DNA from: a virus
IMG/VR virus record: IMGVR_UViG_3300025834_000005
Reading direction: 5' to 3' (one strand)
DNA: 64,000 nt
Part shown: piece after piece, positions 1-64,000 of the stretch
Layout of the letters: each line of letters opens with the position of its first letter
Numbering within the stretch: position 1 is the stretch's first letter
The notes under the pieces: model-generated
What the model saw: the letters and a program-made list of their open reading frames with translations, nothing else
Told to the model about the DNA's origin: nothing
Database searches by the model: none
Program-made: the position numbers and the translations under genes

Positions 1-449
1 AATCACAACGTGGCATGTAAGATTGCAGCAGGTAGCTTGAGTGGTATATAATTCGATTCTAAAGGGAATCACAAATAAGCTTCAAAAGTATGATAATGAC
101 ATTATAGTGGTATATAGTTCAACACCAAAGGGAATCAGAACATATAAACAACTGTTCTTTGAAATATTTAAAATCCAAAGGGAATTACAACCATTCGTGC
201 AACCTCAGCAAATATTGTAAATGGTATATAGTTCAACACCAAAGGGAATTACAACTCAATACGATTAGCATTCACATAATTGATCAGTGTTATATAGTTC
301 AATACCAAAGGGAATTACAACTCCATATAATCAACCAAATCTTTTAATTGATTATATAGTTCAACACCAAAGGGAATCACAACAACCCTCTTATACAGGT
401 CTTTATAGTACCAAATGGTATATATCTCAAATCCAAAGGGAATTATTAT
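1..449 (+). CRISPR. CRISPR-like array (36-nt repeats, ~30-nt spacers), truncated by window start; no cas gene in window
   Basis: Repeat 3' ends at 9,75,141,191,255,321,383,449 (periods 66,66,50,64,66,62,66). Consensus AGTGGTATATAGTTCAACACCAAAGGGAATCACAAC. Seven unique spacers. Copy ending at 191 is 5'-truncated; copy 414-449 is degenerate. Confidence 0.8.
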
Positions 450-488
450 CAAACATTTGGCACTATTTGATATTTAGTGTCAAATGTT

Positions 489-518
489 TGTAACCTTATT
501 AAATCATTTACGTATAAT
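489..518 (+). promoter_or_regulatory. phage promoter-like bipartite motif
   Basis: TGTAACC 489; TACGTATAAT 509; ATG 531. Confidence 0.7.
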
Positions 519-530
519 AAAGAAAAAACA

Positions 531-719
531 ATGGATATTATGGCTTACTTAACGATTTTCGCTTTTTGTATTGGGCTTTGTAACTTTAAGGAATGGCAAG
601 GTAGCCATTGGTCTACGGCTAAATGGTATGTGCCAACACTGGCTGGAATTGCTGTTGCGATAGCCATACTATCATGCATTAGTTTTTTGAAAGCAGTACT
701 TTATTTAATTTTTAATTAA
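531..719 (+). CDS. small membrane protein (2 predicted TM segments)
   Basis: Track ORF 477..719 trimmed to ATG 531 downstream of the promoter motif; hydrophobic stretches AYLTIFAFCIGL and LAGIAVAIAILSCISF. Confidence 0.6.
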   Translation: MDIMAYLTIFAFCIGLCNFKEWQGSHWSTAKWYVPTLAGIAVAIAILSCISFLKAVLYLIFN

Positions 720-721
720 AA

Positions 722-1015
722 ATGATCAGGCACTTTAAAACAAATTCACCTAAATTATTCTTATTATCACTGTTAGCTGTTTTCATTGCGACAGTATTTG
801 GAATCGTTGAGATTATATCGGCAGGTATCTTACTAACCTTTATATTATTACCATTACTAATTCTGCTTATTATCATCGCTTTCATATTTTTTATCGTGTT
901 AGTTGCTTTTATCATTATGTTACTCTTTGCTTTTAGATTAAAAAGAGACGGTAATAAAGCGTATATTAATCGAAAGCGTGGCAATGAGCGTGATTATAAA
1001 GAAGAAATGCTGTAA
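722..1015 (+). CDS. highly hydrophobic membrane protein
   Basis: ORF track; starts 2 nt after upstream stop; long Leu/Ile/Phe-rich TM stretches. Confidence 0.6.
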   Translation: MIRHFKTNSPKLFLLSLLAVFIATVFGIVEIISAGILLTFILLPLLILLIIIAFIFFIVLVAFIIMLLFAFRLKRDGNKAYINRKRGNERDYKEEML

Positions 1016-1040
1016 CCTTTTATAAGGAATTACGTATAAC
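1011..1040 (+). promoter_or_regulatory. phage promoter-like bipartite motif
   Basis: TGTAACC 1011 (overlaps stop of 722..1015); TACGTATAAC 1031; ATG 1056. Confidence 0.7.
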
Positions 1041-1055
1041 TAAGAAAAGCATATC

Positions 1056-1424
1056 ATGAAAAGAGAAAACGAGTTAGGAGCATCTAAATATTTTGCGAAT
1101 AAAGGTTTGAAAAGAACTAAATCAGCCCTTCCAAATATTATTTACAAGATTGAGATAACTCAATTAAAGTCAGATGCTAATGTGGCATACTTTGAGCCTT
1201 ATAAGTTTAAGGACTTAGGCTACATGGTTTTGTCATGGACAAACCAAAAGGCGGATTCATTCGGAGAATATTCATGGTACTGGCATGGTTTTATAACAAT
1301 CGATGAATTGAAGCGTTATATCGGTACGAATCAATATTCGAAATTTTGCCAAGGTAAAAGAGAATTCATTATTCAACGAAGAGTTGATGGAAATAATACA
1401 TACATTCAAGATTTAGCATTATGA
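1056..1424 (+). CDS. hypothetical protein
   Basis: ORF track; promoter motif upstream. Confidence 0.65.
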   Translation: MKRENELGASKYFANKGLKRTKSALPNIIYKIEITQLKSDANVAYFEPYKFKDLGYMVLSWTNQKADSFGEYSWYWHGFITIDELKRYIGTNQYSKFCQGKREFIIQRRVDGNNTYIQDLAL

Positions 1425-1648
1425 TGATTATATACTGTCCTAAATGTCACGAGCCAATTGGCGATACCAGTTTCGCATCAGGCTTTAAGGAGAATTTTTA
1501 CAAGGTTAATAAGCATGGACGTCCAGTTTGTGATCTTTGCGGTCACAACAAAGATCACCCAAGGTTGCGTTTTGCATTAGAAGCACTTGCACTCACTGCC
1601 GTATTGATCGGCGTTTCTATATTTTTTATATATTATTCAAAACCATAA
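1421..1648 (+). CDS. zinc-ribbon protein with C-terminal TM helix
   Basis: CPKCH...CDLCGH cysteine pairs; ATGA start/stop overlap with upstream gene. Confidence 0.65.
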   Translation: MMIIYCPKCHEPIGDTSFASGFKENFYKVNKHGRPVCDLCGHNKDHPRLRFALEALALTAVLIGVSIFFIYYSKP

Positions 1649-1650
1649 TT

Positions 1651-1857
1651 ATGGAATTTGTTTACAAATTGTTCAAATATAATTACACGTATGACGTGCA
1701 AGGTTCAACAGAGAAAGACACTGAATATGCTTTAATGCATGTGCCTAAAGACGCAAGCTTTAGCAACAATCGAAGCACGTTGATAAATGCAAGATATAAA
1801 AAGTATTCGCATGAAATTGATGTGTATAGCGTTGAAGATTTAACAATTCAATTTTAA
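1651..1857 (+). CDS. hypothetical protein
   Basis: Track ORF 1537..1857 trimmed to ATG 1651, 2 nt after upstream stop. Confidence 0.55.
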   Translation: MEFVYKLFKYNYTYDVQGSTEKDTEYALMHVPKDASFSNNRSTLINARYKKYSHEIDVYSVEDLTIQF

Positions 1858-1864
1858 TTAAAAC

Positions 1865-2104
1865 ATGGCAGAAACAAAAGAGATTACCAAACTATTCGTT
1901 GTCACAGACAGCGAAACATCTTTCGATAACATTGGTGATATCGATGGTGGAATGTTTAATGAGGTGTGGCTAAAAAGCTATGTCAAATTTCATGGCACGC
2001 ATCGTCTTATTGAAAAATTGGCGGAAATGCAAATGCAGGTACTGCAAATGAAATATGAGATCATTAATGAAAGTGATTCAAGTGTATGTGCTGCAAACAT
2101 TTAG
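1865..2104 (+). CDS. hypothetical protein
   Basis: ORF track; co-directional gene train. Confidence 0.6.
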   Translation: MAETKEITKLFVVTDSETSFDNIGDIDGGMFNEVWLKSYVKFHGTHRLIEKLAEMQMQVLQMKYEIINESDSSVCAANI

Positions 2105-2356
2105 TTAAAGCATATTCTTTATGGTGCTTAGATGATTGCTTTTATCAACAAAGCGTTGATACATATACCATATGTCATGGCATTTGGATGGTTAATGGCT
2201 TGCAGATTAAAGAAAATGGCTTAAAACTACACACTCTGACGTGTGTATCAACATCGCATAAAGACTTAAAAATTGGTGATACAAGATATTTAATCGAGAT
2301 ACATTTACTGTATTTTTGTCACCCTGTACAAATTATTCATTTACCAAAAATTCAAA

Positions 2357-2626
2357 ATGAAAACAGTAAAATTACTTGTAGCGTCCATTGATGTTAGTCT
2401 ATGGTTATTAAGAATTACATTGGATGACGGAACTAAGTATGAGGCTAATTCCAGTGATGCTAAATTGGTCGCAGATATTTTATCATGTGAAGACGATAAA
2501 ATAATTGTAAATGCTATCGTTGTCGCTATCAACTATGTGCTTGATCAAAATAATGTTGACTATCTATACGCTAATTTCACATGGAATAACCAACATGGCT
2601 ACACTTTTTATATTGAAGAGGTGTAA
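2357..2626 (+). CDS. hypothetical protein
   Basis: ORF track. Confidence 0.6.
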   Translation: MKTVKLLVASIDVSLWLLRITLDDGTKYEANSSDAKLVADILSCEDDKIIVNAIVVAINYVLDQNNVDYLYANFTWNNQHGYTFYIEEV

Positions 2627-2651
2627 CCTTTTCATTTAATCTACGTATAAA
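2622..2651 (+). promoter_or_regulatory. phage promoter-like bipartite motif
   Basis: TGTAACC 2622 (overlaps stop); TACGTATAAA 2642; ATG 2664. Confidence 0.7.
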
Positions 2652-2663
2652 GAAATAAACGTT

Positions 2664-3011
2664 ATGGCAAAAATGAAAACATTGGAGCAGTTGACAAAGA
2701 AGGAACTTATCGAACTGATCATAGAGATTAGACCAAAAGCAATGGCTTATGATCGCATATGTGAAATACTTGGTATCGAAAAGAACATACTGCATTACAT
2801 AAATGATTTAAAAGCTGAATTAGCCGATAAAAAAGCTAACGAAAAGCCTGTTGAAATGTCAATGGACGATAAAATTGATCAGGAATTGATTGAAATACCG
2901 ATACCTATAGGTGATTTTGTCATGGAACATGGTAATGGCGTCATGTTTACGGATGGTATGTATTACCATTTCGCTGAGGTTATTAAACTCTTAAGAGCCT
3001 ACGTATCGTGA
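2664..3011 (+). CDS. hypothetical protein
   Basis: ORF track; promoter motif upstream. Confidence 0.65.
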   Translation: MAKMKTLEQLTKKELIELIIEIRPKAMAYDRICEILGIEKNILHYINDLKAELADKKANEKPVEMSMDDKIDQELIEIPIPIGDFVMEHGNGVMFTDGMYYHFAEVIKLLRAYVS

Positions 3012-3126
3012 CATTAAACCCTATAGATAATTAAGTTATGTTAACAGAATATCAGCAAATGATCATTAAACAACTGCAATCAGTTGAGATAATTACACTC
3101 AGTATAAACACTAATTTAGGTAAAAA

Positions 3127-3540
3127 ATGGATGGCTTTATAGATTTATCATTATATAATCCTTTAAAAAATTTTTTAAGTAATTCATTACGTAATCAATG
3201 GCTGACTTTCGATCACATGGAAATATATGTTCGAAAAAGCTGGCGTAACTATTGGCATATCAGAACCGATTTAAGGCATCCGACATGTCTCGACATAGCT
3301 TCTGTTAAGGTTGAGGAAAGCTTTCAGCATACAGGAATTTTTAAAGAATTTCTTAAACATGCGGAAGCCATTAATACACTACCTCTTATAATGGTTGAGA
3401 ATGTTTATAATCCTGTCTTGCCAGAGTTCTTAAAATCAGTTGGGTATACTGAATTTGACAGTATAAGCTATGTTAAGTTTAATGATCATTGTAAAGAATA
3501 TGATGATTGGCAAGCTGTAATAGAATCATTAAAGAAATAA
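3127..3540 (+). CDS. hypothetical protein (weak GNAT-like C-terminal pattern)
   Basis: ORF track; HTGIFKEFLKHAE...VENVYNPVLPEFLKSVGY is only a loose acetyltransferase-like resemblance. Confidence 0.55.
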   Translation: MDGFIDLSLYNPLKNFLSNSLRNQWLTFDHMEIYVRKSWRNYWHIRTDLRHPTCLDIASVKVEESFQHTGIFKEFLKHAEAINTLPLIMVENVYNPVLPEFLKSVGYTEFDSISYVKFNDHCKEYDDWQAVIESLKK

Positions 3541-3549
3541 AAATACATA

Positions 3550-3580
3550 TTTTCACATAATGTCGTTTTTCACATAATGT
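3550..3580 (+). repeat. 14-nt direct repeat TTTTCACATAATGT x2
   Basis: Copies at 3550-3563 and 3567-3580, just upstream of the HNH endonuclease gene, which has no TGTAACC motif. Confidence 0.8.
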
Positions 3581-3606
3581 TTCTGTATTTATATGAAAAA
3601 TATTAT

Positions 3607-4332
3607 ATGAAAATAACAAAAGATATCGCATGTAAAATTATAAATTTATTTTATGACGGAAATGGTTACTATGAAATCGCTAATATTGTTGGCGTCAGCG
3701 ATAATACAATTTATAGATTCATCAAATCAAAGGGCTTAAAATCTATTGATAGATTGAAACGACATAAGTGCTCCTTCGACCTAAATGAAATTGGTAATAA
3801 GTATAATCGATTGACAATTGTTGGCACTGAGTATAGCGAAATGTATAAGACTTGGTGCGCAAAATGCATTTGCGACTGTGGACAGGAAACCATTGAGACG
3901 TTACGAAAATTAAAAAATGGCGAAAGAAAAACATGCGGAAATAAAAATTGTGAGCATCATACTGAATTAAAAAGAATTAATGGCACTTTGACCACCACAA
4001 CAGGATATGAAAATATTTTAGGTAGCTCATGGGCATCATGGCGATTAGGAGCAGAACGAAGAAAAATAGATTTTTTAGTCACAATTGAAGAGGCTTGGGA
4101 TATTTATGTAAAACAAAATGGTAAATGTGCATTAACTGGCATAACATTAAAATTCAGAAAGGGTGAAAATAGAATACAAACAGCGTCATTAGATAGAATA
4201 GATTCATCGAAACATTATACTATTGATAATATACAGTGGGTTCATAAAGAAATTAATCGAATGAAAGGTTGTTTGCCCGAAGACAAATTTTTAGAATTTT
4301 GTAAAAATGTTGTAACATGGAACAAGAGTTGA
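3607..4332 (+). CDS. HNH homing endonuclease with N-terminal HTH
   Basis: C-terminal LDRIDSSKHYTIDNIQWVHKEINRMKG (HNH_3-like); N-terminal HTH YYEIANIVGVSDNTIYRFIK; start taken at second ATG. Confidence 0.75.
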   Translation: MKITKDIACKIINLFYDGNGYYEIANIVGVSDNTIYRFIKSKGLKSIDRLKRHKCSFDLNEIGNKYNRLTIVGTEYSEMYKTWCAKCICDCGQETIETLRKLKNGERKTCGNKNCEHHTELKRINGTLTTTTGYENILGSSWASWRLGAERRKIDFLVTIEEAWDIYVKQNGKCALTGITLKFRKGENRIQTASLDRIDSSKHYTIDNIQWVHKEINRMKGCLPEDKFLEFCKNVVTWNKS

Positions 4333-5345
4333 CAAGAGACGAATTTAGGGAAGGCGTTTTTAAACGTGACGATCATAAGTGTGTTATATGCGGTAATTTA
4401 GCTAAAGATGCCCATCACATAATTGAAAGAAGATTATTCAATCCTTCCAGCTCAGGATATTTCATTGATAATGGAGCATCTTTATGCTTTAATCACCATA
4501 TTGAGGCTGAGCAAACTACGCTTAGTTGCGATGAAATTAGATTAAAAGCTGGCATAACAACGATAGTAATTCCAGAGCATTTCTATGGAGATCAGACTTA
4601 CGATAAGTGGGGTAACATAATACTACCAACCGAGCAACGTATTAAGGGAGAGTTGTTTTATGATGAATCTGTTCAAAAGATTTTAAAACAAGGCAACGTC
4701 TTAGACCTGTTTCAAAAATATGTTAAATACCAACGTACCTATCATTTGCCTTGGAGTAATCTGTTAAAGGATGATCGAATCATTAAAGACGATAGCAATT
4801 TCACAGGCAAGAGGGTTATAGCTACGTTGAAAATGGACGGTGAAAACACTACCATGTACAATGACTACATTCATGCGAGGTCATTGGAAAATGCATCGCA
4901 TGAAACAAGGAATTGGGTTAAGGGCTTATGGTCGCAGATCGGCTACATGCTTGATGACAACATGCGAATTTGCGGCGAAAATTTATACGCACAACATTCT
5001 GTTAAATATGATAGTCTTCCATCGTATTTTATGATGTTCTCAATGTGGAGTGACAATACATGCATGTGCTGGGATGAAACTATTGAATACTCAAAGATAT
5101 TAGGGCTGGAAATGGTTCCAATTATCTATGATGGTATCTATGATAAGGATAAAATCATCGCAGCATTCGAGCCTTACAGACTTGCTAATGAGGGCTATGT
5201 AATCAGAATTGCCGATGAATTTAATTACATTGATTTCAGAAGATCAATTGCTAAGTTCGTCAGACCTGAATTTAGGCAAGCTGTTAACAATTCACATGGT
5301 CACTGGATTTCAAAAAAGATTGAAGCAAATGGCTTAAAGTTGTAA
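4317..5345 (+). CDS. HNH-like domain fused to ATP-dependent RNA ligase (Rnl2/PF09414-like)
   Basis: N-terminus HKCVICG...AHHIIERR...NGASLCFNHH (HNH). Ligase motif I KMDGEN, motif IV EGYVIR, motif V AKFVR. Confidence 0.7.
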   Translation: MEQELTRDEFREGVFKRDDHKCVICGNLAKDAHHIIERRLFNPSSSGYFIDNGASLCFNHHIEAEQTTLSCDEIRLKAGITTIVIPEHFYGDQTYDKWGNIILPTEQRIKGELFYDESVQKILKQGNVLDLFQKYVKYQRTYHLPWSNLLKDDRIIKDDSNFTGKRVIATLKMDGENTTMYNDYIHARSLENASHETRNWVKGLWSQIGYMLDDNMRICGENLYAQHSVKYDSLPSYFMMFSMWSDNTCMCWDETIEYSKILGLEMVPIIYDGIYDKDKIIAAFEPYRLANEGYVIRIADEFNYIDFRRSIAKFVRPEFRQAVNNSHGHWISKKIEANGLKL

Positions 5346-5370
5346 CCTTTTATATTGTTTTACGTATAAC
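5341..5370 (+). promoter_or_regulatory. phage promoter-like bipartite motif
   Basis: TGTAACC 5341; TACGTATAAC 5361; ATG 5384. Confidence 0.7.
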
Positions 5371-5383
5371 TAAGAAAAAAGCT

Positions 5384-5689
5384 ATGAAAAAATTACCAGA
5401 AGTCGGAGACAAAATCTATATCGCAGGTCAGATGTATGTGTATAGAGGCGAGGATGACGTCGCAGGGGGATTGGCAACAATTATCGAGGTCATAGTTAGT
5501 GATACTCTACCAGTTGGTCACATCAATAGAGTATTCATTAAACTTAAAGAAGTCCCATATAAGTCATATAATTGGGACATGCTTGAAGAAAAGCAAGAAA
5601 AGCTTGCAAAGGATTATGCTGGTAAAATAGCACATCCAGACCCTGATAACAGACCTGAGTTCAATGACGATAACGAGGGGTGGCATTAA
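5384..5689 (+). CDS. hypothetical protein
   Basis: ORF track; promoter motif upstream. Confidence 0.65.
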   Translation: MKKLPEVGDKIYIAGQMYVYRGEDDVAGGLATIIEVIVSDTLPVGHINRVFIKLKEVPYKSYNWDMLEEKQEKLAKDYAGKIAHPDPDNRPEFNDDNEGWH

Positions 5690-5759
5690 TAAGCTATTGC
5701 CATTGTAGACAGTATGATGCTTTTCAGATATCTTTAGTATTTATTATAAAATTAAAGAT

Positions 5760-6521
5760 ATGCGAGAAGAAATAATTCACGACTACGTGATTAATTTCAT
5801 GAGTACAACAGATTTAGCCACTAAATATAAATTAAATAGGGTAACAATTCAAAGATATTTAATTAAAGGCGGCGTAAGTCTGAGAAGAATTACCCCAAAG
5901 ACAAAGGTAAATCACTATTATTTTTCGAAATATAGTAAAGAAAATTGTTATTGGGCTGGCTTTATCTTAGCGGATGGTTATATCAGAACAAATAAAAGGT
6001 TTACATTATCCATAAAACTTCAAAAGGGCGACATAGATCATCTTGAAAAACTAAAAAATGATATTAAATTTGAAGGTAAAATAATTGAGAGACCCTTATA
6101 TGTAAATATTGACATATCATCAACCCAAATAGTTAAAGACCTTCAAGAAAATTTTGGCATTCACACGAAAAAATCACTTACCTGTGAAATATCGAGTAAA
6201 ATACCTCAAAAGTATCTTAAAGACTTTATTCGTGGGTATTTTGATGGCGATGGCTGTATTACGTATACAACCGTTGATACGATTAGCTTCGTGGGAACTG
6301 AAAAGACTGTAAATTTTATCAAAAATTTCATATATGAAACTGCTCGCATAAAATTAAGAAGTAAAAATTTACCCGATACTGTAGTAAATGGTAATATTTG
6401 TTGCATTTACTACAGCGGCAAAACAGCATATAGTTGCTTAAAATATCTATATGAAAATTCAACAACATATTTAAGTCGTAAATTTAAATTATATCAAGAG
6501 CTAATTAATAAATATCAATAA
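5760..6521 (+). CDS. LAGLIDADG homing endonuclease
   Basis: Two LAGLIDADG motifs, AGFILADGY and RGYFDGDGC; N-terminal HTH. Confidence 0.85.
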   Translation: MREEIIHDYVINFMSTTDLATKYKLNRVTIQRYLIKGGVSLRRITPKTKVNHYYFSKYSKENCYWAGFILADGYIRTNKRFTLSIKLQKGDIDHLEKLKNDIKFEGKIIERPLYVNIDISSTQIVKDLQENFGIHTKKSLTCEISSKIPQKYLKDFIRGYFDGDGCITYTTVDTISFVGTEKTVNFIKNFIYETARIKLRSKNLPDTVVNGNICCIYYSGKTAYSCLKYLYENSTTYLSRKFKLYQELINKYQ

Positions 6522-6527
6522 AAAAAT

Positions 6528-6557
6528 TGTAACATTTTACAAATTACATCGTATAAT
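6528..6557 (+). promoter_or_regulatory. phage promoter-like motif (variant)
   Basis: TGTAACA 6528; ATCGTATAAT 6548; ATG 6573. Confidence 0.6.
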
Positions 6558-6572
6558 ATAAAAATAAACACA

Positions 6573-7328
6573 ATGGGAAATAAAAAAGATTCATTAGGCG
6601 ATAGGATAAAATCCAACTATGAAAACAGAACAAGGTATCTATTGCCGAGACGCACATACACCATGATACGTCTCGATGGAAAGTCCTTCCATTCTTATAC
6701 AAAAGGACTTACAAGACCATTTGACATTAAATTGGTCAATGATATGGATGAAACCACCATTTATCTTTGTAAAAATATTCAAGGAGCAAAGATGGCTTTC
6801 GTTCAATCGGATGAAATTACCATTTTACTTACAGACTTTGATAGTCTAACTTCTGATGCATGGTTTGATGGTAATATTCAAAAAATCGCCAGTATATCAG
6901 CAAGTATGGCTACGGCTAAATTCAATGAATTGAGACCGAATAAGATTGCATTATTCGATAGTAGAGTGTTTACCTTACCAACTGCTACCGAGGTCGCAAA
7001 TGCTTTCATTTGGCGTCAAATGGACACTGTACGCAACAGTATTAGCTCCGTTGCTCAGTCTCTTTACAGTCACAAGGAATTGATGAATAAGAACACGAAT
7101 CAGATGCAAGAACTATGCTTTCAAAAAGGTGTAAACTGGAATGATTACGATCTTAAATTAAAAAACGGTAGGATTATCATGAAAGTTGAAGAAACTCTGG
7201 AAACGCCGTTTAAAGGTGCTGAGTTTGCTCAATCCAATTATACACGTAGTAAATGGAAAAGTGTTGGTGCGCCAACCTTTACGGCTGATCATTCGTTTCT
7301 CGATGCATTGATTCCGATTAACGATTAA
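6573..7328 (+). CDS. Thg1-like protein (tRNA-His guanylyltransferase family, 3'-5' nucleotidyltransferase)
   Basis: MIRLDGKSFHSYTKG...; FVQSDEITILL; size and motif order typical of Thg1/TLP. Confidence 0.8.
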   Translation: MGNKKDSLGDRIKSNYENRTRYLLPRRTYTMIRLDGKSFHSYTKGLTRPFDIKLVNDMDETTIYLCKNIQGAKMAFVQSDEITILLTDFDSLTSDAWFDGNIQKIASISASMATAKFNELRPNKIALFDSRVFTLPTATEVANAFIWRQMDTVRNSISSVAQSLYSHKELMNKNTNQMQELCFQKGVNWNDYDLKLKNGRIIMKVEETLETPFKGAEFAQSNYTRSKWKSVGAPTFTADHSFLDALIPIND

Positions 7329-7359
7329 GTCTGTAACAAATATATACTAAATTCGTTAC

Positions 7360-7402
7360 AAATCTTTGTCGCAAATTTAGTATATATTTGCGACAAAGAT
7401 TT
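7360..7402 (+). terminator. 17-bp perfect hairpin; its loop and flanks are complementary to an upstream 14-mer
   Basis: AAATCTTTGTCGCAAAT 7360-7376 pairs with ATTTGCGACAAAGATTT 7386-7402. 7339-7352 is the exact complement of 7375-7388. Confidence 0.65.
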
Positions 7403-7464
7403 CTTATACTATACTGTTTTATAATTATTTACCAATCAAATAATGCCAGAAGGGGTTAGCAATT

Positions 7465-7704
7465 ATGACATGCGATACAATTGAGAGATATGAAAACGGA
7501 ATGCCTGTCTATAAAAAGAAAAGAGCATTTAATACACAGGATGAAGCTATTACGGAAGCTAAGAAAGTAAACTCTGGTGATCATGTGATTCATAAGGTGG
7601 TCGCTTACAGATGCAACTACTGTTTTAAGTTTCACTTAGGCAGAAATGGTCATGAGTTGACAGACAAAGATCGTGATAAATTTAAAAAAGCAATAAAGAA
7701 ATAA
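7465..7704 (+). CDS. hypothetical protein
   Basis: ORF track. Confidence 0.6.
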   Translation: MTCDTIERYENGMPVYKKKRAFNTQDEAITEAKKVNSGDHVIHKVVAYRCNYCFKFHLGRNGHELTDKDRDKFKKAIKK

Positions 7705-7706
7705 TT

Positions 7707-7976
7707 ATGTCAATCGAGAAGATTAAAGAAGATATCATTGCCATGAGCAAAGAATTCGATGAAAAAGATGGATGTGTAACATGTGAAATTTCCATACAAT
7801 ATCAAGAGATTGACGAATTTTCTGAATTTGTAATTAAAAATACTAATATCAAATTAGGCAAATGGATTTTTTATGAATGCGAAACATGTACCAAACTTTA
7901 TGGTAAGGATTATATTCACGCAAGCATAGAATCAGCTGATAGTATCAAATGGATTGACAAATCAAAATTAATTTAA
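7707..7976 (+). CDS. hypothetical protein
   Basis: ORF track; 2 nt after upstream stop. Confidence 0.6.
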   Translation: MSIEKIKEDIIAMSKEFDEKDGCVTCEISIQYQEIDEFSEFVIKNTNIKLGKWIFYECETCTKLYGKDYIHASIESADSIKWIDKSKLI

Positions 7977-7978
7977 TC

Positions 7979-8008
7979 TGTAACCTTTTGATCTTATTTA
8001 CGTATAAC
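7979..8008 (+). promoter_or_regulatory. phage promoter-like bipartite motif
   Basis: TGTAACC 7979; TACGTATAAC 7999; ATG 8024. Confidence 0.7.
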
Positions 8009-8023
8009 TGATAAAATTATCAT

Positions 8024-8491
8024 ATGAAAGTAAAAGAGCCTTTATCATCAGAATTTCAATTAGGTTATTATGTCGGAGAATTTATTGTTCATCGATTTCT
8101 ACCCACTATTGATGTTGAGTGCCAAGGGGCAACAACACAAGTTATCCATGTGTCTGATAATGATAAAGCTGAATATGAAAGGCTTAGCGATGCGCATCAC
8201 CAATCATATGATCGTAATAACCCAAAGGCAAACGCAATTGAGTGGGAAGCTTATCGTAAATGCTCTCGTGAGTTGCAGGAAAAGTATATGCCTGAAACTC
8301 TATTATGCTACTTAAATCCTCTTACCATTACAAATATGGATGAATTTAAGTTAGGTTTATGGGATTCATTATGGAATTCAGATGTTTGCTCTTATGACAT
8401 ACAGCCTGAGAACATAAAAATTTATGATGACATAACAGCAACAGGTCACATATTTTTCACAATTATTGAATTTAAATTAAGAACAGAATAA
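8024..8491 (+). CDS. hypothetical protein
   Basis: ORF track; promoter motif upstream. Confidence 0.65.
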   Translation: MKVKEPLSSEFQLGYYVGEFIVHRFLPTIDVECQGATTQVIHVSDNDKAEYERLSDAHHQSYDRNNPKANAIEWEAYRKCSRELQEKYMPETLLCYLNPLTITNMDEFKLGLWDSLWNSDVCSYDIQPENIKIYDDITATGHIFFTIIEFKLRTE

Positions 8492-8492
8492 G

Positions 8493-8693
8493 ATGGAAGA
8501 TAAGAAATTTAAAGAAACGACTACAATTACTCTCAAAGAATACATAGATTTAAGGTATTTCAGGAGAAACATCGATGGAAAATTTACATTAAAAGTAATG
8601 AAACGTCAGTATGGTGTAAAAAGACTCCAATACATGTCAACAGAAGATGCCGTTTTGGAAATATCTGAACAGAAAGTTAACCAACGAGAATGA
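8493..8693 (+). CDS. hypothetical protein
   Basis: ORF track. Confidence 0.55.
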   Translation: MEDKKFKETTTITLKEYIDLRYFRRNIDGKFTLKVMKRQYGVKRLQYMSTEDAVLEISEQKVNQRE

Positions 8694-8805
8694 GACGTTA
8701 TCAGAAATGTGGATAAAAAGTGCGAAAGAACTCAATAGCCTGAAAAGGGACTTAGCAAAAATGTCGATCTGGCAATTTATCAAATGGGGACATACCGTTT
8801 AAATC

Positions 8806-9174
8806 ATGAGGAAAATAACCATTAAGTACGATAAAAGCACAATTCTCGACGATGTGTTAAAAGTTGTTGAATACCCTTGTCGAATAAACATCATAAAAAT
8901 GCTTGACAATGATGTATATGATTACAACTATGAGTTTTACGCTGGTTCATGGGCGCATGATTGTATTCGAGACGTAAAGGTTGCGTTGTATCTGGACGAT
9001 GACACAAAAAATCTTCAAGATGGACTTGTAATCATAACAATTTTTGAGGAAAAAGAATATGTCGATCATGTGATTAAAGAAGGTGGAAAGATTTGTTCAG
9101 ACACTCGTCATAAGCTAATTATAGCCTCTGATTATGATATTATTAATTATTATAAAAAGATTTCTGGAAAATAA
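8806..9174 (+). CDS. hypothetical protein
   Basis: ORF track. Confidence 0.6.
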   Translation: MRKITIKYDKSTILDDVLKVVEYPCRINIIKMLDNDVYDYNYEFYAGSWAHDCIRDVKVALYLDDDTKNLQDGLVIITIFEEKEYVDHVIKEGGKICSDTRHKLIIASDYDIINYYKKISGK

Positions 9175-9332
9175 TTTTACTTAGGTGTATTTACAACTAT
9201 TTATAGTAAATATGATGAACTGTAAATATGTGTATTAATTTAATGGCTATTTTAAAAATATAGCACATTTTTTGTGACATATCGATATTTATCATGTGAT
9301 ATATAAATAATGACAATTAAAAATGTTATATC

Positions 9333-9929
9333 ATGTCAAATAATAATATAAGCAAAGAACCTAAGAGAAGTTTGCTTAAAAAAATCTCTGATGATATAGT
9401 GCATCACAAATATCTCATATTTGCACTTACTGTTTACTTTGGTTTAGCGATATTTTTCATTCCGCCATTAATGCATCAATTAAATTCGTGGAAGTCTATC
9501 AGTAAAAATATCTCAGGAATAAACTACATTAATAACAAAGACCGTTCAATCAGCTTCGGAAATCGCAGTTATGCTGAAATGATACCATCAGATAGCATAC
9601 CTAAATTACTCTACTTTTTTGATTGCGCTGATAAATTAGCTGAATACTGCAACACAAATTCAACTCCCGATCTTGAAAGAGTTATTGGCAATATTTGTGG
9701 ATATGAGTTAACATTCAGACATTCATATGAAGTTAATATGATCATAATAACATATGACAATATTAACGTCTCAATCATTTCAAATAATAAATCAGAATAT
9801 TTCGTAAAAGTATTAACAACTGAGCGAAATTATTATTACGATCATTTAACTGCAAATATTGACGTTATGATACGTACCAATACCGAATTGGATAAGATTA
9901 CGGAAGATTTAAAACAAAAACACTATTAA
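9333..9929 (+). CDS. membrane-anchored hypothetical protein
   Basis: ORF track; N-terminal TM YLIFALTVYFGLAIFFIPPL. Confidence 0.6.
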   Translation: MSNNNISKEPKRSLLKKISDDIVHHKYLIFALTVYFGLAIFFIPPLMHQLNSWKSISKNISGINYINNKDRSISFGNRSYAEMIPSDSIPKLLYFFDCADKLAEYCNTNSTPDLERVIGNICGYELTFRHSYEVNMIIITYDNINVSIISNNKSEYFVKVLTTERNYYYDHLTANIDVMIRTNTELDKITEDLKQKHY

Positions 9930-9953
9930 TTAAAACAAATATCATAAATATTG

Positions 9954-9988
9954 AAAAAAGGTTGCATTAATTTGTAACCTTTTTTTTA
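9954..9988 (+). terminator. hairpin + T-run whose 3' arm is the promoter box 1
   Basis: AAAAAAGGTTGCA 9954-9966 pairs with TGTAACCTTTTTT 9973-9985. Confidence 0.6.
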
Positions 9989-10002
9989 TGTCTACGTATA
10001 AT
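9973..10002 (+). promoter_or_regulatory. phage promoter-like bipartite motif
   Basis: TGTAACC 9973; TACGTATAAT 9993; ATG 10018. Confidence 0.7.
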
Positions 10003-10017
10003 GAAGAAAACAATTAT

Positions 10018-10245
10018 ATGAAAGCATTTTTTAAAAAATTTATAATTTCATTATGGGCTGCAAGATACACTGTATGCGTGGCGTGGTTATTCTTTTTTTG
10101 CATAGCTCTTGCAGGTAAAACACCTCATACAATATTCATCAATTTTCTTATAAGCGGAGCATTTTCATTAGGCATATGTTCTATATTTATAATATTAATC
10201 ATAACAGGAATTTATCCGATAATTTATCATGACAAATACAGGTAA
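10018..10245 (+). CDS. membrane protein
   Basis: Track ORF 9988.. trimmed to ATG 10018 downstream of the motif; several TM stretches. Confidence 0.6.
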   Translation: MKAFFKKFIISLWAARYTVCVAWLFFFCIALAGKTPHTIFINFLISGAFSLGICSIFIILIITGIYPIIYHDKYR

Positions 10246-10489
10246 AAAAATACCAATAACGGCGGCTAAAGCCATTGCTAATAACTATGGTTATACGCAA
10301 GTGATCATACATGCCTATGATGGCGAAACAGGCATTCAGAGTGTTGCTACCTTTGGTAAGACACTTGACGATTGTAAAAATGCTGCCGAGGGCGGTAATG
10401 TGATAAAACGACTGATGGGCTGGCCTGAAGAAATGTGCCATGCAGCACCAGCAAGAAGAACAAAAAAACCAAAAACAGACGCATTATGA
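10229..10489 (+). CDS. hypothetical protein
   Basis: ORF track. Confidence 0.55.
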   Translation: MTNTGKKIPITAAKAIANNYGYTQVIIHAYDGETGIQSVATFGKTLDDCKNAAEGGNVIKRLMGWPEEMCHAAPARRTKKPKTDAL

Positions 10490-10794
10490 GAAGTTTAATA
10501 TCAGCTATCGCCATGAAATTATTCATAGTATTGACTTTTTTTGTTGGCGTTTATATGATTTCATGTACGCCAGATACCAAAACATATGCCGAAACTGTGA
10601 AAAAAGACTTACCAGTCGTAAACGGCTATCAACAATACGTTTGCGTTATTGATAGTTGTGAATATTTAGTATCAGGCACTGGTAATTCTCAAAACATGTG
10701 TCATAAAGGTAATTGTAAATTTTGTGCTGAACGTAGAAAAAAAGAACTTGTAACCTTTTTTAATGAATTACGTACAACCAATCAAAAACATTAA
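10486..10794 (+). CDS. putative lipoprotein, Cys-rich
   Basis: Track ORF trimmed to ATG 10486 (ATGA overlap); signal peptide ending VYMISC. Confidence 0.6.
   Translation: MRSLISAIAMKLFIVLTFFVGVYMISCTPDTKTYAETVKKDLPVVNGYQQYVCVIDSCEYLVSGTGNSQNMCHKGNCKFCAERRKKELVTFFNELRTTNQKH
10749..10778 (+). promoter_or_regulatory. phage promoter-like motif (variant, inside 3' end of upstream CDS)
   Basis: TGTAACC 10749; TACGTACAAC 10769; ATG 10801. Confidence 0.55.
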
Positions 10795-10800
10795 AATAAT

Positions 10801-11214
10801 ATGGAAACAAAATTATCGACATTCGCAGAAGTTGCCGAAAAAACGGAAAGAAAATTGGTTGAATATGTTGTTGGGTCTATTGAAGGACACAATGGCGACT
10901 GTTTCGTAAAATTTACAGCAGATATTAACGACTTATTCCGTAAGGCAACTTTAAACGTCAAGCAACTAAGCGATTTCGCAATTAACGTTGAGAGTACTGA
11001 TTATAATGGCAGGTTCACACTTAATGTGGTCGGTATGGGTTTTGAGAAAATCGAGAAGTATAACGAGCGTGTCGCAAGAATCCTCACCCAAACCAATGAG
11101 AAGGAAAAACGGAAACAGCGAAAGGAAGCTGATGAAGCTGATCGTAAAGCTATTAAATATCAGCATTATCTGGAAATGAAACAATGGGCTGAGGAAAATG
11201 GATTAAAATCTTAA
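10801..11214 (+). CDS. hypothetical protein
   Basis: ORF track. Confidence 0.65.
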   Translation: METKLSTFAEVAEKTERKLVEYVVGSIEGHNGDCFVKFTADINDLFRKATLNVKQLSDFAINVESTDYNGRFTLNVVGMGFEKIEKYNERVARILTQTNEKEKRKQRKEADEADRKAIKYQHYLEMKQWAEENGLKS

Positions 11215-11224
11215 TAAAAAAATC

Positions 11225-11503
11225 ATGGACGAATTTAAAAATCCTTTATGGTCTATACCATTAAATCCAATTCCAAGTGATTCTCACATAGTATACTGTG
11301 GAAATGGTATTAGCTTCGAGTTTAAATGCACAAAGCTAATGGACTTGTCAAGTAAAGAAGTGCTCGACTACATTAAGTTACTCGAAAGTCAGTCTTTTGA
11401 TGGATGGTCAGAAGATGATGAAAAAGGCTATCGCACAGCATGTATCTCAATAACGGAAAAAATTAAGAAACTTACAAATAAATTACAAAATGAAATTAAG
11501 TAA
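11225..11503 (+). CDS. hypothetical protein
   Basis: ORF track. Confidence 0.6.
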   Translation: MDEFKNPLWSIPLNPIPSDSHIVYCGNGISFEFKCTKLMDLSSKEVLDYIKLLESQSFDGWSEDDEKGYRTACISITEKIKKLTNKLQNEIK

Positions 11504-12047
11504 AATAATTGATAATATCGATAAATCCAGTCTAAATGAATCATATGTGTCTGATTACGGCATGTTTGAATTGTTTGGCTTGGATTATTACACAGCTAAC
11601 GTTGAGTTATCGAGAATTACAGCATATTTCTATTGTAAATGGATATGCACAGACTCATGGGTCGGCGGTAGGGCGTATTTCCTTGATGGCGTATTTGTAG
11701 CAACTTCGTGGCAACAAAATAGAAAAGGTGATGAAGATTTTAAATGGGTTTCCCAAGAATCTTACACTAAAGTTAAAAATTATCTTTTGTCATTATGTGG
11801 CGCAAGTCCAGATGTTTTCGAAACTGTTGATCTTGAAGAAGAAATGGGTTACGGCTATCGGGTTCAATATGGCGAAGAATTATTAACCAAAGAAGTGCTT
11901 TACAACGGTAAGCTTGTGGAAGTTACGAAAACATGGAGAACTATGGATGACGTAAAAAAATGGAGCATGATCGAAATCAATGATGACGGTGAATTAAAAA
12001 CAATTCATGTCGGCGAATTCCTTGTACCTTATAACATAAAAAAATGA
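11490..12047 (+). CDS. hypothetical protein
   Basis: ORF track. Confidence 0.65.
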   Translation: MKLSKIIDNIDKSSLNESYVSDYGMFELFGLDYYTANVELSRITAYFYCKWICTDSWVGGRAYFLDGVFVATSWQQNRKGDEDFKWVSQESYTKVKNYLLSLCGASPDVFETVDLEEEMGYGYRVQYGEELLTKEVLYNGKLVEVTKTWRTMDDVKKWSMIEINDDGELKTIHVGEFLVPYNIKK

Positions 12048-12319
12048 AACTATCAAAGGTACAGGAAAATGCTGTCTCTAAAATGAGACAAGGCTATGAA
12101 TTAGGATGCTGGCGTGGTGTAGCAAGAGGTGCTCACTTTTCCCTTCAAAAAGGTGGCTGTGGAATGGGTGGTGATGCTTTTAGCATAACACTAACCACTT
12201 TTCATTCATTACTGGATAAGGGGATTATTCAGCCATACGGCGAATTTTCATTCAGACTTGTCAGGTATGAATTAACTGAGTTAGGTAAAACAATTAAATT
12301 AACAATAGCAGATGAATAA
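12044..12319 (+). CDS. hypothetical protein
   Basis: ORF track; ATGA overlap. Confidence 0.6.
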   Translation: MKLSKVQENAVSKMRQGYELGCWRGVARGAHFSLQKGGCGMGGDAFSITLTTFHSLLDKGIIQPYGEFSFRLVRYELTELGKTIKLTIADE

Positions 12320-12584
12320 AGTTACCAATAAATTAGAGGTCTGGCATTATCCACAAGTGCCTTGTGAACCTTTTCGTGTTTCAGTTGTGGATGAAGCTAT
12401 GGCTGATATAGTTGTGAATATGCTTGCAGATCAGCATCTTTTTCTATATGAAAAGAATATGATCGGTGACTATAACAATATTATCTCCGTAATGATGTAT
12501 GACGAAGACACTGATACATGGGAAGAATATTATAATGTTGAGGATGATATGGACTTCGACGAATTTGTTGAGGCATTTCTGTAA
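12312..12584 (+). CDS. hypothetical acidic protein
   Basis: ORF track. Confidence 0.6.
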   Translation: MNKVTNKLEVWHYPQVPCEPFRVSVVDEAMADIVVNMLADQHLFLYEKNMIGDYNNIISVMMYDEDTDTWEEYYNVEDDMDFDEFVEAFL

Positions 12585-12609
12585 CATTTTATACTCATTT
12601 ACGTATAAC
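12580..12609 (+). promoter_or_regulatory. phage promoter-like bipartite motif
   Basis: TGTAACA 12580 (overlaps stop); TACGTATAAC 12600; ATG 12627. Confidence 0.7.
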
Positions 12610-12626
12610 ATAGAAAAATTAGTATT

Positions 12627-12839
12627 ATGGGAATAATGAACTGGATTAGGAATTTAGGGTCTCCAAAAGCAAAGGCATACGTTGAGCCACTGCCAGCCAT
12701 TTGTAGATGTGGTAAAAATGGTTATGACTGCACAGTGTATAACGATCAAGAGAATGCAAAAGGATTCGCATACAATGAACCACTTTGTTTGGATTGTATG
12801 AAAGTACTTTGCGAGAAAGGGTGTTTAGTTGCACTATGA
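12627..12839 (+). CDS. small Cys-rich protein
   Basis: ORF track. Confidence 0.55.
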   Translation: MGIMNWIRNLGSPKAKAYVEPLPAICRCGKNGYDCTVYNDQENAKGFAYNEPLCLDCMKVLCEKGCLVAL

Positions 12840-13021
12840 GAGATTTATTTAAAAGTGCTGGAGCTAAGTTCATCGGGCTTGGTGGTATTCATTGCCAATG
12901 TTGCGATAGTAAGATGTCTACCAAACGAAAGAGTAAAAGGACTAAGCACCTTTTCTCACGTATCAGACGTTCTATTTTAAAACGTAATACCATTAAAGAA
13001 ATTCGTGATGAAACAAATTAA
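12836..13021 (+). CDS. small basic protein
   Basis: Track ORF 12785.. trimmed to ATG 12836 (ATGA overlap). Confidence 0.5.
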   Translation: MRDLFKSAGAKFIGLGGIHCQCCDSKMSTKRKSKRTKHLFSRIRRSILKRNTIKEIRDETN

Positions 13022-13220
13022 ATATCATCTGGAATATAAGCCTGTACTATCATTTACAATGGTTGACGTTCCTAATGAACCAATCATACATGAAATTCAG
13101 CCGTTTATGTTCAGTTCTGAACAAATGAAAGCAATAGAAGATTACATTATTGCAATGAACAAATATGCTGACGAATATATGAATACATTATTAATACCTT
13201 CAAAACACCTACAAAAATGA
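13005..13220 (+). CDS. hypothetical protein
   Basis: ORF track. Confidence 0.55.
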   Translation: MMKQIKYHLEYKPVLSFTMVDVPNEPIIHEIQPFMFSSEQMKAIEDYIIAMNKYADEYMNTLLIPSKHLQK

Positions 13221-13657
13221 AAGATCATGAACTCTTATTTAAAATTGAATGCGAAAAATTCTTACCTTTATATATTCGCTCCAATAGTCAGAATTACAAA
13301 CTATATGTATCTCTTCTGGGTGGTGACTGGAAGCATTTTGAGTATGTGAGATTCGATGGCGATGAATATGACTTTTCGAATGATATTCTTACTCTTGAAT
13401 ATGATGGCACATGGACAATTGACACAGCCATTGCCGATTACATGATTGAATTAAAAAGGCTGGACTATACAATCCTTAATGAAATTGTATCTAAAGATAC
13501 ATTATTCAAGAGAGAATTGACACAGCTTATTAATAAGTATAGCAAAGATAACGATAGTAATACGCCAGACTATATTTTGGCTGAGTATCTAATCAACTGC
13601 CTGAATGCCTTTACGATAGCAAAAAACACAATCGACGAACGTAATGCGAGAGGATAG
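13217..13657 (+). CDS. hypothetical protein
   Basis: ORF track; ATGA overlap. Confidence 0.65.
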   Translation: MKDHELLFKIECEKFLPLYIRSNSQNYKLYVSLLGGDWKHFEYVRFDGDEYDFSNDILTLEYDGTWTIDTAIADYMIELKRLDYTILNEIVSKDTLFKRELTQLINKYSKDNDSNTPDYILAEYLINCLNAFTIAKNTIDERNARG

Positions 13658-14000
13658 CGATAAAGTCATAATTGCTGACTTAAAACGAATAGTTAAGGAG
13701 CATCCTAATCTAAAAACAGTTAGGGCTGCATATAGATTTTTAGAATTATTAGACCTTAATAAGCAACTATATGCGGTCAACTGGCGATTTGCGTCCTCTT
13801 TTTTAAGGCGATATAAGATAGATGATGTTACATATAACGGCTATCCTTGTATCGTAACACAACGTTGGCATGGCGATTATTTTGATTTACAGACTAAATC
13901 AGAAACCGAAAAATATATTATAGAGGTATATTTGAGTGTAGGTGGCGAAGAAATTCGTGAACAAGGAAATGATCATTTGGAAAGGGATTTAGATTACTAA
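13644..14000 (+). CDS. hypothetical protein
   Basis: ORF track. Confidence 0.6.
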   Translation: MREDSDKVIIADLKRIVKEHPNLKTVRAAYRFLELLDLNKQLYAVNWRFASSFLRRYKIDDVTYNGYPCIVTQRWHGDYFDLQTKSETEKYIIEVYLSVGGEEIREQGNDHLERDLDY

Positions 14001-14539
14001 TGGGAAGACTTAAAAGAACACAGATAAAATCGCCGAAAGGCAAAGTAGTGTCATTAGTCGAAATGGAAGAATCCATTGCGAGATTATTTGGCATAAGAAT
14101 TAATATAATTGTTCCCAACATATCATGGGGTTTGGGTGGAATGCATGAATGCGACTTACTAATTGTTAGACCGTCTGGATATGCTATTGAGGTTGAGATT
14201 AAACGTTCGAAGTCTGATCTTAAAGCCGACTTTAAAAAGAAACATGATCACTCAGATAAGAGGATTCAGAAATTCTACTATGCATTACCAGAAGAATTAT
14301 TAGCCTCTTGTATCGAGTTAATTCCAGATAGATGTGGAATAATTACCGTTTCTAAATTAAGAGGCGGAGTTCAAGCAAAAATTCACAGAGACATTAAAGC
14401 TGGCACATGTAGAAAACTAACTGATGCTGAAATGTTTAAAGTCGCTAAGCTCGGAGTAATGCGAGTATGGAATTTAAAAAGAAAGCTTGCCGTTGCAAAT
14501 GATAAAATCGAAGAGTTAAAAATTGATAAAATTTTGTAA
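14000..14539 (+). CDS. PD-(D/E)xK nuclease-like protein (MmcB-like)
   Basis: HECDLLIV...AIEVEIKRSKSDL fits a D...E-x-K core; assigned from the motif only. Confidence 0.5.
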   Translation: MGRLKRTQIKSPKGKVVSLVEMEESIARLFGIRINIIVPNISWGLGGMHECDLLIVRPSGYAIEVEIKRSKSDLKADFKKKHDHSDKRIQKFYYALPEELLASCIELIPDRCGIITVSKLRGGVQAKIHRDIKAGTCRKLTDAEMFKVAKLGVMRVWNLKRKLAVANDKIEELKIDKIL

Positions 14540-14564
14540 CCTTTTTTATTAGTTTACGTATAAC
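14535..14564 (+). promoter_or_regulatory. phage promoter-like bipartite motif
   Basis: TGTAACC 14535 (overlaps stop); TACGTATAAC 14555; ATG 14583. Confidence 0.7.
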
Positions 14565-14582
14565 AGTGAAAATAACAATTAA

Positions 14583-15716
14583 ATGAAAAGAATAAGTATT
14601 CAACCACGTAAGGATTATATTCAGAAACTGGAAGCTATTTCCTTTAATTTCCACACCATTGATGGAGTATATTGGGATGAATCAGCGTACTACGCATTCA
14701 ATATGCGTCAGGTAGAGCAGATCGAAAAAGCTACCAATGATCTATTCGAAATGATGCTCACAGCCGTTCAGTATGTAATTGATAAAAAGCTTTATAATAG
14801 GTTAAAAATCGATAACAAGATGATTGCCTTAATTGAGCAGTCATGGGAAGACGAACACCCAAGCGTGTATGGTCGATTTGATTTCGGATATGATGGAATC
14901 GGCACTCCTAAGATGTTAGAGTTTAATGCTGATACGCCAACATCGTTGTATGAGGGTTCTGTCGTACAATGGCACTGGATGCAAGAAATGTTTAAAGACA
15001 AAGATCAGTTTAATTCAATCCATGAAAAGCTCATAGCATATTGGGAAAGCTGTTTGAGTTACTTTGCTGATGAAACTGTTTATTTCACATCTGCCGACAC
15101 TATCGAAGATTTTACAACTGTTGAATATCTTCGAGACACTGCCTCACAAGCTGGACTTGATACAAAATTCATTGACATTAAAGACATTGGGTGGGATAAT
15201 AACAATCTCGAATTCATTGATATGGACGGTAATAAGATTGTAAACATCTTTAAACTATATCCTTGGGAATGGCTTATCGATGAAGAGTTTGGCAAGAATA
15301 TTTTAATCGAAAGAGAAAATACAATATGGTTTGAGCCAGCTTGGAAAGCAATTTTAAGTAACAAAGGTATTCTACCTATCTTATGGCAATTGTTTCCAAA
15401 TCATGAAAACCTTTTACCAGCCTATTTCGACTCATGTCACGAAATGAAAGATTATGTTAAGAAACCAATCTACTCTCGTGAAGGTGCAAACGTTACAATT
15501 TATCGTAACGGCGAAATCGTAGAATCATCAGATGGCGAATACGGCGAAGACGGCTATATCTATCAGGAATTCTATCAATTACCGTGTTTTAATGAGAACT
15601 ACCCAATCATAGGTAGTTGGGTTATCGGTGGCGAAAGTGCTGGAATGGGAATCAGAGAATGTAAAACTTTAATCACTGATAACATGAGCCGATTTGTACC
15701 ACACATCATAATTTAA
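14583..15716 (+). CDS. glutathionylspermidine synthase-like ATP-grasp amidoligase (YgiC/YjfC family)
   Basis: YGRFDFGYDG...MLEFNADTPTSLYE and C-terminal KPIYSREGANV...GGESAGMGIRE are typical of GSP_synth. Confidence 0.8.
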   Translation: MKRISIQPRKDYIQKLEAISFNFHTIDGVYWDESAYYAFNMRQVEQIEKATNDLFEMMLTAVQYVIDKKLYNRLKIDNKMIALIEQSWEDEHPSVYGRFDFGYDGIGTPKMLEFNADTPTSLYEGSVVQWHWMQEMFKDKDQFNSIHEKLIAYWESCLSYFADETVYFTSADTIEDFTTVEYLRDTASQAGLDTKFIDIKDIGWDNNNLEFIDMDGNKIVNIFKLYPWEWLIDEEFGKNILIERENTIWFEPAWKAILSNKGILPILWQLFPNHENLLPAYFDSCHEMKDYVKKPIYSREGANVTIYRNGEIVESSDGEYGEDGYIYQEFYQLPCFNENYPIIGSWVIGGESAGMGIRECKTLITDNMSRFVPHIII

Positions 15717-15719
15717 CAT

Positions 15720-16049
15720 ATGAGACGTAAAGTAACAGAAGAACAATTTGAAGCATTAGATGCTATTAAAGGTAAACGAATATTATTTGCAGGTTCAATT
15801 CACATTTTTTCAAATCCTGTGTATGAACTATGTGAGGAAAGACGAGGCATTTTACAACAGTATAAGACACTGCGATATCTAACTGATTTAACTGTTGCAT
15901 ACGTTGATAAGGTTGAGGGAACAATTCATCGTGGCAAAGCAAATGACAGATCATTAAAAATGATATTTTATCTCAACTTAAAAGATTGTCGTAAGGCATA
16001 TTTAACAATCGAAAAGCAATTTGAGGCTTTTAATCAGGAAATTAATTAA
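15720..16049 (+). CDS. hypothetical protein
   Basis: ORF track. Confidence 0.6.
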   Translation: MRRKVTEEQFEALDAIKGKRILFAGSIHIFSNPVYELCEERRGILQQYKTLRYLTDLTVAYVDKVEGTIHRGKANDRSLKMIFYLNLKDCRKAYLTIEKQFEAFNQEIN

Positions 16050-16068
16050 CAATTATAAAAGAAGAAGT

Positions 16069-16425
16069 ATGAAGCAATTTTTATTTATCGCAAGCTTGAT
16101 GATCTTATTCGTCGCTTGCAACGATCAGAAGCCACTTGAAGGCGAAAAAATGGTACGTGATACCAAAGCATCTATTTTCACGACAATTCAAACCAAGCAT
16201 GTAGCTGGCTTTGATATCCGTTACACGACTGACACTATACATAATGAGTTGGGTATGGTTGTGAAAGTATTCTCGCATGTTGACACTATTCCTCAAATGG
16301 GTATGACCAAAGACACTCTTGCCACAGGTCGCACATACAGAGATAGTGACGATAATGAAATCGAAAAGGACACAATTATTGTGCATCCTAAAGACTATCA
16401 GATGTATATTTCCGTAAAAAATTAA
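16069..16425 (+). CDS. putative lipoprotein
   Basis: Track ORF trimmed to MKQFLFIASLMILFVAC (lipobox-like). Confidence 0.65.
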   Translation: MKQFLFIASLMILFVACNDQKPLEGEKMVRDTKASIFTTIQTKHVAGFDIRYTTDTIHNELGMVVKVFSHVDTIPQMGMTKDTLATGRTYRDSDDNEIEKDTIIVHPKDYQMYISVKN

Positions 16426-16427
16426 GG

Positions 16428-16787
16428 ATGAAAAAGAGCAAAGCAATTTCAATCGGCTTACTGGCATTGTCTATCGCTGCATGTACCAGTAATGAAAAAA
16501 GGCAGCGACAAAATGTCGTAGGACAACCTAATTATTACGTTGATAATGGTCAAGGGTATCAACGTGGTGGCGTATCGCCAATGTGGATTTTCTGGGCATA
16601 TCATATGGGTTCAATGGGTAGAGTTAGCTCATATCCAACATATGTTCATCAGAGCTATGGCAGAAATGGTTCATATCATATGGCATCCAATGGCAGACGC
16701 ACGACATTTTCGAAATCAACACCTATTTCGAGATCATCAGTTTCACGTGGAGGCTTTGGAAGTTCTGGACACTCAGCAAGTTCATAG
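16428..16787 (+). CDS. putative lipoprotein, Gly/Ser/Tyr-rich
   Basis: MKKSKAISIGLLALSIAAC signal. Confidence 0.65.
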   Translation: MKKSKAISIGLLALSIAACTSNEKRQRQNVVGQPNYYVDNGQGYQRGGVSPMWIFWAYHMGSMGRVSSYPTYVHQSYGRNGSYHMASNGRRTTFSKSTPISRSSVSRGGFGSSGHSASS

Positions 16788-16794
16788 TTTTAAC

Positions 16795-16828
16795 AAAAAG
16801 GTTCATTAATTTGTAACCTTTTTTTTCA
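16795..16828 (+). terminator. hairpin + T-run sharing the promoter box 1
   Basis: AAAAAGGTTCA 16795-16805 pairs with TGTAACCTTTTT 16812-16823 (1-nt bulge). Confidence 0.55.
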
Positions 16829-16840
16829 TTTACGTATAAC
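16812..16840 (+). promoter_or_regulatory. phage promoter-like bipartite motif
   Basis: TGTAACC 16812; TACGTATAAC 16831 (box offset 19 instead of 20); ATG 16857. Confidence 0.7.
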
Positions 16841-16856
16841 ATAGAAAACAACTATT

Positions 16857-17183
16857 ATGGATATTTTTAAAAATAAAGGTAAAGAGTTTACGGCTAATAT
16901 TGATGGCGTAAATTGTAAGGGTATCGTCGAAATTGAAGAACAGGATGTTTACTTATGTCAGTCAGAAAAAGATGGCAGTCCGTGTACAAATAAACAGGGT
17001 TTTGCTTTCTCATGGTTTGTTGGAGAGGCATCCAAGAATTTTTTATTGGATAAGGATTATGAAGTTCAGAACCTAATCATAAATGATGAAGAGGTTAATT
17101 TCAACGACTATAAAGTTCGTATGACACTTAATGAAATCGAGGTTAAGCTTGGACTTGAGAAAAATAGTCTAATAATCGTGTAA
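16857..17183 (+). CDS. hypothetical protein
   Basis: ORF track. Confidence 0.6.
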   Translation: MDIFKNKGKEFTANIDGVNCKGIVEIEEQDVYLCQSEKDGSPCTNKQGFAFSWFVGEASKNFLLDKDYEVQNLIINDEEVNFNDYKVRMTLNEIEVKLGLEKNSLIIV

Positions 17184-17208
17184 CCTTTTTTTTTCATTTA
17201 CGTATAAC
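17179..17208 (+). promoter_or_regulatory. phage promoter-like bipartite motif
   Basis: TGTAACC 17179 (contains the TAA stop); TACGTATAAC 17199; ATG 17234. Confidence 0.7.
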
Positions 17209-17233
17209 ATAGAAAATTAATACATTTAAGAAT

Positions 17234-17779
17234 ATGAAAGAAGATAATTTAGTAATTGGCGATGTCATTTTAATTAAAAATGGTCACAATGTAAATGTTA
17301 GTGGTGTACCTTCAAAATTTTTTATATCTAATCGGCGTTTCAGTTCTGAAACTCGTAATGAGGATGTTGTAATCGGTCACCTATATAAACTTGACGTTGA
17401 TATCGCTAAGTCGTTGAAATGTATTGCCCAACGCATTATAGAGGCATTCAGCTATGAAGGTGTAAAACTACCTGTCGCAGATGCCGTTCAATTTGCGACA
17501 GGTCATATTGACATACCTAAATCTGAAACATTTATAGTTAAAGGTGGCGAATTCGTTATCATTGATACCAAAATGGAAGGGGGAGGTTCTGCTATGGGTA
17601 ATCATGATTACTACCCAGATGCCTTAAGGGTATATTGTAAAAAATTACACGCCGATGGCACATATAATCCAGATGGTCAGGAAATTAAGTTTTATTACAA
17701 AAGCAGAAGTCATTCAAGTGGTATCACCGAAACCATTAAACCAATCGGAACTTTAAAAAAAGAAGTTACTTTTAAATAA
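17234..17779 (+). CDS. hypothetical protein
   Basis: ORF track. Confidence 0.65.
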   Translation: MKEDNLVIGDVILIKNGHNVNVSGVPSKFFISNRRFSSETRNEDVVIGHLYKLDVDIAKSLKCIAQRIIEAFSYEGVKLPVADAVQFATGHIDIPKSETFIVKGGEFVIIDTKMEGGGSAMGNHDYYPDALRVYCKKLHADGTYNPDGQEIKFYYKSRSHSSGITETIKPIGTLKKEVTFK

Positions 17780-17790
17780 AAAAATCAAAT

Positions 17791-18222
17791 ATGAAAATTC
17801 AAATTAACAGCCTTGCGGCTTTAGAACGTTTAATCGGCGGTGATAATGACGTCGAGATCGAAATCAGAAAATCTGTTGTCGAAAACTTCATGAAAAAACA
17901 TATCAATGCCATTGCTAACAGTAAAGTTACGGAAGGTATTAAGACTGAAATCATGAACACATTGGTGACGAATCCGACAGGTTATAGGAGTGATGTCACT
18001 TTAACACCAAAAGCTAAAGAACTTTTCGCATCTGAAATCGATCATCAATTCAGAAGTATTGTTCGTGAATCTTTCAACGAATATATGTCAGCTAATGGTA
18101 TTGATCAGCTGATTAAAGATAAAGCAGCTTATATTGAACAGGAATTGACTGACAGAATTCTCGATAACAGAATTGAGCGAGAAGTTGATCTGGCGATTAA
18201 AAGAAGATTAAATTTAAAATAA
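17791..18222 (+). CDS. hypothetical protein
   Basis: ORF track. Confidence 0.65.
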   Translation: MKIQINSLAALERLIGGDNDVEIEIRKSVVENFMKKHINAIANSKVTEGIKTEIMNTLVTNPTGYRSDVTLTPKAKELFASEIDHQFRSIVRESFNEYMSANGIDQLIKDKAAYIEQELTDRILDNRIEREVDLAIKRRLNLK

Positions 18223-18234
18223 TTCATTTATTTT

Positions 18235-18264
18235 TGTAACCTTTTTATTTCAATTACGTATAAC
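18235..18264 (+). promoter_or_regulatory. phage promoter-like bipartite motif
   Basis: TGTAACC 18235; TACGTATAAC 18255; ATG 18301. Confidence 0.7.
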
Positions 18265-18300
18265 ATAGAAACAATTTAATAACAATTAATAATTATAACA

Positions 18301-18837
18301 ATGAAAAGTAAATTTTTAGGATTTTTTATGATCGCCATTATGGGAATTATGTTAATGGCTTCAAGTTGCGTTGAGACAGAGCAAAAAGAAACAGTCTCCC
18401 AGAGTGGTGTGAAAAAGGCTACCGTCACCGTTAAAACCGACTTAAATGGTAACACAACCGAGCAAGTTCATGTGCAACAGCGACTTATCGAAGACAACAC
18501 GCCTGGAAGTATTAAGCATTTATACATAATTTCGGCTTATTCTGGTCAGGTTATTCTTTACTCAACGGTAAAAAGCAAAGTAACTTCAAGCGGTAAAAGA
18601 CTAAACCCAACATCATTAGCATATACAGCAGGTCAAAGTTCAGGACAATGGTATAATCCAGACCTTATTCAGGATGATGGAACATATGGTAATAGTATTG
18701 AATACATTTATTGGTGGGATTCTAAAAACATCTATCATCAGCAGTACATTACTGGCGGAATGATTCTACATATCAGTAATCAGCCAATTGCCGTTAAATC
18801 GATCACATTAAACCTCGAAACTAATTCAAGTAACTAA
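18301..18837 (+). CDS. putative lipoprotein
   Basis: Signal peptide ending LMASSC. Confidence 0.65.
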   Translation: MKSKFLGFFMIAIMGIMLMASSCVETEQKETVSQSGVKKATVTVKTDLNGNTTEQVHVQQRLIEDNTPGSIKHLYIISAYSGQVILYSTVKSKVTSSGKRLNPTSLAYTAGQSSGQWYNPDLIQDDGTYGNSIEYIYWWDSKNIYHQQYITGGMILHISNQPIAVKSITLNLETNSSN

Positions 18838-18838
18838 T

Positions 18839-19312
18839 ATGAGAAAAATCATTTTATGGGGATTATTAATCCTTGTCGGTCTGTTCTTCGTGAACATTAT
18901 CTTTAAAACTTGCAGCACTGCCAATAAAATGGTTGACAATGGCTTCAAGACAGCTTACGAGCAGTTTAAGCCAGAAGTGCTCTTGAAGAAATATGAGTGG
19001 TTTAAGGATGCTGCATCGCAGTGCGATCAGAAAATTGCCACACTCGGAACATACGATACCCGATTCAAAGAACTGAAATCAACATATGGTGCTGACAGTA
19101 CGAAAAGAAAGTCATGGGCACGTGATGACAGGGAACAGTGGAATGTATGGCAATCTGAATATCTTGGCTTAAAGGCAAGCTATAACGATCTATCAGCCGA
19201 ATACAATGCAGCTATGGTAAAATTCAATTATAGGTTTTGTAATGTGGGCGATTTGCCACAAGGCGCAACGGTGGTATTGCCAAGGAGTTTTAAGCCTTAT
19301 TTAAATAATTAA
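18839..19312 (+). CDS. membrane-anchored hypothetical protein
   Basis: N-terminal TM ILWGLLILVGLFFVNIIF. Confidence 0.65.
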   Translation: MRKIILWGLLILVGLFFVNIIFKTCSTANKMVDNGFKTAYEQFKPEVLLKKYEWFKDAASQCDQKIATLGTYDTRFKELKSTYGADSTKRKSWARDDREQWNVWQSEYLGLKASYNDLSAEYNAAMVKFNYRFCNVGDLPQGATVVLPRSFKPYLNN

Positions 19313-19328
19313 AAAAATCGCAAATATT

Positions 19329-19358
19329 TGTAACCTTTTTTAAGTTGCAACGTATAAG
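19329..19358 (+). promoter_or_regulatory. phage promoter-like motif driving an RNA gene
   Basis: TGTAACC 19329; AACGTATAAG 19349; tRNA-like element starts 19373. Confidence 0.65.
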
Positions 19359-19372
19359 TGATAAAGAATATG

Positions 19373-19439
19373 GGAGTTTTAGCTCAGTTTGATAGAGCGG
19401 TAGAAATACAGGTCAGAGGTTTGAATCCTCTACACTCCC
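19373..19439 (+). ncRNA. tRNA-like element lacking an anticodon arm
   Basis: Acceptor GGAGTTT/ACACTCC (1 mismatch). D arm GCTC-AGTTTGATA-GAGC. T arm AGAGG-TTTGAAT-CCTCT. Variable region AGGTC. Anticodon arm replaced by GTA-GAAA-TAC (19400-19409). Confidence 0.55.
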
Positions 19440-20157
19440 ACTTAGACATGAGTCTACAATAAATACGTTCTTTGAAAATATTTAAATGTTATGGATATTA
19501 CCCGAAGTAATGAGGATAGAGAAAGCTGAGCGATGGCTCATAAAGTCGATGGCAAGTAATGATGTGTAATAAAATCAACTTGATCAGACTCCCGATTGAA
19601 TAATGGACGGACTAAGTGCATATCTCTCAAAATCCATAGTATAAACTTTTCTGCTTGAAGCAATTAGCATAAGATCGTATTAAATGTTACGTGAGTGTAG
19701 ATGTATGCAGATATCGTTAATTGTGTAAAGGATAATTGGTGTAAGCGATGGCTGACGAACAACATTGTGATGAACTTTGCGTATAGGTCGTTTACGGTTA
19801 TTTCCCTGCAATGGACGGAAAAGTTTAAAACATTGTGAATTAAAAACAGGCGTAGTATCATAAAGGCATCTATGTATGTCACGCATAGACTTATCGCCGA
19901 TTGTCAATTTGATACAGTTCACATCACATAATAATCCTGATTTAACAGGATGTTGATAGAGAAATCTAAAGTAAAAATCCATCTGGTAAATGGTATGATT
20001 CGAAGTAGTATAGTGTGTCACTAACCATGAACATTATGACGTTGAAATCTGGGTAAATCGAAAAGAATCACGCTGTTGTTGACATTTCATAGGAGTTCGA
20101 AGCTCTGAAAAATTTGTTGTATCAGCAGACCATCAACGGGGCAACCCTATTTTTTTT
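19440..20157 (+). ncRNA. ORF-free tract 1 (~0.72 kb), candidate large structured RNA
   Basis: No + strand ORF of 60 aa or more in an otherwise tightly packed genome. Lies between a promoter plus tRNA-like element and GGG-GCAA-CCC + T8 (20138-20157). Shares blocks with 20498-21110. Confidence 0.5.
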
Positions 20158-20177
20158 ACAAAATAATGTGTTATTTT

Positions 20178-20207
20178 TGTAACCTTTTTAAAGTTGTTAC
20201 GTATAAC
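20178..20207 (+). promoter_or_regulatory. phage promoter-like bipartite motif
   Basis: TGTAACC 20178; TACGTATAAC 20198; ATG 20226. Confidence 0.7.
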
Positions 20208-20225
20208 ATAGAAACAATAATAATC

Positions 20226-20348
20226 ATGTTAAGTTTACCAGAAGAAAAAGATAGCATTTGGGATAAAAGAAGCTCAGCAAAAGTACGTAGCGATGCAAAA
20301 CATAAAGCTTCGTGTGCTAAAGCTCATTCCAAACGAAAAAGAAAATAA
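20226..20348 (+). CDS. small basic protein (40 aa)
   Basis: Track ORF 20166.. trimmed to ATG 20226 after the promoter motif; Lys/Arg/Ser-rich. Confidence 0.45.
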   Translation: MLSLPEEKDSIWDKRSSAKVRSDAKHKASCAKAHSKRKRK

Positions 20349-20353
20349 AATAT

Positions 20354-20497
20354 GGGCGTGATTCAGTCAACAATGTTTTCAAATCGCATGCAGATAAAAA
20401 ACGTTGTCGGAGAGTTTTCAATGTGAAAGTATAAGAATATCGATAATTCTTTATGATAATATTGATAAAGGGGTTCGATTCCCTACACTGTCCACCA
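20354..20497 (+). ncRNA. tRNA-like RNA with encoded CCA (resembles a tmRNA tRNA-like domain)
   Basis: 5' GGGCGTG pairs with 3' CAC(T)GTCC, including a G3-U pair. T arm GGGG-TTCGATT-CCCT. Ends ...TCCACCA. No D stem or anticodon arm; ~95 nt internal. Confidence 0.4.
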
Positions 20498-21110
20498 TGA
20501 GGGCTTTAGAGGGTATGCATACTTTCAAAAGTTATTGATTGCCAAGTCTAAAACGCCGAGATATCTAAGGCGATAAAGATTATAATCTCTAAAACTCAAC
20601 AGAATTATCATAGAATGATTGAAGTAGTACAAGTAGAAGGCGATGTGGGTATATGCATGTATTCCAAGTAGTTCAGGCAACATTAGTCCATGATGAATAC
20701 GTAGTTATTATGGGTGAGTAAAATAATCTTCAATCATTTTTACATTATTAAAAATAAGTTCAGTTCTGCTTAAAGCAAATAGCAACAAGGCATATATTTC
20801 ACATGAAAGTGTGAGCAGTGGATGTTGAAGATCAATACCAGATCGTTATTTGTGGAGAGTTCAGGCACTGCCAGAGGGTAGGTTAGCCAAATTATGACTT
20901 GGTAAGTTAGACCAGAAATGTTCTTTAAAAGGTTTGCGATGTGGTTCGAATGCTAAGAGCGATAATAGAACTATTTTGGTTTGTGGTATACCAAGAGACG
21001 ACAAAATCCTACAACTCGGTCTTATAAATCGAGGACAGGTGTAAACCACTGCATAAGTCAGCTTGTCGGCGAAAATCCGATCATCGCAAATCTTTTTTTA
21101 TTTAAAAACT
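20498..21110 (+). ncRNA. ORF-free tract 2 (~0.6 kb), candidate large structured RNA
   Basis: No credible + strand ORF. Blocks 20764-20784 and 20811-20859 match 19649-19669 and 19691-19731. T-rich end at 21094-21100. Confidence 0.5.
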
Positions 21111-21118
21111 TTAGAATT

Positions 21119-21424
21119 ATGTTAGAAGCAAAAGAAGCACGTTGTCGTGTTGTTCACTGTAAAAAAGAACCATATGACATTTATATTGGCAGACCAAGCA
21201 AATGGGGAAATCCATTCACGCATTTAAAAGGCTCTACGCAAGCGAAATATACAGTCGAAACCAGAGAAGAATCTATTGAGGCTTTTCGTGATTGGGTTGT
21301 AAATGGTGAAGGAAACTATCTTATGGCTGACTTACACGAATTAAAGGGTAAAACATTAGGATGCTGGTGTAAACCATTATCATGTCACGGCGACATTCTT
21401 GCTGAATTAGCTGATAATATTTGA
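21119..21424 (+). CDS. DUF4326-like protein
   Basis: Track ORF trimmed to ATG 21119; YIGRPSKWGNPF...GCWCKPLSCHGDIL. Confidence 0.7.
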   Translation: MLEAKEARCRVVHCKKEPYDIYIGRPSKWGNPFTHLKGSTQAKYTVETREESIEAFRDWVVNGEGNYLMADLHELKGKTLGCWCKPLSCHGDILAELADNI

Positions 21425-21440
21425 ATAATCGCATATTTAT

Positions 21441-21626
21441 ATGGGACGCACACATGAGGATTTTGATAAATTCACAACACAGGATTTATTTGATGAAATT
21501 TTAAGTATGGAAAGCGGCGATCTATACGACGGCTGTAGCAGTAAAGGACTACAACGTGAGCAAAATGCCGCAAAAAAAGTGTTCGGAGAACGAATGCAAA
21601 AATTAGGAGTTGATTGGATTTTATAA
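21441..21626 (+). CDS. hypothetical protein
   Basis: ORF track. Confidence 0.5.
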   Translation: MGRTHEDFDKFTTQDLFDEILSMESGDLYDGCSSKGLQREQNAAKKVFGERMQKLGVDWIL

Positions 21627-21635
21627 ATTTTACAC

Positions 21636-21956
21636 ATGATTTTGAAAAAAGTGAAAACGATTAAAACAACAACAATAATTACAATACTTTCGCTATTATT
21701 AGCAATTGGATTGTATTCAGTTTACAACGTTGTTGACAGCCATAATAGATATACGCTTGCTCTCAATGAGAACCGTATTGCTGTTACGAATGCAATTAAC
21801 ATAACAATGAAAGAGGCGCAAAATGCGGCATATCTTCAAGGTGTTATTGATGGCAAAAATGGAACAATAAAAAAGGAATTTAAAGGTGGGACATATAATT
21901 TTTATCTACCGTTAATTAAAGATTCGCTTGAAGCGAGAATCAATAGTATAAAATGA
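21636..21956 (+). CDS. membrane-anchored hypothetical protein
   Basis: N-terminal TM TTTIITILSLLLAIGLYSV. Confidence 0.6.
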   Translation: MILKKVKTIKTTTIITILSLLLAIGLYSVYNVVDSHNRYTLALNENRIAVTNAINITMKEAQNAAYLQGVIDGKNGTIKKEFKGGTYNFYLPLIKDSLEARINSIK

Positions 21957-22026
21957 AGATAACAGAATCAGCGAGTTTGATCACTTGGGATTCGGGGAAT
22001 AGTTGATGAAGTATCAGGAATAAGGT

Positions 22027-22057
22027 TTTCGATTGAAAGATGATCATCGAAATTTTT
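22027..22057 (+). terminator. hairpin + T-run
   Basis: TTTCGAT 22027-22033 pairs with ATCGAAA 22046-22052, followed by TTTTT. Confidence 0.55.
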
Positions 22058-22085
22058 GAGTAGTTGACTATTTTTTGTAAATAAT

Positions 22086-22218
22086 GGCAGAATAGCGGAA
22101 TTGGTAAACGCTATATCAGAACTATGGGCGACGTTTAACGATAAGGCAAACCCTAAATGTTTGATATAATCAGGGACTTATCGCTCTGAATTTATTGGTT
22201 CGAGTCCAATTTCTGCCA
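22086..22218 (+). tRNA. tRNA-Leu(UAA)-like gene, expanded to 133 nt
   Basis: Acceptor GGCAGAA/TTCTGCC. D region GCG-GAATTGGTAAA-CGC. T arm ATTGG-TTCGAGT-CCAAT. Anticodon hairpin CAAAC-CCTAAAT-GTTTG (22147-22163, C at position 33). 34 extra nt after the D arm; ~30-nt variable region. Confidence 0.55.
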
Positions 22219-22290
22219 CAGGTCGGGTCATAACCGAATGAACTTTGGAGATCGAGGTAGCCAAAGAGAGATTGAAAAAATGCTCGACCA

Positions 22291-22381
22291 GTCGAAGTAG
22301 CTCAGTTGGTTTAGAGCACCAGCATCGGTCTACGTTTACGTAACGTGTAGGGGGTCAGGGGTTCGAGTCCCTTTTTCGACA
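22291..22381 (+). tRNA. tRNA gene with a 16-nt insert in the anticodon-stem 5' strand
   Basis: Acceptor GTCGAAG/TTTCGAC, with canonical D and T arms. Deleting 22321-22336 gives stem CCTAC/GTAGG and loop GTAACGT (anticodon AAC). The unspliced alternative has a TTACGTA loop (ACG). Confidence 0.55.
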
Positions 22382-22467
22382 CAATGCAGTATTCTCCGAA
22401 AGGAACGAGCATTAGTAGTAACATAGTCAGTGAGGTTCACACTATAGTTTTAGCAACTGACAATCAT

Positions 22468-22647
22468 AGAGCTATGCAGCAGGGGAACTGTTGTACCTAT
22501 TTATAGGATGGCAATGATGCAGAACGGAGTTATCAAATGGATTACATTTAGCTAATGTTTCCATTTAACCAATCTGTAATCATAAATAAAAATAGCAAAT
22601 GCGCATTTGCTTATTTTAGCCTTTGGGTTCGACTCCCTTTAGCTCTG
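22468..22647 (+). ncRNA. tRNA-like gene of 180 nt with a ~106-nt internal expansion
   Basis: Perfect 7-bp acceptor AGAGCTA/TAGCTCT. D arm CAGC-AGGGGAACT-GTTG. T loop GGG-TTCGACT-CCC. Short hairpin CCTA-TTTA-TAGG where the anticodon arm should be. Internal hairpins at about 22533-22567 and 22595-22612. Confidence 0.4.
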
Positions 22648-22735
22648 CATAAAGGAAGAGGCGGTTCATAAAAATCTGGAAAATCCAGATACCGAGAAGT
22701 ATAAAAAATTCTTCTTCCGATTAAAGTATTAATAC

Positions 22736-22777
22736 ACCTTCCATGCCTCTCCACGATGCACACTTGGAAGGTTTTTT
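22736..22777 (+). terminator. hairpin + T-run closing the tRNA-like cluster
   Basis: ACCTTCCA 22736-22743 pairs with TGGAAGGT 22765-22772, followed by TTTTT. Confidence 0.5.
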
Positions 22778-22781
22778 CTTT

Positions 22782-22811
22782 TGTAACCTTTTCAACTTTA
22801 TTACGTATAAC
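22782..22811 (+). promoter_or_regulatory. phage promoter-like bipartite motif
   Basis: TGTAACC 22782; TACGTATAAC 22802; ATG 22827. Confidence 0.7.
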
Positions 22812-22826
22812 TTAGAAAATATTTAC

Positions 22827-23339
22827 ATGAAAACATTAGTAATACATCCATCAGATCGGTCTACAGACTTTTTAAAGGTTATCTACATGGATAAGGATTG
22901 GACAGTTATAAATGACGTAAGAGTATCTAAAAGACAGCTAAAAATGCAAATAATGGCACATGACCGTATCGTTATGCTTGGTCATGGCAGTCCTGATGGT
23001 TTATATGCGCAAATGAGACTCATGATCGATTCGACATTCGTTCAATTCTTAAGGAATAAACAATGCGTATGTATCTGGTGTAACGCTGACTTATTTGTTC
23101 ATAGGTACGGTTTAAAGGGTTTTTATACTGGTATGATTTTATCCGATACATTTGAGTGCAACCTATATAGCGTAATGCATACCTTTGAGCATTTAATGGA
23201 GTCTAACGACTTATTTCCAACAGCTATCAAAGCAGCTATAGACTCTGACGATATGATTGGAATTTCCAAGTCACTGTATCATAGCGATGTAAACCCTGTC
23301 ATATATTTCAATCAGAATAATTTGTATCAAAATCTGTAA
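22827..23339 (+). CDS. hypothetical protein
   Basis: Track ORF 22743.. trimmed to ATG 22827 after the promoter motif. Confidence 0.65.
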   Translation: MKTLVIHPSDRSTDFLKVIYMDKDWTVINDVRVSKRQLKMQIMAHDRIVMLGHGSPDGLYAQMRLMIDSTFVQFLRNKQCVCIWCNADLFVHRYGLKGFYTGMILSDTFECNLYSVMHTFEHLMESNDLFPTAIKAAIDSDDMIGISKSLYHSDVNPVIYFNQNNLYQNL

Positions 23340-23364
23340 CAAATGCAATTTCGTTACGTATAAG
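23335..23364 (+). promoter_or_regulatory. phage promoter-like bipartite motif
   Basis: TGTAACA 23335 (contains the stop); TACGTATAAG 23355; ATG 23370. Confidence 0.65.
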
Positions 23365-23369
23365 AGGAT

Positions 23370-23657
23370 ATGAATCAAAAATTAGAAAGGCTATTAAAAG
23401 GCGAAACATTCACTACAAGTGAGAAGGGTAATTCGATGATGCCTCTTATTAAATCAGGGCAAGATCATGTATTAGCACCTGTAAAACTTGACGAGCTTGC
23501 TCGTGGCGATATTGTTTATTGCAAGGTTAAAGGTAATTTTTACACACATTTGGTAAAAGCTGTGAGCACTGATAAAGGTGCGCTAATCGGGAATAATAAA
23601 GGTAATATTAACGGATGGACTAAACAAGTCTATGGAAGAGTAATTAAAATAATTTAA
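23370..23657 (+). CDS. S24/LexA-like peptidase domain protein
   Basis: GNSMMPLIKSGQ...GDIVY resembles the S24 GDSMxP core; weak. Confidence 0.5.
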   Translation: MNQKLERLLKGETFTTSEKGNSMMPLIKSGQDHVLAPVKLDELARGDIVYCKVKGNFYTHLVKAVSTDKGALIGNNKGNINGWTKQVYGRVIKII

Positions 23658-23659
23658 AT

Positions 23660-23833
23660 ATGAGAGAGATTAATAAAGCTGAAACCATTATGAATATCAT
23701 GGACAGCATTAAAAAGGATAAATCAACTGGTGTGGATATGGTTAAGTTAAAAGAAAAATTGAAAAATCCGACAGATGAATTCATTTCAAACATTGCAACG
23801 TATTACGGAGCAGAAATAGTTTACGAAAATTAA
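23660..23833 (+). CDS. small hypothetical protein (57 aa, below track cutoff)
   Basis: ATG 23660 lies 2 nt after upstream stop; read by hand to TAA 23831-23833. Confidence 0.5.
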   Translation: MREINKAETIMNIMDSIKKDKSTGVDMVKLKEKLKNPTDEFISNIATYYGAEIVYEN

Positions 23834-23840
23834 TAAAAAT

Positions 23841-24311
23841 ATGAAAGGAATATTTGACTGGCTTAGAACATCTGTTTTAAAATCGAAAGAAATTAAAGAT
23901 GATCAATTTGCCATAAACGCATTGGGTGCTGAACCGTCATTAGATTATAATGCAATGGCAAAGGAGTATAAAAAAACAGCCGCATCGGAAATGGCAATAG
24001 GCGATGTAATGTTTATCGCTATGGGACAGCCGCTTGAAACGAACATATCGCCAGAAGGCATGACTGCTTATAAATGGAAACCAGAGTCATTTGAGTTCTT
24101 ATTAACAATGGTCGATGAAATAAGCCGTCGAGTTGGCAAACATTCGTCATTCAAATCCACTGTTTATAAAAACGGTACGATACCTTCGAAATATTTCTCA
24201 TACTACTGGTATCACGAAACGCCTATAATCTCATTATCCTGTATTTGCAGCGAAATAGGTAAAAATAAGCCTGATCGTATTGATGTACTATTAATTGTAG
24301 CACCAAAATAA
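23841..24311 (+). CDS. hypothetical protein
   Basis: ORF track. Confidence 0.65.
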   Translation: MKGIFDWLRTSVLKSKEIKDDQFAINALGAEPSLDYNAMAKEYKKTAASEMAIGDVMFIAMGQPLETNISPEGMTAYKWKPESFEFLLTMVDEISRRVGKHSSFKSTVYKNGTIPSKYFSYYWYHETPIISLSCICSEIGKNKPDRIDVLLIVAPK

Positions 24312-24313
24312 TT

Positions 24314-24628
24314 ATGAACTACACAACATTAGGCTCTGTCACCAAATATCCTATGATTATTCAGCTAACGGATAATTTAGCGAAAATGAATGATAATCAG
24401 AGGATTTATATCACAAGTTTCGTCAACAGATTCCATATCGGAATACGGAATACTCGGCAAATAAAAGACACCAAATTTAGAGATTATGTGCTATCTTTAG
24501 TGCGAAAGGATTATCTATCGATGGTCGATGAATTCATGGAAAAGTATGATAATGAATCTATGACATATCTAAAGTGTTTTATAGTGGCAATAATAAGAAA
24601 TGAGACAACCCATGATACTTTTAAATAA
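24314..24628 (+). CDS. hypothetical protein
   Basis: ORF track. Confidence 0.6.
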   Translation: MNYTTLGSVTKYPMIIQLTDNLAKMNDNQRIYITSFVNRFHIGIRNTRQIKDTKFRDYVLSLVRKDYLSMVDEFMEKYDNESMTYLKCFIVAIIRNETTHDTFK

Positions 24629-24633
24629 ATTGT

Positions 24634-24663
24634 TGTAACCTTTTTCTTTTTAGTACGTATAAG
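24634..24663 (+). promoter_or_regulatory. phage promoter-like bipartite motif
   Basis: TGTAACC 24634; TACGTATAAG 24654; ATG 24676. Confidence 0.7.
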
Positions 24664-24675
24664 AAAATAAAAGCC

Positions 24676-25128
24676 ATGAAATTAAAATTACTTTTGGTCA
24701 CCATTATCATGTTTTTAGCAATTAAATCTGTTGTTGCTATTGAAAAACCATTACAGCAGATATTATCCGAGAAGTACGGAATGTATGAGAAGGTCGAAAT
24801 AGATACCGATGGTTACACTTCATACATATGGAAAACAGAATTACGTGATTACACTGAGGGCATGATTGAAACCATTAATGTATATGTTGGTGATCTACCC
24901 TATAATAAGGTAATCGGACGATACAATGGCGATGCTGTGCCAGCTGTTTCTGATATTACAGAATGGGAAAGTAGAACAATTTATGTCTCAATGGTAAAAG
25001 TATTTGGAAAACTTGAAGTAGATGGGATTAAATTTGAGGTGATGAGCTTATGTGTGATCATAAAAAATAAAAAAGGTGCGAAAAACACTAAGAATCAACA
25101 TACAGTACAAGAACGATTAAAAAAATAA
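24676..25128 (+). CDS. secreted or membrane-anchored hypothetical protein
   Basis: N-terminal signal LLLVTIIMFLAIKSVVA. Confidence 0.6.
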   Translation: MKLKLLLVTIIMFLAIKSVVAIEKPLQQILSEKYGMYEKVEIDTDGYTSYIWKTELRDYTEGMIETINVYVGDLPYNKVIGRYNGDAVPAVSDITEWESRTIYVSMVKVFGKLEVDGIKFEVMSLCVIIKNKKGAKNTKNQHTVQERLKK

Positions 25129-25130
25129 TT

Positions 25131-25388
25131 ATGGAAAAGAAAAAATTAACAGTCACAGTCGCTGGTGCTGCTGGCTCAGGAAAGTCACACCTGCTATTTT
25201 TAATTAAAAGCTTTCTAAAAGATAATGGTTTCGACGTGAACCATAATGTTAGCTACGATTTAAACTCTGAAATAGGCTTTGATTGGTGCGTAAACACCAA
25301 TTTCAACAAAGCGATTGAATCGATAAGGCAAACTACCTCAATAACAGTTAATGAGGTTCAGACAGCACAAAAACCAAAAGAAAATTAA
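25131..25388 (+). CDS. small protein with a P-loop-like GAAGSGKS
   Basis: ORF track; Walker A-like motif only. Confidence 0.55.
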   Translation: MEKKKLTVTVAGAAGSGKSHLLFLIKSFLKDNGFDVNHNVSYDLNSEIGFDWCVNTNFNKAIESIRQTTSITVNEVQTAQKPKEN

Positions 25389-25390
25389 TT

Positions 25391-25570
25391 ATGCACGAAG
25401 TAACAATAGAAGAATTGAAATTGAATAGTACCATTTATGTTAAAAAGTTTGGTACGAATATGGCGGTAGCTGAAAAAACAAAGCTACCGAATAAGAATTA
25501 CGAAATCACTTTCGAAAATGGCGATACAATGATTTGTAAGCCACGTACAGTATTGGAGCTAATAGGTTGA
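25391..25570 (+). CDS. small hypothetical protein (59 aa, below track cutoff)
   Basis: ATG 25391 lies 2 nt after upstream stop; read by hand to TGA 25568-25570. Confidence 0.5.
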   Translation: MHEVTIEELKLNSTIYVKKFGTNMAVAEKTKLPNKNYEITFENGDTMICKPRTVLELIG

Positions 25571-25890
25571 AAGATATTGATAAAGAATATGTTCTTGAAA
25601 GAATTGTAAATGAATTCTGGATTGATCGTAATGGTAAGTCTCACTATTACAGCGGAACACTTGAAGATGCTTATCAGGTTTGCTCTTTTCATTTCGATAT
25701 TGCTCGAAGTTTATACCCAGAAATAAATTACCCTGATGACGTTTTAACAAGATTAGGATGGATTGCTGTTGGCTCAGGTTCTTATAAGGAAAGTATTAAC
25801 AAATACCCTACGAATAGACAATGCCAAGCATTACGTAAATTAGGACATTGCTCAATAACATTATATGATGGGACAGAGCTATCACTTTAA
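25567..25890 (+). CDS. hypothetical protein (TTG start)
   Basis: ORF track; TTGA overlap with upstream stop. Confidence 0.55.
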   Translation: MKDIDKEYVLERIVNEFWIDRNGKSHYYSGTLEDAYQVCSFHFDIARSLYPEINYPDDVLTRLGWIAVGSGSYKESINKYPTNRQCQALRKLGHCSITLYDGTELSL

Positions 25891-25899
25891 ATTAAAAAT

Positions 25900-26094
25900 A
25901 TGAGATACGATAAAATCGATAGGTATTGTGAGTTAATCGCTACTATTAACTCTGAGAATTCAAAATTAAGAGAATTGCGCAATGAACATCATGAAGGCGG
26001 TTACAGTTTTGAAGATATTTATGTGGAAGATATAAAAAGGCTTCATGAGTACCGTTGCGAATTAAGAGACATAATTAAATTTATAAACTCTTAA
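25900..26094 (+). CDS. hypothetical protein
   Basis: ORF track. Confidence 0.55.
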   Translation: MRYDKIDRYCELIATINSENSKLRELRNEHHEGGYSFEDIYVEDIKRLHEYRCELRDIIKFINS

Positions 26095-26095
26095 T

Positions 26096-26248
26096 ATGCA
26101 GGAAATTTACATGGAAGTGACACTCCAATACATGTTCGCTTTAGGTCAAATGGATGATGCACAAGCACTTGTAGCTAAATCAAGTCAACATATACTTGAA
26201 ACAGTAAGTTATATCAAGCTATTGCCTGAAAATGAGCCGACCAATTAA
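26096..26248 (+). CDS. small hypothetical protein (50 aa)
   Basis: Read by hand; ATG lies 1 nt after upstream stop. Confidence 0.45.
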   Translation: MQEIYMEVTLQYMFALGQMDDAQALVAKSSQHILETVSYIKLLPENEPTN

Positions 26249-26396
26249 AGAAACGCCTATATTATATGGCGAAGATGCTCGTAGGTTTATCTCTAATCAT
26301 GAAAATCCTACGCAGCTTTCCAATGAGGTAAAAGAGAGAATGAAGAGGAATTATGAGAAAATCTCCAAATTAGTGAAAAGCACATCGAAGGACTAA
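26232..26396 (+). CDS. small hypothetical protein (54 aa)
   Basis: Read by hand; overlaps the previous small ORF by 17 nt. Confidence 0.45.
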   Translation: MSRPIKETPILYGEDARRFISNHENPTQLSNEVKERMKRNYEKISKLVKSTSKD

Positions 26397-26405
26397 AGTT
26401 TATTT

Positions 26406-26434
26406 CATAGTATTTATGTGAAAATAATACTATG
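26406..26434 (+). promoter_or_regulatory. 9-bp hairpin that sequesters the lysozyme start codon
   Basis: CATAGTATT 26406-26414 pairs with AATACTATG 26426-26434 (ATG = 26432-26434). Confidence 0.4.
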
Positions 26435-26956
26435 AACCAGAAAATAAGCCAAAACGGAATTGATCTCATAAAACATTATGAAAGTATTAATGATGGTGAC
26501 CTATCAAAAATAGGGTTACAACCAAAACCTGATTGTAGCGGATATATGACTATCGGCTATGGTAGAGTTTTAATTAAACCACAAGGCGGATATGTAAAAA
26601 CTCTTGCAGATGTGGATAAATACTTTCCACAATATGGAACAATTACTATACAACAAGCTGAACAATACCTTGCTGAGGACTGTAACAAATTCGAAAATAA
26701 TGTTAATTCACTTGAATTAACATTAACACAAGGACAGTTTGATGCTTTGGTCTCATTTAGTTTTAACGTCGGGTTTGGTGCATTGAAAGGGTCTACATTA
26801 TTAAAAAGAATAAAACAGATCGTATCAACACCTTCAATTGAAGTATGTTTTGGAATGTGGAATAAAAGTGCTGGCGTTGCTTATAGGGGTTTAACTTTCA
26901 GACGCCAAACAGAAGCCCTATTATACAATACTGGTGTACTTAAGTTTTTTAATTAA
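26432..26956 (+). CDS. GH24 (T4-type) lysozyme / endolysin
   Basis: LIKHYE...PD...GYMTIGYGR catalytic E/D/T pattern; FDALVSFSFNVG. Confidence 0.85.
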   Translation: MNQKISQNGIDLIKHYESINDGDLSKIGLQPKPDCSGYMTIGYGRVLIKPQGGYVKTLADVDKYFPQYGTITIQQAEQYLAEDCNKFENNVNSLELTLTQGQFDALVSFSFNVGFGALKGSTLLKRIKQIVSTPSIEVCFGMWNKSAGVAYRGLTFRRQTEALLYNTGVLKFFN

Positions 26957-26968
26957 AAACAGTTTGTA

Positions 26969-27400
26969 ATGAAACAAGATACAAAAAGAGAAATATCTCA
27001 CATAGCTAAGAGAATCAATGAAATACTTGATACATGCAATCCGTCATCGGCAACGCCACCACCATCATCAATGGCTGGTGGTTCAACACCTGTTCCTGAC
27101 GAAATCGGTAATCATCCTCAAAGTACTAATGAACAAATAGCTGGAACACCACCGCAAGCATCTGTACAAACAGCACAACAAAAGCCATTAGCATCTGACG
27201 TACAATCATTACAAAGAGCCACTGCAAATGCTGGTTCTGTTAGTAAGGCAAGCGGACGTATTAACACATCAACTGAATTTCCGCAAGCTTTTAAAGTATG
27301 GTTTGGAACTTTAGGATATAATCCGCAAAATAAGGCTATAACAATTCAACGAGTACGAACAGAGGTTGAGAAAGCCATGCGAGAAATGGGTTACAGATAA
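26969..27400 (+). CDS. hypothetical protein (Pro/Ser/Gln-rich centre)
   Basis: ORF track. Confidence 0.6.
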   Translation: MKQDTKREISHIAKRINEILDTCNPSSATPPPSSMAGGSTPVPDEIGNHPQSTNEQIAGTPPQASVQTAQQKPLASDVQSLQRATANAGSVSKASGRINTSTEFPQAFKVWFGTLGYNPQNKAITIQRVRTEVEKAMREMGYR

Positions 27401-27417
27401 TCAGATATTCATATATT

Positions 27418-27450
27418 AAAAAGGTTACATTAGTTTGTAACCTTTTTTTT
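27418..27450 (+). terminator. perfect 12-bp hairpin + T9; 3' arm is the promoter box 1
   Basis: AAAAAGGTTACA 27418-27429 pairs with TGTAACCTTTTT 27436-27447. Confidence 0.7.
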
Positions 27451-27465
27451 TCGTTTACGTATAAT
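27436..27465 (+). promoter_or_regulatory. phage promoter-like bipartite motif
   Basis: TGTAACC 27436; TACGTATAAT 27456; ATG 27486. Confidence 0.7.
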
Positions 27466-27485
27466 GAAGAAAACAATTCATTATT

Positions 27486-27770
27486 ATGGAAAAAGAATTT
27501 AAATATCTTGTCGGAGAATTTCAGATCACTGGTGATAATCAGGTTAATGTCGATCTTGTGTGTAAAGACTGGAATCATTTATGGGTTATTCTTCAACATG
27601 ATGACACATTCAGACTTGTTAAATATGTTCGAAAAGATTCCCAAAACACAGCCATTAAGACAGACATATCACAGATTCAAGCACTTGAAATAATTAAGAA
27701 GCTTAAATTAGAGAGTAATCCAACATTTTTACGTTCATCATCAGCTTGGAGACTGCCAGTAAAAAATTAA
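27486..27770 (+). CDS. hypothetical protein
   Basis: ORF track. Confidence 0.6.
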   Translation: MEKEFKYLVGEFQITGDNQVNVDLVCKDWNHLWVILQHDDTFRLVKYVRKDSQNTAIKTDISQIQALEIIKKLKLESNPTFLRSSSAWRLPVKN

Positions 27771-27774
27771 TCAT

Positions 27775-28077
27775 ATGAAAACGCCATTAGAATTATTAGC
27801 TGTATTACAGTATTCTCGGAAGTATAATATTTGGAGCAATCCGAAGCGACCTGATGATGTTCAAACAGACTGTTGCGAATTTTGCGGAAAAAAGACAGGT
27901 AAAAATCCTTTAGCTGTTCATGTTACATTCGCTGGCACATGCTTACCCAATGAGATCACAGAGGACGAAATCAACACAGTTGAGCAATCGCAAGGACGTT
28001 TTAATATTGGCATTAATTGTGCAAAAACAATGTTTGGCTCTGATATTGATCATTACACATCGAAATTAATTAAATAG
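27775..28077 (+). CDS. hypothetical protein
   Basis: ORF track. Confidence 0.6.
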   Translation: MKTPLELLAVLQYSRKYNIWSNPKRPDDVQTDCCEFCGKKTGKNPLAVHVTFAGTCLPNEITEDEINTVEQSQGRFNIGINCAKTMFGSDIDHYTSKLIK

Positions 28078-28079
28078 TC

Positions 28080-28109
28080 TGTAACCTTTTTTCACCATTT
28101 ACGTATAAC
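28080..28109 (+). promoter_or_regulatory. phage promoter-like bipartite motif
   Basis: TGTAACC 28080; TACGTATAAC 28100; ATG 28136. Confidence 0.7.
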
Positions 28110-28135
28110 ATAGAAACAATTTAAATTTTTACATT

Positions 28136-30403
28136 ATGATTCTTGATTTAACACTTAATAGCGACGAAATTAGCTCAACTGACGATAGCTCAACCACTGA
28201 AATGGGAGTTAGTGCCAATGCTGCTCAAATCTTCTTTAGAATGTTTACCAAGAACACGTACTCCAATCCAATTGGTAGTGTTGTTAGGGAAATTACAAGT
28301 AACTGTTTCGATAGTCACATCGAAGCGAATGTTACAAAGCCTATTTTAATTAAAAGAGGCGTCGATGCTCACACAAAAATCGATTACATTTCATTCATCG
28401 ACTTTGGTATCGGAATGTCGCCTGAACGAATTAAAAAGGTTTACAATGTTTTGTTTACAAGCACAAAGCAAAGTGATAATACGCAAATCGGAGGCTTCGG
28501 ATTAGGCTCAAAATCACCACTGGCTTATTACCGTCAAGTTGGTGATAGAAGTAGTGATCAGGATAACAGCTTTTTTGTTACAACTATTTTCGATCATAAA
28601 AAATACACATACTGTATTTACGAAGGCCCTAAAACACCACTTATCAACTTACTCCATGTTGAAGATTGCACAGAGGGTAACGGTACAGAAGTTCGCATAC
28701 CTGTCTTAAGTAAAGATATGTATCGCTTTAAAACAGAGATCGTAAAACAATTATATTACTTTGACAGCATTGTTTTTGAAGGGTTTGATGATTACAGTGG
28801 AATCACCAATGAATTCAACATTGTTCGTGGTACAAGCTTTCTATACAGAGGTACATCATACTCAGATTATATGCATATCTGCTTAGGTAAAGTAGCATAT
28901 CCTATCAATTACGATACTCTTGGTCTTAATTCATCTGAATACAGATTCCCTGTTGCTATTAAGCTTGAAATTGGCGATATCAATGTTGTGACGTCACGTG
29001 AGGCAATTGATTATTCTGAGAACACTATTAAGCTTATTATTAAGAAGCTTAAAGAAGCCAAAGCTGAAATAGTTGCGCTTATTGCAAAACAATATGATAC
29101 TGTTGTATCGCTTCCAGACTATTTTAATTTTAAAAAAGAGTTTGGTATGCTATACTTTCCTAACGATATTCAAATGAACATTTCAAACATGTGTAAATTC
29201 AAGGATATTGAATTACCTAATTTTAAGTATTCAGATGTTCCAGTAATTAATGACGTTAAGATGTTTAATAATTTATATACTATCGGGGTTTATGGAAAAA
29301 AAGAATCACGTCACAGTTGGAAAGATAGCATTTTTGATGGTAGTTACGATAAATTAGACCTTGGCAATGTTTTCTTAGTTGATAGTTTCTACAAACGTAA
29401 AGTTTTAAAGCATGCTTATTTAAAAAGTATGAATAGTAGAAATTATTTTGTAAGTCCAAATCCATTGGCTAAGTCAGCGCATATCCTTGCAGAAATCTTT
29501 GATGTTAAACGTAGCGAATTAATGACTGTTAATAAGGATGACGCAAGAGACATAATGTTTACGCCACTATACATGACAATATGTGAAATGCTTGACGAAT
29601 ATCGTGAAATTGTTGAGTCTAAAATATCAACGTATGATGATATTATTGTTCCAAGTACATTTGTGAGAGAGAAATCTTATACAGCAGACAAAGAAGATAT
29701 TACAATCACAATGGTATACAGATATAATAATGTTGAGAAGTATACTTTCAAGTTCACACAACTCCTTAAATTCAAAGGCACAATTATTTACGGTGATTTT
29801 GATAAAGTACTTGATTTAAAAAATGCTTGCGATACTTATGAGGATTTATTTTCACCAAGATCAGAAGCTGTAAGAAAATACAGTCGACATGAAGGTTTTT
29901 ATTCTGATAATAGCAAGGCAAGGGTCATGTTCTTAATGGTATCTAAAGCCAACATGAGAAGAATTAAGCAGCTTAAGAATATCTGTCATGTGGATGATAT
30001 CTATAATCGTTTCTTTTATCGTAAGAAAGAACTTGTGGAACGCAGTTTCTTTGTAGGTAAAATTGCTAACAGGTATAATGAACTGGACTCATTTTACAGA
30101 TCGGAAGATTTTAAACAAATCTTTCCAGAAATAGGTAAAGATTTGACAGAATTAACCGATTATCTTCGTGTTAACAATGTTAAGCAACTTTTCAAGACTA
30201 CTCAAACACTTAAACTTGAAAGGTACTTCAAGATTGATAAAGATAAAGTACCTGTTGGGCATGAAAAGCATTTTAAGACTATTAATAATATAGACGATAT
30301 CTGCGCAAAATACAAGCATGTATTTAAATTTATCAATATCCCTTATAATTATGGTAGCAATCAGGAATTCACCGACTTCATGAAAACTGTAATTAAACTG
30401 TAA
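28136..30403 (+). CDS. rIIA: rIIA-like protein with N-terminal GHKL ATPase fold
   Basis: Bergerat motifs REITSNCFDS, DFGIGMS, GGFGLGSKS; 755 aa; directly upstream of the rIIB homolog. Confidence 0.75.
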   Translation: MILDLTLNSDEISSTDDSSTTEMGVSANAAQIFFRMFTKNTYSNPIGSVVREITSNCFDSHIEANVTKPILIKRGVDAHTKIDYISFIDFGIGMSPERIKKVYNVLFTSTKQSDNTQIGGFGLGSKSPLAYYRQVGDRSSDQDNSFFVTTIFDHKKYTYCIYEGPKTPLINLLHVEDCTEGNGTEVRIPVLSKDMYRFKTEIVKQLYYFDSIVFEGFDDYSGITNEFNIVRGTSFLYRGTSYSDYMHICLGKVAYPINYDTLGLNSSEYRFPVAIKLEIGDINVVTSREAIDYSENTIKLIIKKLKEAKAEIVALIAKQYDTVVSLPDYFNFKKEFGMLYFPNDIQMNISNMCKFKDIELPNFKYSDVPVINDVKMFNNLYTIGVYGKKESRHSWKDSIFDGSYDKLDLGNVFLVDSFYKRKVLKHAYLKSMNSRNYFVSPNPLAKSAHILAEIFDVKRSELMTVNKDDARDIMFTPLYMTICEMLDEYREIVESKISTYDDIIVPSTFVREKSYTADKEDITITMVYRYNNVEKYTFKFTQLLKFKGTIIYGDFDKVLDLKNACDTYEDLFSPRSEAVRKYSRHEGFYSDNSKARVMFLMVSKANMRRIKQLKNICHVDDIYNRFFYRKKELVERSFFVGKIANRYNELDSFYRSEDFKQIFPEIGKDLTELTDYLRVNNVKQLFKTTQTLKLERYFKIDKDKVPVGHEKHFKTINNIDDICAKYKHVFKFINIPYNYGSNQEFTDFMKTVIKL

Positions 30404-30420
30404 ATAAATATCAGTTATTT

Positions 30421-30450
30421 TGTAACCTTTTATATTTTGTAACGTATAAC
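30421..30450 (+). promoter_or_regulatory. phage promoter-like bipartite motif
   Basis: TGTAACC 30421; AACGTATAAC 30441; ATG 30474. Confidence 0.7.
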
Positions 30451-30473
30451 AAGTAAATTAATACAATTTAAGT

Positions 30474-31796
30474 ATGAACATAATTAACGCAATTAAAATC
30501 GGAAACATTATCAATCTATCGATTAACGGTATTTTGGAAAAGAAGATTTGTGCTACCAGCGAAGAAGCTAAAAGCATTTTCGAAATGGTTTTAAAAACCA
30601 AGGCTGACCCGACAGACCTGAACATTAAGAATCTTTTTTTATTTCTTAATAACAAGGTTCGGGAAGTCATTATTGCTGGCTTTGAATGCGATCTTGTTGA
30701 TGGAAATATTTATCTTCAAGGCTTTAACACGCCAGTGCCTGATGCTATTCTTGATGTGGTTAAGGATTACAACGAGAACAATTTTCCATATGAAACCATC
30801 ATCAATTTCTGGAAACTTTTGATGATCAATCCAGATGAAATAGTTCGCAAGTCATTGTTTGATTTTATCAGCAAGTTCAATTTGGTTTTATCCAATTACG
30901 GCTATTTCTTAGCTTATAAAGCTGTCAAGCTTTATGTTGATCCTAAAAGTTCAACCCCTGTTGCTGCTCCTGTTAAGAAAAAGGCAAAAAAGGGCAAAGA
31001 AACCACAGTGAAGCCAGCATCGAAGAGTGGATTAACAGTTGATGAACAGTTCATTGCCGCCGAATACAACAAGGTGAAAAATACATGGAAATGTGCACCA
31101 AAGAACTATACTGTTTATGTCACCAATGCTGACGGAAAGCCACATGCAACCGAAACAAAGACATTCGCTAAATGGAACTTAGCCGAGAAGAATGTTACCG
31201 AACTTGGGTGTCTTAAGGATATGTTTGAGTTAGCACCTTACACGAGCAACGCAACCATTACTGTGGCAGAGCAAGAAGTCGAGGTTGTGAAACAAGCAGA
31301 TGAAATACAAGTCGACAATGTACCAGTGTATACTGACAAGCACACTGGCAAAATGAGGATTATCCTTGGAAAGCCTGTGCAAATGGAACGTAAAGACTGT
31401 AACGGTGATCCTAAACAGGATTGTAGCTATGGATTGCACGTTGGAAGTACAAAGTACGTTGAAAGCTTCGCAAGTTCAGATGATACAATTCTTCTATGCC
31501 TTGTGAATCCAGCACATGTTGTCGCTGTACCTAATTCAGACACGAGCAAAATGAGAGTATCTGAGTATTTTCCGATTAGTATCGTAAGTCGTACAGACTC
31601 AAAGATTAACGCCATACAACAGTCATACTTCGAAAGCGATTATATCGCTTACGAACAGGGTGAGCTTAATAAAATGGCAGATAAAATTCGTGCTAATCAG
31701 TATCCTATTGCCGTAGCAAAAACAACAAAAGCAGAAGATCGTCCTTTGGCTGACTTGCTTAAAATTATCGAATCACGCTTAATTGATCTTAAATAA
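30474..31796 (+). CDS. rIIB: rIIB-like protein
   Basis: GYFLAYKAVK and DCSYGLHVGSTKYV...VNPAHVVAVP...KMRVSEY match T4 rIIB segments as I recall them (GYFYAWKVV; CSRGLHVCSKSYI...HPRDVVSIP...KMRTCQY). Confidence 0.8.
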   Translation: MNIINAIKIGNIINLSINGILEKKICATSEEAKSIFEMVLKTKADPTDLNIKNLFLFLNNKVREVIIAGFECDLVDGNIYLQGFNTPVPDAILDVVKDYNENNFPYETIINFWKLLMINPDEIVRKSLFDFISKFNLVLSNYGYFLAYKAVKLYVDPKSSTPVAAPVKKKAKKGKETTVKPASKSGLTVDEQFIAAEYNKVKNTWKCAPKNYTVYVTNADGKPHATETKTFAKWNLAEKNVTELGCLKDMFELAPYTSNATITVAEQEVEVVKQADEIQVDNVPVYTDKHTGKMRIILGKPVQMERKDCNGDPKQDCSYGLHVGSTKYVESFASSDDTILLCLVNPAHVVAVPNSDTSKMRVSEYFPISIVSRTDSKINAIQQSYFESDYIAYEQGELNKMADKIRANQYPIAVAKTTKAEDRPLADLLKIIESRLIDLK

Positions 31797-31801
31797 AAAC
31801 A

Positions 31802-32098
31802 ATGTCCAAGAAAAGAAAAACAGCAGCGGATTACCGCATCGACCATAAATCAGCTTCGACAGAATTAAAGTCTGTCGAAGCCAAGATCAGACAACGACTT
31901 TTTGAGTTAGCTTCGGCTAATCCAGAAGTTCCAATTATGACAGGCGTAGCTGGCGAAACGCTTAATAAAGCCAAGTCACTGGTAAATAAATATTACATTG
32001 AGACGTTAAATATCGAGACACAGTTCTACTTTATCGATCTTATTGAAAAGTATAATGCCGATCAAATTGGTAAACAATTGGAAATTAAATTCGTATAA
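31802..32098 (+). CDS. hypothetical protein
   Basis: ORF track. Confidence 0.6.
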   Translation: MSKKRKTAADYRIDHKSASTELKSVEAKIRQRLFELASANPEVPIMTGVAGETLNKAKSLVNKYYIETLNIETQFYFIDLIEKYNADQIGKQLEIKFV

Positions 32099-32101
32099 TT
32101 A

Positions 32102-32377
32102 ATGATAAACGAAATAGCACAAATTGGTTCCTTTAGGACTTTACCTAAAGGAACTTTATGTTTCACTTTGGATGGGCATGTATCTGTCAACAATAATGTG
32201 ATTGTAAAAATAGTAAGTAATAACATGCATACAGTTAAGGGAAGGGTTCAGCGTTTATTATTCGACATGAACACATATACGCCTTCATTAATTGACAACA
32301 ATGAAGAACCTGACATTTGTTTCGATTACGAACATACATTACCATATTCCTTACCGACCTCAATTTTTGGACGATGA
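32102..32377 (+). CDS. hypothetical protein
   Basis: ORF track. Confidence 0.55.
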   Translation: MINEIAQIGSFRTLPKGTLCFTLDGHVSVNNNVIVKIVSNNMHTVKGRVQRLLFDMNTYTPSLIDNNEEPDICFDYEHTLPYSLPTSIFGR

Positions 32378-32814
32378 TCAAATACGTAAAAGGTGACGCC
32401 ACGAAACCGATTGGTCATGGCAACAAATTAATAATACACTGCTCCAACGATGAAAATAAATGGGGGGCAGGTTTTGTACTTGCCCTTAGCAAACGATGGA
32501 AACAACCAGAAGCGATGTTTAGGCTTTTAAAAAACGCTAAACTTGGCGAAGTTCAATTCGTAAACGTTGAGAAAGATATTACTGTGGCAAATATGATTGG
32601 ACAACATGGTATTAAAGCCATGCCAAATGATAAGCCAATCAGGTACGACGCAATCAATGAGGCACTGAAAAAGGTTAATGAGTATGCTATTCAAAATAAC
32701 TTTACAGTACATTGTCCTAAATTCGGGGCAGGTCTCGCAGGTGGAGATTGGAATGTAATCGAAACATTGATCAAATCAAATATTACAGTCGATGTAACTG
32801 TTTATGAGTTCTAA
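32374..32814 (+). CDS. macro domain protein (ADP-ribose binding/hydrolase fold)
   Basis: Track ORF trimmed to ATG 32374 (ATGA overlap); KGDATKP...IIHCSNDENKWGAGFVLAL...CPKFGAGLAGGDW. Confidence 0.7.
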   Translation: MIKYVKGDATKPIGHGNKLIIHCSNDENKWGAGFVLALSKRWKQPEAMFRLLKNAKLGEVQFVNVEKDITVANMIGQHGIKAMPNDKPIRYDAINEALKKVNEYAIQNNFTVHCPKFGAGLAGGDWNVIETLIKSNITVDVTVYEF

Positions 32815-33208
32815 ATTAAAAGCGACAATGTCTGTCCGATATGGTATATACGGCGGAGATATAATGTATCTATCAATACCCATTTTCACTGGTAAGGATA
32901 GTAACAAAGCATATGATAAACATGTAATCGAATCATTTGACTCTGGCGATTTTATAAGGGACTGGTATAATGCCGTTCAGTATGTCGCAAAATATATGAT
33001 CGGTTATGAAATGAAATATTCAGATGGAATCAAAGACTTCATAAATTTATCAGACCTTTATGAAGAGGCTTATTTAAAAAACGTTAACAAACAATGGTTA
33101 TTAAGCCATGATAAGCCTAACGATTCTGAAAGATCATTTCAGTTATATGTAAATAAGGGAGAATGCCCATCATGGGAAGAATTTAAAAACTATTGTTCAA
33201 CTATATAA
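32804..33208 (+). CDS. hypothetical protein
   Basis: ORF track. Confidence 0.6.
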   Translation: MSSKLKATMSVRYGIYGGDIMYLSIPIFTGKDSNKAYDKHVIESFDSGDFIRDWYNAVQYVAKYMIGYEMKYSDGIKDFINLSDLYEEAYLKNVNKQWLLSHDKPNDSERSFQLYVNKGECPSWEEFKNYCSTI

Positions 33209-33215
33209 ACCTAAT

Positions 33216-33632
33216 ATGAGTAAACCAGAATTGTTTTTACATATCGAATTGGAATTACCTGATCACACCGCTAAATTAACCGATGCGGAAGCTAAGATTG
33301 AAAATCTAAGAACAAGATTTGTCGAAATACAGAATAGCGGCAAAATTAATAACTACACACATGAGCCACTGTATGATGAAACAGTGCTTATGCTTGATTA
33401 TCTGGGAAGACTTTCAAGACCAATATTTGGTATCGAAAGCACGATTGAAGAGAAATACTGTAAAGAATATGTTTCAGAACCTGTTAAAGTGAAAAAATTA
33501 TGGTACGAGCATTATGAATACATTCATCGCCCATATACTATCTTAAAAAATAGGTGCTACAGGGTTCTCGAAGACCTTGATGACGAATTTTTCAGAGTTA
33601 ATCACTGTTTTCCGAGTAATTATAATTTATGA
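33216..33632 (+). CDS. hypothetical protein
   Basis: ORF track. Confidence 0.6.
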   Translation: MSKPELFLHIELELPDHTAKLTDAEAKIENLRTRFVEIQNSGKINNYTHEPLYDETVLMLDYLGRLSRPIFGIESTIEEKYCKEYVSEPVKVKKLWYEHYEYIHRPYTILKNRCYRVLEDLDDEFFRVNHCFPSNYNL

Positions 33633-33910
33633 AAAAGCTCATAAGGGATAAAATAGTTAAATACTATAAAGAAAGTGAATTCGAGCACATAACCAATCAG
33701 GAAGAATTGAATGAGTTTTATGCTTTAAAGGTTTATGAGGAACTTGATGAAATACAGCGATCTGGTCATAAGGATGTTACTGAATTCGCTGATCTTATTC
33801 AAGTGGCTATATCGTTTGCAAATGCAAATGGATTCACACTACCTATAGTAATGACGGCGGTGCAAAAAAAAGCAGACGAAAAGGCGAATTTAGTGATATT
33901 GCTTTGCTAA
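33629..33910 (+). CDS. MazG/PRA-PH-like NTP pyrophosphohydrolase; the family-like C-terminus continues in the -1 frame to 33951
   Basis: KLIRDKIV...EELDEI...EFADLIQV. After the A8 run (33865-33872) the -1 frame reads KKSRRKGEFSDIALLNL, resembling the family ...KRGGF...ILL ending. Confidence 0.6.
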   Translation: MKKLIRDKIVKYYKESEFEHITNQEELNEFYALKVYEELDEIQRSGHKDVTEFADLIQVAISFANANGFTLPIVMTAVQKKADEKANLVILLC

Positions 33911-33952
33911 ATCTAAATCCTAATAATCCAAGCAACAAGATTTATCTATAAT

Positions 33953-33998
33953 AAATGTTGCCAGAAAGTGGTATATAATGCACTTTCTGGCAACATTT
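33953..33998 (+). terminator. perfect 18-bp hairpin
   Basis: AAATGTTGCCAGAAAGTG 33953-33970 pairs with CACTTTCTGGCAACATTT 33981-33998. Confidence 0.7.
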
Positions 33999-34208
33999 GC
34001 TGTTTATAGCCAACATTGTTATATGAAAGTGCTATTTAATGCACAAATTATTTCCCATATAATTCGATATAGTAGCCAAAAACACTATTTTTGTCGCAGA
34101 TATCATGCATTAGCATCACAAATCGGGGTTTTCGCATGATTTTTCAGTCATGCAAATTAACATAAATAGCCATATTTAGCATTTTTTGTAAAAATAAGTA
34201 TGTATAAT

Positions 34209-34238
34209 TGTAACAAAAACAATTTTTGTACGTATAAA
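34209..34238 (+). promoter_or_regulatory. phage promoter-like bipartite motif
   Basis: TGTAACA 34209; TACGTATAAA 34229; ATG 34251. Confidence 0.65.
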
Positions 34239-34250
34239 CAAGAAAAAGAT

Positions 34251-34709
34251 ATGGTAAAAAGAATATTAATGTTAACCTTATTTTTTATGACGATTCTACC
34301 TTTCAGTGGATTTGTCGTAGCAAATAAATCATCGGCGGATGAAAAGAATACTCTAACTCTGGAGAACGTCTACAACGAATTGTGCAGGCTGGGCGTAAGA
34401 GATAAGAATATCGTAATGGCGCAAGTTAGACTTGAAACAGGTCATCTAAATAAAATACAGCATAAAAACAACCTATTTGGCTTCAAGAAGCCTAACGGTA
34501 AATATAACACATATGACACATGGCAAACGAGTGTGGCTGATTTTAAAAGATGGCAAGATAAGTATTTCGTTAATGGCACATATTTAGAATTTATAAAAAA
34601 AAGAGGCTATGCTGCTAACATGCAGAATTATATTATGAATCTAAAAAAATTAATGTCTAAGTATAATAAAGTAAACGCAAGTTATGAACAAACTGATACA
34701 ATTGATTAA
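34251..34709 (+). CDS. secreted glucosaminidase-family peptidoglycan hydrolase
   Basis: Track ORF 34200.. trimmed to ATG 34251 after the motif; signal peptide; AQVRLETGHL...NNLFGFK (PF01832-like). Confidence 0.65.
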   Translation: MVKRILMLTLFFMTILPFSGFVVANKSSADEKNTLTLENVYNELCRLGVRDKNIVMAQVRLETGHLNKIQHKNNLFGFKKPNGKYNTYDTWQTSVADFKRWQDKYFVNGTYLEFIKKRGYAANMQNYIMNLKKLMSKYNKVNASYEQTDTID

Positions 34710-35193
34710 CGAAATGATTGATGTTTTTCACGGAAGTACTAACAAATTTGATGTCTTCGATACAAGTAAAATAGGCACAGGCGACGGCAAAAGTATTGGT
34801 GGCTGGGGTTTAAATTTTTCAGACACAAGGGAAGTTGCTCAACAGTATTTTCTAAAAAGCGGATTTGTTGGTAGCTATAAAATTCCCAATGGAGATTATT
34901 TTAGCTTAGATGATAGGTTTGACCCAAGTGTGGGCGAGCTTATAAAAAGGGCACTCGATAAAATCGGAACTATAAAAGATGATGATATCGAAGAATTTCA
35001 AAACGATTTTATCGATAATGCCGATGAAGTTACCAATAAACAAGTGTATGAGTGGTTGTCATATGTTGTAGGATCTGAAAAGAATGCTTCTCTGCTTTTA
35101 GATCGGATAGGTTTTGTCGGCAATAAGTTCAGCGACAGGTGGAACAGAGAAGCAACAAATTATGTTATTTTCGATTCTAAAAATATTAGATAA
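34684..35193 (+). CDS. hypothetical protein
   Basis: ORF track. Confidence 0.6.
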   Translation: MNKLIQLINEMIDVFHGSTNKFDVFDTSKIGTGDGKSIGGWGLNFSDTREVAQQYFLKSGFVGSYKIPNGDYFSLDDRFDPSVGELIKRALDKIGTIKDDDIEEFQNDFIDNADEVTNKQVYEWLSYVVGSEKNASLLLDRIGFVGNKFSDRWNREATNYVIFDSKNIR

Positions 35194-35194
35194 A

Positions 35195-35440
35195 ATGAAA
35201 GATACGCACTCCAAAATTATTCAGATAGTGTCTGAATTCTTAGATCAAAATCCAAATCAACGATTTGGTGAAGCACTTTTTAATTTAAACATCACACAGT
35301 TTAAATACGACCTGAAAGATATCGTAAAGCCGACAGACGTAAGTTATCAAATGCGAGACATTTACAACGATAACGATACATGCATGCTTAACAGAGTAAT
35401 AGAGTCAGGCAAGATTTTTAATTTAAAATCGGCAGAATAA
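35195..35440 (+). CDS. hypothetical protein
   Basis: Track ORF 35114.. trimmed to ATG 35195, 1 nt after upstream stop. Confidence 0.55.
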   Translation: MKDTHSKIIQIVSEFLDQNPNQRFGEALFNLNITQFKYDLKDIVKPTDVSYQMRDIYNDNDTCMLNRVIESGKIFNLKSAE

Positions 35441-35441
35441 A

Positions 35442-35717
35442 ATGGCAACTCCAATTATTTTCGCTATAGAATACGTTATTCTGAACTCTGACGGTAGGGT
35501 TATAAAAGAAGGCGAAATAAACGTAAAGAATAAAACCACCAAATTTGAAGCTCAATGCTCATTAGAAGTGTTTTTAAAGAAAAAGCATCCTGATTTCAAG
35601 TCGATGATCATAAAAAAATGTAACGAAAAAAGTGACATTTTAAATATGTTTGACGAGATATTTGGGAAAAATAATAAATCGAACCCATTTGGAGGGTCAA
35701 ATCCATTTAAATTTTAA
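35442..35717 (+). CDS. hypothetical protein
   Basis: ORF track. Confidence 0.6.
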   Translation: MATPIIFAIEYVILNSDGRVIKEGEINVKNKTTKFEAQCSLEVFLKKKHPDFKSMIIKKCNEKSDILNMFDEIFGKNNKSNPFGGSNPFKF

Positions 35718-35722
35718 TTATC

Positions 35723-36112
35723 ATGATTCTAAAACTTGACACAGTAGCAAAAACCATCCAAATTGATGGTAGCGTAAATGCTTTTGATTTATTCGAAGCA
35801 TTAGTGGTAATGCTTCCTAATGATCTCTGGAAAGAATTCTCATTATTCCAGAAACCAACTGAATACATTTTTAATCCTGTTTATCCAGCATATCCGACGA
35901 TTCCATATACATCACCGTATATTTGGAATCCGTTCAGTCCAGTTGTAACATTGCCTTGGATTAACTATACAGCCAATGGTAATAATTTTACAGTATCGGC
36001 GGATGCTGGTAATACAGGCGGTAATTTTACTGTTATGCAGCAATATAAAGGCATTTTAAATGAAGGCATTTTTGACGTAGTTTTAATGTCGAAAGACGAT
36101 ATTAAAGAATAA
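35723..36112 (+). CDS. hypothetical protein
   Basis: ORF track. Confidence 0.6.
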   Translation: MILKLDTVAKTIQIDGSVNAFDLFEALVVMLPNDLWKEFSLFQKPTEYIFNPVYPAYPTIPYTSPYIWNPFSPVVTLPWINYTANGNNFTVSADAGNTGGNFTVMQQYKGILNEGIFDVVLMSKDDIKE

Positions 36113-36115
36113 TTT

Positions 36116-36976
36116 ATGATTTGTGTATACCATAAAAAAGATAATGATGGTTTCTGTAGTGCCGCAATTATACAGAGAAAATATCCAGATGCTGAATTTA
36201 TTGGCTATGATCATGGCGATGATCATATCAAATTTCTTGACTTTATCGACGAAGAAATCATAGTTGTTGATATTAGTTTCCCTATGAATATCATGTATAA
36301 CATTGCCAGTCGTAATAAGCTAACATGGATAGATCATCACGCATCGAGCATTGATAGTTATAATGTTTTTGATCATTCTACTGATAATAATATTAATGCT
36401 ATTCTTGAGGTGGGTAGAGCCGCTTGCGAATTAACATGGGAATATATTTTTCCTAATGAATTCATGCCTATAGGTATTGAATGCTTGGGAAAATATGATA
36501 CTTGGCGTGGATATGGCTCTGATGAATGGAATCATTACATTCTACCATTTGAATATGGAATGAGATCAATTTGTTCAAGCTTTGAGACATTTCCAAAGTT
36601 TGTCATAGATTACAATGAAGGCGAAGCTATTGATAGCATAATTAATAGTGGTAGAATCATAATTGGCTACCAAAATGTGGTTGACTCAAAACTATGTGTT
36701 TCAAATTCATTTGTTCGTCGTTTTAAAGGTTATAGAGCACTTTGTTTGAATGTTCCTTACATTGACTCGAATACAATGCAAAGTGTTTTCAACGCATCTG
36801 AACACGATTTAATGCTATCATTTACTTTTAAAGGCACACATTGGAGTTGCAGCCTTAGAAGTCAAGGTGATTTAGATGTCAGTGCTATTGCCAAATCAAT
36901 GGGCGGTGGTGGGCACAAAAACGCATCGGGCATGGAATTAACAACAGCCCAATTAGTAGAATTATTTAAATTGTGA
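36116..36976 (+). CDS. DHH/DHHA1 phosphoesterase (NrnA-like)
   Basis: DNDGFCSAAI, VVDISF, WIDHHAS, GGGHKNASG. Confidence 0.8.
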   Translation: MICVYHKKDNDGFCSAAIIQRKYPDAEFIGYDHGDDHIKFLDFIDEEIIVVDISFPMNIMYNIASRNKLTWIDHHASSIDSYNVFDHSTDNNINAILEVGRAACELTWEYIFPNEFMPIGIECLGKYDTWRGYGSDEWNHYILPFEYGMRSICSSFETFPKFVIDYNEGEAIDSIINSGRIIIGYQNVVDSKLCVSNSFVRRFKGYRALCLNVPYIDSNTMQSVFNASEHDLMLSFTFKGTHWSCSLRSQGDLDVSAIAKSMGGGGHKNASGMELTTAQLVELFKL

Positions 36977-37659
36977 AAGGAATTTATAAAATAGTATGTA
37001 CTGCTAATGATGTAACTTATATTGGCAGTACATGTGTAGATTTTAAGAAGCGTTTTAAAAAGCATAAACAAAGATTGAGACATAATTATCATGAGAATAG
37101 TTACCTCCAAAATGCATGGAATAAATATGGAGAGGAAACATTTAATTTTATAGTCATAGAAGAATTATTAGACGATATTGAAATAAAGACCAGAGAAAAA
37201 TACTGAATTGATCTATATATCCCATTAGGTAGAGATAGCTGCTTTAATTTAACTGATAATGTTGGTGGTGGTAACACAATTAAAACTGCTGAGATAAAAG
37301 CAAAGCACTCAAATAATTTAAAAAAATCTTATACGCCAGAACTTAGAGAAAAAAGGCGTATAGACCTTACACAAAGAAGCGATCTCTTTAAGATAAATGG
37401 CGATAAAGCAAGATATACTAAAGAATGGAGAGTGGCGCATTCAGCGGCAATGTCTAAATTATCCGATAATAAAATATGGCTTGAAAAGACCAGAGCAAAT
37501 AATAAGTCAAAAGGAAAGCCAGTGAAGACAGATCGAAATGAAATCTTTGAATCCGTATCAGAAGCTGCACGTCAAACAGGAGCATTAAATCCAAATATTA
37601 GACTTTGTATTAGAGGTAAAATAAAATCATGTATGGGTAGAAAGTGGTTTTATTGTTAA
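36973..37659 (+). pseudogene. GIY-YIG homing endonuclease (I-TevI/Seg-like) interrupted by one in-frame TGA
   Basis: GIYKIV...YIGS... The two track ORFs (36973..37206, 37432..37659) share a frame and the sequence between them is open. TGA 37204-37206 sits where the conserved Trp of the E-x-x-W-I motif is expected (REKY*IDLY). C-terminus ...EAARQTG...RKWFY is like the I-TevI DNA-binding end. Confidence 0.75.
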
Positions 37660-37733
37660 TAAAAATGCATCTGGGTTCGAAGTCAAAAGCTTTGATGATA
37701 ATTTTGACTAACTAAATACACAGCTTTTAATTA

Positions 37734-37770
37734 AAAATTGCCAATCGGATATAATCTGATTGGCAATTTT
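37734..37770. terminator. bidirectional 17-bp hairpin between convergent genes
   Basis: AAAATTGCCAATCGGAT 37734-37750 pairs with ATCTGATTGGCAATTTT 37754-37770 (one G-U pair). Confidence 0.7.
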
Positions 37771-37771
37771 A

Positions 37772-38755
37772 TTATCCCCTAAAATAGCTATCCCCTGCAA
37801 TTTGTTTTGCCTTGTCTTCGCTGCTGGTCTTAATATATCTAAAAAAGCTTTTCTCCGTTGTGTGTCCCGTTAGTGCCATAATCTCATATGTTCCCATCCT
37901 TGCGGTCTGGTACATGTTCGTGGCTGCACTACGTCGAGCTGTATGACTTGAAATAAGTTCCCATGCCTGCTTAGTCTCATAAATCAATTTACCGCCTTTC
38001 GTATAATTAAATTTCACATCCTCGTTAAATCCAATTAGTTTACAAATCTTTTTTATGCTTCTATTAAAGTATTGGATTGAAACTCCCGAATACAAATTTC
38101 CATTATATTTATTAAGAATTTCACGCACATAATCATGGATCGGAATAGTAATCCTTGTTTTTGTTTTCTTGACTATTTTTATGATAAAATCCTTTGTGAA
38201 ATTGTCCGTAGTCAAGGTGGAATAATCAGAAAAGCGTAATGCTGTCAAACATCCAACCACAAACAAATCTCTTATTTTCTCCTGCTTTTTAGTCAATCCC
38301 ATATAGTAATAAATTCTCGTGATTTTATTCATGCTCAGAAAAATCGAGAAAGTGTTTTCAAGCTTAATGCTAACGTCATCATAAGATGGATCAACTGCAT
38401 AGCCGTATTTTGCCGCTTTAGCCGCCATCGATTTAACAAGCGACAGCAAATTTGAGATGTAGTTTTGACGAAGATCATTCCCCTCAAGGTAAGTCACAAA
38501 ATCTTCAAGAAACTCCTCTCCAACAGAGTTCGTATAGATGTTGGCGTTGTATTGTTTCGAAAATGCGTTGAGATGTAGGATAAGGGTATTGTAGTTCTTC
38601 ACATACATTTCACTCATTCTATTTGATTTCCGCAGTGCAGTCACTGCAACAAAATCCGCAAAAAGTACGCCAGTTTTGGGTTCATTTTGTATTAAACGGT
38701 TAATGTAGTCCCGTTTGCCCGATAGGTCTTTTTCCACTTTTAAAGCTACGCTCAT
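37772..38755 (-). CDS. tyrosine recombinase / integrase (Bacteroidota-type)
   Basis: ALRFSD (Arg I), SHTARRS (H-x-x-R), GHTTEKSFFRYI (His/Tyr); N-terminal SAM-like domain. Confidence 0.85.
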   Translation of the reverse strand: MSVALKVEKDLSGKRDYINRLIQNEPKTGVLFADFVAVTALRKSNRMSEMYVKNYNTLILHLNAFSKQYNANIYTNSVGEEFLEDFVTYLEGNDLRQNYISNLLSLVKSMAAKAAKYGYAVDPSYDDVSIKLENTFSIFLSMNKITRIYYYMGLTKKQEKIRDLFVVGCLTALRFSDYSTLTTDNFTKDFIIKIVKKTKTRITIPIHDYVREILNKYNGNLYSGVSIQYFNRSIKKICKLIGFNEDVKFNYTKGGKLIYETKQAWELISSHTARRSAATNMYQTARMGTYEIMALTGHTTEKSFFRYIKTSSEDKAKQIAGDSYFRG

Positions 38756-38873
38756 TTCGTAATTTCATTTATAATAATAAAGCCATAATAAGTGTAGAGC
38801 GGCTTACGAAAACCGTTAGTAATGTATCTAAAGCACTTATGGCTTCATTATATATTAATATATAACTCCGTAA

Positions 38874-38881
38874 TTTCTCGC
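38874..38881 (-). promoter_or_regulatory. possible Bacteroidota -7 box TAACTTTG upstream of the integrase
   Basis: Minus-strand TAACTTTG matches the TAnnTTTG consensus; no clear -33 TTTG. Confidence 0.3.
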
Positions 38882-39063
38882 TGCAAAGTTACGGATTTAA
38901 TTTGAAATGATAATAAAAACATATTTTTTTTTCAAACGCACCTCGTTGTTCTCCAATATAAGCTATTAGCATTGGGTTAACTCAACATTTATCAAGAATT
39001 CGTGATAGATCCTGACCCGTCACAAATTAATGTAACAAAGTTCATGTAGTCTCTAAATGTGAA

Positions 39064-40779
39064 CTAAAGTGACTTTGTATATGCCACCCAAGAAAGCACA
39101 TCATAAGCAAGTGAATAAAGCCCCAATAAATCGGGATGATCCGCATCTGCTGCATTTACCCGAACATTATTTCCCGTCATTAGATCAATCGTTGGATATG
39201 ATGTACTGCCGCCGACTGGCAAAGTAAAAAACGATGAAAGTAAAGAAACTCTATCGGTTACTTCAACGTTGTAAACTGCAAGCAAAGCCGCAATAAGAGC
39301 ATGATAATACGCTATTCTTGCATTGCCGGCCTGTAATTTATAGCCAACCAAATTGTCATAATCAAATAGTGTTCCTAACGCTCTCTGTGGCAAAATAGCA
39401 ATGTAAGAGGTTGGTAAATCAGCCTTAGCCTTAGCGACTAATTGCTGAATATCTGCCAGTACTTTAGTGACATTATCGGCAACACTCGTTTGTCCGAAAG
39501 CATTCAAATCATTTCCGCTTACCTCAATTACAAAGTTTGTCGGAGTATTCACATCATAGGCTGCAACGTCAGTAACTTTTGTCCCCACTGTCGGACTTTG
39601 CAGCGTTAATCTTACGCCTGAATCATCAAGCGTACGATAACGTGATATATACTTTGTAATTGAAAAGGCGTAAGTACCCGTTGACCTTGCTACGGCAACA
39701 TCAAAGAAAGGGTTTAATGGATTGACTTCGATTAAATCCTTCATTGCGGCCATGACAGCTACATTCTCACCTATCGAATATGAAGAACCTAAAACATAGC
39801 CCATGTTATTGTATTTCAAGGCATTCCAAAGTTCTTGCGTTAAGTCTGGAAGATAATAGCCATGAGGTGTTGACCGGATTAATTCAAGTTGTGAAACCGA
39901 TCCGGTATAGGTTGTATAAGCAGTTCCTGTGTATGAATCATAGCCATTTGCTTCACTCGTAGTATTCCACACTATTTTTTTACCTAATCCCAAAGAATCC
40001 CATGCCTGTGCACCTTTAGTAAACCATCCTGTCACATAAGATGTTGATGTAGGACGTATATTAGTGCAATGTCTTAAATATGATGCAGCCGTATAACCGC
40101 CACGTCCTTCACAACCGGCATTAAATGTTTTCGTTTGCCCCCTCCATGTTGCTTTTCTGGTAGCAGGTAGAACAGTACCGAGTATATTGTAACCTATCTT
40201 AGGGTCATTGACGCTGTAAGCGGTCATATCCAAATTGATCATCTCGATCATCTTTCCAATCAGAGCAGGGTAATGATAACCCTTTCCCCATGCCGTAGGG
40301 TCAATATTGAACCAATAACCAAAGTCCTGATAGCTCTGACCACTCCAACTATCCCCCATTGCAAGCACCGATAGATATTTATTACGCATATTGGCGGTTG
40401 TGGACTTTACAAGTTTGAAAGTTACATTTTTAGCGATATAACCAGGTGCTGATAATTCAACTGTAATGTTTTCAGATACAACTTTTTGAACATCAGTAAC
40501 CCTTGTATTCGATTCAAGCAAAAAAGTGTCATTTTTATTAATCATCAATTTAATGAGTGAATAAATAAATGATTCCCTGTATAACCTTTGAACAAAGCCA
40601 GAATTATTAAAGTCTGTCCAATTACTAAATTTGTTATCTAAAGCAAAAATTATAGTAGGGTTAAGCGTCATAGGTATTTCAGAATCCCCATCAATGACTG
40701 TTTCATAATGATTTAAATCACTATTCAATGAATTTACAAACTGATCACCTGTCATTCCTATTGTTACATTATTTCTCAT
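39064..40779 (-). CDS. SGNH/GDSL-type esterase domain protein (possible receptor-modifying tail fibre or spike)
   Basis: LAMGDSWSG (block I GDS) and C-terminal DADHPD (D-x-x-H). Confidence 0.6.
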   Translation of the reverse strand: MRNNVTIGMTGDQFVNSLNSDLNHYETVIDGDSEIPMTLNPTIIFALDNKFSNWTDFNNSGFVQRLYRESFIYSLIKLMINKNDTFLLESNTRVTDVQKVVSENITVELSAPGYIAKNVTFKLVKSTTANMRNKYLSVLAMGDSWSGQSYQDFGYWFNIDPTAWGKGYHYPALIGKMIEMINLDMTAYSVNDPKIGYNILGTVLPATRKATWRGQTKTFNAGCEGRGGYTAASYLRHCTNIRPTSTSYVTGWFTKGAQAWDSLGLGKKIVWNTTSEANGYDSYTGTAYTTYTGSVSQLELIRSTPHGYYLPDLTQELWNALKYNNMGYVLGSSYSIGENVAVMAAMKDLIEVNPLNPFFDVAVARSTGTYAFSITKYISRYRTLDDSGVRLTLQSPTVGTKVTDVAAYDVNTPTNFVIEVSGNDLNAFGQTSVADNVTKVLADIQQLVAKAKADLPTSYIAILPQRALGTLFDYDNLVGYKLQAGNARIAYYHALIAALLAVYNVEVTDRVSLLSSFFTLPVGGSTSYPTIDLMTGNNVRVNAADADHPDLLGLYSLAYDVLSWVAYTKSL

Positions 40780-41918
40780 AGTCCATTGATTGATTTAAGA
40801 TAGTTATAAATTAATTGGTGATTTCCATCAGTATCCTTTATTTTTCTTATAATGATTCCTTTAACTTTTATATTACTAAACCTATCATCACCCAGGTAGC
40901 GTGAACCTAACCTGAATCCCGTCATATTAGAACCACCATATATTGCCGTTTCTTTAATATTATTATTGATAATAGAAAATCCATCCCATCCATTCAGGCA
41001 CAATCTCAAAATGCTCCATGTATTTAATCCAAATTGCGTACTAACTAAATGCTGAGCGTTTGTGTAAAAACAAGTTTGAGGCGCTGTATCTCTTAGTTCA
41101 AATGTTCCTTGTCCATGTGGATTTTGATATACATCAAATATTACATCTAATGATGACCATGTGATTACTTTTCCGACAAAATATATCATTTCTGCTGGTT
41201 GTGTTATTCCTAATACCCCAAACAGAGAATCATTTAATCCGTCAAATAAAACCCCATCTGAGTCTAATACTGGCTTTAACGAATCTGCGCCTGTCTGTAA
41301 TAAGTGATTATTATTACCTGATTTATCTGGCCACGATGAAATTGATGTGCCGCTTAAATCTTTATAGCTATACCATCCAACCGTATTGCCATCTGATAAA
41401 ATTGCAGGAGCGTCAATAGGAAATATGCTTTGGCCAATTCTATTTCCTTTTACATGACCATTTGCATTCAAAGAGTTATTCCAAAAAATAGATAGTTGAA
41501 ACCATTTAAAAAGGTCATTTAACTGAGGTTGTGTAAATGTTTCTCCCGACTTGATGATAGCAATCATTCTTATCTGATACGGAGTTGTATCGTCATACTT
41601 AACGGGCGTTCGTTGCAAGTCATATCCAATTAATTCGGCTGTTGTAACTGTCCGATTTGTGGCACTCGTATTAAACCAAATAAAATCAGTATCAGCGGCA
41701 ATGTAGGGTGCAGTATTGGGACATTGAAAAGTTTCTAATCCTGCACTTCCCGAAACGGTGAGCCAATCTGATCCCACCTTATTTGGCATCTTTCCCCCCG
41801 AAATAGCAGAGTAGTCCCCTAAGAACAGAAACTTATCTTTCAGCCATTGCGGAAGTTTCAACAATGCCCCTTGTTGAAATATCTGTCTTATACCTATTCC
41901 TGTTTTTATTCTTGGCAT
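40776..41918 (-). CDS. LamG/concanavalin-like lectin domain protein
   Basis: WPDKSGNNNHLLQ...KPVLDSDGVLFDGLNDSL is typical of Laminin_G_3 domains in phage fibres; ATGA-type overlap with the downstream gene. Confidence 0.55.
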   Translation of the reverse strand: MPRIKTGIGIRQIFQQGALLKLPQWLKDKFLFLGDYSAISGGKMPNKVGSDWLTVSGSAGLETFQCPNTAPYIAADTDFIWFNTSATNRTVTTAELIGYDLQRTPVKYDDTTPYQIRMIAIIKSGETFTQPQLNDLFKWFQLSIFWNNSLNANGHVKGNRIGQSIFPIDAPAILSDGNTVGWYSYKDLSGTSISSWPDKSGNNNHLLQTGADSLKPVLDSDGVLFDGLNDSLFGVLGITQPAEMIYFVGKVITWSSLDVIFDVYQNPHGQGTFELRDTAPQTCFYTNAQHLVSTQFGLNTWSILRLCLNGWDGFSIINNNIKETAIYGGSNMTGFRLGSRYLGDDRFSNIKVKGIIIRKIKDTDGNHQLIYNYLKSINGL

Positions 41919-41988
41919 GTCACGAGTTTTTTTTTACCGTCCGAGTTTTCATGAAAATAAACAAACGGTGAATTATGTAATATTTTCA

Positions 41989-42429
41989 TTATATTGGTTT
42001 TAACCAAGCTGTAATCGAGTCAGCTGCGCCTGTAAGCCGAATACTTGTAATTTTATTTGCGAATGGTTGCCATTCGGTATTTGTTAAAACAAGAGGAACG
42101 GTCTTAAGAACCTCTTCTCCGCCAACTGCGCCAGCGACAATAGGCGTTAAAGCGACATTCTTTTTCAATGCTGCAATGATCACGCCGTCTGTTCGACAAG
42201 TAAATGAGCCAAAACAAAATCCATTAGGCGCAAATGCTTCGGCTATTCCGACAATAATTTTATTTCCGTAATAGCCCTGACTCATTTTTGCATATATATC
42301 GGAAGCATTATTCAAGTCCAAAAGAATTGCGACGCCACTATTAATCAGGATTAAACCTGTTGTATCATCCACATCTACAGATTTTCCAGAAGCTACATCG
42401 TTCCAAGATTGAGTTAATTGTATCAGCAT
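41989..42429 (-). CDS. hypothetical protein
   Basis: ORF track; first gene of the minus-strand cassette. Confidence 0.55.
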   Translation of the reverse strand: MLIQLTQSWNDVASGKSVDVDDTTGLILINSGVAILLDLNNASDIYAKMSQGYYGNKIIVGIAEAFAPNGFCFGSFTCRTDGVIIAALKKNVALTPIVAGAVGGEEVLKTVPLVLTNTEWQPFANKITSIRLTGAADSITAWLKPI

Positions 42430-42575
42430 ATCATTTTAAATTAATTACGTATTAAAAATAAATACTATATTAATCAGAAAAAAATATTATTTTACACATT
42501 AAATAGAAAATAATATTAACTCTAAAATGTTGATAGTTTACGGATTTGTTTTTTATCAAATTAGTCGCACACTTT

Positions 42576-42605
42576 TGTAACAAAATAGAAAGTAGTTCGT
42601 ATAAG
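42576..42605 (+). promoter_or_regulatory. phage promoter-like motif (variant)
   Basis: TGTAACA 42576; TTCGTATAAG 42596; ATG 42627. Confidence 0.6.
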
Positions 42606-42626
42606 TAAGAAAAATAATACGAGCGA

Positions 42627-43514
42627 ATGACAGATATTGAAATTATTAATAAGCTTCTTGCATCGAAAAAATCGTCAGATATTTTCACAGGTAGTGAATG
42701 GAAGAAAGCATACATCACGTATTCAAAAATGATTCATCCAGATTTTTGTAAGCATCCTAAGTCGGGTGAGGCAATGTCTATAATGAATATATATAAGGAT
42801 ATTATTGAGAATGGCGTTGAGTATGAAGATGAGGCTGGTAAGTTTCGTGTGTTTGATGATAAGATTGTTTACCCGATAAATGCGGCGAATAAATCTCTAA
42901 TCACCGCATCGTTCAGCAATTATCGCATCCTTAAACAAAAAACTGATGCAGCTTCAATTAATTTTCAGAAATACATGCCATTAAGCATGGACATAACAGC
43001 AGATAAATTAACGATAAATCTATTGAATCGTGCTGTTCCGCTTACCAATCAAAAATTACCACAGGAACATGTTAACTGGATATTCAGCCGTTTGTTCGAA
43101 CTTTCAATGTATATTCAAGATCAGGGTTACGCTCATTTAGGCTTTAATCCCACTTCGATCTTTGTAGTCCCTGTAAATCATGGTATAATTTGCACAACAT
43201 TTTATCACATGGCTAAACTGAATAATAAGGCAAAAACAGTTTCGGCAAAGTATAAGATGTGGTATCCAGCGTCATTATTCACGAACAAAATCGCAACTGG
43301 CGATATTGATCTCGAATTAGCTAAAAAGATTGCTTTATATTTGCTCGGCGATAAATCAGCTGCTGGCATGAAATTGAAAACGGACAAATCTGTTAATAAA
43401 GATATCCTGAATTTCTTCATCATTAAACATGATTGCTCCGTTGATCTTTATCAGAAATATAGAGACTTATTAAAGAAGCATTTTCCACCCAAATTTTTTG
43501 ACTTAGATTTATAA
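42627..43514 (+). CDS. J-domain (HPD) protein with an uncharacterised C-terminal domain
   Basis: KKAYITYSKMIHPDFCKH... has the J-domain HPD signature; C-terminal HLGFNPTSIFV is loosely kinase-catalytic-loop-like. Confidence 0.55.
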   Translation: MTDIEIINKLLASKKSSDIFTGSEWKKAYITYSKMIHPDFCKHPKSGEAMSIMNIYKDIIENGVEYEDEAGKFRVFDDKIVYPINAANKSLITASFSNYRILKQKTDAASINFQKYMPLSMDITADKLTINLLNRAVPLTNQKLPQEHVNWIFSRLFELSMYIQDQGYAHLGFNPTSIFVVPVNHGIICTTFYHMAKLNNKAKTVSAKYKMWYPASLFTNKIATGDIDLELAKKIALYLLGDKSAAGMKLKTDKSVNKDILNFFIIKHDCSVDLYQKYRDLLKKHFPPKFFDLDL

Positions 43515-43517
43515 GCT

Positions 43518-43784
43518 ATGATTGCAAGAATAAACGATAAAGTAAAAATAGTGAGCATTGGTGATTTATGTGAGGATGGCAGTTGCACACTAATTATTAA
43601 CAGAGGTAAGATCATCGTTAATAATATTACGGAAATATTTAACTCAGGTAGATTATATATGCTGATTGTTTGTAACTTCGAACTTGAATTAACAGAGTCA
43701 GAAGCGGATATGATTAATAAAACAGATGCTCACGATTCATTGGACGATATTTATCCTGATATTTATAAAAAGAATGAAAAATAA
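43518..43784 (+). CDS. hypothetical protein
   Basis: ORF track. Confidence 0.55.
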   Translation: MIARINDKVKIVSIGDLCEDGSCTLIINRGKIIVNNITEIFNSGRLYMLIVCNFELELTESEADMINKTDAHDSLDDIYPDIYKKNEK

Positions 43785-43795
43785 TCACTGAAAGT

Positions 43796-43825
43796 TGTAA
43801 CCTTTTACATTCTTTTACGTATAAC
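43796..43825 (+). promoter_or_regulatory. phage promoter-like bipartite motif
   Basis: TGTAACC 43796; TACGTATAAC 43816; ATG 43868. Confidence 0.7.
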
Positions 43826-43867
43826 ATAGAAACAACATTTTAATATTTACATTTAATAATTTTTATC

Positions 43868-44005
43868 ATGGGAAATCCAAATCATTCAACATTTAAGTCT
43901 TTCGAAGAGGAAGCCGATGCAGCAGAAGCTGTTCTCGTAGAAAAAACATTAGACGAAGCAGTAGCTGGCGAAGTTTCAGACGTAACTCCTGAACCAGTAG
44001 CATAA
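43868..44005 (+). CDS. small acidic protein (45 aa)
   Basis: Read by hand; TAATG overlap with the vWA gene start. Confidence 0.45.
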   Translation: MGNPNHSTFKSFEEEADAAEAVLVEKTLDEAVAGEVSDVTPEPVA

Positions 44006-44928
44006 TGGGAGGCGGAAGTTGGTCAGATGATGCTTTCAGAAGCATTAGTTCATCGAAAAAGTATAAGTCAGCAACTGAGATTTTTTCAAGCAAAGAATCA
44101 GTTGATATGACTCCGAAGGTTCTCATTGACAAAAACAGAGAATCAAGGGATAGTGACGAGCATCCCGAATCTTTAGCGGTAATGGTCTTTCTTGACGTTA
44201 CTGGTAGCATGGGAATGGTTCCCGAAAATATCGTGAAAAACAATCTTGGTGGATTAATGAACACCATTATCGACAACGGTATTAAAGACCCACAAGTTCT
44301 ATTCGGAGCAATTGGCGATCATATCAGCGACAATTCACCGCTTCAATTAGGTCAATTTGAGTCCGATACAGTTTTAATTGATAGCTGGCTCACAAAAATG
44401 TACCTTGAAGGTAGAGGCGGAGGTGGTAATCATGAGAGTTACCTATTAGCTTGGCTTGCTGCTGGAAGGCACACATCAATCGATTGCTTTGAGAAAAGAA
44501 GCGTAAAAGGTTTCTTATTCACAATCGGTGACGAACGTAGTCACACTTCGATTGACACCGCTGGTTTGAAAAAGGTCATGGGTTATCCACAAGCTGACGA
44601 TGTTACAGACGAGCAGTTGCTTGCAGAAGCACAGCGTATGTATAACGTTTACCATATTCATGTGAATGAAACCAGTTACAAAGACGATACTCTCGTATTC
44701 AATTACTGGAAAAAGATGATCGGACAGAATTTTATCGTTCTTGAAGACTATACCACGATTTGCGAAACTATTGCAACCATCATTGCTATGCAGAATGGTA
44801 TTGACATGGAAAAAGTAACAAGTAAATTCGATGCAGCGACTTCAAAAAGTGTAACGAATGCTTTGATGGTATTGTCTAAATCAGGCGATTCTATTTCAAA
44901 GACCGATACAGGCGTTATTGAACTTTAA
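44005..44928 (+). CDS. von Willebrand factor A domain protein
   Basis: VFLDVTGSMG (MIDAS DxSxS-like). Confidence 0.7.
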   Translation: MGGGSWSDDAFRSISSSKKYKSATEIFSSKESVDMTPKVLIDKNRESRDSDEHPESLAVMVFLDVTGSMGMVPENIVKNNLGGLMNTIIDNGIKDPQVLFGAIGDHISDNSPLQLGQFESDTVLIDSWLTKMYLEGRGGGGNHESYLLAWLAAGRHTSIDCFEKRSVKGFLFTIGDERSHTSIDTAGLKKVMGYPQADDVTDEQLLAEAQRMYNVYHIHVNETSYKDDTLVFNYWKKMIGQNFIVLEDYTTICETIATIIAMQNGIDMEKVTSKFDAATSKSVTNALMVLSKSGDSISKTDTGVIEL

Positions 44929-44944
44929 TTAAAAGGTAATAAAT

Positions 44945-44980
44945 AAAAAGGCGATAATATTCATTTATTATCGCCTTTTT
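44945..44980 (+). terminator. perfect 14-bp hairpin + T-run abutting the promoter box 1
   Basis: AAAAAGGCGATAAT 44945-44958 pairs with ATTATCGCCTTTTT 44967-44980. Confidence 0.7.
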
Positions 44981-45010
44981 TGTAACCTTTTATATTTCTT
45001 TACGTATAAA
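44981..45010 (+). promoter_or_regulatory. phage promoter-like bipartite motif
   Basis: TGTAACC 44981; TACGTATAAA 45001; ATG 45027. Confidence 0.7.
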
Positions 45011-45026
45011 TAAGAAAACATTTCAC

Positions 45027-45524
45027 ATGGATAATATCTTTTGGGTTGACACCGATGGCTGCACTGATTTTCACATTAGCTACAACATTAATTATGGTAA
45101 CGAAATTCGTCTCGATGACGATGACGATAATAATATTGAGGCATACGTTGATGAAATGCTTTGCTTCGATTCACTCATTCAATTTGATAAAGAACAGAAT
45201 GAGATAAATCAAATTGAACTCAACTATGTTAAAGATCATATAAACTATTCCATAGATAATATGAATCTTGATGAATTGTATTGGCAACATGTAGGCTATG
45301 TTGAGGTTGTGGAAACCAGCAATGTTAATACTGGATATCCGAGTTATAAATTCTATCTCGAAAAAGACAACCCCAAATCATTAAGGTATATGCGTCAGGA
45401 TGATGACGGCGAATATCACAACATGGTATGGCAAACAGTGGGTTGCTGTGAGGATGATTATTCAGGATTTCTACTATTTCCATTAAATGATGGAAGATAC
45501 TGGAAAATATCCTATTCTTGTTAA
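45027..45524 (+). CDS. hypothetical acidic protein
   Basis: ORF track. Confidence 0.6.
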   Translation: MDNIFWVDTDGCTDFHISYNINYGNEIRLDDDDDNNIEAYVDEMLCFDSLIQFDKEQNEINQIELNYVKDHINYSIDNMNLDELYWQHVGYVEVVETSNVNTGYPSYKFYLEKDNPKSLRYMRQDDDGEYHNMVWQTVGCCEDDYSGFLLFPLNDGRYWKISYSC

Positions 45525-45545
45525 TTAACTGTAAAATAATATAAT

Positions 45546-46709
45546 ATGAGAACAAGTGTCGTACTCGGATTAGGATTCGGGGATGAAGGTAAGGGAAGTA
45601 TGGTAAACTTTCTATGTAAGGTACATAAAAATGAACGTCCATTGGTGGTTAGATTTAGTTCTGGACACCAAGTAGGTCATACCGTTGTCGAGGGTGATCT
45701 TAGACATGTTTTTTCAAATTTTGGGTCAGGGACTCTTAGTGATGTGCCAACATACTGGTCAGAGTATTGCACGATGAATCCATCAGCCATACGGTCAGAG
45801 GGCGAAGCATTAAAGAAGATGGGTGTATTTCCGACACTATATATTAACGATAATGCGATGGTTACAACACCATACGACATATTAAAGAATCGTATGTCAG
45901 AGACTAAGAATCGTCATGGCAGTGTTGGTGTTGGGTTTGGCTCGACTATTCAGCGTAATGAGGATCATTTCAAGCTATATGCCAGAGATTTGAAATTTCC
46001 TAAAATTCTTGATATTAAATTGAAACATATTGCCGAGATATATCATAAAAGCACTTTTGTCGAATATCCTGATGGTTATGTTGAGAAACTGATAAATAAT
46101 TTTAAGCTTGATTGCAAATATGTTGTAAATGAGCATATGTTTGTTTCTCGCATTAATGATGTTATATATGATAAGCAATTTGGACATTTAATATTCGAAG
46201 GAAACCAAGGTATCATGCTTGATCAGGATTATGGTTTCTTTCCAAATGTAACCAGATGCAATACAACGTCGAAAAATGCTTTTGAGATCATGAAAAAATA
46301 TGGTGTTCATACTGGCGAAACAAACGTTTACTATATGACACGTGCATATCAAACTCGTCATGGTAATGGTGAAATGATTAATGAGGGAATGGATGTGCAA
46401 TACATTGCTGAGAATCCTCTTGAAACCAACGTACAAGGCGAATTTCAAGGTAGTTTTAGGAAAGCACCTCTGGATTTACAGACAATTAAATATGCTTTAT
46501 CATGCGATAAAGTATATAATGACTATAGCATATCGAATCTTGTTATAACATGCATGGATCAAGTTCCTGAACGCATACCTATTATGAACGGCGATAAATT
46601 AGCTCACATGTATCCGTCACTAATAGGTTCTATTCTGAATATAAGACCCTTAAATATATTCATAAGTAAATCGGATAAAGGTGATTTTGAAAATGCAATG
46701 GATTTATGA
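45546..46709 (+). CDS. adenylosuccinate synthetase family protein (divergent PurA, or PurZ-like)
   Basis: GLGFGDEGKGSMV (P-loop), SSGHQVGHTV, GNQGIMLDQDYGFFPNVT, TRAYQTRHGNG. Confidence 0.8.
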   Translation: MRTSVVLGLGFGDEGKGSMVNFLCKVHKNERPLVVRFSSGHQVGHTVVEGDLRHVFSNFGSGTLSDVPTYWSEYCTMNPSAIRSEGEALKKMGVFPTLYINDNAMVTTPYDILKNRMSETKNRHGSVGVGFGSTIQRNEDHFKLYARDLKFPKILDIKLKHIAEIYHKSTFVEYPDGYVEKLINNFKLDCKYVVNEHMFVSRINDVIYDKQFGHLIFEGNQGIMLDQDYGFFPNVTRCNTTSKNAFEIMKKYGVHTGETNVYYMTRAYQTRHGNGEMINEGMDVQYIAENPLETNVQGEFQGSFRKAPLDLQTIKYALSCDKVYNDYSISNLVITCMDQVPERIPIMNGDKLAHMYPSLIGSILNIRPLNIFISKSDKGDFENAMDL

Positions 46710-47056
46710 TAGACGTAGCATATAAAATAGTTGAGAAGCAATCAGACGGCTCGTATAAATTTTTATTTCACGATAGGAAAAAATCTTTCCGTTCTGGCGA
46801 CATGCTGGTAGCCAATAAAAAATCAGGCTATGAGGATTACAACAAAGATGGCTCAAAAAAGTTATACCTGACAGGTATTCATGCGATTGAAACTCTTGAA
46901 TTGTGCCGAAAGTATCTAAAATATTTTAAAAGAAAGGATAATAAAGCCATAATTTTTTGCGATGTTTTTCATACACGTAAAAAGCCAAATTCACGTAAGG
47001 GTGTCATGCTTGCTGATACAATTATCGTTAGGTCGGAAGTATCCATCGATTTGTAA
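46706..47056 (+). CDS. hypothetical protein
   Basis: ORF track; ATGA overlap. Confidence 0.6.
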   Translation: MIDVAYKIVEKQSDGSYKFLFHDRKKSFRSGDMLVANKKSGYEDYNKDGSKKLYLTGIHAIETLELCRKYLKYFKRKDNKAIIFCDVFHTRKKPNSRKGVMLADTIIVRSEVSIDL

Positions 47057-47198
47057 TCACTGTAAATACTATTTTTTTTGACATTCATCAGAGTTATTTA
47101 TACATATATGTTAATATCTTTAATGTTTGTCAAAAAATAACATAGCTTAGGGAAGTTTTCAGGTATTTTCCGTATTTATAGTAAACGGAATTATTATC

Positions 47199-47471
47199 AT
47201 GGTAGACAGACTTAACAGAAATGTGCAAGTACCGATTTGGGCAATTGGTATAATTATGACAATTTTAATTGCACTGTTTTCATTTACATATAGTTTTAGT
47301 AAAGAATTCAGCAAGGTTGCAACACAAATTGAATTAAACACGGTGGATATTAGATATCTACAGCAAACAAAAACAGATAAAGAAACGATCTTTACCATTG
47401 TCAATACATTGGAACGTATTGAGACCAAGTTAGATAATCACATTGCCAGAGGCTCAGGTAACGGAAATTAA
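47199..47471 (+). CDS. membrane-anchored hypothetical protein
   Basis: TM WAIGIIMTILIALFSF; no TGTAACC motif upstream. Confidence 0.55.
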   Translation: MVDRLNRNVQVPIWAIGIIMTILIALFSFTYSFSKEFSKVATQIELNTVDIRYLQQTKTDKETIFTIVNTLERIETKLDNHIARGSGNGN

Positions 47472-47502
47472 TTAGAACACCCTTTCTCCCTTTCATAGTA
47501 TG

Positions 47503-47534
47503 GCTGGATATCTAAAAAATATCCAGCTTTTTTT
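47503..47534 (+). terminator. hairpin + T7 running into the promoter box 1
   Basis: GCTGGATAT 47503-47511 pairs with ATATCCAGC 47519-47527. Confidence 0.65.
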
Positions 47535-47563
47535 GTAACAAAAAATAATGTGTTACGTATAAT
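47534..47563 (+). promoter_or_regulatory. phage promoter-like bipartite motif
   Basis: TGTAACA 47534; TACGTATAAT 47554; ATG 47582. Confidence 0.65.
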
Positions 47564-47581
47564 AGATAAAAAATAAACACT

Positions 47582-47947
47582 ATGGGATATTTAACCACAA
47601 TTACAATTTATAATGACGGCTGCGATCAGATCACAAAATTTCCAAAAGAATTTGCAGAAAAAGTACATAATGCATGCTCTGGCGTGTATTCCAGACAAGA
47701 CTGGAATGAGGGTTCATTTGGCTTAGGGTATCATGCAAATCTTGTTACGGTTCAAGCACCGAGACATATGGATGATAGCACTATATATGTTCATATGGGT
47801 AATACTGTGTGCGAAATGAATGCATACTCTGAAAGAACACGAAATCAAATGTATTCATCACCTAAATTCTTCGATGAAATGCTTAAAGAAATGGAGAGAC
47901 AAGTAAAAATGCTAAAAAAACTAAAAATAGAACGTGATGCCGATTAA
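47582..47947 (+). CDS. hypothetical protein
   Basis: ORF track. Confidence 0.6.
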   Translation: MGYLTTITIYNDGCDQITKFPKEFAEKVHNACSGVYSRQDWNEGSFGLGYHANLVTVQAPRHMDDSTIYVHMGNTVCEMNAYSERTRNQMYSSPKFFDEMLKEMERQVKMLKKLKIERDAD

Positions 47948-48167
47948 AATCTATGATGATAAGAAAGAAAAGTGGCAATCATTCGAAGCTACTATCGATA
48001 TTGTTAGAGAAGATATACCCACAGCTGGGTACGGTTCTGATATTAATGAGGCAATCCAAAGTCTTAAAGCCGAAGTGCTTATAGAAATACTCAGACTAAA
48101 GAGGCAAATAGAGGCACTCGAATCTATTGATTATAATGATTTTAGAATCGTAAATACACGAAATTAA
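47934..48167 (+). CDS. hypothetical protein
   Basis: ORF track. Confidence 0.55.
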   Translation: MMPIKIYDDKKEKWQSFEATIDIVREDIPTAGYGSDINEAIQSLKAEVLIEILRLKRQIEALESIDYNDFRIVNTRN

Positions 48168-48168
48168 A

Positions 48169-48381
48169 ATGGCAGATAAATTAATGTGTCCTGTTGTGAC
48201 AATCAGAGCATGTAAAGTAGGTGGTGTTTATAGTGAAGAGTATCCAGACGGATGTGACAATTGTGAAATGCTTAACTGGTGGTCGGCTTTCAAATCTGAA
48301 ATCGAGTGTAATGCAGCATACTTCGCTCAAAATTCTGATGACTTAGAAATAAAGGCTGAATTCATAAAAAAATACTCATAA
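48169..48381 (+). CDS. small Cys-containing protein
   Basis: ORF track. Confidence 0.55.
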   Translation: MADKLMCPVVTIRACKVGGVYSEEYPDGCDNCEMLNWWSAFKSEIECNAAYFAQNSDDLEIKAEFIKKYS

Positions 48382-48451
48382 TGACAAAGACAAAAAAGAA
48401 AAAATACGAATTTGATCAATTTGCATGTAGCACTCATTTTATTTAAAAACC

Positions 48452-48766
48452 ATGACAGAAAAGGATATAATCAATGCGTACTGTAGGATCAGGGAGATTG
48501 ATCAGACAATACCAGACGAAGTATTAGACTTCATGAAAGAAGCGGCTATCGAAAAGCTTGTTAAAGCTAACCAAGATGATGCAAACTGGATTCCATATGA
48601 TTTTTTTATAAAAGAATCACGACCAAAAGTTTCTGGCAAATATTTCATCTGCCGCAAAGATGGTAAAACACATTGGGAAACATGGAACGGTAATGGATGG
48701 GCTTATAATGAGTCAGTCATTAAATATTGGAAAGATATAAAAGCACCTGCAAAATTAAAGCAATAA
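48452..48766 (+). CDS. hypothetical protein
   Basis: ORF track. Confidence 0.6.
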   Translation: MTEKDIINAYCRIREIDQTIPDEVLDFMKEAAIEKLVKANQDDANWIPYDFFIKESRPKVSGKYFICRKDGKTHWETWNGNGWAYNESVIKYWKDIKAPAKLKQ

Positions 48767-48779
48767 AGTCATTTTATTT

Positions 48780-48809
48780 TGTAACCTTTTAATCTTCTTT
48801 ACGTATAAT
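48780..48809 (+). promoter_or_regulatory. phage promoter-like bipartite motif
   Basis: TGTAACC 48780; TACGTATAAT 48800; ATG 48834. Confidence 0.7.
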
Positions 48810-48833
48810 TAAGAAACAATTAAAAATTACAAG

Positions 48834-50159
48834 ATGTTTGATTTAAAAGGAAAGCACACAGATGCTATTTTATATTTAGATAATTATGAGGACGGTTTAT
48901 TCGAGCAAATCTACCCAATCATTAACTCATATGTATCCAAAGGCTTAAAGGTTCGTATTATGCCAGATGCCCATATTGGTAAAGGTATCTGTATCGGTTT
49001 CACTATGGAATTGGGTCAGTATTTGAATCCGAACTGGTGTGGCGTTGATATTGGCTGCGGAATGCTGTCAGGCAGATTTAAAGCAAATGGCGTATTAGAC
49101 TTAGCCATGATCGATGAAAAGATCAAGAAATTAGTTCCTATGGGATTTAATGTTCATGAGGGTGCTAAGTCGAAAAAGATTCCATATGCCGAAGTACAGG
49201 AATTAGCGAACAAATTTGCTGAAAAGTATAATGAAAAGTTTGGTACTTCTTATGTTGCGCCTTCTTACAATGAGAAATGGCTGAAAACTAAGCTAAAGAC
49301 TATTGGTATGGATGCTGAGAAGTTATTCAAGTCAATCGGAACTTTAGGTGGTGGTAATCACTTCATTGAACTTGGGTATGACGAAGAGTCAAAGGATAAC
49401 TGGATTACAGTTCACTGTGGTTCAAGAAACTTAGGTGTTAAGGTATGTGAGTACTGGCTGAACCAAGCTAAAACACAGTCAAATGATACCTCACCTGAAT
49501 ATCTTGCGGAATTCGATGCTTTGGTTAAGAATACTGTGGATAGATCAACAATACCTCAGTTGATGAAGGAATTAAGAGAGAAATATAAAAAGGGTATTGA
49601 TCGTGATTACCTTTCAGATGAATTGTCCGTAGGATATTTGTTTGATATGATCTTTGCTCAAAAATATGCTGAATGGAATCGTCAGACTATACTTGATATA
49701 ATCCAAAAGATTTTGAAAGTGAAGGCTTTTGACGAAGTTATTTCATCAGTGCATAACTATGTCGACTTTCATGACTTCATCATCAGAAAAGGCTCTATTT
49801 CATCATATGTGGGTCAAAAAATGATTATTCCTTTTAATCAAAAGGATGGTATGCTTATCTGCGAAGGTAAATCAAATCCTGACTGGAATAACTCTGCGCC
49901 ACACGGAGCAGGTAGACTCTATTCAAGATCGAAAGCTAAGGAATTGATCACTCTTGAAATGGTTGAAGAATCAATGAAAGGAATCTATTCAACATCAGTA
50001 TGTAATTCGACTATTGATGAATCGGTTTTTGCCTACAAAGATTCTAAAATGATCGAAGAAGCGATTCAAGATACCGCAACAATTCTTCATAGGGTAAAAC
50101 CTATTTTGAATATTAAGGATTCAACAGCCGCTCCAAGACGTTCGAAGAAAAATCAGTAA
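48834..50159 (+). CDS. rtcB: RtcB RNA 3'-phosphate/5'-OH ligase
   Basis: CGVDIGCGM, TLGGGNHFIELG, HCGSRNLG, NSAPHGAGR. Confidence 0.9.
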   Translation: MFDLKGKHTDAILYLDNYEDGLFEQIYPIINSYVSKGLKVRIMPDAHIGKGICIGFTMELGQYLNPNWCGVDIGCGMLSGRFKANGVLDLAMIDEKIKKLVPMGFNVHEGAKSKKIPYAEVQELANKFAEKYNEKFGTSYVAPSYNEKWLKTKLKTIGMDAEKLFKSIGTLGGGNHFIELGYDEESKDNWITVHCGSRNLGVKVCEYWLNQAKTQSNDTSPEYLAEFDALVKNTVDRSTIPQLMKELREKYKKGIDRDYLSDELSVGYLFDMIFAQKYAEWNRQTILDIIQKILKVKAFDEVISSVHNYVDFHDFIIRKGSISSYVGQKMIIPFNQKDGMLICEGKSNPDWNNSAPHGAGRLYSRSKAKELITLEMVEESMKGIYSTSVCNSTIDESVFAYKDSKMIEEAIQDTATILHRVKPILNIKDSTAAPRRSKKNQ

Positions 50160-50163
50160 AAAT

Positions 50164-50197
50164 AAAGCCACGTAATTGTAACCTTTTACGTGGCTTT
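50164..50197 (+). terminator. 12-bp hairpin whose loop is the promoter box 1
   Basis: AAAGCCACGTAA 50164-50175 pairs with TTACGTGGCTTT 50186-50197; loop TTGTAACCTT. Confidence 0.55.
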
Positions 50198-50206
50198 ACG
50201 TATAAC
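50177..50206 (+). promoter_or_regulatory. phage promoter-like bipartite motif
   Basis: TGTAACC 50177; TACGTATAAC 50197; ATG 50223. Confidence 0.65.
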
Positions 50207-50222
50207 TAAGAAAATTAAATAA

Positions 50223-50690
50223 ATGGAGAACGCATTGAATAATCAGAAATTAAGCATTTTTAGCGAAATAAGCGATTTCACAAAAGATATGGCGATTTTA
50301 ACAGGCTCACTCGCATTAATAATGCATAATCAGCTTATAGAAAGAGACGCAGGTGATCTTGACATTATTCTTCCGTATTATATTGACTTATCATCATTTG
50401 GTAAGATTGAAAGATTTAACAATCCATATAGTACGGTTTGTTTTGGTCTTAGATACAGAGGATGTGAAATTCATGCAATTATAGACCCTGAATGTCATTA
50501 CACCTCAATGTCACACAACGAAAGAACGTTTAAACTCTCAAATATTCATGATATATGGATTGAGAAATTCAAATCATTTATGTTCTTTAATACGCAAAAG
50601 AATTGTAAAGACTTGAACGAATTGATTCAAAGGAATCTTGTAACAAGGGCTGATAATTCAATAGACTTTAATGACTTAATAAAATCATGA
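50223..50690 (+). CDS. possible Pol-beta-superfamily nucleotidyltransferase
   Basis: LTGSLALIMHNQLIERDAGDLDII fits the G[GS]-x(n)-D-x-D pattern; assigned from the motif only. Confidence 0.45.
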   Translation: MENALNNQKLSIFSEISDFTKDMAILTGSLALIMHNQLIERDAGDLDIILPYYIDLSSFGKIERFNNPYSTVCFGLRYRGCEIHAIIDPECHYTSMSHNERTFKLSNIHDIWIEKFKSFMFFNTQKNCKDLNELIQRNLVTRADNSIDFNDLIKS

Positions 50691-51136
50691 GAACGCCTAT
50701 TATTAATGAGAGGATTAAGCCTGAAACAGCTATAATCGCTAAAGACCTTGGGTTTGACGAATATTGTGATCAGTGGTATGAAATAGCTAAGAAAGATATC
50801 ATTGAGTATGATTCAACAAAAATTCAATTTGAAAAGGGCGAAGTTATAGATGCTGCTATGCGCAATTATAATAGTCAGAATACCGATAATAATAACTGGC
50901 GTATATGTTCAGCACCAAATCAAAGTTTATTACAACGATGGTTGAGAGAGAAATATAATTTACACGTTCGAGTTGATATTTCTTTAAATGTATTCGAAGA
51001 AAACTGGTATTTCGAGGTGCAAAAAATACCAGTCGGTGTAACATATATGGTATCTGAATCTACGCCGTTTTTCAATTCATATGAAGAAGCAATGGAAGCA
51101 GGTTTATTAACAGCATTAAAACAAATTAAATTATGA
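50687..51136 (+). CDS. hypothetical protein
   Basis: ORF track; ATGA overlap. Confidence 0.6.
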   Translation: MRTPIINERIKPETAIIAKDLGFDEYCDQWYEIAKKDIIEYDSTKIQFEKGEVIDAAMRNYNSQNTDNNNWRICSAPNQSLLQRWLREKYNLHVRVDISLNVFEENWYFEVQKIPVGVTYMVSESTPFFNSYEEAMEAGLLTALKQIKL

Positions 51137-51378
51137 AATACATCATCTACGAACTTACCCAGCCAAACATTTTACAAAAAATGGTTCCAGATGGCTATTA
51201 TGTTAAAGAATTGGTGCGCAATGTACTTGAAGAACTCGATGAACCGATGATTTCGTCGAATCACGATACATACGATCTTGCGATGCGAGAAATCATCGAG
51301 AATAAGGATAAATTAAAATACAAAAATCTTACCATACTGCCGATCATATCAATCAAATGGAATGGGGATATATATTAA
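51133..51378 (+). CDS. hypothetical protein
   Basis: ORF track; ATGA overlap. Confidence 0.55.
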   Translation: MKYIIYELTQPNILQKMVPDGYYVKELVRNVLEELDEPMISSNHDTYDLAMREIIENKDKLKYKNLTILPIISIKWNGDIY

Positions 51379-51382
51379 GAAC

Positions 51383-51754
51383 ATGAGAGTAGAATATATT
51401 ATAATCATCATTATCTTCATACATTGGGTTGGGGATTTCCTTTGTCAGACTTTCGAAATGGCTACGAAGAAAAGTACAAGCAATTTTCATCTTTTTACAC
51501 ATGTTTGCATATATTCGCTTGTGTGGCTGTTCGCAGGTATATTCTTTTTTAGACTTGAGCAAGTAATGGTATTTGTCTGCATCACATTTCAAACGCATTT
51601 CATGGTGGATTATATTACAAGTAGATGGACTTCGAAGCTTCATAAGAAAGAAAAATTTTATGGCTTTCCAGCATTTTTTAGCGTAATTGGCTTAGATCAG
51701 TTTATACATTACGCACAATTAATATTGACTTATATGCTAATAAACACATTTTAA
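51383..51754 (+). CDS. DUF3307-like membrane protein
   Basis: IHWVGDFLCQT motif; several TM segments; start trimmed to ATG 51383. Confidence 0.55.
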   Translation: MRVEYIIIIIIFIHWVGDFLCQTFEMATKKSTSNFHLFTHVCIYSLVWLFAGIFFFRLEQVMVFVCITFQTHFMVDYITSRWTSKLHKKEKFYGFPAFFSVIGLDQFIHYAQLILTYMLINTF

Positions 51755-51755
51755 T

Positions 51756-51785
51756 TGTAACCTTATATAATTATTTACGTATAAC
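51756..51785 (+). promoter_or_regulatory. phage promoter-like bipartite motif
   Basis: TGTAACC 51756; TACGTATAAC 51776; ATG 51795. Confidence 0.7.
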
Positions 51786-51794
51786 TAAGAAAAT

Positions 51795-52124
51795 ATGAGT
51801 ATGATGAGAATAAATAATATGAGTTATAGTGGCAACAACATAGTTATTTCCAAAGGAAAGGTTATAATTGATGGCGTTGACGTAACACCTGATTCAAAAA
51901 AAATCAACATTGTTGTTGACGGTAACATCGATAAATTGAATGTGGATACTTGCGATACACTACAAATAACTGGTGATGTGGACACAGTGTCTACTATGTC
52001 TGGCGACGTTGATATAACTGGTAATGTTACTGGCAGTGTTAAAACTATGTCTGGCGATGTTAAATGCGAAAATATCGGCGGTGGCGTATCTACTATGTCT
52101 GGCGATATCAAATACAGAAAATAA
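51795..52124 (+). CDS. repeat protein (TMSGDV/I x3, beta-helix-like)
   Basis: ACTATGTCTGGCGA recurs at 51993, 52044 and 52092 (17- and 16-codon spacing). Confidence 0.6.
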   Translation: MSMMRINNMSYSGNNIVISKGKVIIDGVDVTPDSKKINIVVDGNIDKLNVDTCDTLQITGDVDTVSTMSGDVDITGNVTGSVKTMSGDVKCENIGGGVSTMSGDIKYRK

Positions 52125-52813
52125 TGAAATTTTTAATTCAAATAGATAAAGGCAGAGTAATACATGATTTTGCCTTCACATTGCTTGAGAGTATTGAGTA
52201 TCTAAACTGGATTTCAGACGAAAAAATAGTGACGTACAGGCTCACTGAAAACTCAATGCCAGCTGGTTTTGTGCCGATAGGTACTGTTGAGTTTGTTAGC
52301 GACTACATTGAGAAATATTCAGGTAGTAGACCTAAGCCTATAAATATACCAGCTGAATTAATGTCACATGAATTTACCCATAGGCATGTGAAGAACGGTA
52401 CTGAACTGGACATTGTTCAGAAGTCATTTGTAAAATCGAGTGACCACATCAAGTCATTCGCAGAGATTTGCGATCATGCACCAATGGGTAACTACCAAAT
52501 ATCTGATATTATCGAGATTGAGAGCGAATGGAGAGCATTTGTATACAATGGTAAGTTAGTTGGGCTTCAAAATTATTCTGGAAGTTTTACCGAGTTTCCC
52601 AACGTGTACTCAATTCAATGTATGATTAATGCTTATAAGTCAGCACCCATAGCATACACATTAGATGTTGCAATTACAAAAGGCGGATGGACTTCGGTAA
52701 TTGAGGTTCATGACTTTTTTAGCTGTGGATTATACGGATTTGCTGATCACAAAATACTACCATTCATGTTTTCAAGATGGTATGGCGAATATATACGTAA
52801 TTTAGCTTACTAA
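52124..52813 (+). CDS. ATP-grasp domain protein
   Basis: Track ORF trimmed to ATG 52124 (TAATG overlap); ...EWRAFVYNGKLVGLQNY...VIEVHDFFSCGLYG. Confidence 0.55.
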   Translation: MKFLIQIDKGRVIHDFAFTLLESIEYLNWISDEKIVTYRLTENSMPAGFVPIGTVEFVSDYIEKYSGSRPKPINIPAELMSHEFTHRHVKNGTELDIVQKSFVKSSDHIKSFAEICDHAPMGNYQISDIIEIESEWRAFVYNGKLVGLQNYSGSFTEFPNVYSIQCMINAYKSAPIAYTLDVAITKGGWTSVIEVHDFFSCGLYGFADHKILPFMFSRWYGEYIRNLAY

Positions 52814-53013
52814 TGGCGGAAATAAGAAATACAGGCGCAAAATTCAAAATATACGACGTCACAGAAATACAAAAAGTTTATGCTCAACATGCTTATCATT
52901 GCGGAACAGTTTTATATTCTACTGATGGGGGCTATGTCTGGCAATCAGTTGGGATGGACTCTGGAAAATGGGATTATCATAATTGGCTATTCGCATTCAT
53001 TAGTTTTAAATAA
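52813..53013 (+). CDS. hypothetical protein
   Basis: ORF track. Confidence 0.55.
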   Translation: MAEIRNTGAKFKIYDVTEIQKVYAQHAYHCGTVLYSTDGGYVWQSVGMDSGKWDYHNWLFAFISFK

Positions 53014-53022
53014 AAATACAAT

Positions 53023-54081
53023 ATGAAAGATTTATTAATAACAGCATTCAGGGATATTCAGGCTAAAGGTATTATTCCGCTTCAAAAAGACGGATTATAT
53101 CACACAGGCGATATATGCGCAGCGAATAATAATTGGTATAAGGCTGAATCCTTTTTATTTGACACTGACAATTACGAAATTTTTAGTGTAAAAAGACTCA
53201 CTGATAACGTTGAATTCCATATAGGCGACAGCTTTATCTGGTGTGAAGAGAAAATTTTAACGATAGATAAAATCAGTTATGAGGGTGGGTCAATTCTATT
53301 GAAAAATTCGGCTCGTGATAAAATAGCATATGGCGGTAACGTGCTATTCGCAAAAAAAGCGAATATTAAAAATATGCGTAGATTTGAATTAATAAAGAGA
53401 TACCCAAATAGTCCTGAATTAGGTGTAGTTGGATATGTCGGATATAAAGGTTTAAAACTTGAAGATTTTATAATGTTTACAGACAATTGGAAAGAGATTG
53501 AGAAATCTTTCAAGGTTTTACGATATGCTGACGGTTTCAGCGAATATTATTTAAAAAAGAATGGTATGTATACCGTTAACGGTAAAGACGAATACAGCTA
53601 TGCCGATTTAGCTCATTTCGTTAATAAAAATCTCCATATAAAAACTGTTCGCAGAGAATCTGATGGTGTTAATTTTACTCTTGGGGATAAAATAGTTAGC
53701 AGTAATAACAGTGTTTGTGCTATTGAGAGATTTATGATATCTGCTAATTTTTCCGACATAAAAATATACTCAAAAGACTCTGTATTAACATATATATCTC
53801 TTGAAAAAGCTGTATTGGTCGATATGCTATTCACAACAGCCGATGGCGTTATAATTACTGAGAAAAATTTTAATAATTACGACTACTTTTATGTGGGTGA
53901 AAATTACGGTATCTCACTTATTTGTTTTCCTATGGATTATGATTACAGCAGGTATCTAAACACTCTATTCACATCAAAAAAAGCTGCTGATAAATATATT
54001 TACGACCATAAGCCAGTATACACTGAAAAGGAATATCAACAAGCCTTAGCACCGAAAGGTGGTGACGGTATGTTTAACTAA
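53023..54081 (+). CDS. hypothetical protein
   Basis: ORF track. Confidence 0.65.
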   Translation: MKDLLITAFRDIQAKGIIPLQKDGLYHTGDICAANNNWYKAESFLFDTDNYEIFSVKRLTDNVEFHIGDSFIWCEEKILTIDKISYEGGSILLKNSARDKIAYGGNVLFAKKANIKNMRRFELIKRYPNSPELGVVGYVGYKGLKLEDFIMFTDNWKEIEKSFKVLRYADGFSEYYLKKNGMYTVNGKDEYSYADLAHFVNKNLHIKTVRRESDGVNFTLGDKIVSSNNSVCAIERFMISANFSDIKIYSKDSVLTYISLEKAVLVDMLFTTADGVIITEKNFNNYDYFYVGENYGISLICFPMDYDYSRYLNTLFTSKKAADKYIYDHKPVYTEKEYQQALAPKGGDGMFN

Positions 54082-54085
54082 TATA

Positions 54086-54601
54086 ATGGCAGAACTAATA
54101 TTTAATCGTGTGTGGGAAATGCCTAATAGTCGAACATTCGACATTAGATGCATTAAGAAACTGATCGGTAAGTATCATGCTGACGGTGTTGTAAGTATTG
54201 ACCCTTTCGCTAATTTGAATAAAATTGCAAGCATTACCAATGACTTAGACCCTGACATGGGAACTACGTATAATTTAGATGCTATGGACTTTTTGAAATT
54301 ATTTAAGGATAATAGCGTCGATTTTGTCTTATACGACCCACCATATTCAACACGTCAGGTATCTGAATGCTATAAGAAATTTGGTAGGACTGTGAATATG
54401 CAGACAACCCAAGCAAGCTTCTGGGGTAATTTAAAAAAAGAAATTGCTCGAATAGTTAAGCCTAATGGATTAGTGATCTCATTCGGTTGGAACTCAAACG
54501 GCATCGGTAAAACATTAAATTTTGAACAGCTTGAAATATTGATGGTTGCACATGGCGGAATACATAACGACACAATTTGCACCGTAGAACGTAAAAAATA
54601 A
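54086..54601 (+). CDS. small DNA methyltransferase (DPPY motif, N6A/N4C class)
   Basis: VLYDPPYSTRQ (motif IV) and SIDPFANLN (AdoMet-binding-like); start trimmed to ATG 54086. Confidence 0.7.
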   Translation: MAELIFNRVWEMPNSRTFDIRCIKKLIGKYHADGVVSIDPFANLNKIASITNDLDPDMGTTYNLDAMDFLKLFKDNSVDFVLYDPPYSTRQVSECYKKFGRTVNMQTTQASFWGNLKKEIARIVKPNGLVISFGWNSNGIGKTLNFEQLEILMVAHGGIHNDTICTVERKK

Positions 54602-54606
54602 ATATT

Positions 54607-54762
54607 ATGGACTTTGTATTATATGATAAAGAAATTTCAGAAAAGATTACATCACACGCAACTGTACGTCTCGACGAATTAGTGCAAGTACTAAAGGAAA
54701 ACCAAAGCAGCGGAATTCACCCAACATTCGAATTAACATATATAAGAAAAAATCATGCATAA
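54607..54762 (+). CDS. small hypothetical protein (51 aa)
   Basis: Read by hand. Confidence 0.45.
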   Translation: MDFVLYDKEISEKITSHATVRLDELVQVLKENQSSGIHPTFELTYIRKNHA

Positions 54763-55522
54763 AAATATTACAACAATAGAATTTAAGGATATCATATCCT
54801 TTCCATGCTTATCATGCGATTTGGGTGACGGCGACTGGTGCGTGACAACCTCTCTGTTTACAGTGCCTCGACATTACTTCCAGTTAGCATTACTATCGGA
54901 TGAAAGTTTCGTACCAAGGAACTCGCCCATATATTATGATGGTGAGATACATCAATCAAAAACAAATGAACCTAACGTGATGATAGTCGCTATATTTCCA
55001 AAAATGTATGAACTGCCAACATTTACGGATGAATTTATAGCTGAATGGCTTATAACACGACCAACTGGTGTTGATGTGGCATATTTGGAAGAAATGGGAC
55101 AAGATTATCATAAAGCTAAACTGTTCGTATTCAATGATTTGGTTCATTGTAAAATAATCGAACCGTTATTTAATGCCGAAGAAATAATCGAATTACATAA
55201 GAGAAATGATATTTCCACCAATATAACTACAGAGGTTTTAGCTGAAATGGAAACAAAACTTGATAAAGCTCTTGAAGATGAAAGCGAGGAAACCCTAACA
55301 GCTTGGGTTGAAGAACAGCGTGAAAAAGACAAAATTCTATGTAAGCTTATCCCTAAAACGATGGCATTTGAATTTGCTGAATATTGTGGAGAAGGCTATA
55401 TTAAATGTGGCGGTGGCTGGATGTCTAAATATGCATCGCAAATAAAATCAAGCATTTATACAACAGCCGATTTATTCGAATCATATAAAACGTTTAAATA
55501 TTTTTTTACAAATGGAAGATAA
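54755..55522 (+). CDS. hypothetical protein
   Basis: ORF track. Confidence 0.6.
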   Translation: MHKNITTIEFKDIISFPCLSCDLGDGDWCVTTSLFTVPRHYFQLALLSDESFVPRNSPIYYDGEIHQSKTNEPNVMIVAIFPKMYELPTFTDEFIAEWLITRPTGVDVAYLEEMGQDYHKAKLFVFNDLVHCKIIEPLFNAEEIIELHKRNDISTNITTEVLAEMETKLDKALEDESEETLTAWVEEQREKDKILCKLIPKTMAFEFAEYCGEGYIKCGGGWMSKYASQIKSSIYTTADLFESYKTFKYFFTNGR

Positions 55523-55616
55523 AAGAGTTAAATGCCTAAGTTGTGGTATTATACATTATAGCGTTATTTGTCCAAATTGTAATTCTGTGGTTTGTGCTGA
55601 TGTTATCGATAAATAA
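55512..55616 (+). CDS. 34-aa zinc-ribbon peptide
   Basis: Read by hand; CLSCG...CPNCN. Confidence 0.4.
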   Translation: MEDKRVKCLSCGIIHYSVICPNCNSVVCADVIDK

Positions 55617-55629
55617 AATTCACCAAATT

Positions 55630-55659
55630 TGTAACAAATACATATTTTTCACGTATAAT
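55630..55659 (+). promoter_or_regulatory. phage promoter-like motif (variant)
   Basis: TGTAACA 55630; CACGTATAAT 55650; ATG 55677. Confidence 0.6.
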
Positions 55660-55676
55660 AAATAAAATTCACGATA

Positions 55677-55958
55677 ATGGAAATAGATGAACTGAAATTA
55701 GGAAATGATCTTCACGAAAAAATCAAAAAATCTGATGACCTTTTGGATTGCTTTGATTGGATTGCCGAAGATGAAAATGGTAACGTAACAAACTGCGGAA
55801 GTAGAAACCCAAGGCTAATCATCGAATTTGACGGTAATGACGATGATCGGGAAACCATGAAAGTCCCTTTCGTATTAAATCCTGTCTTAATCGAAATGAT
55901 TAAAGATTTCATTAGACATGAGAGATTTAAATTAGCCAAAGAATTTAAGGAATTGTGA
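55677..55958 (+). CDS. hypothetical protein
   Basis: ORF track. Confidence 0.6.
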   Translation: MEIDELKLGNDLHEKIKKSDDLLDCFDWIAEDENGNVTNCGSRNPRLIIEFDGNDDDRETMKVPFVLNPVLIEMIKDFIRHERFKLAKEFKEL

Positions 55959-56114
55959 AAATACCCAACCCAAAAACAGAAATTGCTTATTGGGAAGAGG
56001 GACAGAAAAATCCATACCCTTGGTATAAGAAAGGGTTTTTCAAAAAGTATCTAAGAAAGAAATTTCTACGAAAAATATTCGCACAGGATAATAACAATCA
56101 TAAATAATAAAAAC

Positions 56115-56483
56115 ATGTATAAAGAGAACGAAGTAGAAGGAACTGTCTTAGAATTTGACGGCGAGGTAATTGCAACAGCTGAACAATGTAACGGCGAAAT
56201 AATTCCGACAAAGGAATTATCAAATAATAATGGTTCATTCAAAGGATTTAGTCCTGCTGAATATTATCTGTTAACAGTTAAGTCATTATTGCTATCGCAA
56301 TTATCATTAATGCGTAATGTATTCCCAGATAGTGACGCATGGTATTGCGGTTCAGCTATTATCGGCGATCTTAGCAATTGTAGAAATTTGAGTTTTGTAT
56401 TTGGCTCAGAAGAAGATGCCGAATCCATTAAAGAAGGCTCAGATGTTTACGTTGAATTACCTTATCCTGTAGTAAATGAATAA
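56115..56483 (+). CDS. hypothetical protein
   Basis: ORF track. Confidence 0.6.
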   Translation: MYKENEVEGTVLEFDGEVIATAEQCNGEIIPTKELSNNNGSFKGFSPAEYYLLTVKSLLLSQLSLMRNVFPDSDAWYCGSAIIGDLSNCRNLSFVFGSEEDAESIKEGSDVYVELPYPVVNE

Positions 56484-56694
56484 TTGGATTAAATTAGAAG
56501 CACAATTTCCAGCAAATGGTCGAGAGGTTATTTGCTGGAATGGCACATCTGCTGTAATGGCTATCTATTTCGATGGTATCGGAGGTGGCTTTCAGGCTCA
56601 ACGCTATGCGACAATTGGTGATAGAATATCAGTATTATACTGGAATAATGTAACTCATTGGATGCCAAAACCCTTAAAACCAGAGGAATTGTGA
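56476..56694 (+). CDS. hypothetical protein
   Basis: ORF track. Confidence 0.55.
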   Translation: MNNWIKLEAQFPANGREVICWNGTSAVMAIYFDGIGGGFQAQRYATIGDRISVLYWNNVTHWMPKPLKPEEL

Positions 56695-56963
56695 GCATAC
56701 TTCAAGATATCATCGAATCATATGATGACGAAACATTTTTAAAAGCCGATGGCTTCGACGAAGCAATTATAGGCGTTGATGAAGCCACTATGAGACTAAT
56801 CTATTCAGTATCCAAATGTTTGGATATATTAATCAAACGTGATGGACTGTTATGGGAAGAAGCTGTTGAGCATTTCAACTTCAATGTAAGCGGAGCATAT
56901 ATGGGTGTGAAAACGCCAATCTGGTGTGAAGATCAATTTGAATCCTTTCGTGATGAAAAATAA
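56658..56963 (+). CDS. hypothetical protein (alternative in-frame GTG start at 56691, GTGA overlap)
   Basis: ORF track. Confidence 0.55.
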   Translation: MDAKTLKTRGIVSILQDIIESYDDETFLKADGFDEAIIGVDEATMRLIYSVSKCLDILIKRDGLLWEEAVEHFNFNVSGAYMGVKTPIWCEDQFESFRDEK

Positions 56964-57008
56964 TCTACAATCACCCCGAAAAATATTTCGAAAATAATTA
57001 AAGATTTT

Positions 57009-57038
57009 TGTAACATTTGAAAAGTTCTTACGTATAAC
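57009..57038 (+). promoter_or_regulatory. phage promoter-like bipartite motif
   Basis: TGTAACA 57009; TACGTATAAC 57029; ATG 57068. Confidence 0.65.
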
Positions 57039-57067
57039 GAAGAAACAATAATTAAAACAATAAAAAT

Positions 57068-58501
57068 ATGAGTAAATTGAACCCTATTTTAAAAAGTGGC
57101 GTTTCTGATTTAAAATCAGATGAAAGACTTGCTGGTGGATTTGGAACCAGAGCAGCTAAACAAGACGAATTAGCTCTATTACGTAGAGTTGTTTTAGCGA
57201 ACCTATTATGGGAAAACATTGCGTATGCTAACGGTGAAGATGTTTCAACACAGATCAGCCAGTTGATTCCGCAATGTAATCCTCAAGATGTTGCTGATCT
57301 TGCTGTTGAGGCGAGACTTGAGCAGAAATTGCGTCATACTCCTTTGTTTATTTGTGTTGAAATGCTGAAACACGTTGGATATTCTGCGTTGGTTGCCGAT
57401 ATCTTACCAAAGATTATCACAAGAGCAGACATGATTACAGACTTTCTTGCTATCTACAAGAAACAGAATGGCGGTAAGCTAAAGCCTTTGGCTGCTGCTG
57501 CTAAGAAAGGTTTGGCGAAAGCATTCGATAACTTTAACGAATACCAATTCGCTAAATATGACAGGGATGCCGAGATCAAGTTAAGGGATGCTATGTTTTT
57601 AGCTCACCCAAAACCATCTTCACAGGAAAAGATTGAACTTTACAAGAAAGTTGCTGATCGTACTTTGAAAACTCCTGATACATGGGAAGTTGCTTTATCG
57701 ACAGGTAAAGATAAGAAAGCCACATGGGAGAGATTGATCGATGAAAAGAAAATCGGTGGTTTGGCAATGTTGCGCAATGTACGTAATATGGTTCAGTCGG
57801 GTGTTAACTCGAATAGCATTAGAAAGGGATTGAAAAATCTAAATAGTTCGATGTTATTGCCTTTCAATTTCTTAACAGCCTCAAGGTTTGCACCTGAGTA
57901 TTCGAGAGATATTGAGGATGCTATGGTTGAGTCTTATAAGAATCTTCCTAAATTATCTGGAAAGACATTATTCATTGTCGATATTTCAGGCTCAATGGGT
58001 GCTAAATTATCTGACAAGTCGGGAATGTCCAGAATGGATGCTGCTTGTGCAATGGCTATGCTTGCGATTAATCAATGTGAAAACTATGAAATCGTAGCAA
58101 CTGCTGGGAATGATGGTTCGCATAAAGGTGCTCATAAGCATATTCTAAATCCAAAAAAGGGATTCGATGTGTTCAAGCAAATTCAAAGTGCTGGAAGTGA
58201 AATCGGCTGTGGTGGTATTTTCACCAGACAGTGTATCGAATGGTGTAAAGCCAACGTATCTGATACATTCGACAGAATTATCATATTCTCTGACTCACAG
58301 GATTGCGATCTTATGAATGCGAGAATTCCAGCACCTTACGGCAAATATAACTATATTTGCGACGTATCGTCAAATGAGAGAGGCGTTAACTTTAGGAATG
58401 TATGGGATGCCGAAATTACAGGTATGTCTGAAAACTTCCTAACATATATCGCTGCAAACGAAGGTCTAACAAATAAATTTGACGACCAGAGTGAAAATTA
58501 A
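57068..58501 (+). CDS. rsr: Ro60 ortholog (TROVE domain + C-terminal vWA)
   Basis: TROVE signatures ...TPDTWEVALS..., GGLAMLRNVRNMVQSG; vWA MIDAS FIVDISGSMG. Confidence 0.85.
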   Translation: MSKLNPILKSGVSDLKSDERLAGGFGTRAAKQDELALLRRVVLANLLWENIAYANGEDVSTQISQLIPQCNPQDVADLAVEARLEQKLRHTPLFICVEMLKHVGYSALVADILPKIITRADMITDFLAIYKKQNGGKLKPLAAAAKKGLAKAFDNFNEYQFAKYDRDAEIKLRDAMFLAHPKPSSQEKIELYKKVADRTLKTPDTWEVALSTGKDKKATWERLIDEKKIGGLAMLRNVRNMVQSGVNSNSIRKGLKNLNSSMLLPFNFLTASRFAPEYSRDIEDAMVESYKNLPKLSGKTLFIVDISGSMGAKLSDKSGMSRMDAACAMAMLAINQCENYEIVATAGNDGSHKGAHKHILNPKKGFDVFKQIQSAGSEIGCGGIFTRQCIEWCKANVSDTFDRIIIFSDSQDCDLMNARIPAPYGKYNYICDVSSNERGVNFRNVWDAEITGMSENFLTYIAANEGLTNKFDDQSEN

Positions 58502-58504
58502 TCA

Positions 58505-58554
58505 ACAAAGGTACTATTTATACTTGCAAATTAAATATTAAATAGTACCTTTGT
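58505..58554 (+). terminator. 16-bp perfect hairpin with an 18-nt loop
   Basis: ACAAAGGTACTATTTA 58505-58520 pairs with TAAATAGTACCTTTGT 58539-58554. Confidence 0.55.
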
Positions 58555-58570
58555 AAAAATATTAAGTAAT

Positions 58571-58635
58571 AGCGTTCGGTAAGGGTTACTTCCTCCATAA
58601 ATGAAATCACACCCTACCATCAGTTCTTTGCTTAC
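58571..58635 (+). ncRNA. structured RNA module U1 (Y-RNA-like candidate)
   Basis: AGCGTTC + helix GGTAAGGGT (58578-58586) / ACCCTACC (58611-58618) + tail ATCAGTTCTTTGCTTAC. Confidence 0.5.
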
Positions 58636-58650
58636 AAAAATTTAGATAAT

Positions 58651-58720
58651 GGCGTTCGATACGGTTACTTCCTTTTACGAAATATTCACCGTATTATCTT
58701 TTTCCTTATCTATTTATATC
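58651..58720 (+). ncRNA. structured RNA module U2
   Basis: GGCGTTC + helix GATACGGT (58658-58665) / ACCGTAT (58688-58694) + tail TATCTTTTTCCTTATC... Confidence 0.5.
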
Positions 58721-58785
58721 GGAGTGTGTCTTGGCTTGTAATGCAGTATACGGTATTATATGAGGATCGTCCCCTCGCACACCGA
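58720..58785 (+). ncRNA. short tRNA-like element (acceptor/T-arm minihelix plus one hairpin)
   Basis: CGGAGTG/CACACCG (1 mismatch); T-arm-like TGAGG-ATCGTCC-CCTCG; no D arm. Confidence 0.25.
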
Positions 58786-58797
58786 CAAATGAATAAT

Positions 58798-58909
58798 GGC
58801 GTTAGAAACAGTTTCATCAACTCAATCTCAATAATTAAGATCAACTCAATCTCAATAATTAAGTAAATACAAAACTCTGTCTCTCATTTTCCTTATTCAT
58901 CTATATTAT
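58798..58909 (+). ncRNA. structured RNA module U3 (contains a 24-nt tandem duplication)
   Basis: GGCGTTA + helix GAAACAG (58805-58811) / CTGTCTC (58877-58883) + tail TCATTTTCCTTATTCATC... Confidence 0.45.
58817..58864 (+). repeat. tandem duplication 2 x 24 nt
   Basis: TCAACTCAATCTCAATAATTAAGA at 58817-58840 and TCAACTCAATCTCAATAATTAAGT at 58841-58864. Confidence 0.9.
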
Positions 58910-59033
58910 AGGGCGTTAGCTCAGTTGGTAGAGCGCGAAATTCTCTTTTACACCTTTTCCCTTTATTGTGGCGTTCGTAAAAGTTACTTCATTCTTAATG
59001 ACGAGGTCGGTGGTTCGAGTCCATCATGCCCTA
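58910..59033 (+). tRNA. tRNA-Lys(CUU)-like gene interrupted by a 51-nt insert in the anticodon stem
   Basis: Acceptor AGGGCGT/ATGCCCT. D arm GCTC-AGTTGGTA-GAGC. T arm GGTGG-TTCGAGT-CCATC. Variable region AGGTC. Deleting 58938-58988 gives stem CGTCA/TGACG and loop TTCTTAA. Confidence 0.65.
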
Positions 59034-59044
59034 CGAAAAACAAT

Positions 59045-59120
59045 AGTGTTCGAGACAGTTTCATCAAAAAAATCGAAATTTTTATACAAAAAACTCTGTC
59101 TTAACTGTTCTTTGTTTTTT
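59045..59120 (+). ncRNA. structured RNA module U5
   Basis: AGTGTTC + helix GAGACAG (59052-59058) / CTGTCTT (59096-59102) + tail AACTGTTCTTTGTTTTTTTT. Confidence 0.45.
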
Positions 59121-59128
59121 TTGAATAT

Positions 59129-59164
59129 AAAAGGTCAACATACTCAAAATATGTTGACCTTTTT
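59129..59164 (+). terminator. 13-bp hairpin + T-run abutting the promoter box 1
   Basis: AAAAGGTCAACAT 59129-59141 pairs with ATGTTGACCTTTT 59151-59163. Confidence 0.7.
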
Positions 59165-59194
59165 TGTAACCTTTTTTATCGAGTTACGTATAAT
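59165..59194 (+). promoter_or_regulatory. phage promoter-like bipartite motif
   Basis: TGTAACC 59165; TACGTATAAT 59185; ATG 59220. Confidence 0.7.
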
Positions 59195-59219
59195 ATAGAA
59201 ACAATTTAAATTTATTGAA

Positions 59220-59777
59220 ATGTTAAAAAATACTGAAATTAAGATCATCGACTTTAGAACGTCGTTAAACAAAGAAAACGAAAATGAATACGTTATTCAG
59301 CCTAATTATAAGGTTCAATACGAGAACGTTATAATTGAATTAAAAGGTAAAACATTTCTCGTTAATATTGGCTGTCAGAGTGTGACAATCAATAAGGATA
59401 ATGTATTACCAATCGCTCAAGAGTTTGAGGGTATCGATAAAAAACCAGTGCTTTACAAACTAATTTTGCCAAATGATGATAAACGTGAATTAAAATCAAT
59501 GAGAAATCTCCCAATATATAAAGAGTCTTCGCCATCCTTACACATATCGTCAAATGGTAAAGTTTATGACAGAGAGAAATTTAGCATCGTTGAAAAAACG
59601 ATAACGCCATCTAATGAGTATTTTAAGAAAAGTGATACGTTGAGCACTGTGCAATATTTAAAAAAAGACCGTAGATTGTACAGGGACGACATACAAAATA
59701 TAAGAAAAATTTTAAATACAATGTGCGATCATTTTAACATTGAATACCCTGACGTTAAAGACTCTAAAAATGAGTAG
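59220..59777 (+). CDS. hypothetical protein
   Basis: ORF track. Confidence 0.65.
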   Translation: MLKNTEIKIIDFRTSLNKENENEYVIQPNYKVQYENVIIELKGKTFLVNIGCQSVTINKDNVLPIAQEFEGIDKKPVLYKLILPNDDKRELKSMRNLPIYKESSPSLHISSNGKVYDREKFSIVEKTITPSNEYFKKSDTLSTVQYLKKDRRLYRDDIQNIRKILNTMCDHFNIEYPDVKDSKNE

Positions 59778-59907
59778 TTCCGAGGTTAAAATAGAGTTTC
59801 CATCGCCAAAATTAATCGCATGGCTGGTTGCGGAACGAAAGCGTCAAAAAGAGAAAATGGATATGTTAAAGATCACCGAAACAGATACAAATATAATAAG
59901 AAAATGA
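59770..59907 (+). CDS. small hypothetical protein (45 aa), alternative to the 5' part of track ORF 59820..60188
   Basis: Read by hand. ATG overlaps the upstream stop, and its TGA forms an ATGA overlap with in-frame ATG 59904 of the next ORF. Confidence 0.4.
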   Translation: MSSSEVKIEFPSPKLIAWLVAERKRQKEKMDMLKITETDTNIIRK

Positions 59908-60188
59908 AAAAAGCTAAAGAAGTTAATTTAAAAAAAATACTGGCACAAGTATTTGCCATTGCGGCTAATTCTGAATCGTTTTTATCACTCGGTTTGAAAG
60001 ATGAACAGTTATTACAGACAGTTGTATTAACCGCAATGAAAGAAGCCTGTGAGCAGACAATCAAGCTTTGTGTCGATAACGCTGCCGTCACAACAAAAAA
60101 AGTGCCTACTGGTAGTTTTGGTATATTCTATCCTTTAAAAATTGTCGATAAAAAATCAATAAAAAACACTTTAAAACAAATAGTATAA
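59904..60188 (+). CDS. hypothetical protein (the start could instead be 59820)
   Basis: Track ORF 59820..60188; its first 28 codons are low-complexity basic and overlap the 45-aa ORF. Confidence 0.5.
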   Translation: MKKAKEVNLKKILAQVFAIAANSESFLSLGLKDEQLLQTVVLTAMKEACEQTIKLCVDNAAVTTKKVPTGSFGIFYPLKIVDKKSIKNTLKQIV

Positions 60189-60189
60189 T

Positions 60190-60459
60190 ATGGAATTGAA
60201 AATGAATAGTAACTTCTCAGTGCTTTACGATGGTAAGCCAATGATGAAAGCAATTACAACCCAGAAAAGGGATATGACCGAAGATGAAAAAAGAAATTTC
60301 ATCGAAAAGTTGAATCTGGCGTATAAAACCGTCAACGAGCTTACTGATCAATTAGCCGAAATTTACAAGCTACACTCAAACAGAAATCTGAGCGATGCTA
60401 TGGTCTCTGCGGCTGAATGCCAACGATCTATAAATGTTTTTAACAGCTCCCTACAGTAA
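60190..60459 (+). CDS. hypothetical protein
   Basis: ORF track. Confidence 0.6.
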   Translation: MELKMNSNFSVLYDGKPMMKAITTQKRDMTEDEKRNFIEKLNLAYKTVNELTDQLAEIYKLHSNRNLSDAMVSAAECQRSINVFNSSLQ

Positions 60460-60650
60460 TGCCGATATTTAAAAGTGTTAAGGTGGAATTAGAAAATGGC
60501 GATATAGTTGATATCACTGATCTACCGCAAGATAAATATGAGTATTTCTTAAATATGATTGTTATGATAAACAATGCATACAGATTAATGATACTTAAAG
60601 GCGAAATAATTAATTCAAATAATTATGAATCACAACCCTTACAATCTTGA
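60459..60650 (+). CDS. hypothetical protein
   Basis: ORF track. Confidence 0.55.
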   Translation: MPIFKSVKVELENGDIVDITDLPQDKYEYFLNMIVMINNAYRLMILKGEIINSNNYESQPLQS

Positions 60651-60816
60651 AGTTGGCGACGAAGTCGTTTTAGACGCCGACTTTGCTAATCATGGTCTTG
60701 TTACTATTGAGTCATTCACGCCACTCAAACTATATGCTATGGTGCGATCAGGCACTACTTGCTGGGAAACTATGACAGGTAGATTAACTCCAAAAACAGA
60801 AAAAGATGTTAAATAA
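60625..60816 (+). CDS. hypothetical protein
   Basis: ORF track. Confidence 0.5.
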   Translation: MNHNPYNLEVGDEVVLDADFANHGLVTIESFTPLKLYAMVRSGTTCWETMTGRLTPKTEKDVK

Positions 60817-61186
60817 TGAGAAAATAAGTCTCTATGAGAAAATAGAAAGCCATCTTATTAATAAATTTAAGGATGATATGATCTCAGAATTAAAGAAAAA
60901 TAGGAATAAAGGCACTATTTTAGACATGACAGACTTTAACGCCATAATAGCTGAAATGGAGTATCATAAAGCCAAACTATTTTTAGCTATACGAGTAAAA
61001 AATGAAGGTGCTATACGTGAATATATTGCAGACACAGCTAATTATTTGTTCGCTATAGGTAATTTGTTCGGACTTTACGATGAAGAGGCTAATAATCCAG
61101 AAACATGCTTCGAAATTAATAAAGAAGCCGAATTATTCATAGAGATTCCAATTAACAAGAAATCATTAGGGCAAACTCTTATTTAA
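60806..61186 (+). CDS. hypothetical protein (weak all-alpha MazG-like pattern)
   Basis: ORF track; EMEYHKAKLF...IADTANYLF is only suggestive. Confidence 0.55.
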   Translation: MLNNEKISLYEKIESHLINKFKDDMISELKKNRNKGTILDMTDFNAIIAEMEYHKAKLFLAIRVKNEGAIREYIADTANYLFAIGNLFGLYDEEANNPETCFEINKEAELFIEIPINKKSLGQTLI

Positions 61187-61187
61187 A

Positions 61188-61430
61188 ATGGCATTATTAA
61201 CTGATAACTCTGATTTTAGTACCGTCTATTTCCGAATTATAACTGGAAACGATGGTGATTACTATCCGCAGATCATTTCTGAGGACGAAAATGGTAATCT
61301 GAATACGGCTGGTATAAGGGTTTGTATGAGCGGAGGAAATGCTCCTACTGATGTTAAATTGGCTATTGCTAATTTATACCGAGCATTGGAGAAACATCAT
61401 CTGAATGAATATCCAAATGATGCTCCATAA
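61188..61430 (+). CDS. hypothetical protein
   Basis: ORF track. Confidence 0.55.
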   Translation: MALLTDNSDFSTVYFRIITGNDGDYYPQIISEDENGNLNTAGIRVCMSGGNAPTDVKLAIANLYRALEKHHLNEYPNDAP

Positions 61431-61676
61431 TTACCAAGTCTTTTTATTAAAAAGATAAACAGGCATATACATCCATCCTGTAGGCCATTGACGATTATCC
61501 GTAACATTTGTATTTGGCGTAATCGGTGTAGATGCTATAATATTTCTGGGGTTCTTTGGATTAGAACGACCATTTCTCTCTTTAGTCTCAACCCCAACCG
61601 TTAATTTTATCATAAAGTATTTACATATAAATACGAAAATATGGATAATAGTTACTAATTTCTGTAACAAAAACAA
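61431..61676 (-). CDS. possible small minus-strand membrane protein
   Basis: Only ORF covering a 276-nt + strand gap; its start overlaps the + strand promoter motif, so it is doubtful. Confidence 0.3.
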   Translation of the reverse strand: MFLLQKLVTIIHIFVFICKYFMIKLTVGVETKERNGRSNPKNPRNIIASTPITPNTNVTDNRQWPTGWMYMPVYLFNKKTW

Positions 61677-61692
61677 TTTAATTACGTATAAA
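61663..61692 (+). promoter_or_regulatory. phage promoter-like bipartite motif
   Basis: TGTAACA 61663; TACGTATAAA 61683; ATG 61707. Confidence 0.65.
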
Positions 61693-61706
61693 AAGAAAAA
61701 AGAACT

Positions 61707-61952
61707 ATGATTTTTAAAAAAATTACAGATACATGTAAACCACCGTTTAATCAGCCAATACTTTTACTTGAAAGTAGAAATAAAGTAAATACAGTATCAA
61801 CAGGGCATTTAACGTCTATAGATGCAAAAGGCTTTAATTTCTCAACGTCAAATATGGGTGACATATTCGGCATATTCGGTTCGAATTTGAATCCATTTAA
61901 GCCGACGCATTGGTGTGAAATTATTATAGAATTGGAGGACTCATGTCAATAA
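61707..61952 (+). CDS. hypothetical protein
   Basis: ORF track. Confidence 0.55.
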   Translation: MIFKKITDTCKPPFNQPILLLESRNKVNTVSTGHLTSIDAKGFNFSTSNMGDIFGIFGSNLNPFKPTHWCEIIIELEDSCQ

Positions 61953-62200
61953 AACTAAATGACAGATGTGCCAATTTTAAAGTAGCCATGAATATCGCAG
62001 AAATGCCTGTTGATGACGTTGGTATCGAATTTATAGTAGGGGTGTTCGATCTCTTAAATCAAAAAAGAGGCGAAGCTACTATTAGAGAAATTTTAAAACT
62101 AAAAAATAAAATTATCAGTAAATATGTTGTAGACGCTCAACAACAGCAACTTAATAGCATGAATGATATAAATGACGAAAATATAAACGAAAATGAATAG
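61943..62200 (+). CDS. hypothetical protein
   Basis: ORF track. Confidence 0.55.
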   Translation: MSIKLNDRCANFKVAMNIAEMPVDDVGIEFIVGVFDLLNQKRGEATIREILKLKNKIISKYVVDAQQQQLNSMNDINDENINENE

Positions 62201-62663
62201 AACAAATTTAGAATATAGAATGTATTTTCTTGTGTTAGGCTCACTACAAGGTATTAATAAAGGAATTCAGTGTGGGCATGCCGCATTAGAGTATGTGGAC
62301 GAATATGGCAGTAATGACGATTACCGAGACTTTTTCGAGAATGATAAAACATTCATTATGCTGAATGGCGGAACGTCTAATAATGGCTTCGATGAAGATG
62401 GTAAATTCTTAGGTTCTTTGAATATGATTGCTGATGAATTAAATTCAAATAATATCAACTTTGCCATGTTTTATGAGCCAGATATTAACAATGCCTTAAC
62501 AGCTGTATGTTTTCTTGCTGATGAAAGAGTTTATAATAAGTTTATTTATCCTGACTATGATTCAGATAATTTCACGTCCTATGAGCAATGGCTTTCAGAT
62601 ATTGGCGGAACTAAGAACTTCATCCTACGAGAAATTCTCGACGGAAAAAAATTAGCGTCATGA
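62193..62663 (+). CDS. hypothetical protein (weak PTH2-like GIQCGHAA motif)
   Basis: ORF track; the motif resemblance is weak. Confidence 0.55.
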   Translation: MNRTNLEYRMYFLVLGSLQGINKGIQCGHAALEYVDEYGSNDDYRDFFENDKTFIMLNGGTSNNGFDEDGKFLGSLNMIADELNSNNINFAMFYEPDINNALTAVCFLADERVYNKFIYPDYDSDNFTSYEQWLSDIGGTKNFILREILDGKKLAS

Positions 62664-63187
62664 CAACAGAGCCAACATTCATAATTATAGCGGCTGTTAG
62701 CCTTGACGGAAAAATTGGACATGATAATGATCTATTATGGCATATACCCGAAGACCTTAAGCATTTCAAAGAAAACACCATAAATCAGGTATTACTTATG
62801 GGCTTAAATACCTTTAAGTTTTTGCCAGAGGTTGCAAAAAAGAACCGTAAGTTTATCATTCTTAATGGTAGCGAAGAAGATTTAAAACATGAGTCTATCT
62901 TATTTCAATGTGCTTCAATAACTGAATTATTCGAAGAATTAAAATTTGATCAATATCAGGATATAAAAAGCATTTATGTTGCTGGTGGTGCAATGGTTTA
63001 CAATTCAATGATACCATTCTGCGATAAGGCTTTATTAACTCTTGTTGAAGAATGTTTCCCCGATGCTAATAAAGGCTTTCCATCGGAACTATTTCTAAAA
63101 ATGTTTGAATTAGATGATGATGATTTCGTATACAATAGAAGCAAATCAAATATAATATATTCATTTCGTCGATATACTCGCAAATGA
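62660..63187 (+). CDS. dihydrofolate reductase
   Basis: IIAAVSLDGKIG...LLWHIPEDLKHFKE...LLMGLNTF...YVAGGAMVY. Confidence 0.85.
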   Translation: MTTEPTFIIIAAVSLDGKIGHDNDLLWHIPEDLKHFKENTINQVLLMGLNTFKFLPEVAKKNRKFIILNGSEEDLKHESILFQCASITELFEELKFDQYQDIKSIYVAGGAMVYNSMIPFCDKALLTLVEECFPDANKGFPSELFLKMFELDDDDFVYNRSKSNIIYSFRRYTRK

Positions 63188-63214
63188 TGTAACAAAAAAA
63201 AATAACTTAGTATG

Positions 63215-63250
63215 AATAATGTGTATGAGTCAAACCATGCACATTATTTT
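63215..63250 (+). terminator. 13-bp hairpin + T-run
   Basis: AATAATGTGTATG 63215-63227 pairs with CATGCACATTATT 63236-63248 (one G-U pair). Confidence 0.6.
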
Positions 63251-63262
63251 TAATATATACAT

Positions 63263-64000
63263 ATGAACGACAAAGAACTAATATTACCAAATAATAAGTT
63301 GATCACATTTAATGATCAGCAATATGATGGCATTAATTTAATGCGTCAATGGCTTAAAACCGATAATAAGTTCTTCACTTTAGCTGGCTATGCTGGAACA
63401 GGTAAAACTACCATAGTAAAGAAAATACTTGATGAATCCAGCAGAAAAATAGCCGTATCAGCACCTACACATAAAGCTAAGAAAGTTGTTGCACGATCAA
63501 CATCACAAGAAGCTTTAACATTACAAGCTATATGTGGATTAAGACCAGATGTAGACCTTGATAATTTCAATCCAAATAGTCCCGAATTCGGAGTAATCGC
63601 AATACCTAAGATCAGCAATTTTGATATTTTAGCTATTGATGAAGCATCTATGATCAACGCTGATTTATTCGCTTTAATTAAAAGGTTATCCGAAAAAGCA
63701 GCTACTCAGATATTATTCATGGGTGACCCTGCACAGATACCGCCCATAAATGAGAAAGAAAGTGTTGTTTTCAACGATTCGTCAATCTTAATGCATTGGC
63801 TTACAAAGATAGAACGTCAAACTGACGGCAATGCATTGTGTGTTATTTACGATGCATTAAGAAACAACCTAAACAGATCGGACGGCGGATTCAACAGAAT
63901 CACAGATATTAACAGCGATGGTGAAGGCGTTATCTTTACAAAGAGTAAAAGATTTTTTAGAGATCGCTTACTAAAGGAATTTTCATCAGAAGAGTTTAAA
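63263..64000 (+). CDS. dda: Dda-like SF1 (RecD-family) DNA helicase, 3'-truncated by window end
   Basis: Not in the ORF track because it has no stop; read by hand from ATG 63263. Walker A GYAGTGKTT, motif II AIDEASM, motif III FMGDPAQIPP. Confidence 0.85.
   Translation, partial: MNDKELILPNNKLITFNDQQYDGINLMRQWLKTDNKFFTLAGYAGTGKTTIVKKILDESSRKIAVSAPTHKAKKVVARSTSQEALTLQAICGLRPDVDLDNFNPNSPEFGVIAIPKISNFDILAIDEASMINADLFALIKRLSEKAATQILFMGDPAQIPPINEKESVVFNDSSILMHWLTKIERQTDGNALCVIYDALRNNLNRSDGGFNRITDINSDGEGVIFTKSKRFFRDRLLKEFSSEEFK

Follow-up and report, generated by a model that had tools for sequence, protein, structure and literature searches.

The first 449 nucleotides of the 64,000-nt stretch of viral DNA analyzed here (IMG/VR record IMGVR_UViG_3300025834_000005, hereafter the window) are occupied by a CRISPR array with units of a 36-nt repeat and a 30-nt spacer. 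The repeat 3' ends lie at positions 9, 75, 141, 191, 255, 321, 383, and 449, giving periods of 66, 66, 50, 64, 66, 62, and 66 nt; the spacers are all unique, and the seven complete repeat copies in the window include no identical pair. An earlier note on this DNA had reported these positions, the spacing, and the uniqueness of the spacers, all of which were reproduced, and it was right in recognizing a CRISPR array with degenerate repeats within a phage genome. The conserved core, CCAAAGGGAATYACAAC, occurs seven times within positions 1–449 and not at all in the rest of the 64 kb (shuffle expectation 0.40; seven or more copies in none of 100 shuffles), and a TATATAAT/TATATAGT stretch is present in each repeat.

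With the units numbered from the start of the complete array, which lies outside the window, all on the + strand, the window opens with the 3' end of repeat R4 (1–9), the last in a set of four identical repeats next to the leader (AGTGGTATATAATTCGATTCTAAAGGGAATCACAAC), whose remaining 27 nt are upstream of the window. Spacer S4 (10–39; 30 nt, 50% GC) is followed by R5 (40–75), which has one mismatch with the leader-proximal repeat (final C to A), by S5 (76–105; 30 nt), and by R6 (106–141), a form designated variant B (TATATAGTTCAACACCAAAGGGAAT...) that ends in CAGAAC, has 6 mismatches, and has lost the 5' strand of the repeat hairpin. The unit of 50 nt, also described previously, consists of an ordinary 30-nt spacer, S6 (142–171; ATATAAACAACTGTTCTTTGAAATATTTAA), and R7 (172–191), of which only the 3' 20 nt are kept. 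A conserved leader-like element at this location (14 nt after R6 plus 36 nt) was considered and rejected, the better reading being a 30-nt spacer and then a 5'-truncated repeat. S7 (192–219) is 28 nt long if the repeat is counted as 36 nt (unit of 64 nt) and precedes R8 (220–255; variant B, 7 mismatches); S8 (256–285; 30 nt) and R9 (286–321; variant B, 6 mismatches) follow, and S9 (322–347) is 26 nt on the same count (unit of 62 nt). R10 (348–383) is a variant B copy with a degenerate 5' end and 10 mismatches, and beyond the last spacer, S10 (384–413; 30 nt), the terminal repeat R11 (414–449) also has 10 mismatches, its 3' end now being TTATTAT with the CACAAC end lost. Units of 50, 62, and 64 nt point to small deletions.

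Directly 3' of R11 is a 16-bp inverted repeat (450–490, + strand; 94% complementary, 9-nt loop, no T-run), a candidate hairpin for the end of the transcript as judged from its sequence, which a terminator scan did not call as a terminator. The array ends, as had been noted, shortly before the first window copy of a phage promoter-like motif, TGTAAC-N14-TACGTATAA, identified by motif match at 489–517 on the + strand; there are 32 copies of this motif in the window, all on the + strand. The phage genes include rIIA adjoining rIIB and a PHROG RNA ligase. A megablast search with positions 1–6000 of the window found no match among GenBank phages, and the repeat pattern is unmatched in the IMG/VR collection searched, from which this phage and its close relatives are therefore absent.

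The window edge cuts the array, and the earlier description of it as an orphan does not survive extension of the sequence, which had been suggested as a check. The window sequence recurs in metagenomic contigs of 328 kb, two of which, L002 and L003, show 0 mismatches over 11.4 and 10.7 kb (L002 coordinates are those of the window plus 8945). The elements 5' of the window lie on the + strand and comprise, in this order, a phage promoter motif, cas3, a cas7fv-like gene, a gene for a 277-amino acid protein (cas5fv-like), cas6, a leader, and the array; the four genes, the 107-nt leader between the end of cas6 and R1, repeats R1–R3, spacers S1–S3, and R4 occupy positions 3638–8954 of L002, with the cas genes and the array on the same strand. 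The array in the window is thus the leader-distal end of a cas-linked array with four perfect repeats directly upstream. The interval from the promoter motif to the array contains just four genes, none of them for a large (Cas8) or small (Cas11) subunit.

The Cas3 protein is a stand-alone HD nuclease-helicase of 758 amino acids, with the HD domain at residues 12–192 and the helicase following, that matches PADLOC Cas3fv (1.5e-51), TIGR01596 cas3_HD (6e-17), and PDB entry 9g44_A (4.5e-27). It aligns only to positions 317–868 of the 951-position Cas3fv profile and has no Cas2 fusion; among six homologues, the HD residues, the Walker A sequence GFGKT, the DExH motif (FDEYHE), SAT, and QxxGRxxR are all invariant. 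The second protein, a backbone subunit of 356 amino acids, matches NCBIfam Cas7fv at 1.2e-22 but with 80.7 bits against a cut-off of 200; it also matches Cas7fv in PDB entry 5o6u_C (3e-11) and has a precomputed Pfam assignment as Cas7fv-like, and its sequence places it as a relative of Cas7fv rather than an equivalog. The 277-residue protein has no sequence or profile match in Pfam, NCBIfam, PADLOC, or PDB. An AlphaFold2 model made from a homologue 88% identical to it (pLDDT 91.7) gave one notable match in a Foldseek search, to chain F of the I-Fv Cascade structure 5o6u (probability 0.99, E 2.7e-3, TM 0.36–0.42), a chain of 336 residues that, from its length, we take to be Cas5fv. On the strength of this one modest fold match of a predicted model, the protein appears to be Cas5fv-like. 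The fourth protein, of 244 amino acids, is a Cas6-family endoribonuclease (TIGR01877 cas6, 4e-17, above the cut-off; PADLOC Cas6b, 2.5e-26; PF01881 Cas_Cas6_C) for which profile searches returned no match to Cas6f (the Csy4 family).

No cas1, cas2, or cas4 was found in the approximately 73 kb inspected, about 25% of the 328-kb genome. Cas1 and Cas2 gave no hit among the 10 complete called genes in the 8.9 kb upstream of the window or, in a scan that covered ORFs above the size of Cas2, among the 18 ORFs of at least 250 amino acids and two of 185–198 amino acids in the 64 kb; the earlier statement that the window holds no cas gene stands for those 18 ORFs, none of which is a Cas protein. Outside the window, a perfect copy of the phage promoter motif precedes cas3 by 19 nt, and this motif, recurrent in the phage, may drive the cas operon. 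In the leader, no promoter was recognized and the phage motif is absent; scans of the leader and array for σ70 promoters and intrinsic terminators gave nothing above shuffle expectation (10 σ70-like matches in the array, compared with 7.3 ± 2.5 in shuffles). A hairpin followed by TTTT is conserved between cas6 and the array and, from its sequence, could act as a terminator of read-through.

In its L002 context, the full array starts 224 nt before the window and has 11 repeats and 10 spacers, mostly of 30 nt. Counted against the first repeat, mismatches from R1 to R11 number 0, 0, 0, 0, 1, 6, 12, 7, 6, 10, and 10, so that the window contains only the decayed end of the array farthest from the leader. 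The view that every repeat copy is different is accordingly correct for the seven complete copies in the window but not for the whole array, in which R1–R4 are identical 36-nt copies and R5 is off by one base. A hairpin (GAUUCU-AAAG-GGAAUC) is predicted in the 3' half of the canonical repeat, and folding of seven systems placed it identically in the canonical repeats of five (it is weak in L086 and absent in L007); it includes U-G pairs that are possible only in RNA from the + strand. In the variant B repeats, the 5' strand of this hairpin is lost and folding is no better than in shuffles; the 3' core AAAGGGAAT(C/T)ACAAC, presumed to comprise the handle and the 3' stem strand, is retained in R6–R10.

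Six related contigs, four of them 136–364 kb long, carry the same four-gene cassette with 36 + 30 arrays (lengths of 136, 310, and 364 kb are among them); the portions inspected yielded no cas1. Six of seven related arrays (L006, L007, L008, L027, L086, and L089) likewise grade from perfect to degenerate repeats; the array of L088, with four repeats, is too short for a gradient. The closest related phage array is that of L086, whose leader is 90% identical to that of L002 and which also has the R7 truncation; S6 is the only spacer common to the two arrays (29 of 30 positions). Thus, two phages with cas6 and leader 87–90% identical have only one spacer in common. Among the contigs that contain the window sequence, S4 is present in L002 and L003 and is missing, along with one repeat, in L001 and L004. 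Across the related phage arrays, repeats are kept while spacers turn over.

The search for spacer targets among phages and in the window that had been proposed earlier found no protospacer, and the same holds for any spacer searched in GenBank phages, IMG/VR, one metagenome collection, and the window. The whole array gave only chance-level blastn matches with GenBank phages (E ≥ 0.8), and queries with S1, S2, S3, S4, S5, and the core of S6, with every sixth base wild, had no match in IMG/VR. S1 had no match in the metagenome collection, a weak test in that the phage's own contig is also absent from the collection. The single match of S2 in that collection, in a high-GC bacterial contig, was rejected, as none of the seven spacer bases beyond the 23-nt pattern agree, as expected by chance. 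The spacers of this array and of seven related arrays show no cross- or self-targeting when compared with the window and all fetched phage loci.

Positions 1–449 of the window are, with high probability, the leader-distal, older two-thirds of an 11-repeat, 10-spacer array belonging to a CRISPR-Cas system of a jumbo phage of about 328 kb. By its predicted proteins, the system is a phage-encoded, type I-Fv-like CRISPR-Cas system, adaptation-less in the part of the genome inspected; its subtype is neither VI-B nor II-C. Transcription of the array would proceed along the + strand, starting on the side of cas6, and Cas6 would bind the hairpin in the 3' half of the repeat and cut there, probably leaving an 8-nt 5' handle, AUCACAAC. 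The crRNA, with Cas7, Cas5, and Cas6, could then form a minimal Cascade lacking both large and small subunits, like that of type I-Fv, and this complex would recruit Cas3 to degrade matching DNA. Co-infecting phages or other mobile elements would be the most likely targets, and possibly the host, the hosts of these jumbo phages being low in GC and probably Bacteroidota. If new units enter at the leader end and old units decay, the copies just outside the window would be perfect, and those in the window all different, 5'-shortened, and mostly without the hairpin; from their sequences, the distal units would probably guide weakly or not at all.

A reading compatible with the one above, which bears on the extent of function left in the array, is that S5–S10 with R6–R11 no longer give working crRNAs, only S1–S4, mostly outside the window, being functional. 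The loss of the hairpin 5' strand and the shuffle-like folding of the variant B repeats are consistent with this, as are the 20-nt R7, the 10 mismatches each of R10 and R11, the missing CACAAC end of R11, and the small deletions indicated by units of 50, 62, and 64 nt. However, R6–R10 keep the 3' core, and some Cas6 enzymes act on unstructured repeats. Variant B is, moreover, common to four copies and looks like a once-propagated version of the repeat rather than random decay, and S6 and the truncated repeat persist in two phages in which every other spacer has been replaced. We regard such complete loss of function in the distal units as possible but lean against it.

The remaining alternatives concern whether the repeats serve the phage's own system. 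The earlier note had offered two and had also remarked on a resemblance of the repeat 3' end to type VI-B repeats and of the reverse complement to type II-C repeats. The resemblance is real in the last 9 nt, AATCACAAC, and in the 36 + 30 spacing: 36-nt repeats with this ending adjoin Cas13b in Bergeyella, Sphingobacterium, and Capnocytophaga and Cas9 with Cas1 in gammaproteobacterial MAGs, and II-C arrays with such ends were found at L041 and L030. It does not extend to the rest of the repeat: identity with VI-B and II-C repeats, 20–22 of 36 positions, is confined to the 3' end (20 of 36 with the Bergeyella/Capnocytophaga repeat, with only the last 9 nt matching). An orphan mini-array that was hijacked and supplies crRNAs to a Cas13b (VI-B) or Cas9 (II-C) of the host would account for the shared ending and geometry, and huge phages have been reported to carry host-like repeats without an effector (PMC7162821), but a complete type I interference cassette with a Cas6 of the phage ends 107 nt before the array and accompanies it in all relatives, and the 5' GTTG typical of VI-B is missing from the phage repeat; we consider this reading very unlikely. 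The second proposal, in which the copies mimic repeats and, as RNA anti-CRISPRs, soak up host Cas proteins, would fit the survival of only the core in the degenerate copies as well as the host-type 3' end. Set against it are the regular, unique 30-nt spacers, the decay from leader to trailer, and the adjacent cognate cas genes, which together are the signature of a true array, and a core that has identical 3' runs of 14–20 nt with the canonical repeats of the phage clade versus 9 nt with host repeats; we consider this reading more improbable still. A non-CRISPR tandem repeat (replication iterons, a protein-binding array, or repeated promoters) might be suggested by the short stretch common to all of the repeats and by a few σ70-like matches, although these do not exceed shuffles. 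The 36 + 30 architecture, unique spacers, adjacency to Cas6, and turnover of spacers with retained repeats indicate CRISPR, the motif is absent elsewhere in the 64 kb, and the upstream cas operon effectively refutes this idea, to which we assign a negligible probability.

The phage-encoded type I system most closely resembles type I-F2 (I-Fv) of Shewanella putrefaciens CN-32, with which it shares the gene order cas3, cas7 (in the phage, cas7fv-like), cas5 (in the phage, putative), cas6, array and the absence of large (Cas8) and small (Cas11) subunits; the I-Fv proteins are the best, and essentially the sole, solved relatives of the phage Cas7 and Cas3. Type I-F loci have 28-nt repeats and spacers of about 32 nt, unlike the 36-nt repeats and 30-nt spacers of the phage array. 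The Shewanella system, a Cas7fv/Cas5fv/Cas6f Cascade with Cas2-3 (PDB entries 5o6u, 5o7h, and 9g44; PMC4937334), differs further in that its Cas6 is Cas6f/Csy4, whereas that of the phage is of the general Cas6/Cas6b family; its Cas3 is fused to Cas2 but unfused in the phage; Cas1 is in the I-Fv locus but not near the phage locus; and it is carried by a proteobacterial chromosome rather than by jumbo phages. Features of both subtype I-F2 and subtype I-B are combined in the phage system.

CRISPR-Cas systems of huge phages (Al-Shayeb et al. 2020; PMC7162821) likewise reside in genomes of more than 200 kb, have compact arrays, and carry interference genes with no Cas1, Cas2, or Cas4 (here, in the region inspected). 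Degeneration of the old end of arrays was noted in that study, which draws attention to variants of type I-C as well as to types II and V (Cas-phi). No description of an I-Fv-like phage cassette was found in the literature searched, a set that excluded the later catalogue of virus-encoded systems (Cell 2022). Vibrio phage ICP1 (Seed et al. 2013; PMC10161043) also carries a type I-F-related system with a compact Cascade that has no Cas11, and uses it offensively against an anti-phage island borne by its host. ICP1, however, has Cas1, Cas2-3, Csy1–4 (with Cas8f), 28-nt repeats, and its own spacer acquisition, whereas the present system has no Cas8 and, as far as inspected, no adaptation genes. 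The locus adds a compact four-gene system, predicted to target DNA and recurrent in many jumbo phages, that could show how small a Cascade can become and at what phages aim CRISPR. It also illustrates that an array cut by the edge of a window needs extension before it is interpreted, since 9 kb of upstream sequence turned an anomaly into a normal locus.

The system raises the question of how an array turns over without a Cas1-Cas2 of its own. Type VI-B has a 36-nt repeat of the form GTTG...CAAC with Cas13b beside the array, and type II-C has Cas9, Cas1, and Cas2 beside it; the phage repeat starts with AGTGG, and its locus has none of these proteins, the effectors being Cas13b or Cas9 in the Bacteroidota and Cascade/Cas3 in the phage. 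The arrays nevertheless have in common 36-nt repeats, 30-nt spacers, and a leader-distal repeat end of GTTGT(G) (CACAAC on the + strand). VI-B loci lack cas1 and cas2 yet gain spacers through borrowed II-C Cas1-Cas2, and in Flavobacterium the II-C proteins act in trans on a VI-B array that has no cas1 (Hoikkala et al. 2021; PMC8092290). A rather speculative extension of this precedent, which we think unlikely, is that the jumbo-phage clade has a distinct type I subtype (I-Fv-like Cas7 and Cas5, a Cas6b-like RNase, stand-alone Cas3, and 36-nt repeats) whose arrays are updated by II-C-type Cas1-Cas2 borrowed from the host. Hints of such borrowing are the 36 + 30 geometry and the leader-distal GTTGTG end common to the phage array and Bacteroidota II-C/VI-B, and the single spacer common to phages with cas6 and leader 87–90% identical. 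A further hint is the occurrence of repeat variants in blocks, with the newest at the leader, as if each new repeat copies the first.

The array at the start of the window (1-449, + strand) is best explained as part of a phage-encoded minimal type I CRISPR-Cas system, in which the array shows leader polarity and a phage promoter motif precedes four cas genes, all intact; the arrangement is conserved across many jumbo phages. The earlier note had described it as an orphan, a claim that fails on upstream extension. Two metagenomic contig loci of the same phage, L002 and L003, agree with the window without a mismatch over 11.4 and 10.7 kb, respectively (window position 1 is L002 position 8946), and directly upstream in L002, on the same strand as the array, are cas3 (3638-5914, 758 aa), genes for a Cas7fv-like protein of 356 aa (5982-7052) and a Cas5-like protein of 277 aa (7042-7875), and cas6 (7879-8613, 244 aa). 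Between cas6 and the first repeat lies a leader of 107 nt, followed by four identical repeats, AGTGGTATATAATTCGATTCTAAAGGGAATCACAAC (R1-R4, numbered from the leader), with spacers S1-S3; the window starts in the last 9 nt of R4. The array is therefore not an orphan and its copies are not all different, the window edge having separated it from its cas genes and identical repeats.

Inside the window, the repeat/spacer pattern was borne out by reading of the sequence and by two repeat finders. The core CCAAAGGGAATYACAAC occurs seven times within 59-449 and nowhere else in the 64 kb with up to 3 mismatches allowed (shuffles gave 0.40 expected, and 0 of 100 reached seven). The 3' ends of the 36-nt repeats, at 9, 75, 141, 191, 255, 321, 383, and 449, are exactly those read previously, and the spacers are, as had been said, unique. 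That every copy is different is true only of the stretch inside the window, where all seven complete copies differ from one another, and not of the whole array. The most plausible reading of the 50-nt unit is that a repeat reduced to its last 20 nt (172-191) comes after an ordinary 30-nt spacer (142-171), and the units of 64 and 62 nt look like small losses at the repeat 5' end.

The Cas3 protein joins an HD domain to a DExH helicase, in that order (TIGR01596, 6e-17; PADLOC Cas3fv, 1.5e-51; PDB 9g44_A, 4.5e-27) and lacks a Cas2 domain. Six aligned homologues keep the HD residues and the Walker A (GFGKT), FDEYHE, SAT, and QxxGRxxR motifs without exception, so that the nuclease-helicase looks active. 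The 356-aa protein matches the NCBIfam Cas7fv model at 1.2e-22, although its 80.7 bits are under the cut-off of 200, and the solved Shewanella Cas7fv (5o6u_C) at 3e-11. The 277-aa protein had no sequence match in any profile library searched or in the PDB; the AlphaFold2 model of a homologue 88% identical to it is confident (pLDDT 91.7), and its sole notable Foldseek match is chain F of the I-Fv Cascade 5o6u (probability 0.99, E 2.7e-3, TM 0.36-0.42), which, from its length of 336 residues, we take to be Cas5fv. Cas6 is a member of the general Cas6 family (TIGR01877 above cut-off; PADLOC Cas6b, 2.5e-26) and in profile searches is not Cas6f. No gene for Cas1, Cas2, or Cas4 is among the 10 complete genes called in the 8.9 kb upstream, about one-quarter of the genome having been inspected overall, and the window's 18 open reading frames of 250 aa or more include none for a Cas protein. 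The system appears to share the I-F2 core but differs in several defining features of that subtype, namely Cas6f, a Cas2-3 fusion, Cas1, and 28-nt repeats, and is therefore classed as an I-F2-related variant. Phage-borne CRISPR-Cas without adaptation genes is already known and Pfam already includes a "Cas7fv-like" family; this gene combination had no description in the literature searched, the 2022 catalogue of virus-encoded systems lying outside that search.

The element is a phage, since rIIA and rIIB are adjacent (28136-31796), an RNA ligase of a phage family is encoded, and many small genes are co-oriented. A protein of 122 aa encoded at 1056-1424 is present on 13 contigs of public assemblies, 10 of them in the 0.2-1 Mb class, including two of 328,334 and 328,374 bp. 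A promoter-like motif, TGTAAC-N14-TACGTATAA, also written TGTAAC(CTTTT)-N-TACGTATAA, has 32 sites in the window (489-61691; 0.31 expected), all of them + strand and placed ahead of genes, and probably represents the promoter of a phage-specific transcription class. A perfect copy lies at L002 3591-3619, 19 nt upstream of the cas3 start, and the cas operon thus appears to belong to the phage program, driven by this copy. Because the leader has no copy of the motif, a generic promoter/terminator scan of it gave nothing beyond chance, and a 13-bp stem with TTTT follows just 3' of cas6 (kept with a different loop in L086, the closest relative), we can only infer the route by which the array is transcribed. 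Folding predicts, for the canonical repeat, a 6-bp hairpin, GAUUCU-AAAG-GGAAUC (−5.4 kcal/mol), that stops 5 nt short of the repeat 3' end; its U-G pairs are possible only in + strand RNA, which supports transcription from the cas6 side. The same-position hairpin is predicted in canonical repeats of the related loci L006, L008, L027, and L089, is weaker in L086, and is essentially absent in L007.

Compared with the first repeat, successive copies from the cas6 side outward have mismatch counts of 0, 0, 0, 0, 1, 6, 12, 7, 6, 10, and 10. R6, R8, R9, and R10 have a common second version, TATATAGTTCAA(C/T)ACCAAAGGGAAT, in which the 5' strand of the hairpin is lost and folding is no better than in shuffles; the best-conserved positions within arrays are 22-33, AAAGGGAATCAC, presumed to be the Cas6 and handle region. 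The array is probably least functional inside the window, and that S5-S10 are dead guides is a serious possibility, although clearly the less probable one. The heterogeneous copies in the window had been said to fit a hijacked mini-array or repeat mimics acting as RNA anti-CRISPRs, and a non-CRISPR tandem repeat is a further alternative; as cognate cas genes adjoin the array and its decay gradient is the normal one, each of these three readings is rated very improbable. Under the minimal type I reading, the array would be transcribed on the + strand and processed by Cas6 at the repeat hairpin to leave an 8-nt handle, AUCACAAC, a Cascade would assemble without large or small subunit, and Cas3 would degrade DNA of competitors or host, targeting modeled on that of huge phages (PMC7162821) and ICP1 (PMC10161043).

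All 190 relatives of the Cas7-like protein come from metagenomes, several of them on contigs of 120-364 kb. Six fetched loci (L006, 136 kb; L007, 310 kb; L008, 364 kb; L086; L088; L089) have cas3-cas7-cas5-like-cas6 and then an array whose period is about 66 nt (57-64 in L088); in L027, a Bacteroidetes MAG contig, the same genes are present with cas3 placed after the array. The leader-side repeats are identical, with mismatches rising to the far end, in every array except that of L088, which has four repeats. Heterogeneity is greatest in the subclade of this phage (13 of 17 copies distinct in L086, 22 of 25 in L089). L086 is 87% identical in cas6 DNA, 90% in the leader, and 88% in the Cas5-like protein, and the only spacer common to both arrays is S6 (29/30, differing at spacer position 6), within a unit at window 142-191 and L086 3415-3463 that also has in common the truncated repeat after S6 and, in the repeat preceding S6, the unusual CAGAAC end; the spacers on both sides all differ. 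In L086 the canonical repeat of this phage sits mid-array, with a newer version at the leader end. That these arrays are dynamic is shown by the ordered blocks of repeat versions and by spacer turnover that is nearly complete at about 10% sequence divergence. Both may stem from acquisition, from recombination between arrays, or from the two together; addition at the leader end does not by itself account for turnover on both sides of S6. Two further contigs, L001 and L004 (0.18% divergent), are without S4 and one repeat, as recombination between neighboring repeats would produce. L006 has a second short array of the same repeat between cas3 and cas7 (7421-7806), besides that after cas6, and the 25-repeat array of L089 (5723-6133) contains near-duplicate spacers, such as ...CATATTCCATAATGGATTTTTCTTTT twice, which suggests that arrays duplicate or recombine internally.

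The resemblance of the repeat to those of types VI-B and II-C, pointed out in the earlier note, is borne out but does not define the subtype. A scan for paired ...AATCACAAC repeat ends, with one genome per species, found 36+30 arrays in three contexts: adjoining Cas13b in Bergeyella, Sphingobacterium, and Capnocytophaga, adjoining Cas9 and Cas1 in gammaproteobacterial MAGs, and with the same I-Fv-like cassette in L027. VI-B and II-C repeats are identical to the phage repeat at only 20-22 of 36 positions, with only the last 9 nt identical as a run; repeats of the related phages have identical 3' runs of 9-20 nt with that of this phage, and only that of L007 (9 nt) is as short as the cellular ones. 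A spacer integrase of shared type may underlie the likeness. Flavobacterium columnare has a VI-B array, of 36-nt repeats and without cas1, that gains spacers through the II-C Cas1-Cas2, and both kinds of repeat have a leader-distal GTTGT end (PMC8092290); by analogy, spacer gain in trans can be put forward for this phage as a hypothesis only.

No protospacer was found in GenBank phages (whole array), IMG/VR (S1-S5 and part of S6), one metagenome collection (S1 and S2), or the window itself. The G+C content of S1, S2, and S4 is 43-50%, against about 33% for the phage, which hints at foreign targets but proves nothing. The second frame of S2 (L002 8823-8852, upstream of the window) reads LIDEADAIA, which looks like a Walker B/DEAD-box segment, so that S2 may be directed at a conserved gene for an ATPase or helicase in another element.

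Elsewhere in the window, a set for RNA repair and processing comprises RNA ligase, a Thg1-like tRNA-His guanylyltransferase, and RtcB (4317-5345, 6573-7328, 48834-50159), plus Ro60, and suggests counter-defense against host tRNA or RNA nucleases. About 400 nt beyond the Ro60/TROVE-domain gene (57068-58501), an Rfam tRNA-model match without an ARAGORN call (58910-59033, 42.6 bits) has the look of a Y-RNA-like (YrlA-type) partner RNA that carries a tRNA-like module. A second such match, also without an ARAGORN call (22291-22381, 91 nt, 45 bits), lies 350 nt upstream of an abiF RNA motif (22737-22772, 40.5 bits, above gathering). The only minus-strand block of the window (37772-41918), where GC skew reverses, encodes a tyrosine integrase (327 aa) and two proteins (571 and 380 aa) that matched neither Pfam nor PHROG, and may be a mobile element inserted in the phage. 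Auxiliary metabolic genes (14583-15716, 45546-46709) encode glutathionylspermidine synthase (Pfam, 4.9e-149) and an adenylosuccinate synthetase-like protein.

Follow-up and report, generated by a model that had tools for sequence, protein, structure and literature searches.

Two long ORF-free tracts in a jumbo phage are probably spacer RNA of a fast-evolving island of tRNA-like genes

Results

Organization of the locus

The DNA analysed here is a 64-kb window (positions are counted from its first nucleotide) of an uncultured jumbo phage of about 328 kb. GenBank phages yielded no DNA match to the window, and protein searches with its rIIA-like protein recovered distant relatives only. In the JGI gene calls the median intergenic gap is 7 nt, and the three longest, of 913, 870, and 770 nt, are all found within 19313-22826, an interval that also holds tRNA-type elements starting at 19372, 20354, 22087, and 22291 behind promoters (Table 1). 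With its co-oriented tRNA-type genes, promoters, spacers, and small ORFs, this island has the makeup of a phage tRNA gene cluster. The two tracts under study, 19440-20157 (tract 1) and 20498-21118 (tract 2), had been singled out by a sequence-only reading as exceptional among the short gaps of this genome, and they are outliers against its median.

Table 1. Features of the island and of the two tracts, in window coordinates.
Feature	Coordinates	Strand	Remarks
tRNA-like RNA gene island	19313-22826	+	largest gaps and tRNA-type elements
Promoter P1	19328-19357	+	TTGTAACC...ACGTATAAG; 15 nt 5' of tRNA-like A
tRNA-like A	19372-19440	+	cloverleaf; 3-bp anticodon stem with GAAA tetraloop; CCA not encoded
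Small hairpin and post-tRNA spacer motif ACAAnAAATAnGTTCTTTGAAAATA	19441-19482	+	motif found after tRNAs in relatives
Unmatched segment, 158 nt	19483-19640	+	counterpart in no relative nor elsewhere in the window; z -0.8
X homolog, shortened and diverged	19641-19823	+	contains covarying helix 19660-19668/19716-19724
92-nt patch	19832-19923	+	100% identical to L070 4738-4829; background about 77%
Hairpin ATCCTG-ATTTAA-CAGGAT	19925-19958	+	conserved in L066
Probable decayed tRNA gene	19990-20062	+	contains shared block 3
Unit 1 end, short-stem intrinsic terminator	20111-20157	+	GGGGCAACCC hairpin and T8, from sequence; L066 4720-4774 homologous
Promoter P2	20177-20206	+	standard phage motif copy
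Small ORF, 40 aa	20226-20348	+	Lys/Arg-rich C-terminus; called by JGI and Logan
tRNA/tmRNA-like B	20354-20497	+	multi-hairpin; acceptor-like closing stem, T-arm, encoded ACCA end
Module M1	20498-20605	+	three hairpins; about 92% identical to L070
Module M2	20606-20748	+	143-nt insertion; window-only, absent in L070
Modules M3/M4	20749-20815	+	spacer motif and 5' helix strand 20775-20783
Module M5, core	20816-20926	+	in all four lineages; 3' helix strand 20845-20853
Module M6, 170-nt domain	20927-21103	+	11-bp closing helix GGTTTGCGATG/CATCGCAAATC, then U-run
Insert-bearing tRNA-type elements	22087-22219, 22291-22381	+	no usable anticodon

The tracts belong to two units that share the orientation of all neighbouring genes. 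The phage promoter motif, TTGTAACCTTTT-N9-TTACGTATAAC, occurs in about 30 copies, all on the + strand. Unit 1 runs from a promoter through the anticodon-less tRNA-like element A and tract 1 to a short hairpin with T8; unit 2 comprises a promoter, a 40-aa ORF, the tRNA/tmRNA-like element B, tract 2, and a long hairpin domain with a U-run ahead of the next gene. The promoter and tRNA-like element announced ahead of tract 1 are both in place (P1, 19328-19357; A, 19373-19439), P1 being kept also before the A homologs of two sister lineages (L066 and L070), and so is the tRNA-like element ahead of tract 2 (20354-20497), which shows a weak match to tmRNA ends (11.1 bits) and lies in a unit headed by its own standard promoter, P2. 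The GGGGCAACCC hairpin and T8 that were said to close tract 1 are present at 20139-20157; the stem is only 3-4 bp, too short for the terminator scan, and the T-run of the L066 counterpart is broken. In unit 2, the C-terminal half of the 40-aa ORF is conserved at L070 5353-5478.

Non-coding status of the tracts

Both tracts are genuine non-coding DNA. As had been proposed for the + strand, neither holds a credible ORF, stops being found in all six frames. Codon usage gives no signal either: the highest of the six frame scores stays close to 0 over most of the tracts and reaches 7.9 in isolated patches, whereas in-frame genes average 9.8 +/- 5.2. An alternative genetic code was rejected, as per-frame stop counts show no single reassignable stop. 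Two short ORFs were likewise discarded: a minus-strand ORF of 113 aa (19680-20021), called by one pipeline, has negative coding scores and no family match, and a + strand ORF of 45 aa (19701-19838), with a mildly positive codon score, has no ORF in its place in the relatives, the alignment to their element X (see below) being full of non-triplet indels.

Comparison with sister lineages

Three informative relatives (L066, L070, and L073) were found via the flanking genes, so that the comparison comprises four lineages including the window; coverage of the tracts is partial in two of them, and all covariation tests are hence weak. In the sister lineages, the orthologous interval contains 3-5 tRNA or tRNA-like genes, an element of about 430 nt, here termed X, and, in one of these lineages, a protein gene. 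The L066 interval (3411-5078) shows tRNA matches at 3487-3555, 4169-4239, and 4326-4400 and ARAGORN tRNAs at 3636-3713, 4169-4240, and 4326-4401 (Leu); L070 has four ARAGORN tRNAs, including Ile, and a 93-aa gene inside the interval. L066 and L070 each keep one decoding-competent tRNA (Leu-GAG and Ile-GAT, respectively). ARAGORN detects none in the 64-kb window, and the window lineage appears to have no canonical tRNA left.

Element X of L066 and L070 is non-coding and folds with a z of -2.1. Between the two lineages, 114 of its 114 predicted pairs are kept, with 4 double changes versus 0 in slid controls; these counts come from two sequences and are biased, the structure having been predicted on the very alignment in which the pairs were counted, and shuffle controls are uninformative with two sequences only. 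Identity to L070 ranges from 77 to 100% in the conserved non-coding blocks and from 67 to 84% in the flanking coding genes, and modules M1 and M5/M6 of tract 2 are conserved better than the adjoining genes. Stretches of 143-158 nt have no counterpart outside the window.

Other routes to relatives were set aside. Those reached via gene 18839-19312 (L001-L003 and L060-L065) share only two genes with the window, have protein genes in the tract position, and are uninformative as regards the tracts; the DUF4326 relatives in IMG/VR (54 loci) belong to unrelated phages with no similarity, and the 106-aa neighbour gene has no relatives. Exact-pattern scans with shared block 1 and conserved 20-mers gave no match in viral or metagenome contigs, and a scan with a 19-mer from M5 returned three copies from the L070 lineage and two chance matches in GC-rich bacterial genes (L074 and L076).

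tRNA-like elements

Element A scores 40.1 bits against the Rfam tRNA model (match 19373-19439; gathering score 29) and has acceptor, D, and T arms, its minimum free energy (MFE) structure being the cloverleaf (z -2.0). By hand count, it differs from its L066 and L070 homologs by five double compensatory changes, three in the acceptor stem and two in the mini anticodon stem. The standard anticodon arm, with a 5-bp stem, a 7-nt loop, and an anticodon, is lacking in A, and its homologs have a 3-bp anticodon stem with a 6-nt loop. ARAGORN calls neither A nor B.

Element B folds with an MFE z of -2.2 and is conserved, with pair-keeping changes, at L070 5484-5626. Together with M1, it retains all 64 predicted pairs, and double changes account for 4 of these, versus 0-1 in slid controls; as two sequences only are compared, shuffle controls are uninformative here too. 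B resembles a tmRNA in its acceptor-like stem, which carries G3-U70 in the window, in its T-arm and encoded ACCA, and in a weak match of both ends to the Rfam tmRNA model (11.1 bits, E 0.083). It was nonetheless rejected as a tmRNA, given a gathering score of 47 bits, the negative ARAGORN result, and the replacement of G3-U70 by A-U in L070 (read from the sequences). Furthermore, B is only 144 nt long, and inspection revealed no recognisable tag reading frame.

The anticodon arm is defective or replaced in every tRNA-type element of the window, the loop giving way to a tetraloop, to 6-nt loops, or to inserts of 16-75 nt. Because the anticodon loops are replaced, and not merely mutated, these RNAs are unlikely to decode.

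A duplicated helix, but not paralogous tracts

The three sequence blocks described as shared between the tracts are all present. Blocks 1 and 2 pair with each other as the strands of a single helix of 8-9 bp (19660-19668/19716-19724 in tract 1; 20775-20783/20845-20853 in tract 2) that covaries across five copies, three positions changing on both sides and four showing pair-keeping single changes. Because the two blocks form this covarying helix, each tract can be said to carry one copy of a duplicated, structured module of about 65-80 nt. The further claim that the tracts are paralogous over their length does not hold. Their best ungapped match is 19/21 nt (BLAST E 0.05 against the window), and nhmmer aligns 19646-19734 with 20761-20863 at an E of 1.1; a weak collinear similarity between 19850-20107 and 20517-20768 (62% identical, Smith-Waterman z 6.7) appears under one scoring scheme only, and whole-tract paralogy fails under standard scoring. 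The GTTCGAA motifs taken for T-loops, at 20095 and 20944, do not lie in T-arm-like stems as read from the sequence.

Mosaic composition of the tracts

Of what the relatives carry in this interval, tract 1 retains fragments only: a spacer motif, an X remnant, a patch shared with L070, a hairpin, a decayed tRNA, and a terminator. The ACAAnAAATAnGTTCTTTGAAAATA motif lies 3' of tRNAs in L066 (4400-4423 and 3710-3735) and in L070 (4642-4661 and 3852-3874). The X remnant is about 60% identical to L066 3845-3981 and L070 4091-4225 (z 2.7-4.0), and the 5' half of the 92-nt patch resembles, by eye, a class-II-like tRNA-like gene of L066 (4515-4545). The hairpin that follows reads GTTCTG-AATTAA-CAGAAC at L066 4647-4680, which amounts to two double compensatory changes. 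When the tRNAs of the relatives were compared with both tracts, one of 16 comparisons stood out, 20004-20055 aligning to positions 14-68 of the L070 tRNA at 4406-4477 (z 4.2); the probable decayed gene around it no longer scores as a tRNA (Rfam, E<=10).

Tract 2, too, is modular in these alignments, with M1, M3, and M5 conserved, M2 confined to the window, and M6 trimmed or absent elsewhere. Every changed pair of the M1 hairpins is still paired in L070. M2 looks like a decayed tRNA with its spacer: it is weakly similar to 19946-20090, and 20712-20779 aligns to the 3' half of a tRNA, a spacer, and the start of X in L066 (3688-3756), which makes 20712-20735 a putative second tRNA remnant in the window. 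Within M3/M4, positions 20791-20815 are found in the window only. M5 has no excess folding energy (z -0.09), and its CTGCC/GGTAG hairpin becomes CTTTCC/GGAAAG in L073, as read from the alignment. M6, which ends 15 nt before the next gene, matches L066 at 87.5% identity; in L070 the interior of the module is deleted, and L073 lacks it altogether. The covariation test of M5-M6 is weak with so few lineages, RNAalifold giving one double change and a positive covariation term.

Family models and folding

Large ornate RNAs of the GOLLD and ROOL classes are phage-associated and found near tRNA genes (PMC5737381; PMC12286853), and the tracts share that genomic context. The sequence-only reading had suggested membership in GOLLD or ROOL, or in a new class, and had named HEARO, group I or II introns, and tmRNA as further models to scan; the family models gave no hit at E<=10, apart from the weak tmRNA end match in B. 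Specifically, the Rfam GOLLD model matches nowhere in the window at its gathering score and has no hit at E<=10 when run on 19200-21300, ROOL has no match in the window, and group I or group II introns, HEARO, and OLE have none at E<=10; nor does any other large-RNA model match the tracts. Relative to shuffled sequence, the MFE of tract 1 has a z of +0.42 and that of tract 2 a z of -1.12. The notion that each 0.6-0.7-kb tract is a single giant fold is not supported, given the lack of folding excess, the mosaic conservation, the window-only segments of 143-158 nt, the sub-domains deleted outright in sister lineages, and the tRNA genes and protein gene that relatives have in this interval. What survives of the structured-RNA idea is local, namely the covarying helix and the pair-keeping hairpins of M1.

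Discussion

The tracts are most plausibly, with a probability of roughly 0.6, the non-coding remains of a tRNA-like gene island that evolves rapidly in this phage, processed as spacer and trailer RNA, and not two giant RNAs. The island would be transcribed as a polycistronic precursor, as in phage tRNA operons, from which host RNase P and 3'-end tRNA-processing nucleases would excise the tRNA-like RNAs, releasing the tracts as trailer or spacer RNA mostly devoid of a function of its own. M1, the helix-enclosed X-type module, and M5/M6 may serve as local processing, stability, or termination structures, or may be small stable RNAs. Such an island would grow as tRNA-spacer units duplicate and phages recombine, and shrink by decay and deletion. 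Its direction of change, loss in the window as opposed to gain in the relatives, is suggested by the two modest alignments of tRNA remnants. On the other hand, the conservation of M1 and M5/M6 exceeds what a passive spacer would need and counts against the spacer reading, as does the shortness of the T8 terminator stem.

A tentative reading, with a smaller but appreciable chance of being right, is that the island is a set of functional, anticodon-less tRNA mimics (A, B, 22087-22219, and 22291-22381) accompanied by companion modules (M1, the helix-enclosed X-type module, M5/M6, and the X of about 430 nt of the relatives) and deployed with the phage Ro60 and RtcB proteins, either to decoy or inhibit host defences directed at tRNAs or to assist RNA repair and quality control as cofactors. 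If so, the conserved parts of the tracts would belong to new RNA families, and X, as found in the sister lineages, might be a mid-sized structured RNA of a new kind.

It is unlikely that M5-M6 act as a cis-acting leader, be it an attenuator/terminator or a promoter, that governs read-through into the gene downstream. The two modules always lie directly 5' of that gene, which encodes DUF4326 in the window and L066 or a 61-aa product in L070 and L073 and lacks a standard promoter copy, and M6 forms a long hairpin with a U-run after it, its 3' end being the best-conserved piece (94% identity to L070). The trimming and loss of M6 in L070 and L073 speak against such a role, however, as do the absence of matches to riboswitch, T-box, and leader families and the fact that no alternative antiterminator pairing was identified.

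Quite improbable, too, is that one or both tracts, or the fuller X of the relatives, represent a new class of large structured non-coding RNA travelling with phage tRNA genes in the manner of GOLLD and ROOL. The phage context, the tRNA-like neighbours, and the dedicated promoter and terminator would suit such a class, as would the folding and pair-keeping of X and the retention in the window of a part of it that includes the covarying helix. Against it stand the silence of Rfam, tracts that fold no better than shuffles, an X that the window has in a form reduced to some 180 nt with about 60% identity, a remainder of tract 1 that is unique sequence or tRNA debris, domains of tract 2 that are dispensable in sister lineages, and the bias of two-sequence pair counts. 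The evidence does not support the addition of a new giant phage RNA class.

There is very little to recommend the idea that the conserved blocks work as DNA, serving as a replication origin, as a site for packaging, or as palindromes bound by proteins: the DNA palindrome TGCTTnAAGCA occurs exactly twice in the 64 kb, once per tract, but L070 has a broken version of it (TGCTTAAGGTA) and yet keeps the long-range helix, which tolerates G-U pairs, and iterons, an AT-rich unwinding element, and a GC-skew shift are all absent. Decayed protein-coding genes in a hypervariable early-gene region are just as remote a prospect, for although distant relatives have ordinary protein genes directly 3' of the homolog of 18839-19312, protein genes occur inside the L070 interval, and the strand composition of the tracts is that of the coding strand, no frame retains codon bias, six-frame translations match no Pfam or PHROG family, tblastn finds no similarity to proteins of the relatives or of the window itself, indels of the conserved parts relative to L066 are not multiples of three, and the recognisable remnants are tRNA-like, not protein-like.

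Read as the spacer RNA of a turnover-prone island, the locus offers a worked example of how phage tRNA islands may change through unit duplication, recombination patches, decay, and deletion, and it indicates that comparative data are needed before long ORF-free gaps beside tRNA-like genes are labelled as ornate RNAs. It also brings to light tRNA mimics that are conserved and clearly do not decode, in a jumbo phage with Ro60 and RtcB; these mimics are more unusual than the tracts themselves, and if they turned out to counter defences that target tRNAs or to take part in RNA repair, they would constitute a putative new kind of phage RNA tool.

Among known systems, the tracts recall GOLLD and ROOL RNAs in their size of about 0.6 kb and their position in a phage beside tRNA-type genes, but they match no covariance model at any threshold tried, give no evidence of multistem junctions or pseudoknots and no excess folding stability, and consist of modules that are gained and lost, where those RNAs are a conserved whole. 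Phage tRNAs with altered anticodon loops are known to evade host anticodon nucleases (PMC10264068; PMC11555353); the elements described here are likewise tRNA-type genes of a phage, with anticodon loops unlike those normal for the host, but their loops are replaced outright by a tetraloop, 6-nt loops, or inserts. The YrlA Y RNAs are bacterial tRNA mimics bound by Ro60/Rsr, with a Ro60-binding helix bearing a GNCGAAN0-1G motif, and are usually encoded within 4 kb of the Ro60 gene (PMC4201824). The phage likewise encodes a Ro60/TROVE protein and RtcB, together with several RNAs that have D-arm, T-arm, and acceptor features but no usable anticodon. A and B differ from YrlA, however, in bringing their 5' and 3' ends together in the acceptor stem like an ordinary tRNA; the island lies 36 kb from the Ro60 (TROVE) gene and not within the usual 4 kb, and Y RNA and YrlA models find no match in the window or beside the TROVE gene.

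Phage tRNA gene clusters are also close counterparts, among them the tRNA region of T4, with its co-transcribed stable RNAs, species 1 and 2 (rnaC/rnaD), and that of T5. Unlike these regions, the 64-kb window holds no canonical tRNA, its anticodon arms being defective or replaced, and its spacers measure 0.6-0.7 kb as opposed to tens of bases. In common with them, the island has co-oriented tRNA-type genes behind phage promoters, small ORFs, non-coding spacers, and embedded extra small RNAs, and a content that varies strongly among related phages.

Genomic setting and non-coding nature of the tracts

The window comes from a ~328-kb contig (JGI 3300009686) of an uncultured jumbo phage, has a GC content of ~34%, and carries nearly all of its genes on the + strand. 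It has no DNA match among GenBank phages, and its rIIA-like protein has distant relatives only. L004 and L005 cover parts of it almost without change: across the 20,474 nt of 8839-29312, L004 departs from the window by a single base, and L005 shows no difference over 17957-27447. The median intergenic gap in the JGI gene calls is 7 nt, and the longest three, at 913, 870, and 770 nt, all fall within 19313-22826, in agreement with the unusual size that the sequence-only reading ascribed to tract 1 (19440-20157) and tract 2 (20498-21118), its proposed giant structured RNAs. The phage promoter motif it described is likewise real and highly repeated, with ~30 copies of TTGTAACCTTTT-N9-TTACGTATAAC in the window, on the + strand only and each a short way upstream of a gene start. 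In full, this promoter-like motif spans 30 nt, TTGTAACCTTTT-N9-TTACGTATAAC(a/t)AGAAA, with a start codon 15-40 nt downstream of each copy, and the tracts lie in units headed by its copies. Its spacing is odd for a sigma-70 promoter, and Shine-Dalgarno sequences are generally missing from the window's genes.

Both tracts are non-coding, as had been claimed. Stops occur in all six frames of each, the stop pattern per frame gives no hint of a reassigned stop codon, and six-frame translations match no Pfam or PHROG family. Codon-usage log-odds scoring, with the window's own genes as training set, gives real genes 9.8 +/- 5.2 in frame. The tracts show no codon bias: their best of six frames stays close to 0 over most of the length and rises to at most 7.9 in isolated patches. 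A minus-strand 113-aa ORF called by one pipeline scores negative and was rejected as a gene.

Mosaic homology with related phages

Relatives found through gene 18839-19312, which lies upstream and is 42-74% identical to its homologs at the amino-acid level, share only that gene and its neighbour and have ordinary protein genes downstream. The DUF4326 gene downstream of tract 2 (21119-21424) reaches only unrelated phages through IMG/VR, and pattern scans of public collections returned only extra L070-lineage copies and two chance matches. The nearest DUF4326 homolog in a large protein collection (79% identity) leads to L066 and L067, and a 61-aa neighbour gene to L070/L071 and the short contig L073, adding three lineages from this phage group, with coding genes at ~67-84% nucleotide identity. 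As a family, DUF4326 is spread extremely widely among unrelated phages (3473 matches at E<=1e-20).

The orthologous interval of these relatives contains tRNA genes. In L066, the stretch from the homolog of A, the tRNA-like element ahead of tract 1 (19372-19440), to that of the tract 2 end is likewise ORF-free and holds tRNAs called by ARAGORN and Rfam, namely a tRNA-Leu(GAG) and a pair whose anticodon loops measure 6 nt, together with a class-II-like tRNA-like element and X, a non-coding element of ~430 nt; L070 has the same layout, with tRNA-Ile(GAT) and an inserted 93-aa gene. Aligned to both, tract 1 is a mosaic. The patch shared with L070 is 92 nt long and sharply bordered in two lineages otherwise ~77% identical, suggesting recent inter-phage recombination or extreme constraint. 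Because the end of tract 1 matches the L066 segment directly ahead of the tract 2 core, 20168-20852 (a promoter copy, a small ORF, element B, and the first half of tract 2) constitutes an insertion relative to L066. X, truncated in the window, has a minimum free energy z of -2.1 in L066/L070, with 114/114 predicted pairs kept and 4 showing double compensatory changes; such two-sequence tests are biased and only suggestive, since structure prediction and pair counting drew on the same alignments. X is a candidate mid-sized structured RNA and could be a genuine one in the relatives.

Module M2 of tract 2 looks like one more tRNA in decay, with the usual spacer behind it; 20712-20779 aligns to a stretch of L066 made up of a tRNA 3' half, spacer, and the start of X. 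Modules have been gained and lost: M6 is intact in L066 (87.5% identity), has lost its interior in L070, and is wholly absent from L073, and the DUF4326 gene of the window and L066 is precisely absent from L070 and L073; in those two, the non-coding element is directly followed by the 61-aa gene. Conserved non-coding blocks (77-100%) equal or exceed their coding neighbours (67-84%), and the conservation of M1, M5, and M6 is too high for passive spacers.

Coordinates of the features (window positions unless a lineage is named)
Feature	Position	Strand	Evidence or remark
Promoter-motif copies	19328-19357; 20177-20206; others e.g. 488, 5340, 14534, 28079, 59164	+	sequence repeat
tRNA-following spacer motif of relatives	19441-19482		sequence comparison
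Window-only segment, no counterpart	19483-19640		sequence comparison
Shortened X, ~60% identity	19641-19823		z 2.7-4.0
Patch 100% identical to L070 4738-4829	19832-19923		sequence comparison
Hairpin, two double compensatory changes vs L066	19925-19958		sequence comparison
Probable tRNA remnant, tRNA score now gone	about 19990-20062		alignment to L070 tRNA (z 4.2)
Match to L066 segment directly ahead of tract 2 core	20111-20157		sequence comparison
M1	20498-20605		~92% identical to L070
M2, window-only	20606-20748		comparison with relatives
M3 and M5, conserved	20749-20926		M5 in 4/4 lineages
M6, 170-nt domain, 11-bp closing helix, then U-run	20927-21103		sequence comparison
tRNA-like element, ~75-nt insert	22087-22219		86% mean column identity, four lineages
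tRNA-like element with insert	22291-22381		
Possible further tRNA-like element	about 22519-22651		
X, between tRNA genes	L066 3729-4170; L070 3975-4407		83% identical to each other
Glutathionylspermidine synthase	14583-15716		Pfam E 4.9e-149
Adenylosuccinate synthetase	45546-46709		
RtcB RNA ligase	48834-50159		

The shared helix and the tRNA-like elements

The three sequence blocks reported as common to both tracts are all present at the positions given for them; the overall paralogy drawn from them is weak, the best ungapped match being 19/21 nt (E 0.05) and nhmmer giving E 1.1 for 19646-19734 against 20761-20863. A second similarity (19850-20107 against 20517-20768, 62% identity) stands out with one lenient scoring scheme only. 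Blocks 1 and 2 form opposite strands of one short, covarying helix (19660-19668/19716-19724 in tract 1, 20775-20783/20845-20853 in tract 2), with 8-9 pairs kept in five copies (two each in the window and L070, one in L066), three positions changed on both sides, and four pair-keeping single changes. Because several changes yield G-U pairs, they argue for a helix acting as RNA rather than as a DNA palindrome.

The tRNA-like elements proposed ahead of the tracts fared unequally. In A, 19373-19439 scores 40.1 bits against Rfam tRNA, the anticodon loop has given way to a GAAA tetraloop carried by a 3-bp stem, and the cloverleaf is kept in L066 with five double compensatory changes (hand count). 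B (20354-20497), ahead of tract 2, is weak, matching the tmRNA model at its two ends only (11.1 bits); ARAGORN makes no tRNA or tmRNA call in the whole window. Across B and M1, 64/64 predicted pairs are kept between window and L070, 4 of them changed on both sides (slid controls: 0-1), again biased by prediction from the same alignment. The four-sequence consensus of M5-M6 holds one double change only and lacks covariation support. Directly upstream of B, a 40-aa ORF (20226-20348) with a Lys/Arg-rich C-terminus is conserved in L070 (5353-5478, 41 aa) in its C-terminal half only, and may encode a small RNA-binding peptide or be conserved as RNA.

A third ORF-free gap, 21957-22826 (870 nt), belongs to the tRNA-like island, and its elements are homologous to tRNAs of the relatives whose anticodon loops are 6 nt long (ARAGORN 'tRNA-???'). 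Within it, 22737-22772 reaches 40.5 bits on the Rfam abiF RNA motif, above its gathering score of 37. This hairpin and U-run, with a promoter directly downstream and conservation of 96% in L070 and ~91% in L073, looks like a terminator that fits the motif by chance or shares ancestry with it. Elsewhere, the Ro60/TROVE gene (57068-58501) is followed by a 21-nt motif, RGYGTTMGNNANRGTTWCWTC, exact at 58651, 58798, 58970, and 59045 (4 vs 0.1 expected), and a fifth that deviates from it is likely near 58575 (by eye). One copy lies inside a tRNA-like element (58910-59033, Rfam tRNA 42.6 bits) with a 64-nt insert in place of the anticodon arm. The region (57068-59100) matches neither YrlA nor Y RNA models, and the part after the gene could be the phage's Y-RNA equivalent. 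The window also encodes RtcB, glutathionylspermidine synthase, and adenylosuccinate synthetase, and the presence of both RtcB and Ro60 suggests that the phage carries tools for RNA repair or quality control.

Discussion

The tracts are probably (at roughly 0.6) the non-coding remainder of a fast-turnover tRNA-like gene island, as processed spacer or decaying sequence, and not two giant RNAs. The island would be transcribed as precursor RNAs, from which RNase P and 3'-end nucleases would cut out tRNA-like RNAs; tRNA genes would have been lost in the window's lineage, and the conserved modules may act locally in processing, stability, or termination, or as a small stable RNA. The island's tRNA mimics alongside phage Ro60 and RtcB invite the hypothesis of a decoy or RNA-repair role (compare PMC4201824, PMC10264068, PMC11555353).

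It is unlikely that M5-M6 instead constitutes a cis-regulatory leader. Doubtful to a somewhat greater degree is a new large RNA in the tracts or X. The possibly genuine structure of X in relatives speaks for it, but the tracts fold with ordinary minimum free energy z (+0.42 and -1.12; reverse strands +0.14 and -0.83), as do their best-conserved sub-regions (-0.09 for M5 and -0.87 for M5-M6), and Rfam 15 matches no GOLLD, ROOL, HEARO, OLE, intron, or riboswitch model at gathering thresholds or, on the region, at E<=10. The suggested GOLLD or ROOL membership hence fails the covariance-model test, and the likeness is one of context only (PMC5737381). Protein pseudogenes are very improbable, as are DNA-level elements, against which stand the G-U pairs of the helix and a TGCTTnAAGCA palindrome broken in L070.

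For the remainder of a tRNA-like island, the nearest known arrangement is a phage tRNA operon such as that of T4, in which stable RNAs are embedded; the island differs from it in having no element able to decode and in its very long spacers.

Follow-up and report, generated by a model that had tools for sequence, protein, structure and literature searches.

The tRNA-like genes near 22 kb of this phage DNA raise the question of whether they supply decoding tRNAs that carry inserts or introns, or RNAs that keep the shape of a tRNA for other uses. The window (the whole 64,000-nt stretch that was analyzed) represents 64 kb of a ∼328-kb phage genome, and the phage was taken to be of bacterial type because sigma-70-like promoters and intrinsic terminators are present. 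The elements were compared with those of the lineages L112 and L204, both divergent and the latter partial; since these were the only comparators, the evidence for covariation comes from pairwise comparisons. The 22-kb elements and the unit that contains them lie on the plus strand.

Anatomy of the three elements

Covariance-model searches were performed with the Rfam tRNA model RF00005 (gathering threshold 29 bits). The earlier note had seen no canonical tRNA by eye, and this held for the window: ARAGORN returned none and the Rfam matches were the aberrant elements only. All three genes of the cluster had been described as tRNAs, for which the covariance model gave 45 bits in element 2 but no RF00005 match at E ≤ 10 in elements 1 and 3; in L112, elements 1 and 2 scored 22.5 and 42.6 bits. 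When introns were allowed, ARAGORN called element 2 as Val(AAC). For element 1 the call was Asn(GUU), in which position 37 is U and the variable arm is long, and element 3 gave low-threshold calls only. The intron junctions of these calls differ from the 28/29 solutions given below and disagree among themselves. No tmRNA was found by ARAGORN in the window at default settings, or in L112 or L204. Low-threshold tmRNA calls looked spurious and were discarded, those in the window sitting away from element 3. The Rfam tmRNA model (RF00023) matched 13 nt of element 3, at the T arm only.

The acceptor stems have 7 standard pairs in all three elements, and a normally spaced 5-bp stem with a 7-nt loop (U33, purine 37) is absent from all three. 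For any given T arm, by our arithmetic, a perfect 7-bp partner would occur by chance within ∼285 nt in about 1.7% of cases. An abnormal anticodon arm beside good acceptor and T arms, as previously described, was observed in every tRNA-like gene of the window.

Element 1 (22086..22218) was assigned a class-II (Leu-type) tRNA frame from its sequence, its fold and comparison with L112, and has about 48 nt more than a canonical tRNA. A perfect 7-bp acceptor (22086-22092 / 22211-22217) is followed by a D arm (22095-22111), a 9-bp long-arm stem (22112-22120 / 22160-22168) enclosing a 39-nt interior (22121-22159), a variable-arm hairpin (22170-22189) and the T arm ATTGG-TTCGAGT-CCAAT (22194-22210). 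The D loop AATTGGTAAA, T loop TTCGAGT and hairpin CAAAC-CCTAAAT-GTTTG reported before are all present. The parallel drawn with T4 tRNA-Leu stood for the frame, which resembles the T4 tRNA-Leu sequence that was fetched, but not for the Leu anticodon hairpin (22147-22163), which loses one pair in L112, where UAA becomes GAA. The 9-bp stem that competes with this hairpin gains two pair-preserving changes in L112. An explicit pair count was used because RNAalifold wrongly joined the D strand to the loop of the variable arm, and that fold was rejected. With 21 substitutions between the two copies, 4 pairs are changed on both sides and 4 on one side, and 2 are broken where 8.6 are expected (P = 0.0007); the chance of at least 4 double compensatory changes is about 1e-4. 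The inner helices of the MFE fold (UGGG/CCUA and GUUU/AAAC) were also rejected, each losing one pair in L112 in our reading. Conservation of the long arm and its interior implies a function beyond that of a processing handle.

Element 2 (22291..22381) has a tRNA frame with acceptor (22291-22297 / 22374-22380), D arm (22300-22317) and T arm AGGGG-TTCGAGT-CCCTT (22357-22373). Between them lies a fast-evolving middle (22319-22351) with proximal pairs CC/GG and distal hairpin TAC-GTAACGT-GTA, in which the Rfam alignment places 29 nt instead of the expected 13. The 16 extra nt that had been noted form a 5'-side insert (22321-22336), removal of which yields CCTAC / GTAACGT / GTAGG. A deletion at 28/29 likewise rebuilds a 5-bp stem and 7-nt loop (U33, R37) in L112; the restored anticodon is AAC in the window versus GUA in L112. 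With the two outer pairs fixed and the middle shuffled, a single deletion "restores" the arm in 4.6% (window) and 3.3% (L112) of cases. The alignment of orthologous islands that had been proposed revealed compensatory changes and a highly variable element 2 middle: 16/16 frame pairs are preserved in L112, 5 of them through one-sided, wobble-preserving changes, whereas identity in the middle is 54.5%, the level of unrelated sequence. At the putative splice junctions AGC/GUU can pair without 3-nt bulges (by inspection of 22315-22345 only). The 5' end GUCGAAG fits GNCGAAN0-1G, possibly by chance; L112 has GUCGAAAUG.

Element 3 (22468..22647) is closed by a 7-bp acceptor-like stem (22468-22474 / 22640-22646), and both this stem, AGAGCTA/TAGCTCT, and the hairpin CCTA-TTTA-TAGG with its 4-nt loop (22496-22507) are as first described. 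The claim of good acceptor and T arms held for the acceptor; the T hairpin GGG-TTCGACT-CCC (22625-22637) has a stem of only 3 bp (GGG/CCC). There is no anticodon arm at all. A 5' hairpin is present, and the extra sequence, mainly at the position of the variable arm, includes a terminator-like hairpin with a U-run (22594-22617), at which transcription could end before the T arm. Against L204, the 53 predicted pairs show 3 both-sided changes, 11 one-sided changes and none broken. In L112 the 127-nt structured domain (22480-22606) is missing, leaving a ∼52-nt acceptor/T minihelix in which just the closing stem and the T hairpin, with a 6-nt loop, are kept. Pair 3-70 is A3-U70 with G73 in the window and G3.U70 with A73 in L204. 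A 15-codon frame (22508-22555) is preserved in L204, its stop lying in a hairpin loop and changing from UAA to UGA; a second frame is just as open.

Judged from sequence, all three elements are structure-constrained RNAs and not decaying genes, because their pairs are largely kept in the L112 and L204 comparisons. The same comparisons establish the anatomy of the elements and the absence of a conserved anticodon.

The surrounding non-coding unit and its relatives

The elements form part of a ∼0.8-kb polycistronic ncRNA unit (about 21957-22775) with the order element 1, spacer, element 2, spacer, element 3, 3' RNA. A leader (21957..22085), delimited by alignment with L112, runs from a 106-aa gene to element 1 and contains a sigma-70-like match at 22056-22085 that is consensus-level only. 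The leader is missing in L112, where element 1 begins 6 nt past the stop codon; the L112 cluster would therefore be co-transcribed with the gene and require processing. Spacer RNA 1 (22219..22290) is 91.8% identical to its L112 counterpart, with a consensus fold of 19 pairs and none broken. Spacer RNA 2 (22382..22467) is 96.5% identical and has two hairpins, one bearing a CC-GAAA-GG tetraloop; the second changes in L204 from GUCAGU/ACUGAC to GCCAGC/ACUGGC, preserving by eye 5/6 pairs, including one U-A to C-G change. The adjoining protein has 69% amino acid identity with that of L112, whereas the inter-element spacers are 92-96% identical as DNA.

The 3' structured RNA (22648..22775) was delimited by fold and an Rfam match; it has 93% identity with L112 and a fold z-score of −3.8. 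It ends in an abiF RNA motif (22737-22772; RF03085, gathering score 37) that would also serve as the intrinsic terminator of the unit, with scores of 40.5 (window) and 40.9 (L112) bits; it is also found in L204. No Abi_2 gene or domain was detected among the 45 ORFs scanned in the window, and the gene downstream of the motif is not the same in the window, L112 and L204. By its sequence context the motif appears to be an orphan, an antitoxin-type motif on a transcript with conserved small RNAs. A phage promoter-like repeat (TTTGTAACC...ACGTATAAC; 22779..22818) marks the putative start of the next transcription unit. Copies of this repeat family, D1, occur at 19326, 20175 and 22779, and a similar sequence at ∼59160. 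Antisense targets in the window for the element 2 middle, the element 1 interior and the element 3 domain were discarded, as the 10-13-mer matches were at chance level only.

The island proved larger than the three-gene cluster of the earlier note, as tRNA-like elements are also present at 19373-19439 and 20354-20497. The first has a 3-bp stub capped by GAAA, with an equivalent in L012 capped by GCAA and a covarying acceptor; the second has G3.U70 and an encoded CCA, and scores far below the Rfam tmRNA threshold. L012 and L013 share a common frame with different middles, and two relatives, L022 and L024, carry tmRNAs above the Rfam threshold. In relatives at about 50% protein identity, canonical tRNA clusters occupy the same place and include a tRNA-Ala(UGC) about 520-590 nt upstream of a 170-aa gene. 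The 170-aa flanking protein has roughly 95 relatives at 45-57% identity, accompanied by ordinary tRNAs and not by these elements; no homologue at 60%-100% identity was found. No DNA similarity to known phages was found, and exact-pattern scans of IMG/VR and GTDB genomes for element 2, for the tetraloop element and for the conserved spacers turned up no further lineage.

The Ro60-linked companion and the role of the elements

A companion element at 58910..59033 (plus strand), read as a YrlA-type Y RNA in tRNA order whose anticodon arm contains a Ro60-type module, follows the Ro60 gene (57068-58501, same strand) at a distance of 409 nt. The module carries UGGYG-N10-UUACUUC and is collinear with the 5' region of a YrlA match in L025; it is conserved, and is also found free-standing and inside a permuted YrlA. 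Such elements adjoin Ro60 in at least 5 lineages. Full-motif exact matches to a relaxed scan pattern all fell at 58652-59065, with a variant at ∼58560; the other three exact pattern matches were on the minus strand and lacked UGG. The scan found no Ro60-type motif in the 22-kb cluster, which is 35 kb upstream of the Ro60 gene. The motif was considered as a promoter and rejected in that role, because its 10-nt spacer covaries with a pairing partner. A deletion at 28/29 rebuilds a canonical anticodon arm in 5/6 Ro60-linked elements, if the last D-stem base is counted in L022 and with a junction that can equally be placed at 27/28 in L024; for 58910 the shuffled-middle chance of restoration by one deletion is 3.2%. 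The reported recurrence of an insert directly after the second anticodon-stem pair was thus seen in both copies of element 2 as well as in these five. The window also encodes RtcB (48834-50159), an RNA ligase and a Thg1-like enzyme.

With the top half of the tRNA kept and the anticodon arm rebuilt or missing, the 22-kb elements are most likely non-decoding mimics and not intron-containing tRNAs. We consider it probable, on these sequence comparisons, that they are tRNA mimics within a polycistronic ncRNA operon that serve as processing handles as well. Ordinary tRNA genes would be the ancestors of all three. The parts kept would be those read by tRNA-handling enzymes, the acceptor stem and T arm, with elements 1 and 2 also retaining the D arm. 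In place of the anticodon arm, element 1 would have gained a long rod and element 2 a stem with an insert of 14-16 nt on its 5' side and a 7-nt loop that is not conserved, while element 3 would have nothing there. We infer that the tRNA-shaped modules would be recognized by host RNase P, RNase Z and CCA-adding enzyme and the precursor cut there, which would release and stabilize the mimics together with the abiF-motif RNA and the conserved spacers. Decoding would not be possible for the mimics, whose probable partners would be tRNA-binding proteins. Also in favor of this model are the canonical clusters at the equivalent place in relatives, the comparably rebuilt elements at 19373-19439, in L012 and L013 and at 58910, and the RNA-repair genes of the window. 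Counting against it, a 28/29 deletion leaves element 2 of both lineages with U33 and R37 in a 7-nt loop, as introns predict; conservation of the spacers might be at DNA level or reflect recent transfer; and the conserved long arm of element 1 and the U-run hairpin of element 3 also fit it less well.

It is distinctly unlikely that the elements are intron-containing tRNAs cut at 28/29 by a protein endonuclease and joined by the phage RtcB into decoding tRNAs, although the gene for RtcB is present, ARAGORN reaches Val(AAC) for element 2, and one 28/29 deletion suffices in both element 2 copies and 5/6 Ro60-linked elements at a chance of 3-5% each. The suggestion of decoding tRNAs with inserts did not survive comparison of orthologues, as the same tRNA body is restored to different anticodons (AAC versus GUA; CUU versus CCU) and element 3 is armless. 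No sensible product results from elements 1 and 3, the restored loops look unusual, with G32 and A34 in that of the window, and the inserts differ in sequence and length (16, 14 and 51-55 nt); the 58910 insert also sits in a permuted YrlA, where splicing gives no tRNA. No bulge-helix-bulge motif was found by inspection, and a scan of 45 ORFs (≥140 aa, many with no Pfam match) from 64 of about 328 kb found no tRNA-intron endonuclease domain. More doubtful still is a form of this idea in which a bacterial virus has stem introns removed by an unrecognized phage or host endonuclease and RtcB, with fast-turnover anticodons, the Ro60-linked insert being a Y RNA. That the elements are functionless, decaying tRNA pseudogenes is very improbable. 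The intact tRNAs that relatives carry at this locus, the seemingly unconstrained evolution of the element 2 middle and the 6-nt T loop of element 3 in L112 would fit decay, but changes are restricted to the anticodon arm across six independent elements, compensatory substitutions are far above random expectation and the flanking spacers are strongly conserved.

Use as tRNA-shaped baits for host defense proteins (anticodon nucleases, or HEPN RNases such as AbiF), or as cofactors of the phage Ro60, RtcB and Thg1-like enzymes, is possible if somewhat unlikely. As baits, fast loop change would reflect an arms race and the co-transcribed abiF-motif RNA would neutralize AbiF, as abiF-motif RNA does in trans (PMC12373285). 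Anticodon-like loops vary in close orthologues (AAC/GUA and CUU/CCU/UCU/UUG), but absent constraint explains this equally well, and such a loop is missing in elements 1 and 3. The abiF motif is conserved without an Abi_2 gene in the 45 ORFs scanned, tRNA-repair genes are dense in the window, and T-loop motifs lie ≤700 nt upstream at 14/119 viral abiF-motif loci; against this reading, the cluster lacks the Ro60-type motif of 58.5-59.1 kb. As improbable as pseudogenes is a miniature tmRNA-like RNA with a short tag frame, proposed for element 3 and for 20354-20497. Element 3 does have a closing stem and a T arm but no anticodon arm, its 15-codon frame and the G3.U70 and A73 of L204 are of the expected kind, 20354-20497 has G3.U70 and an encoded CCA, and L022 and L024 carry tmRNAs. 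However, the window copy of element 3 has A3-U70 and G73, its second frame is as open as the tag frame, the entire domain is missing in L112, and neither ARAGORN nor the 13-nt Rfam match indicates a tmRNA.

Relation to known tRNA-like RNAs

Under the preferred reading as non-decoding mimics, the "tRNA island" of this phage seemingly turned from supplying decoders to supplying tRNA-shaped RNAs, and would offer a clear example from nature of a multi-RNA operon that reuses the upper half of a tRNA as a module. The abiF motif and small RNAs stand beside Ro60, RtcB, a second RNA ligase and a Thg1-like enzyme, company that points to an RNA-based layer in the conflict over tRNA cleavage and repair. 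Genes of this kind are missed by tRNA finders, or called with spurious introns and anticodons.

YrlA-type Y RNAs (RF02553) are tRNA-mimicking partners of bacterial Ro60/Rsr (PMC4201824). The phage elements resemble them in having a tRNA-like D and T core in which the anticodon-stem position opens into another module. YrlA is circularly permuted, with the T arm before the D arm and a loop-closed acceptor, whereas RNA 58910 is tRNA-ordered; it adds a tRNA-ordered YrlA form, which bears on the origin of Y RNAs from tRNAs. Unlike YrlA, the 22-kb elements lack the Ro60 motif and are 35 kb from the Ro60 gene. The tRNA-like domain of tmRNA, as element 3, has acceptor and T arm separated by a large insert and no anticodon arm, but element 3 in the window lacks G3.U70 and scores far below the Rfam threshold. 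Archaeal tRNAs with non-canonical introns (bulge-helix-bulge, EndA, RtcB) likewise carry an anticodon-stem insert whose removal gives a cloverleaf, and RtcB is encoded here too; unlike in those tRNAs, no EndA domain was found in the ORFs scanned and no bulge-helix-bulge by inspection, and the anticodon varies between orthologues. A literature search for phage tRNA introns with RtcB, or for T4 species 1 RNA, found nothing.

In the 3' tRNA-like structures of plant viruses, the tRNA-like RNAs of MHV68 and mascRNA, tRNA mimics act as processing or stability signals; their anticodon region can vary, and the top half is retained as the part that the CCA-adding enzyme, RNase P and RNase Z recognize. 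These differ from the phage elements in hosts and contexts and share no known homology with them. The T4 stable RNAs C and D (species 1 and 2) are likewise non-tRNA RNAs inside a phage tRNA cluster. The tRNA-processing machinery excises them from a polycistronic precursor, and they are not known to have a function. T4 rnaC (139 nt) folds with its ends closed by a stem and contains hairpins and the perfect T arm CCGGG-UUCGAAU-CCCGG, a layout that elements 1 and 3 share, as read here from sequence and predicted folds, with no sequence similarity between the T4 RNAs and the elements. Unlike the T4 cluster, the present island is non-canonical in every member, has two elements with a full D arm and ends in an abiF motif, and it may illuminate the long-unexplained species 1 and 2 RNAs of T4.

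tRNA-like elements in the window

No tRNA was called by ARAGORN in the 64 kb. The Rfam tRNA model matched three places, every one aberrant: 22291-22381 (element 2; 45 bits, 29 nt against 13 expected), 58910-59033 (42.6 bits, 64 nt against 13 expected) and 19373-19439 (40.1 bits in a targeted scan), in which a GAAA tetraloop replaces the anticodon loop. Neither 22086-22218 (element 1) nor 22468-22647 (element 3) was matched by this model. Element 1 was found by a custom frame scan for a 7-bp acceptor stem, D arm and T arm. The same scan missed element 3, in which the T stem is only 3 bp long; a closing stem of 7 bp and a T hairpin were legible directly in its sequence and fold. The earlier note had seen no canonical tRNA in the window, which these searches bear out, and every coordinate, stem and loop it gave for the cluster was present. 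The parallel it drew between element 1 and T4 tRNA-Leu was also recovered, the frame resembling that of the T4 sequence. Its count of three genes was too low, as the island also includes 19373-19439 and a tmRNA-like element at 20354-20497 (G3.U70, encoded CCA).

The 67-nt RNA at 19373-19439 has a counterpart at 2035-2100 of the related contig L012. In both, the anticodon arm is a 3-bp stub with a GNRA tetraloop (GUA-GAAA-UAC in the window, GUA-GCAA-UAC in L012), and the acceptor stem covaries between them. A further relative, L013, shares its frame with L012 but has a different middle, of 29 nt. The 144-nt element at 20354-20497 has a GGGCGUG acceptor stem and an encoded ACCA 3' end, and its full-length alignment to the Rfam tmRNA model scored 11 bits only; a ∼95-nt counterpart (L012 2168-2262) also carries G3.U70. 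Above-threshold tmRNA matches lie near Ro60 in the relatives L022 and L024. Directly 3' of the two elements lie ORF-poor stretches (19440-20165, ∼725 nt; 20498-20980, ∼480 nt), possibly large non-coding RNAs, for which nothing in Rfam matched at E≤1.

The window (G+C ∼34%) belongs to a ∼328-kb phage genome that was recovered near-unchanged from several metagenomes; no DNA match to the window was found among deposited phages. A Pfam scan of 45 ORFs (≥140 aa) and two smaller ones located a dense set of RNA-repair genes: RNA ligase (PF09414, 4317-5345), a Thg1-like tRNA 5'-end repair enzyme (6573-7328), RtcB (48834-50159), a Ro60/TROVE protein (57068-58501) and a DHH phosphoesterase, an unusually full tRNA-repair kit. 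The ligase, a LAGLIDADG endonuclease and the Thg1-like enzyme adjoin one another within 4317-7328. At 37772-42429, a block on the minus strand in which GC skew is reversed looks like an inserted element; it encodes a tyrosine integrase (37772-38755), and three further ORFs in it have no Pfam match. A promoter-like repeat, TTTGTAACCTTTT-N-ACGTATAA, occurs at 19326-19365, 20175-20214, 22779-22818 and about 59160, ahead of transcription units, one of them being the tRNA-like element at 19373. The motif TTTTCCTTAT(T)C.ATTT (58700-58720 and 58888-58909; L024 4553, 4765 and 5413) lies just 5' of the Ro60-linked tRNA-like RNA and of ORF starts, and may be a second promoter class.

Relatives of the 170-aa protein encoded downstream of the cluster were found at ∼95 loci, at identities of only 45-57%. 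Ordinary tRNA clusters occupy the syntenic place in these relatives, with tRNA-Ala(UGC) ∼520-590 nt 5' of the 170-aa gene, the position of element 2, which argues that the aberrant elements derive from normal tRNA genes.

Comparison of the 22-kb cluster between lineages

Two lineages were informative: L112, a Logan contig with the entire cluster and a flanking 106-aa protein 69% identical, and L204, an IMG/VR contig that starts within the cluster and covers the end of spacer 2, element 3 and the 3' RNA.

Element 1 differs from L112 by 21 substitutions and one indel. Among 37 modelled pairs, four had changed on both sides, one of them in the T stem and the other three in the variable arm, and another four on one side. 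Two pairs were broken against a mean of 8.6 under random placement of substitutions (P=0.0007), and four double changes compare with 0.39 (P about 1e-4). The anticodon hairpin proposed in the earlier note (CAAAC-CCUAAAU-GUUUG) did not survive the comparison: a pair is lost in L112 (A-U to U.U) and the supposed anticodon UAA becomes GAA. A rival 9-bp stem (22112-22120/22160-22168) carries two pair-preserving changes. The pair counts, the broken hairpin and the kept stem argue that element 1 is a selected RNA in which a long rod replaces the anticodon arm.

Element 2 retains in L112 every one of its 16 pairs in the acceptor, D and T stems; at five of these the change is one-sided and wobble-preserving. 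The middle (31-33 nt) is 54.5% identical on optimal alignment, the level of unrelated sequence, and the adjacent spacers are 92-96% identical. In the window and in L112 alike, removal of one segment (16 and 14 nt, respectively) that follows the second nucleotide of the anticodon stem brings back a stem of 5 bp and a 7-nt loop containing U33 and R37; with the two outer pairs taken as given, chance would produce this in 3-5% of cases. The restored loops are GUAACGU (AAC) and AUGUAAG (GUA). The 28/29 insert geometry first noticed in the window is thus reproducible, but the decoding identity assigned with it is not conserved.

Element 3 was compared with L204 using RNAalifold. The 53 predicted pairs included three double and 11 one-sided changes, with none broken; in the closing stem, AGAGCUA/UAGCUCU of the window is GGGGUUA/UAGCUUC in L204. 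An anticodon arm is lacking, its position being taken by a CCUA-UUUA-UAGG hairpin. A 127-nt domain (22480-22606) is missing from L112, where the element consists only of closing stem, short linker and T hairpin (∼52 nt). Within this domain a putative 15-codon frame (22508-22555; L204 150-197) keeps its length and stop position despite differences at 13 of 48 nt; it would encode MAMMQNGVIKWITFS and MVMIQRRIIVWIAFS, respectively, each followed by a stop. The stop sits in a conserved hairpin loop, and a second frame is equally open.

The L112 cluster begins 6 nt past a stop codon. Spacer 1 (22219-22290), spacer 2 (22382-22467) and the 3' RNA (22648-22775) fold into hairpins and are 91.8%, 96.5% and 93% identical to L112, above the tRNA-like parts. 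At the 3' end of the unit stands an abiF RNA motif (RF03085; 22737-22772, L112 1186-1221, L204 about 466-501), scoring 40.5 bits in the window and 40.9 bits in L112 against an Rfam threshold of 37. This motif is also the unit's terminator, followed by the phage promoter repeat. It is an orphan and could be an antitoxin mimic against AbiF; no Abi_2 domain was found by Pfam in the scanned ORFs (45 of ≥140 aa, two smaller). Exact matches to its loop pattern TGCCTCTCNACGATGCAC number at least 119 in IMG/VR, most without a sizeable ORF directly 3'; T-loop motifs lie ≤700 nt 5' of the match at 14 loci. L204 has a ∼92-nt insertion (369-460) in the 3' RNA directly 5' of the motif hairpin; the two genes (170 and 95 aa) found 3' of the cluster in the window are absent from this lineage.

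Ro60-linked RNAs

Relatives of the Ro60 gene (38-86% identity) have the same tRNA-like RNA beside it. The insert of 58910-59033 carries UGGYG-N10-UUACUUC, with a spacing of invariably 10 nt. Motifs of this type occur five times in the window, confined to 58560-59066, and three to five times beside Ro60 in relatives. A helix strand within the N10 spacer covaries with its partner, both in tRNA-like copies (CUUUUAC/GUAAAAG, CCUUGGCC/GGUCAUGG, CUCUUAU/AUAAGAG) and in free-standing copies (GGUAAGGGU/ACCCUACC vs UGGCAUGG/CCAUGCCA). The distal hairpin keeps an anticodon-like loop in which the triplet varies (CUU, CCU, CUU, UCU, UUG). In the relative L025, a YrlA match (45 bits, under the Rfam threshold of 69) is collinear segment for segment with the insert-bearing RNA; the YrlA order is circularly permuted, whereas 58910-59033 is in tRNA order. 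Ro60 linkage, motif, covariation and collinearity together mark 58910-59033 as a tRNA-ordered YrlA-type Y RNA (compare PMC4201824) and not an intron-bearing tRNA.

The five copies of UGGYG-N10-UU(A/U)C(U/A)UC at 58500-59120, 3' of the Ro60 gene, comprise four free-standing hairpin units (about 58560, 58648, 58794 and 59040) and the one within 58910-59033. Taken together, the five resemble a group of Y RNAs of the YrlB and YrlA types.

Splicing or processing

Spliced, intron-containing tRNAs are an improbable explanation of the elements, kept alive by the recurrent 28/29 junction and the phage-encoded RtcB. Anticodons vary on conserved bodies, the inserts have nothing in common with one another, and elements 1 and 3 lack a sensible product. 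The intron calls of ARAGORN are mutually inconsistent (Asn(GUU) with U37 for element 1, Ser(ACU) for 58910-59033, low-threshold Leu or Asn for element 3). No tRNA-intron endonuclease domain was found by Pfam in the scanned set of 45 ORFs (≥140 aa) plus two smaller ones, and the insert of 58910 also occurs in a permuted RNA, from which a tRNA is an impossible splice product.

All six elements keep the acceptor, T and D core under selection and have the anticodon arm replaced, capped or drifting, as do the relatives; the systematic modification of this arm suspected from the cluster is common to all six. The pattern fits modules that would be read by tRNA-processing and tRNA-binding proteins and not by the ribosome. 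With the core kept and the anticodon arm altered, a polycistronic non-coding RNA operon punctuated by putative tRNA mimics is favoured for the cluster. RNase P and RNase Z would cut out the mimics, the conserved spacer RNAs and the abiF-motif RNA, and the mimics may be a pure processing handle, or bait or cofactor. The nearest precedent is rnaC of T4, a stable RNA from the tRNA cluster of that phage, in which a closing stem and hairpins are combined with a perfect T arm.
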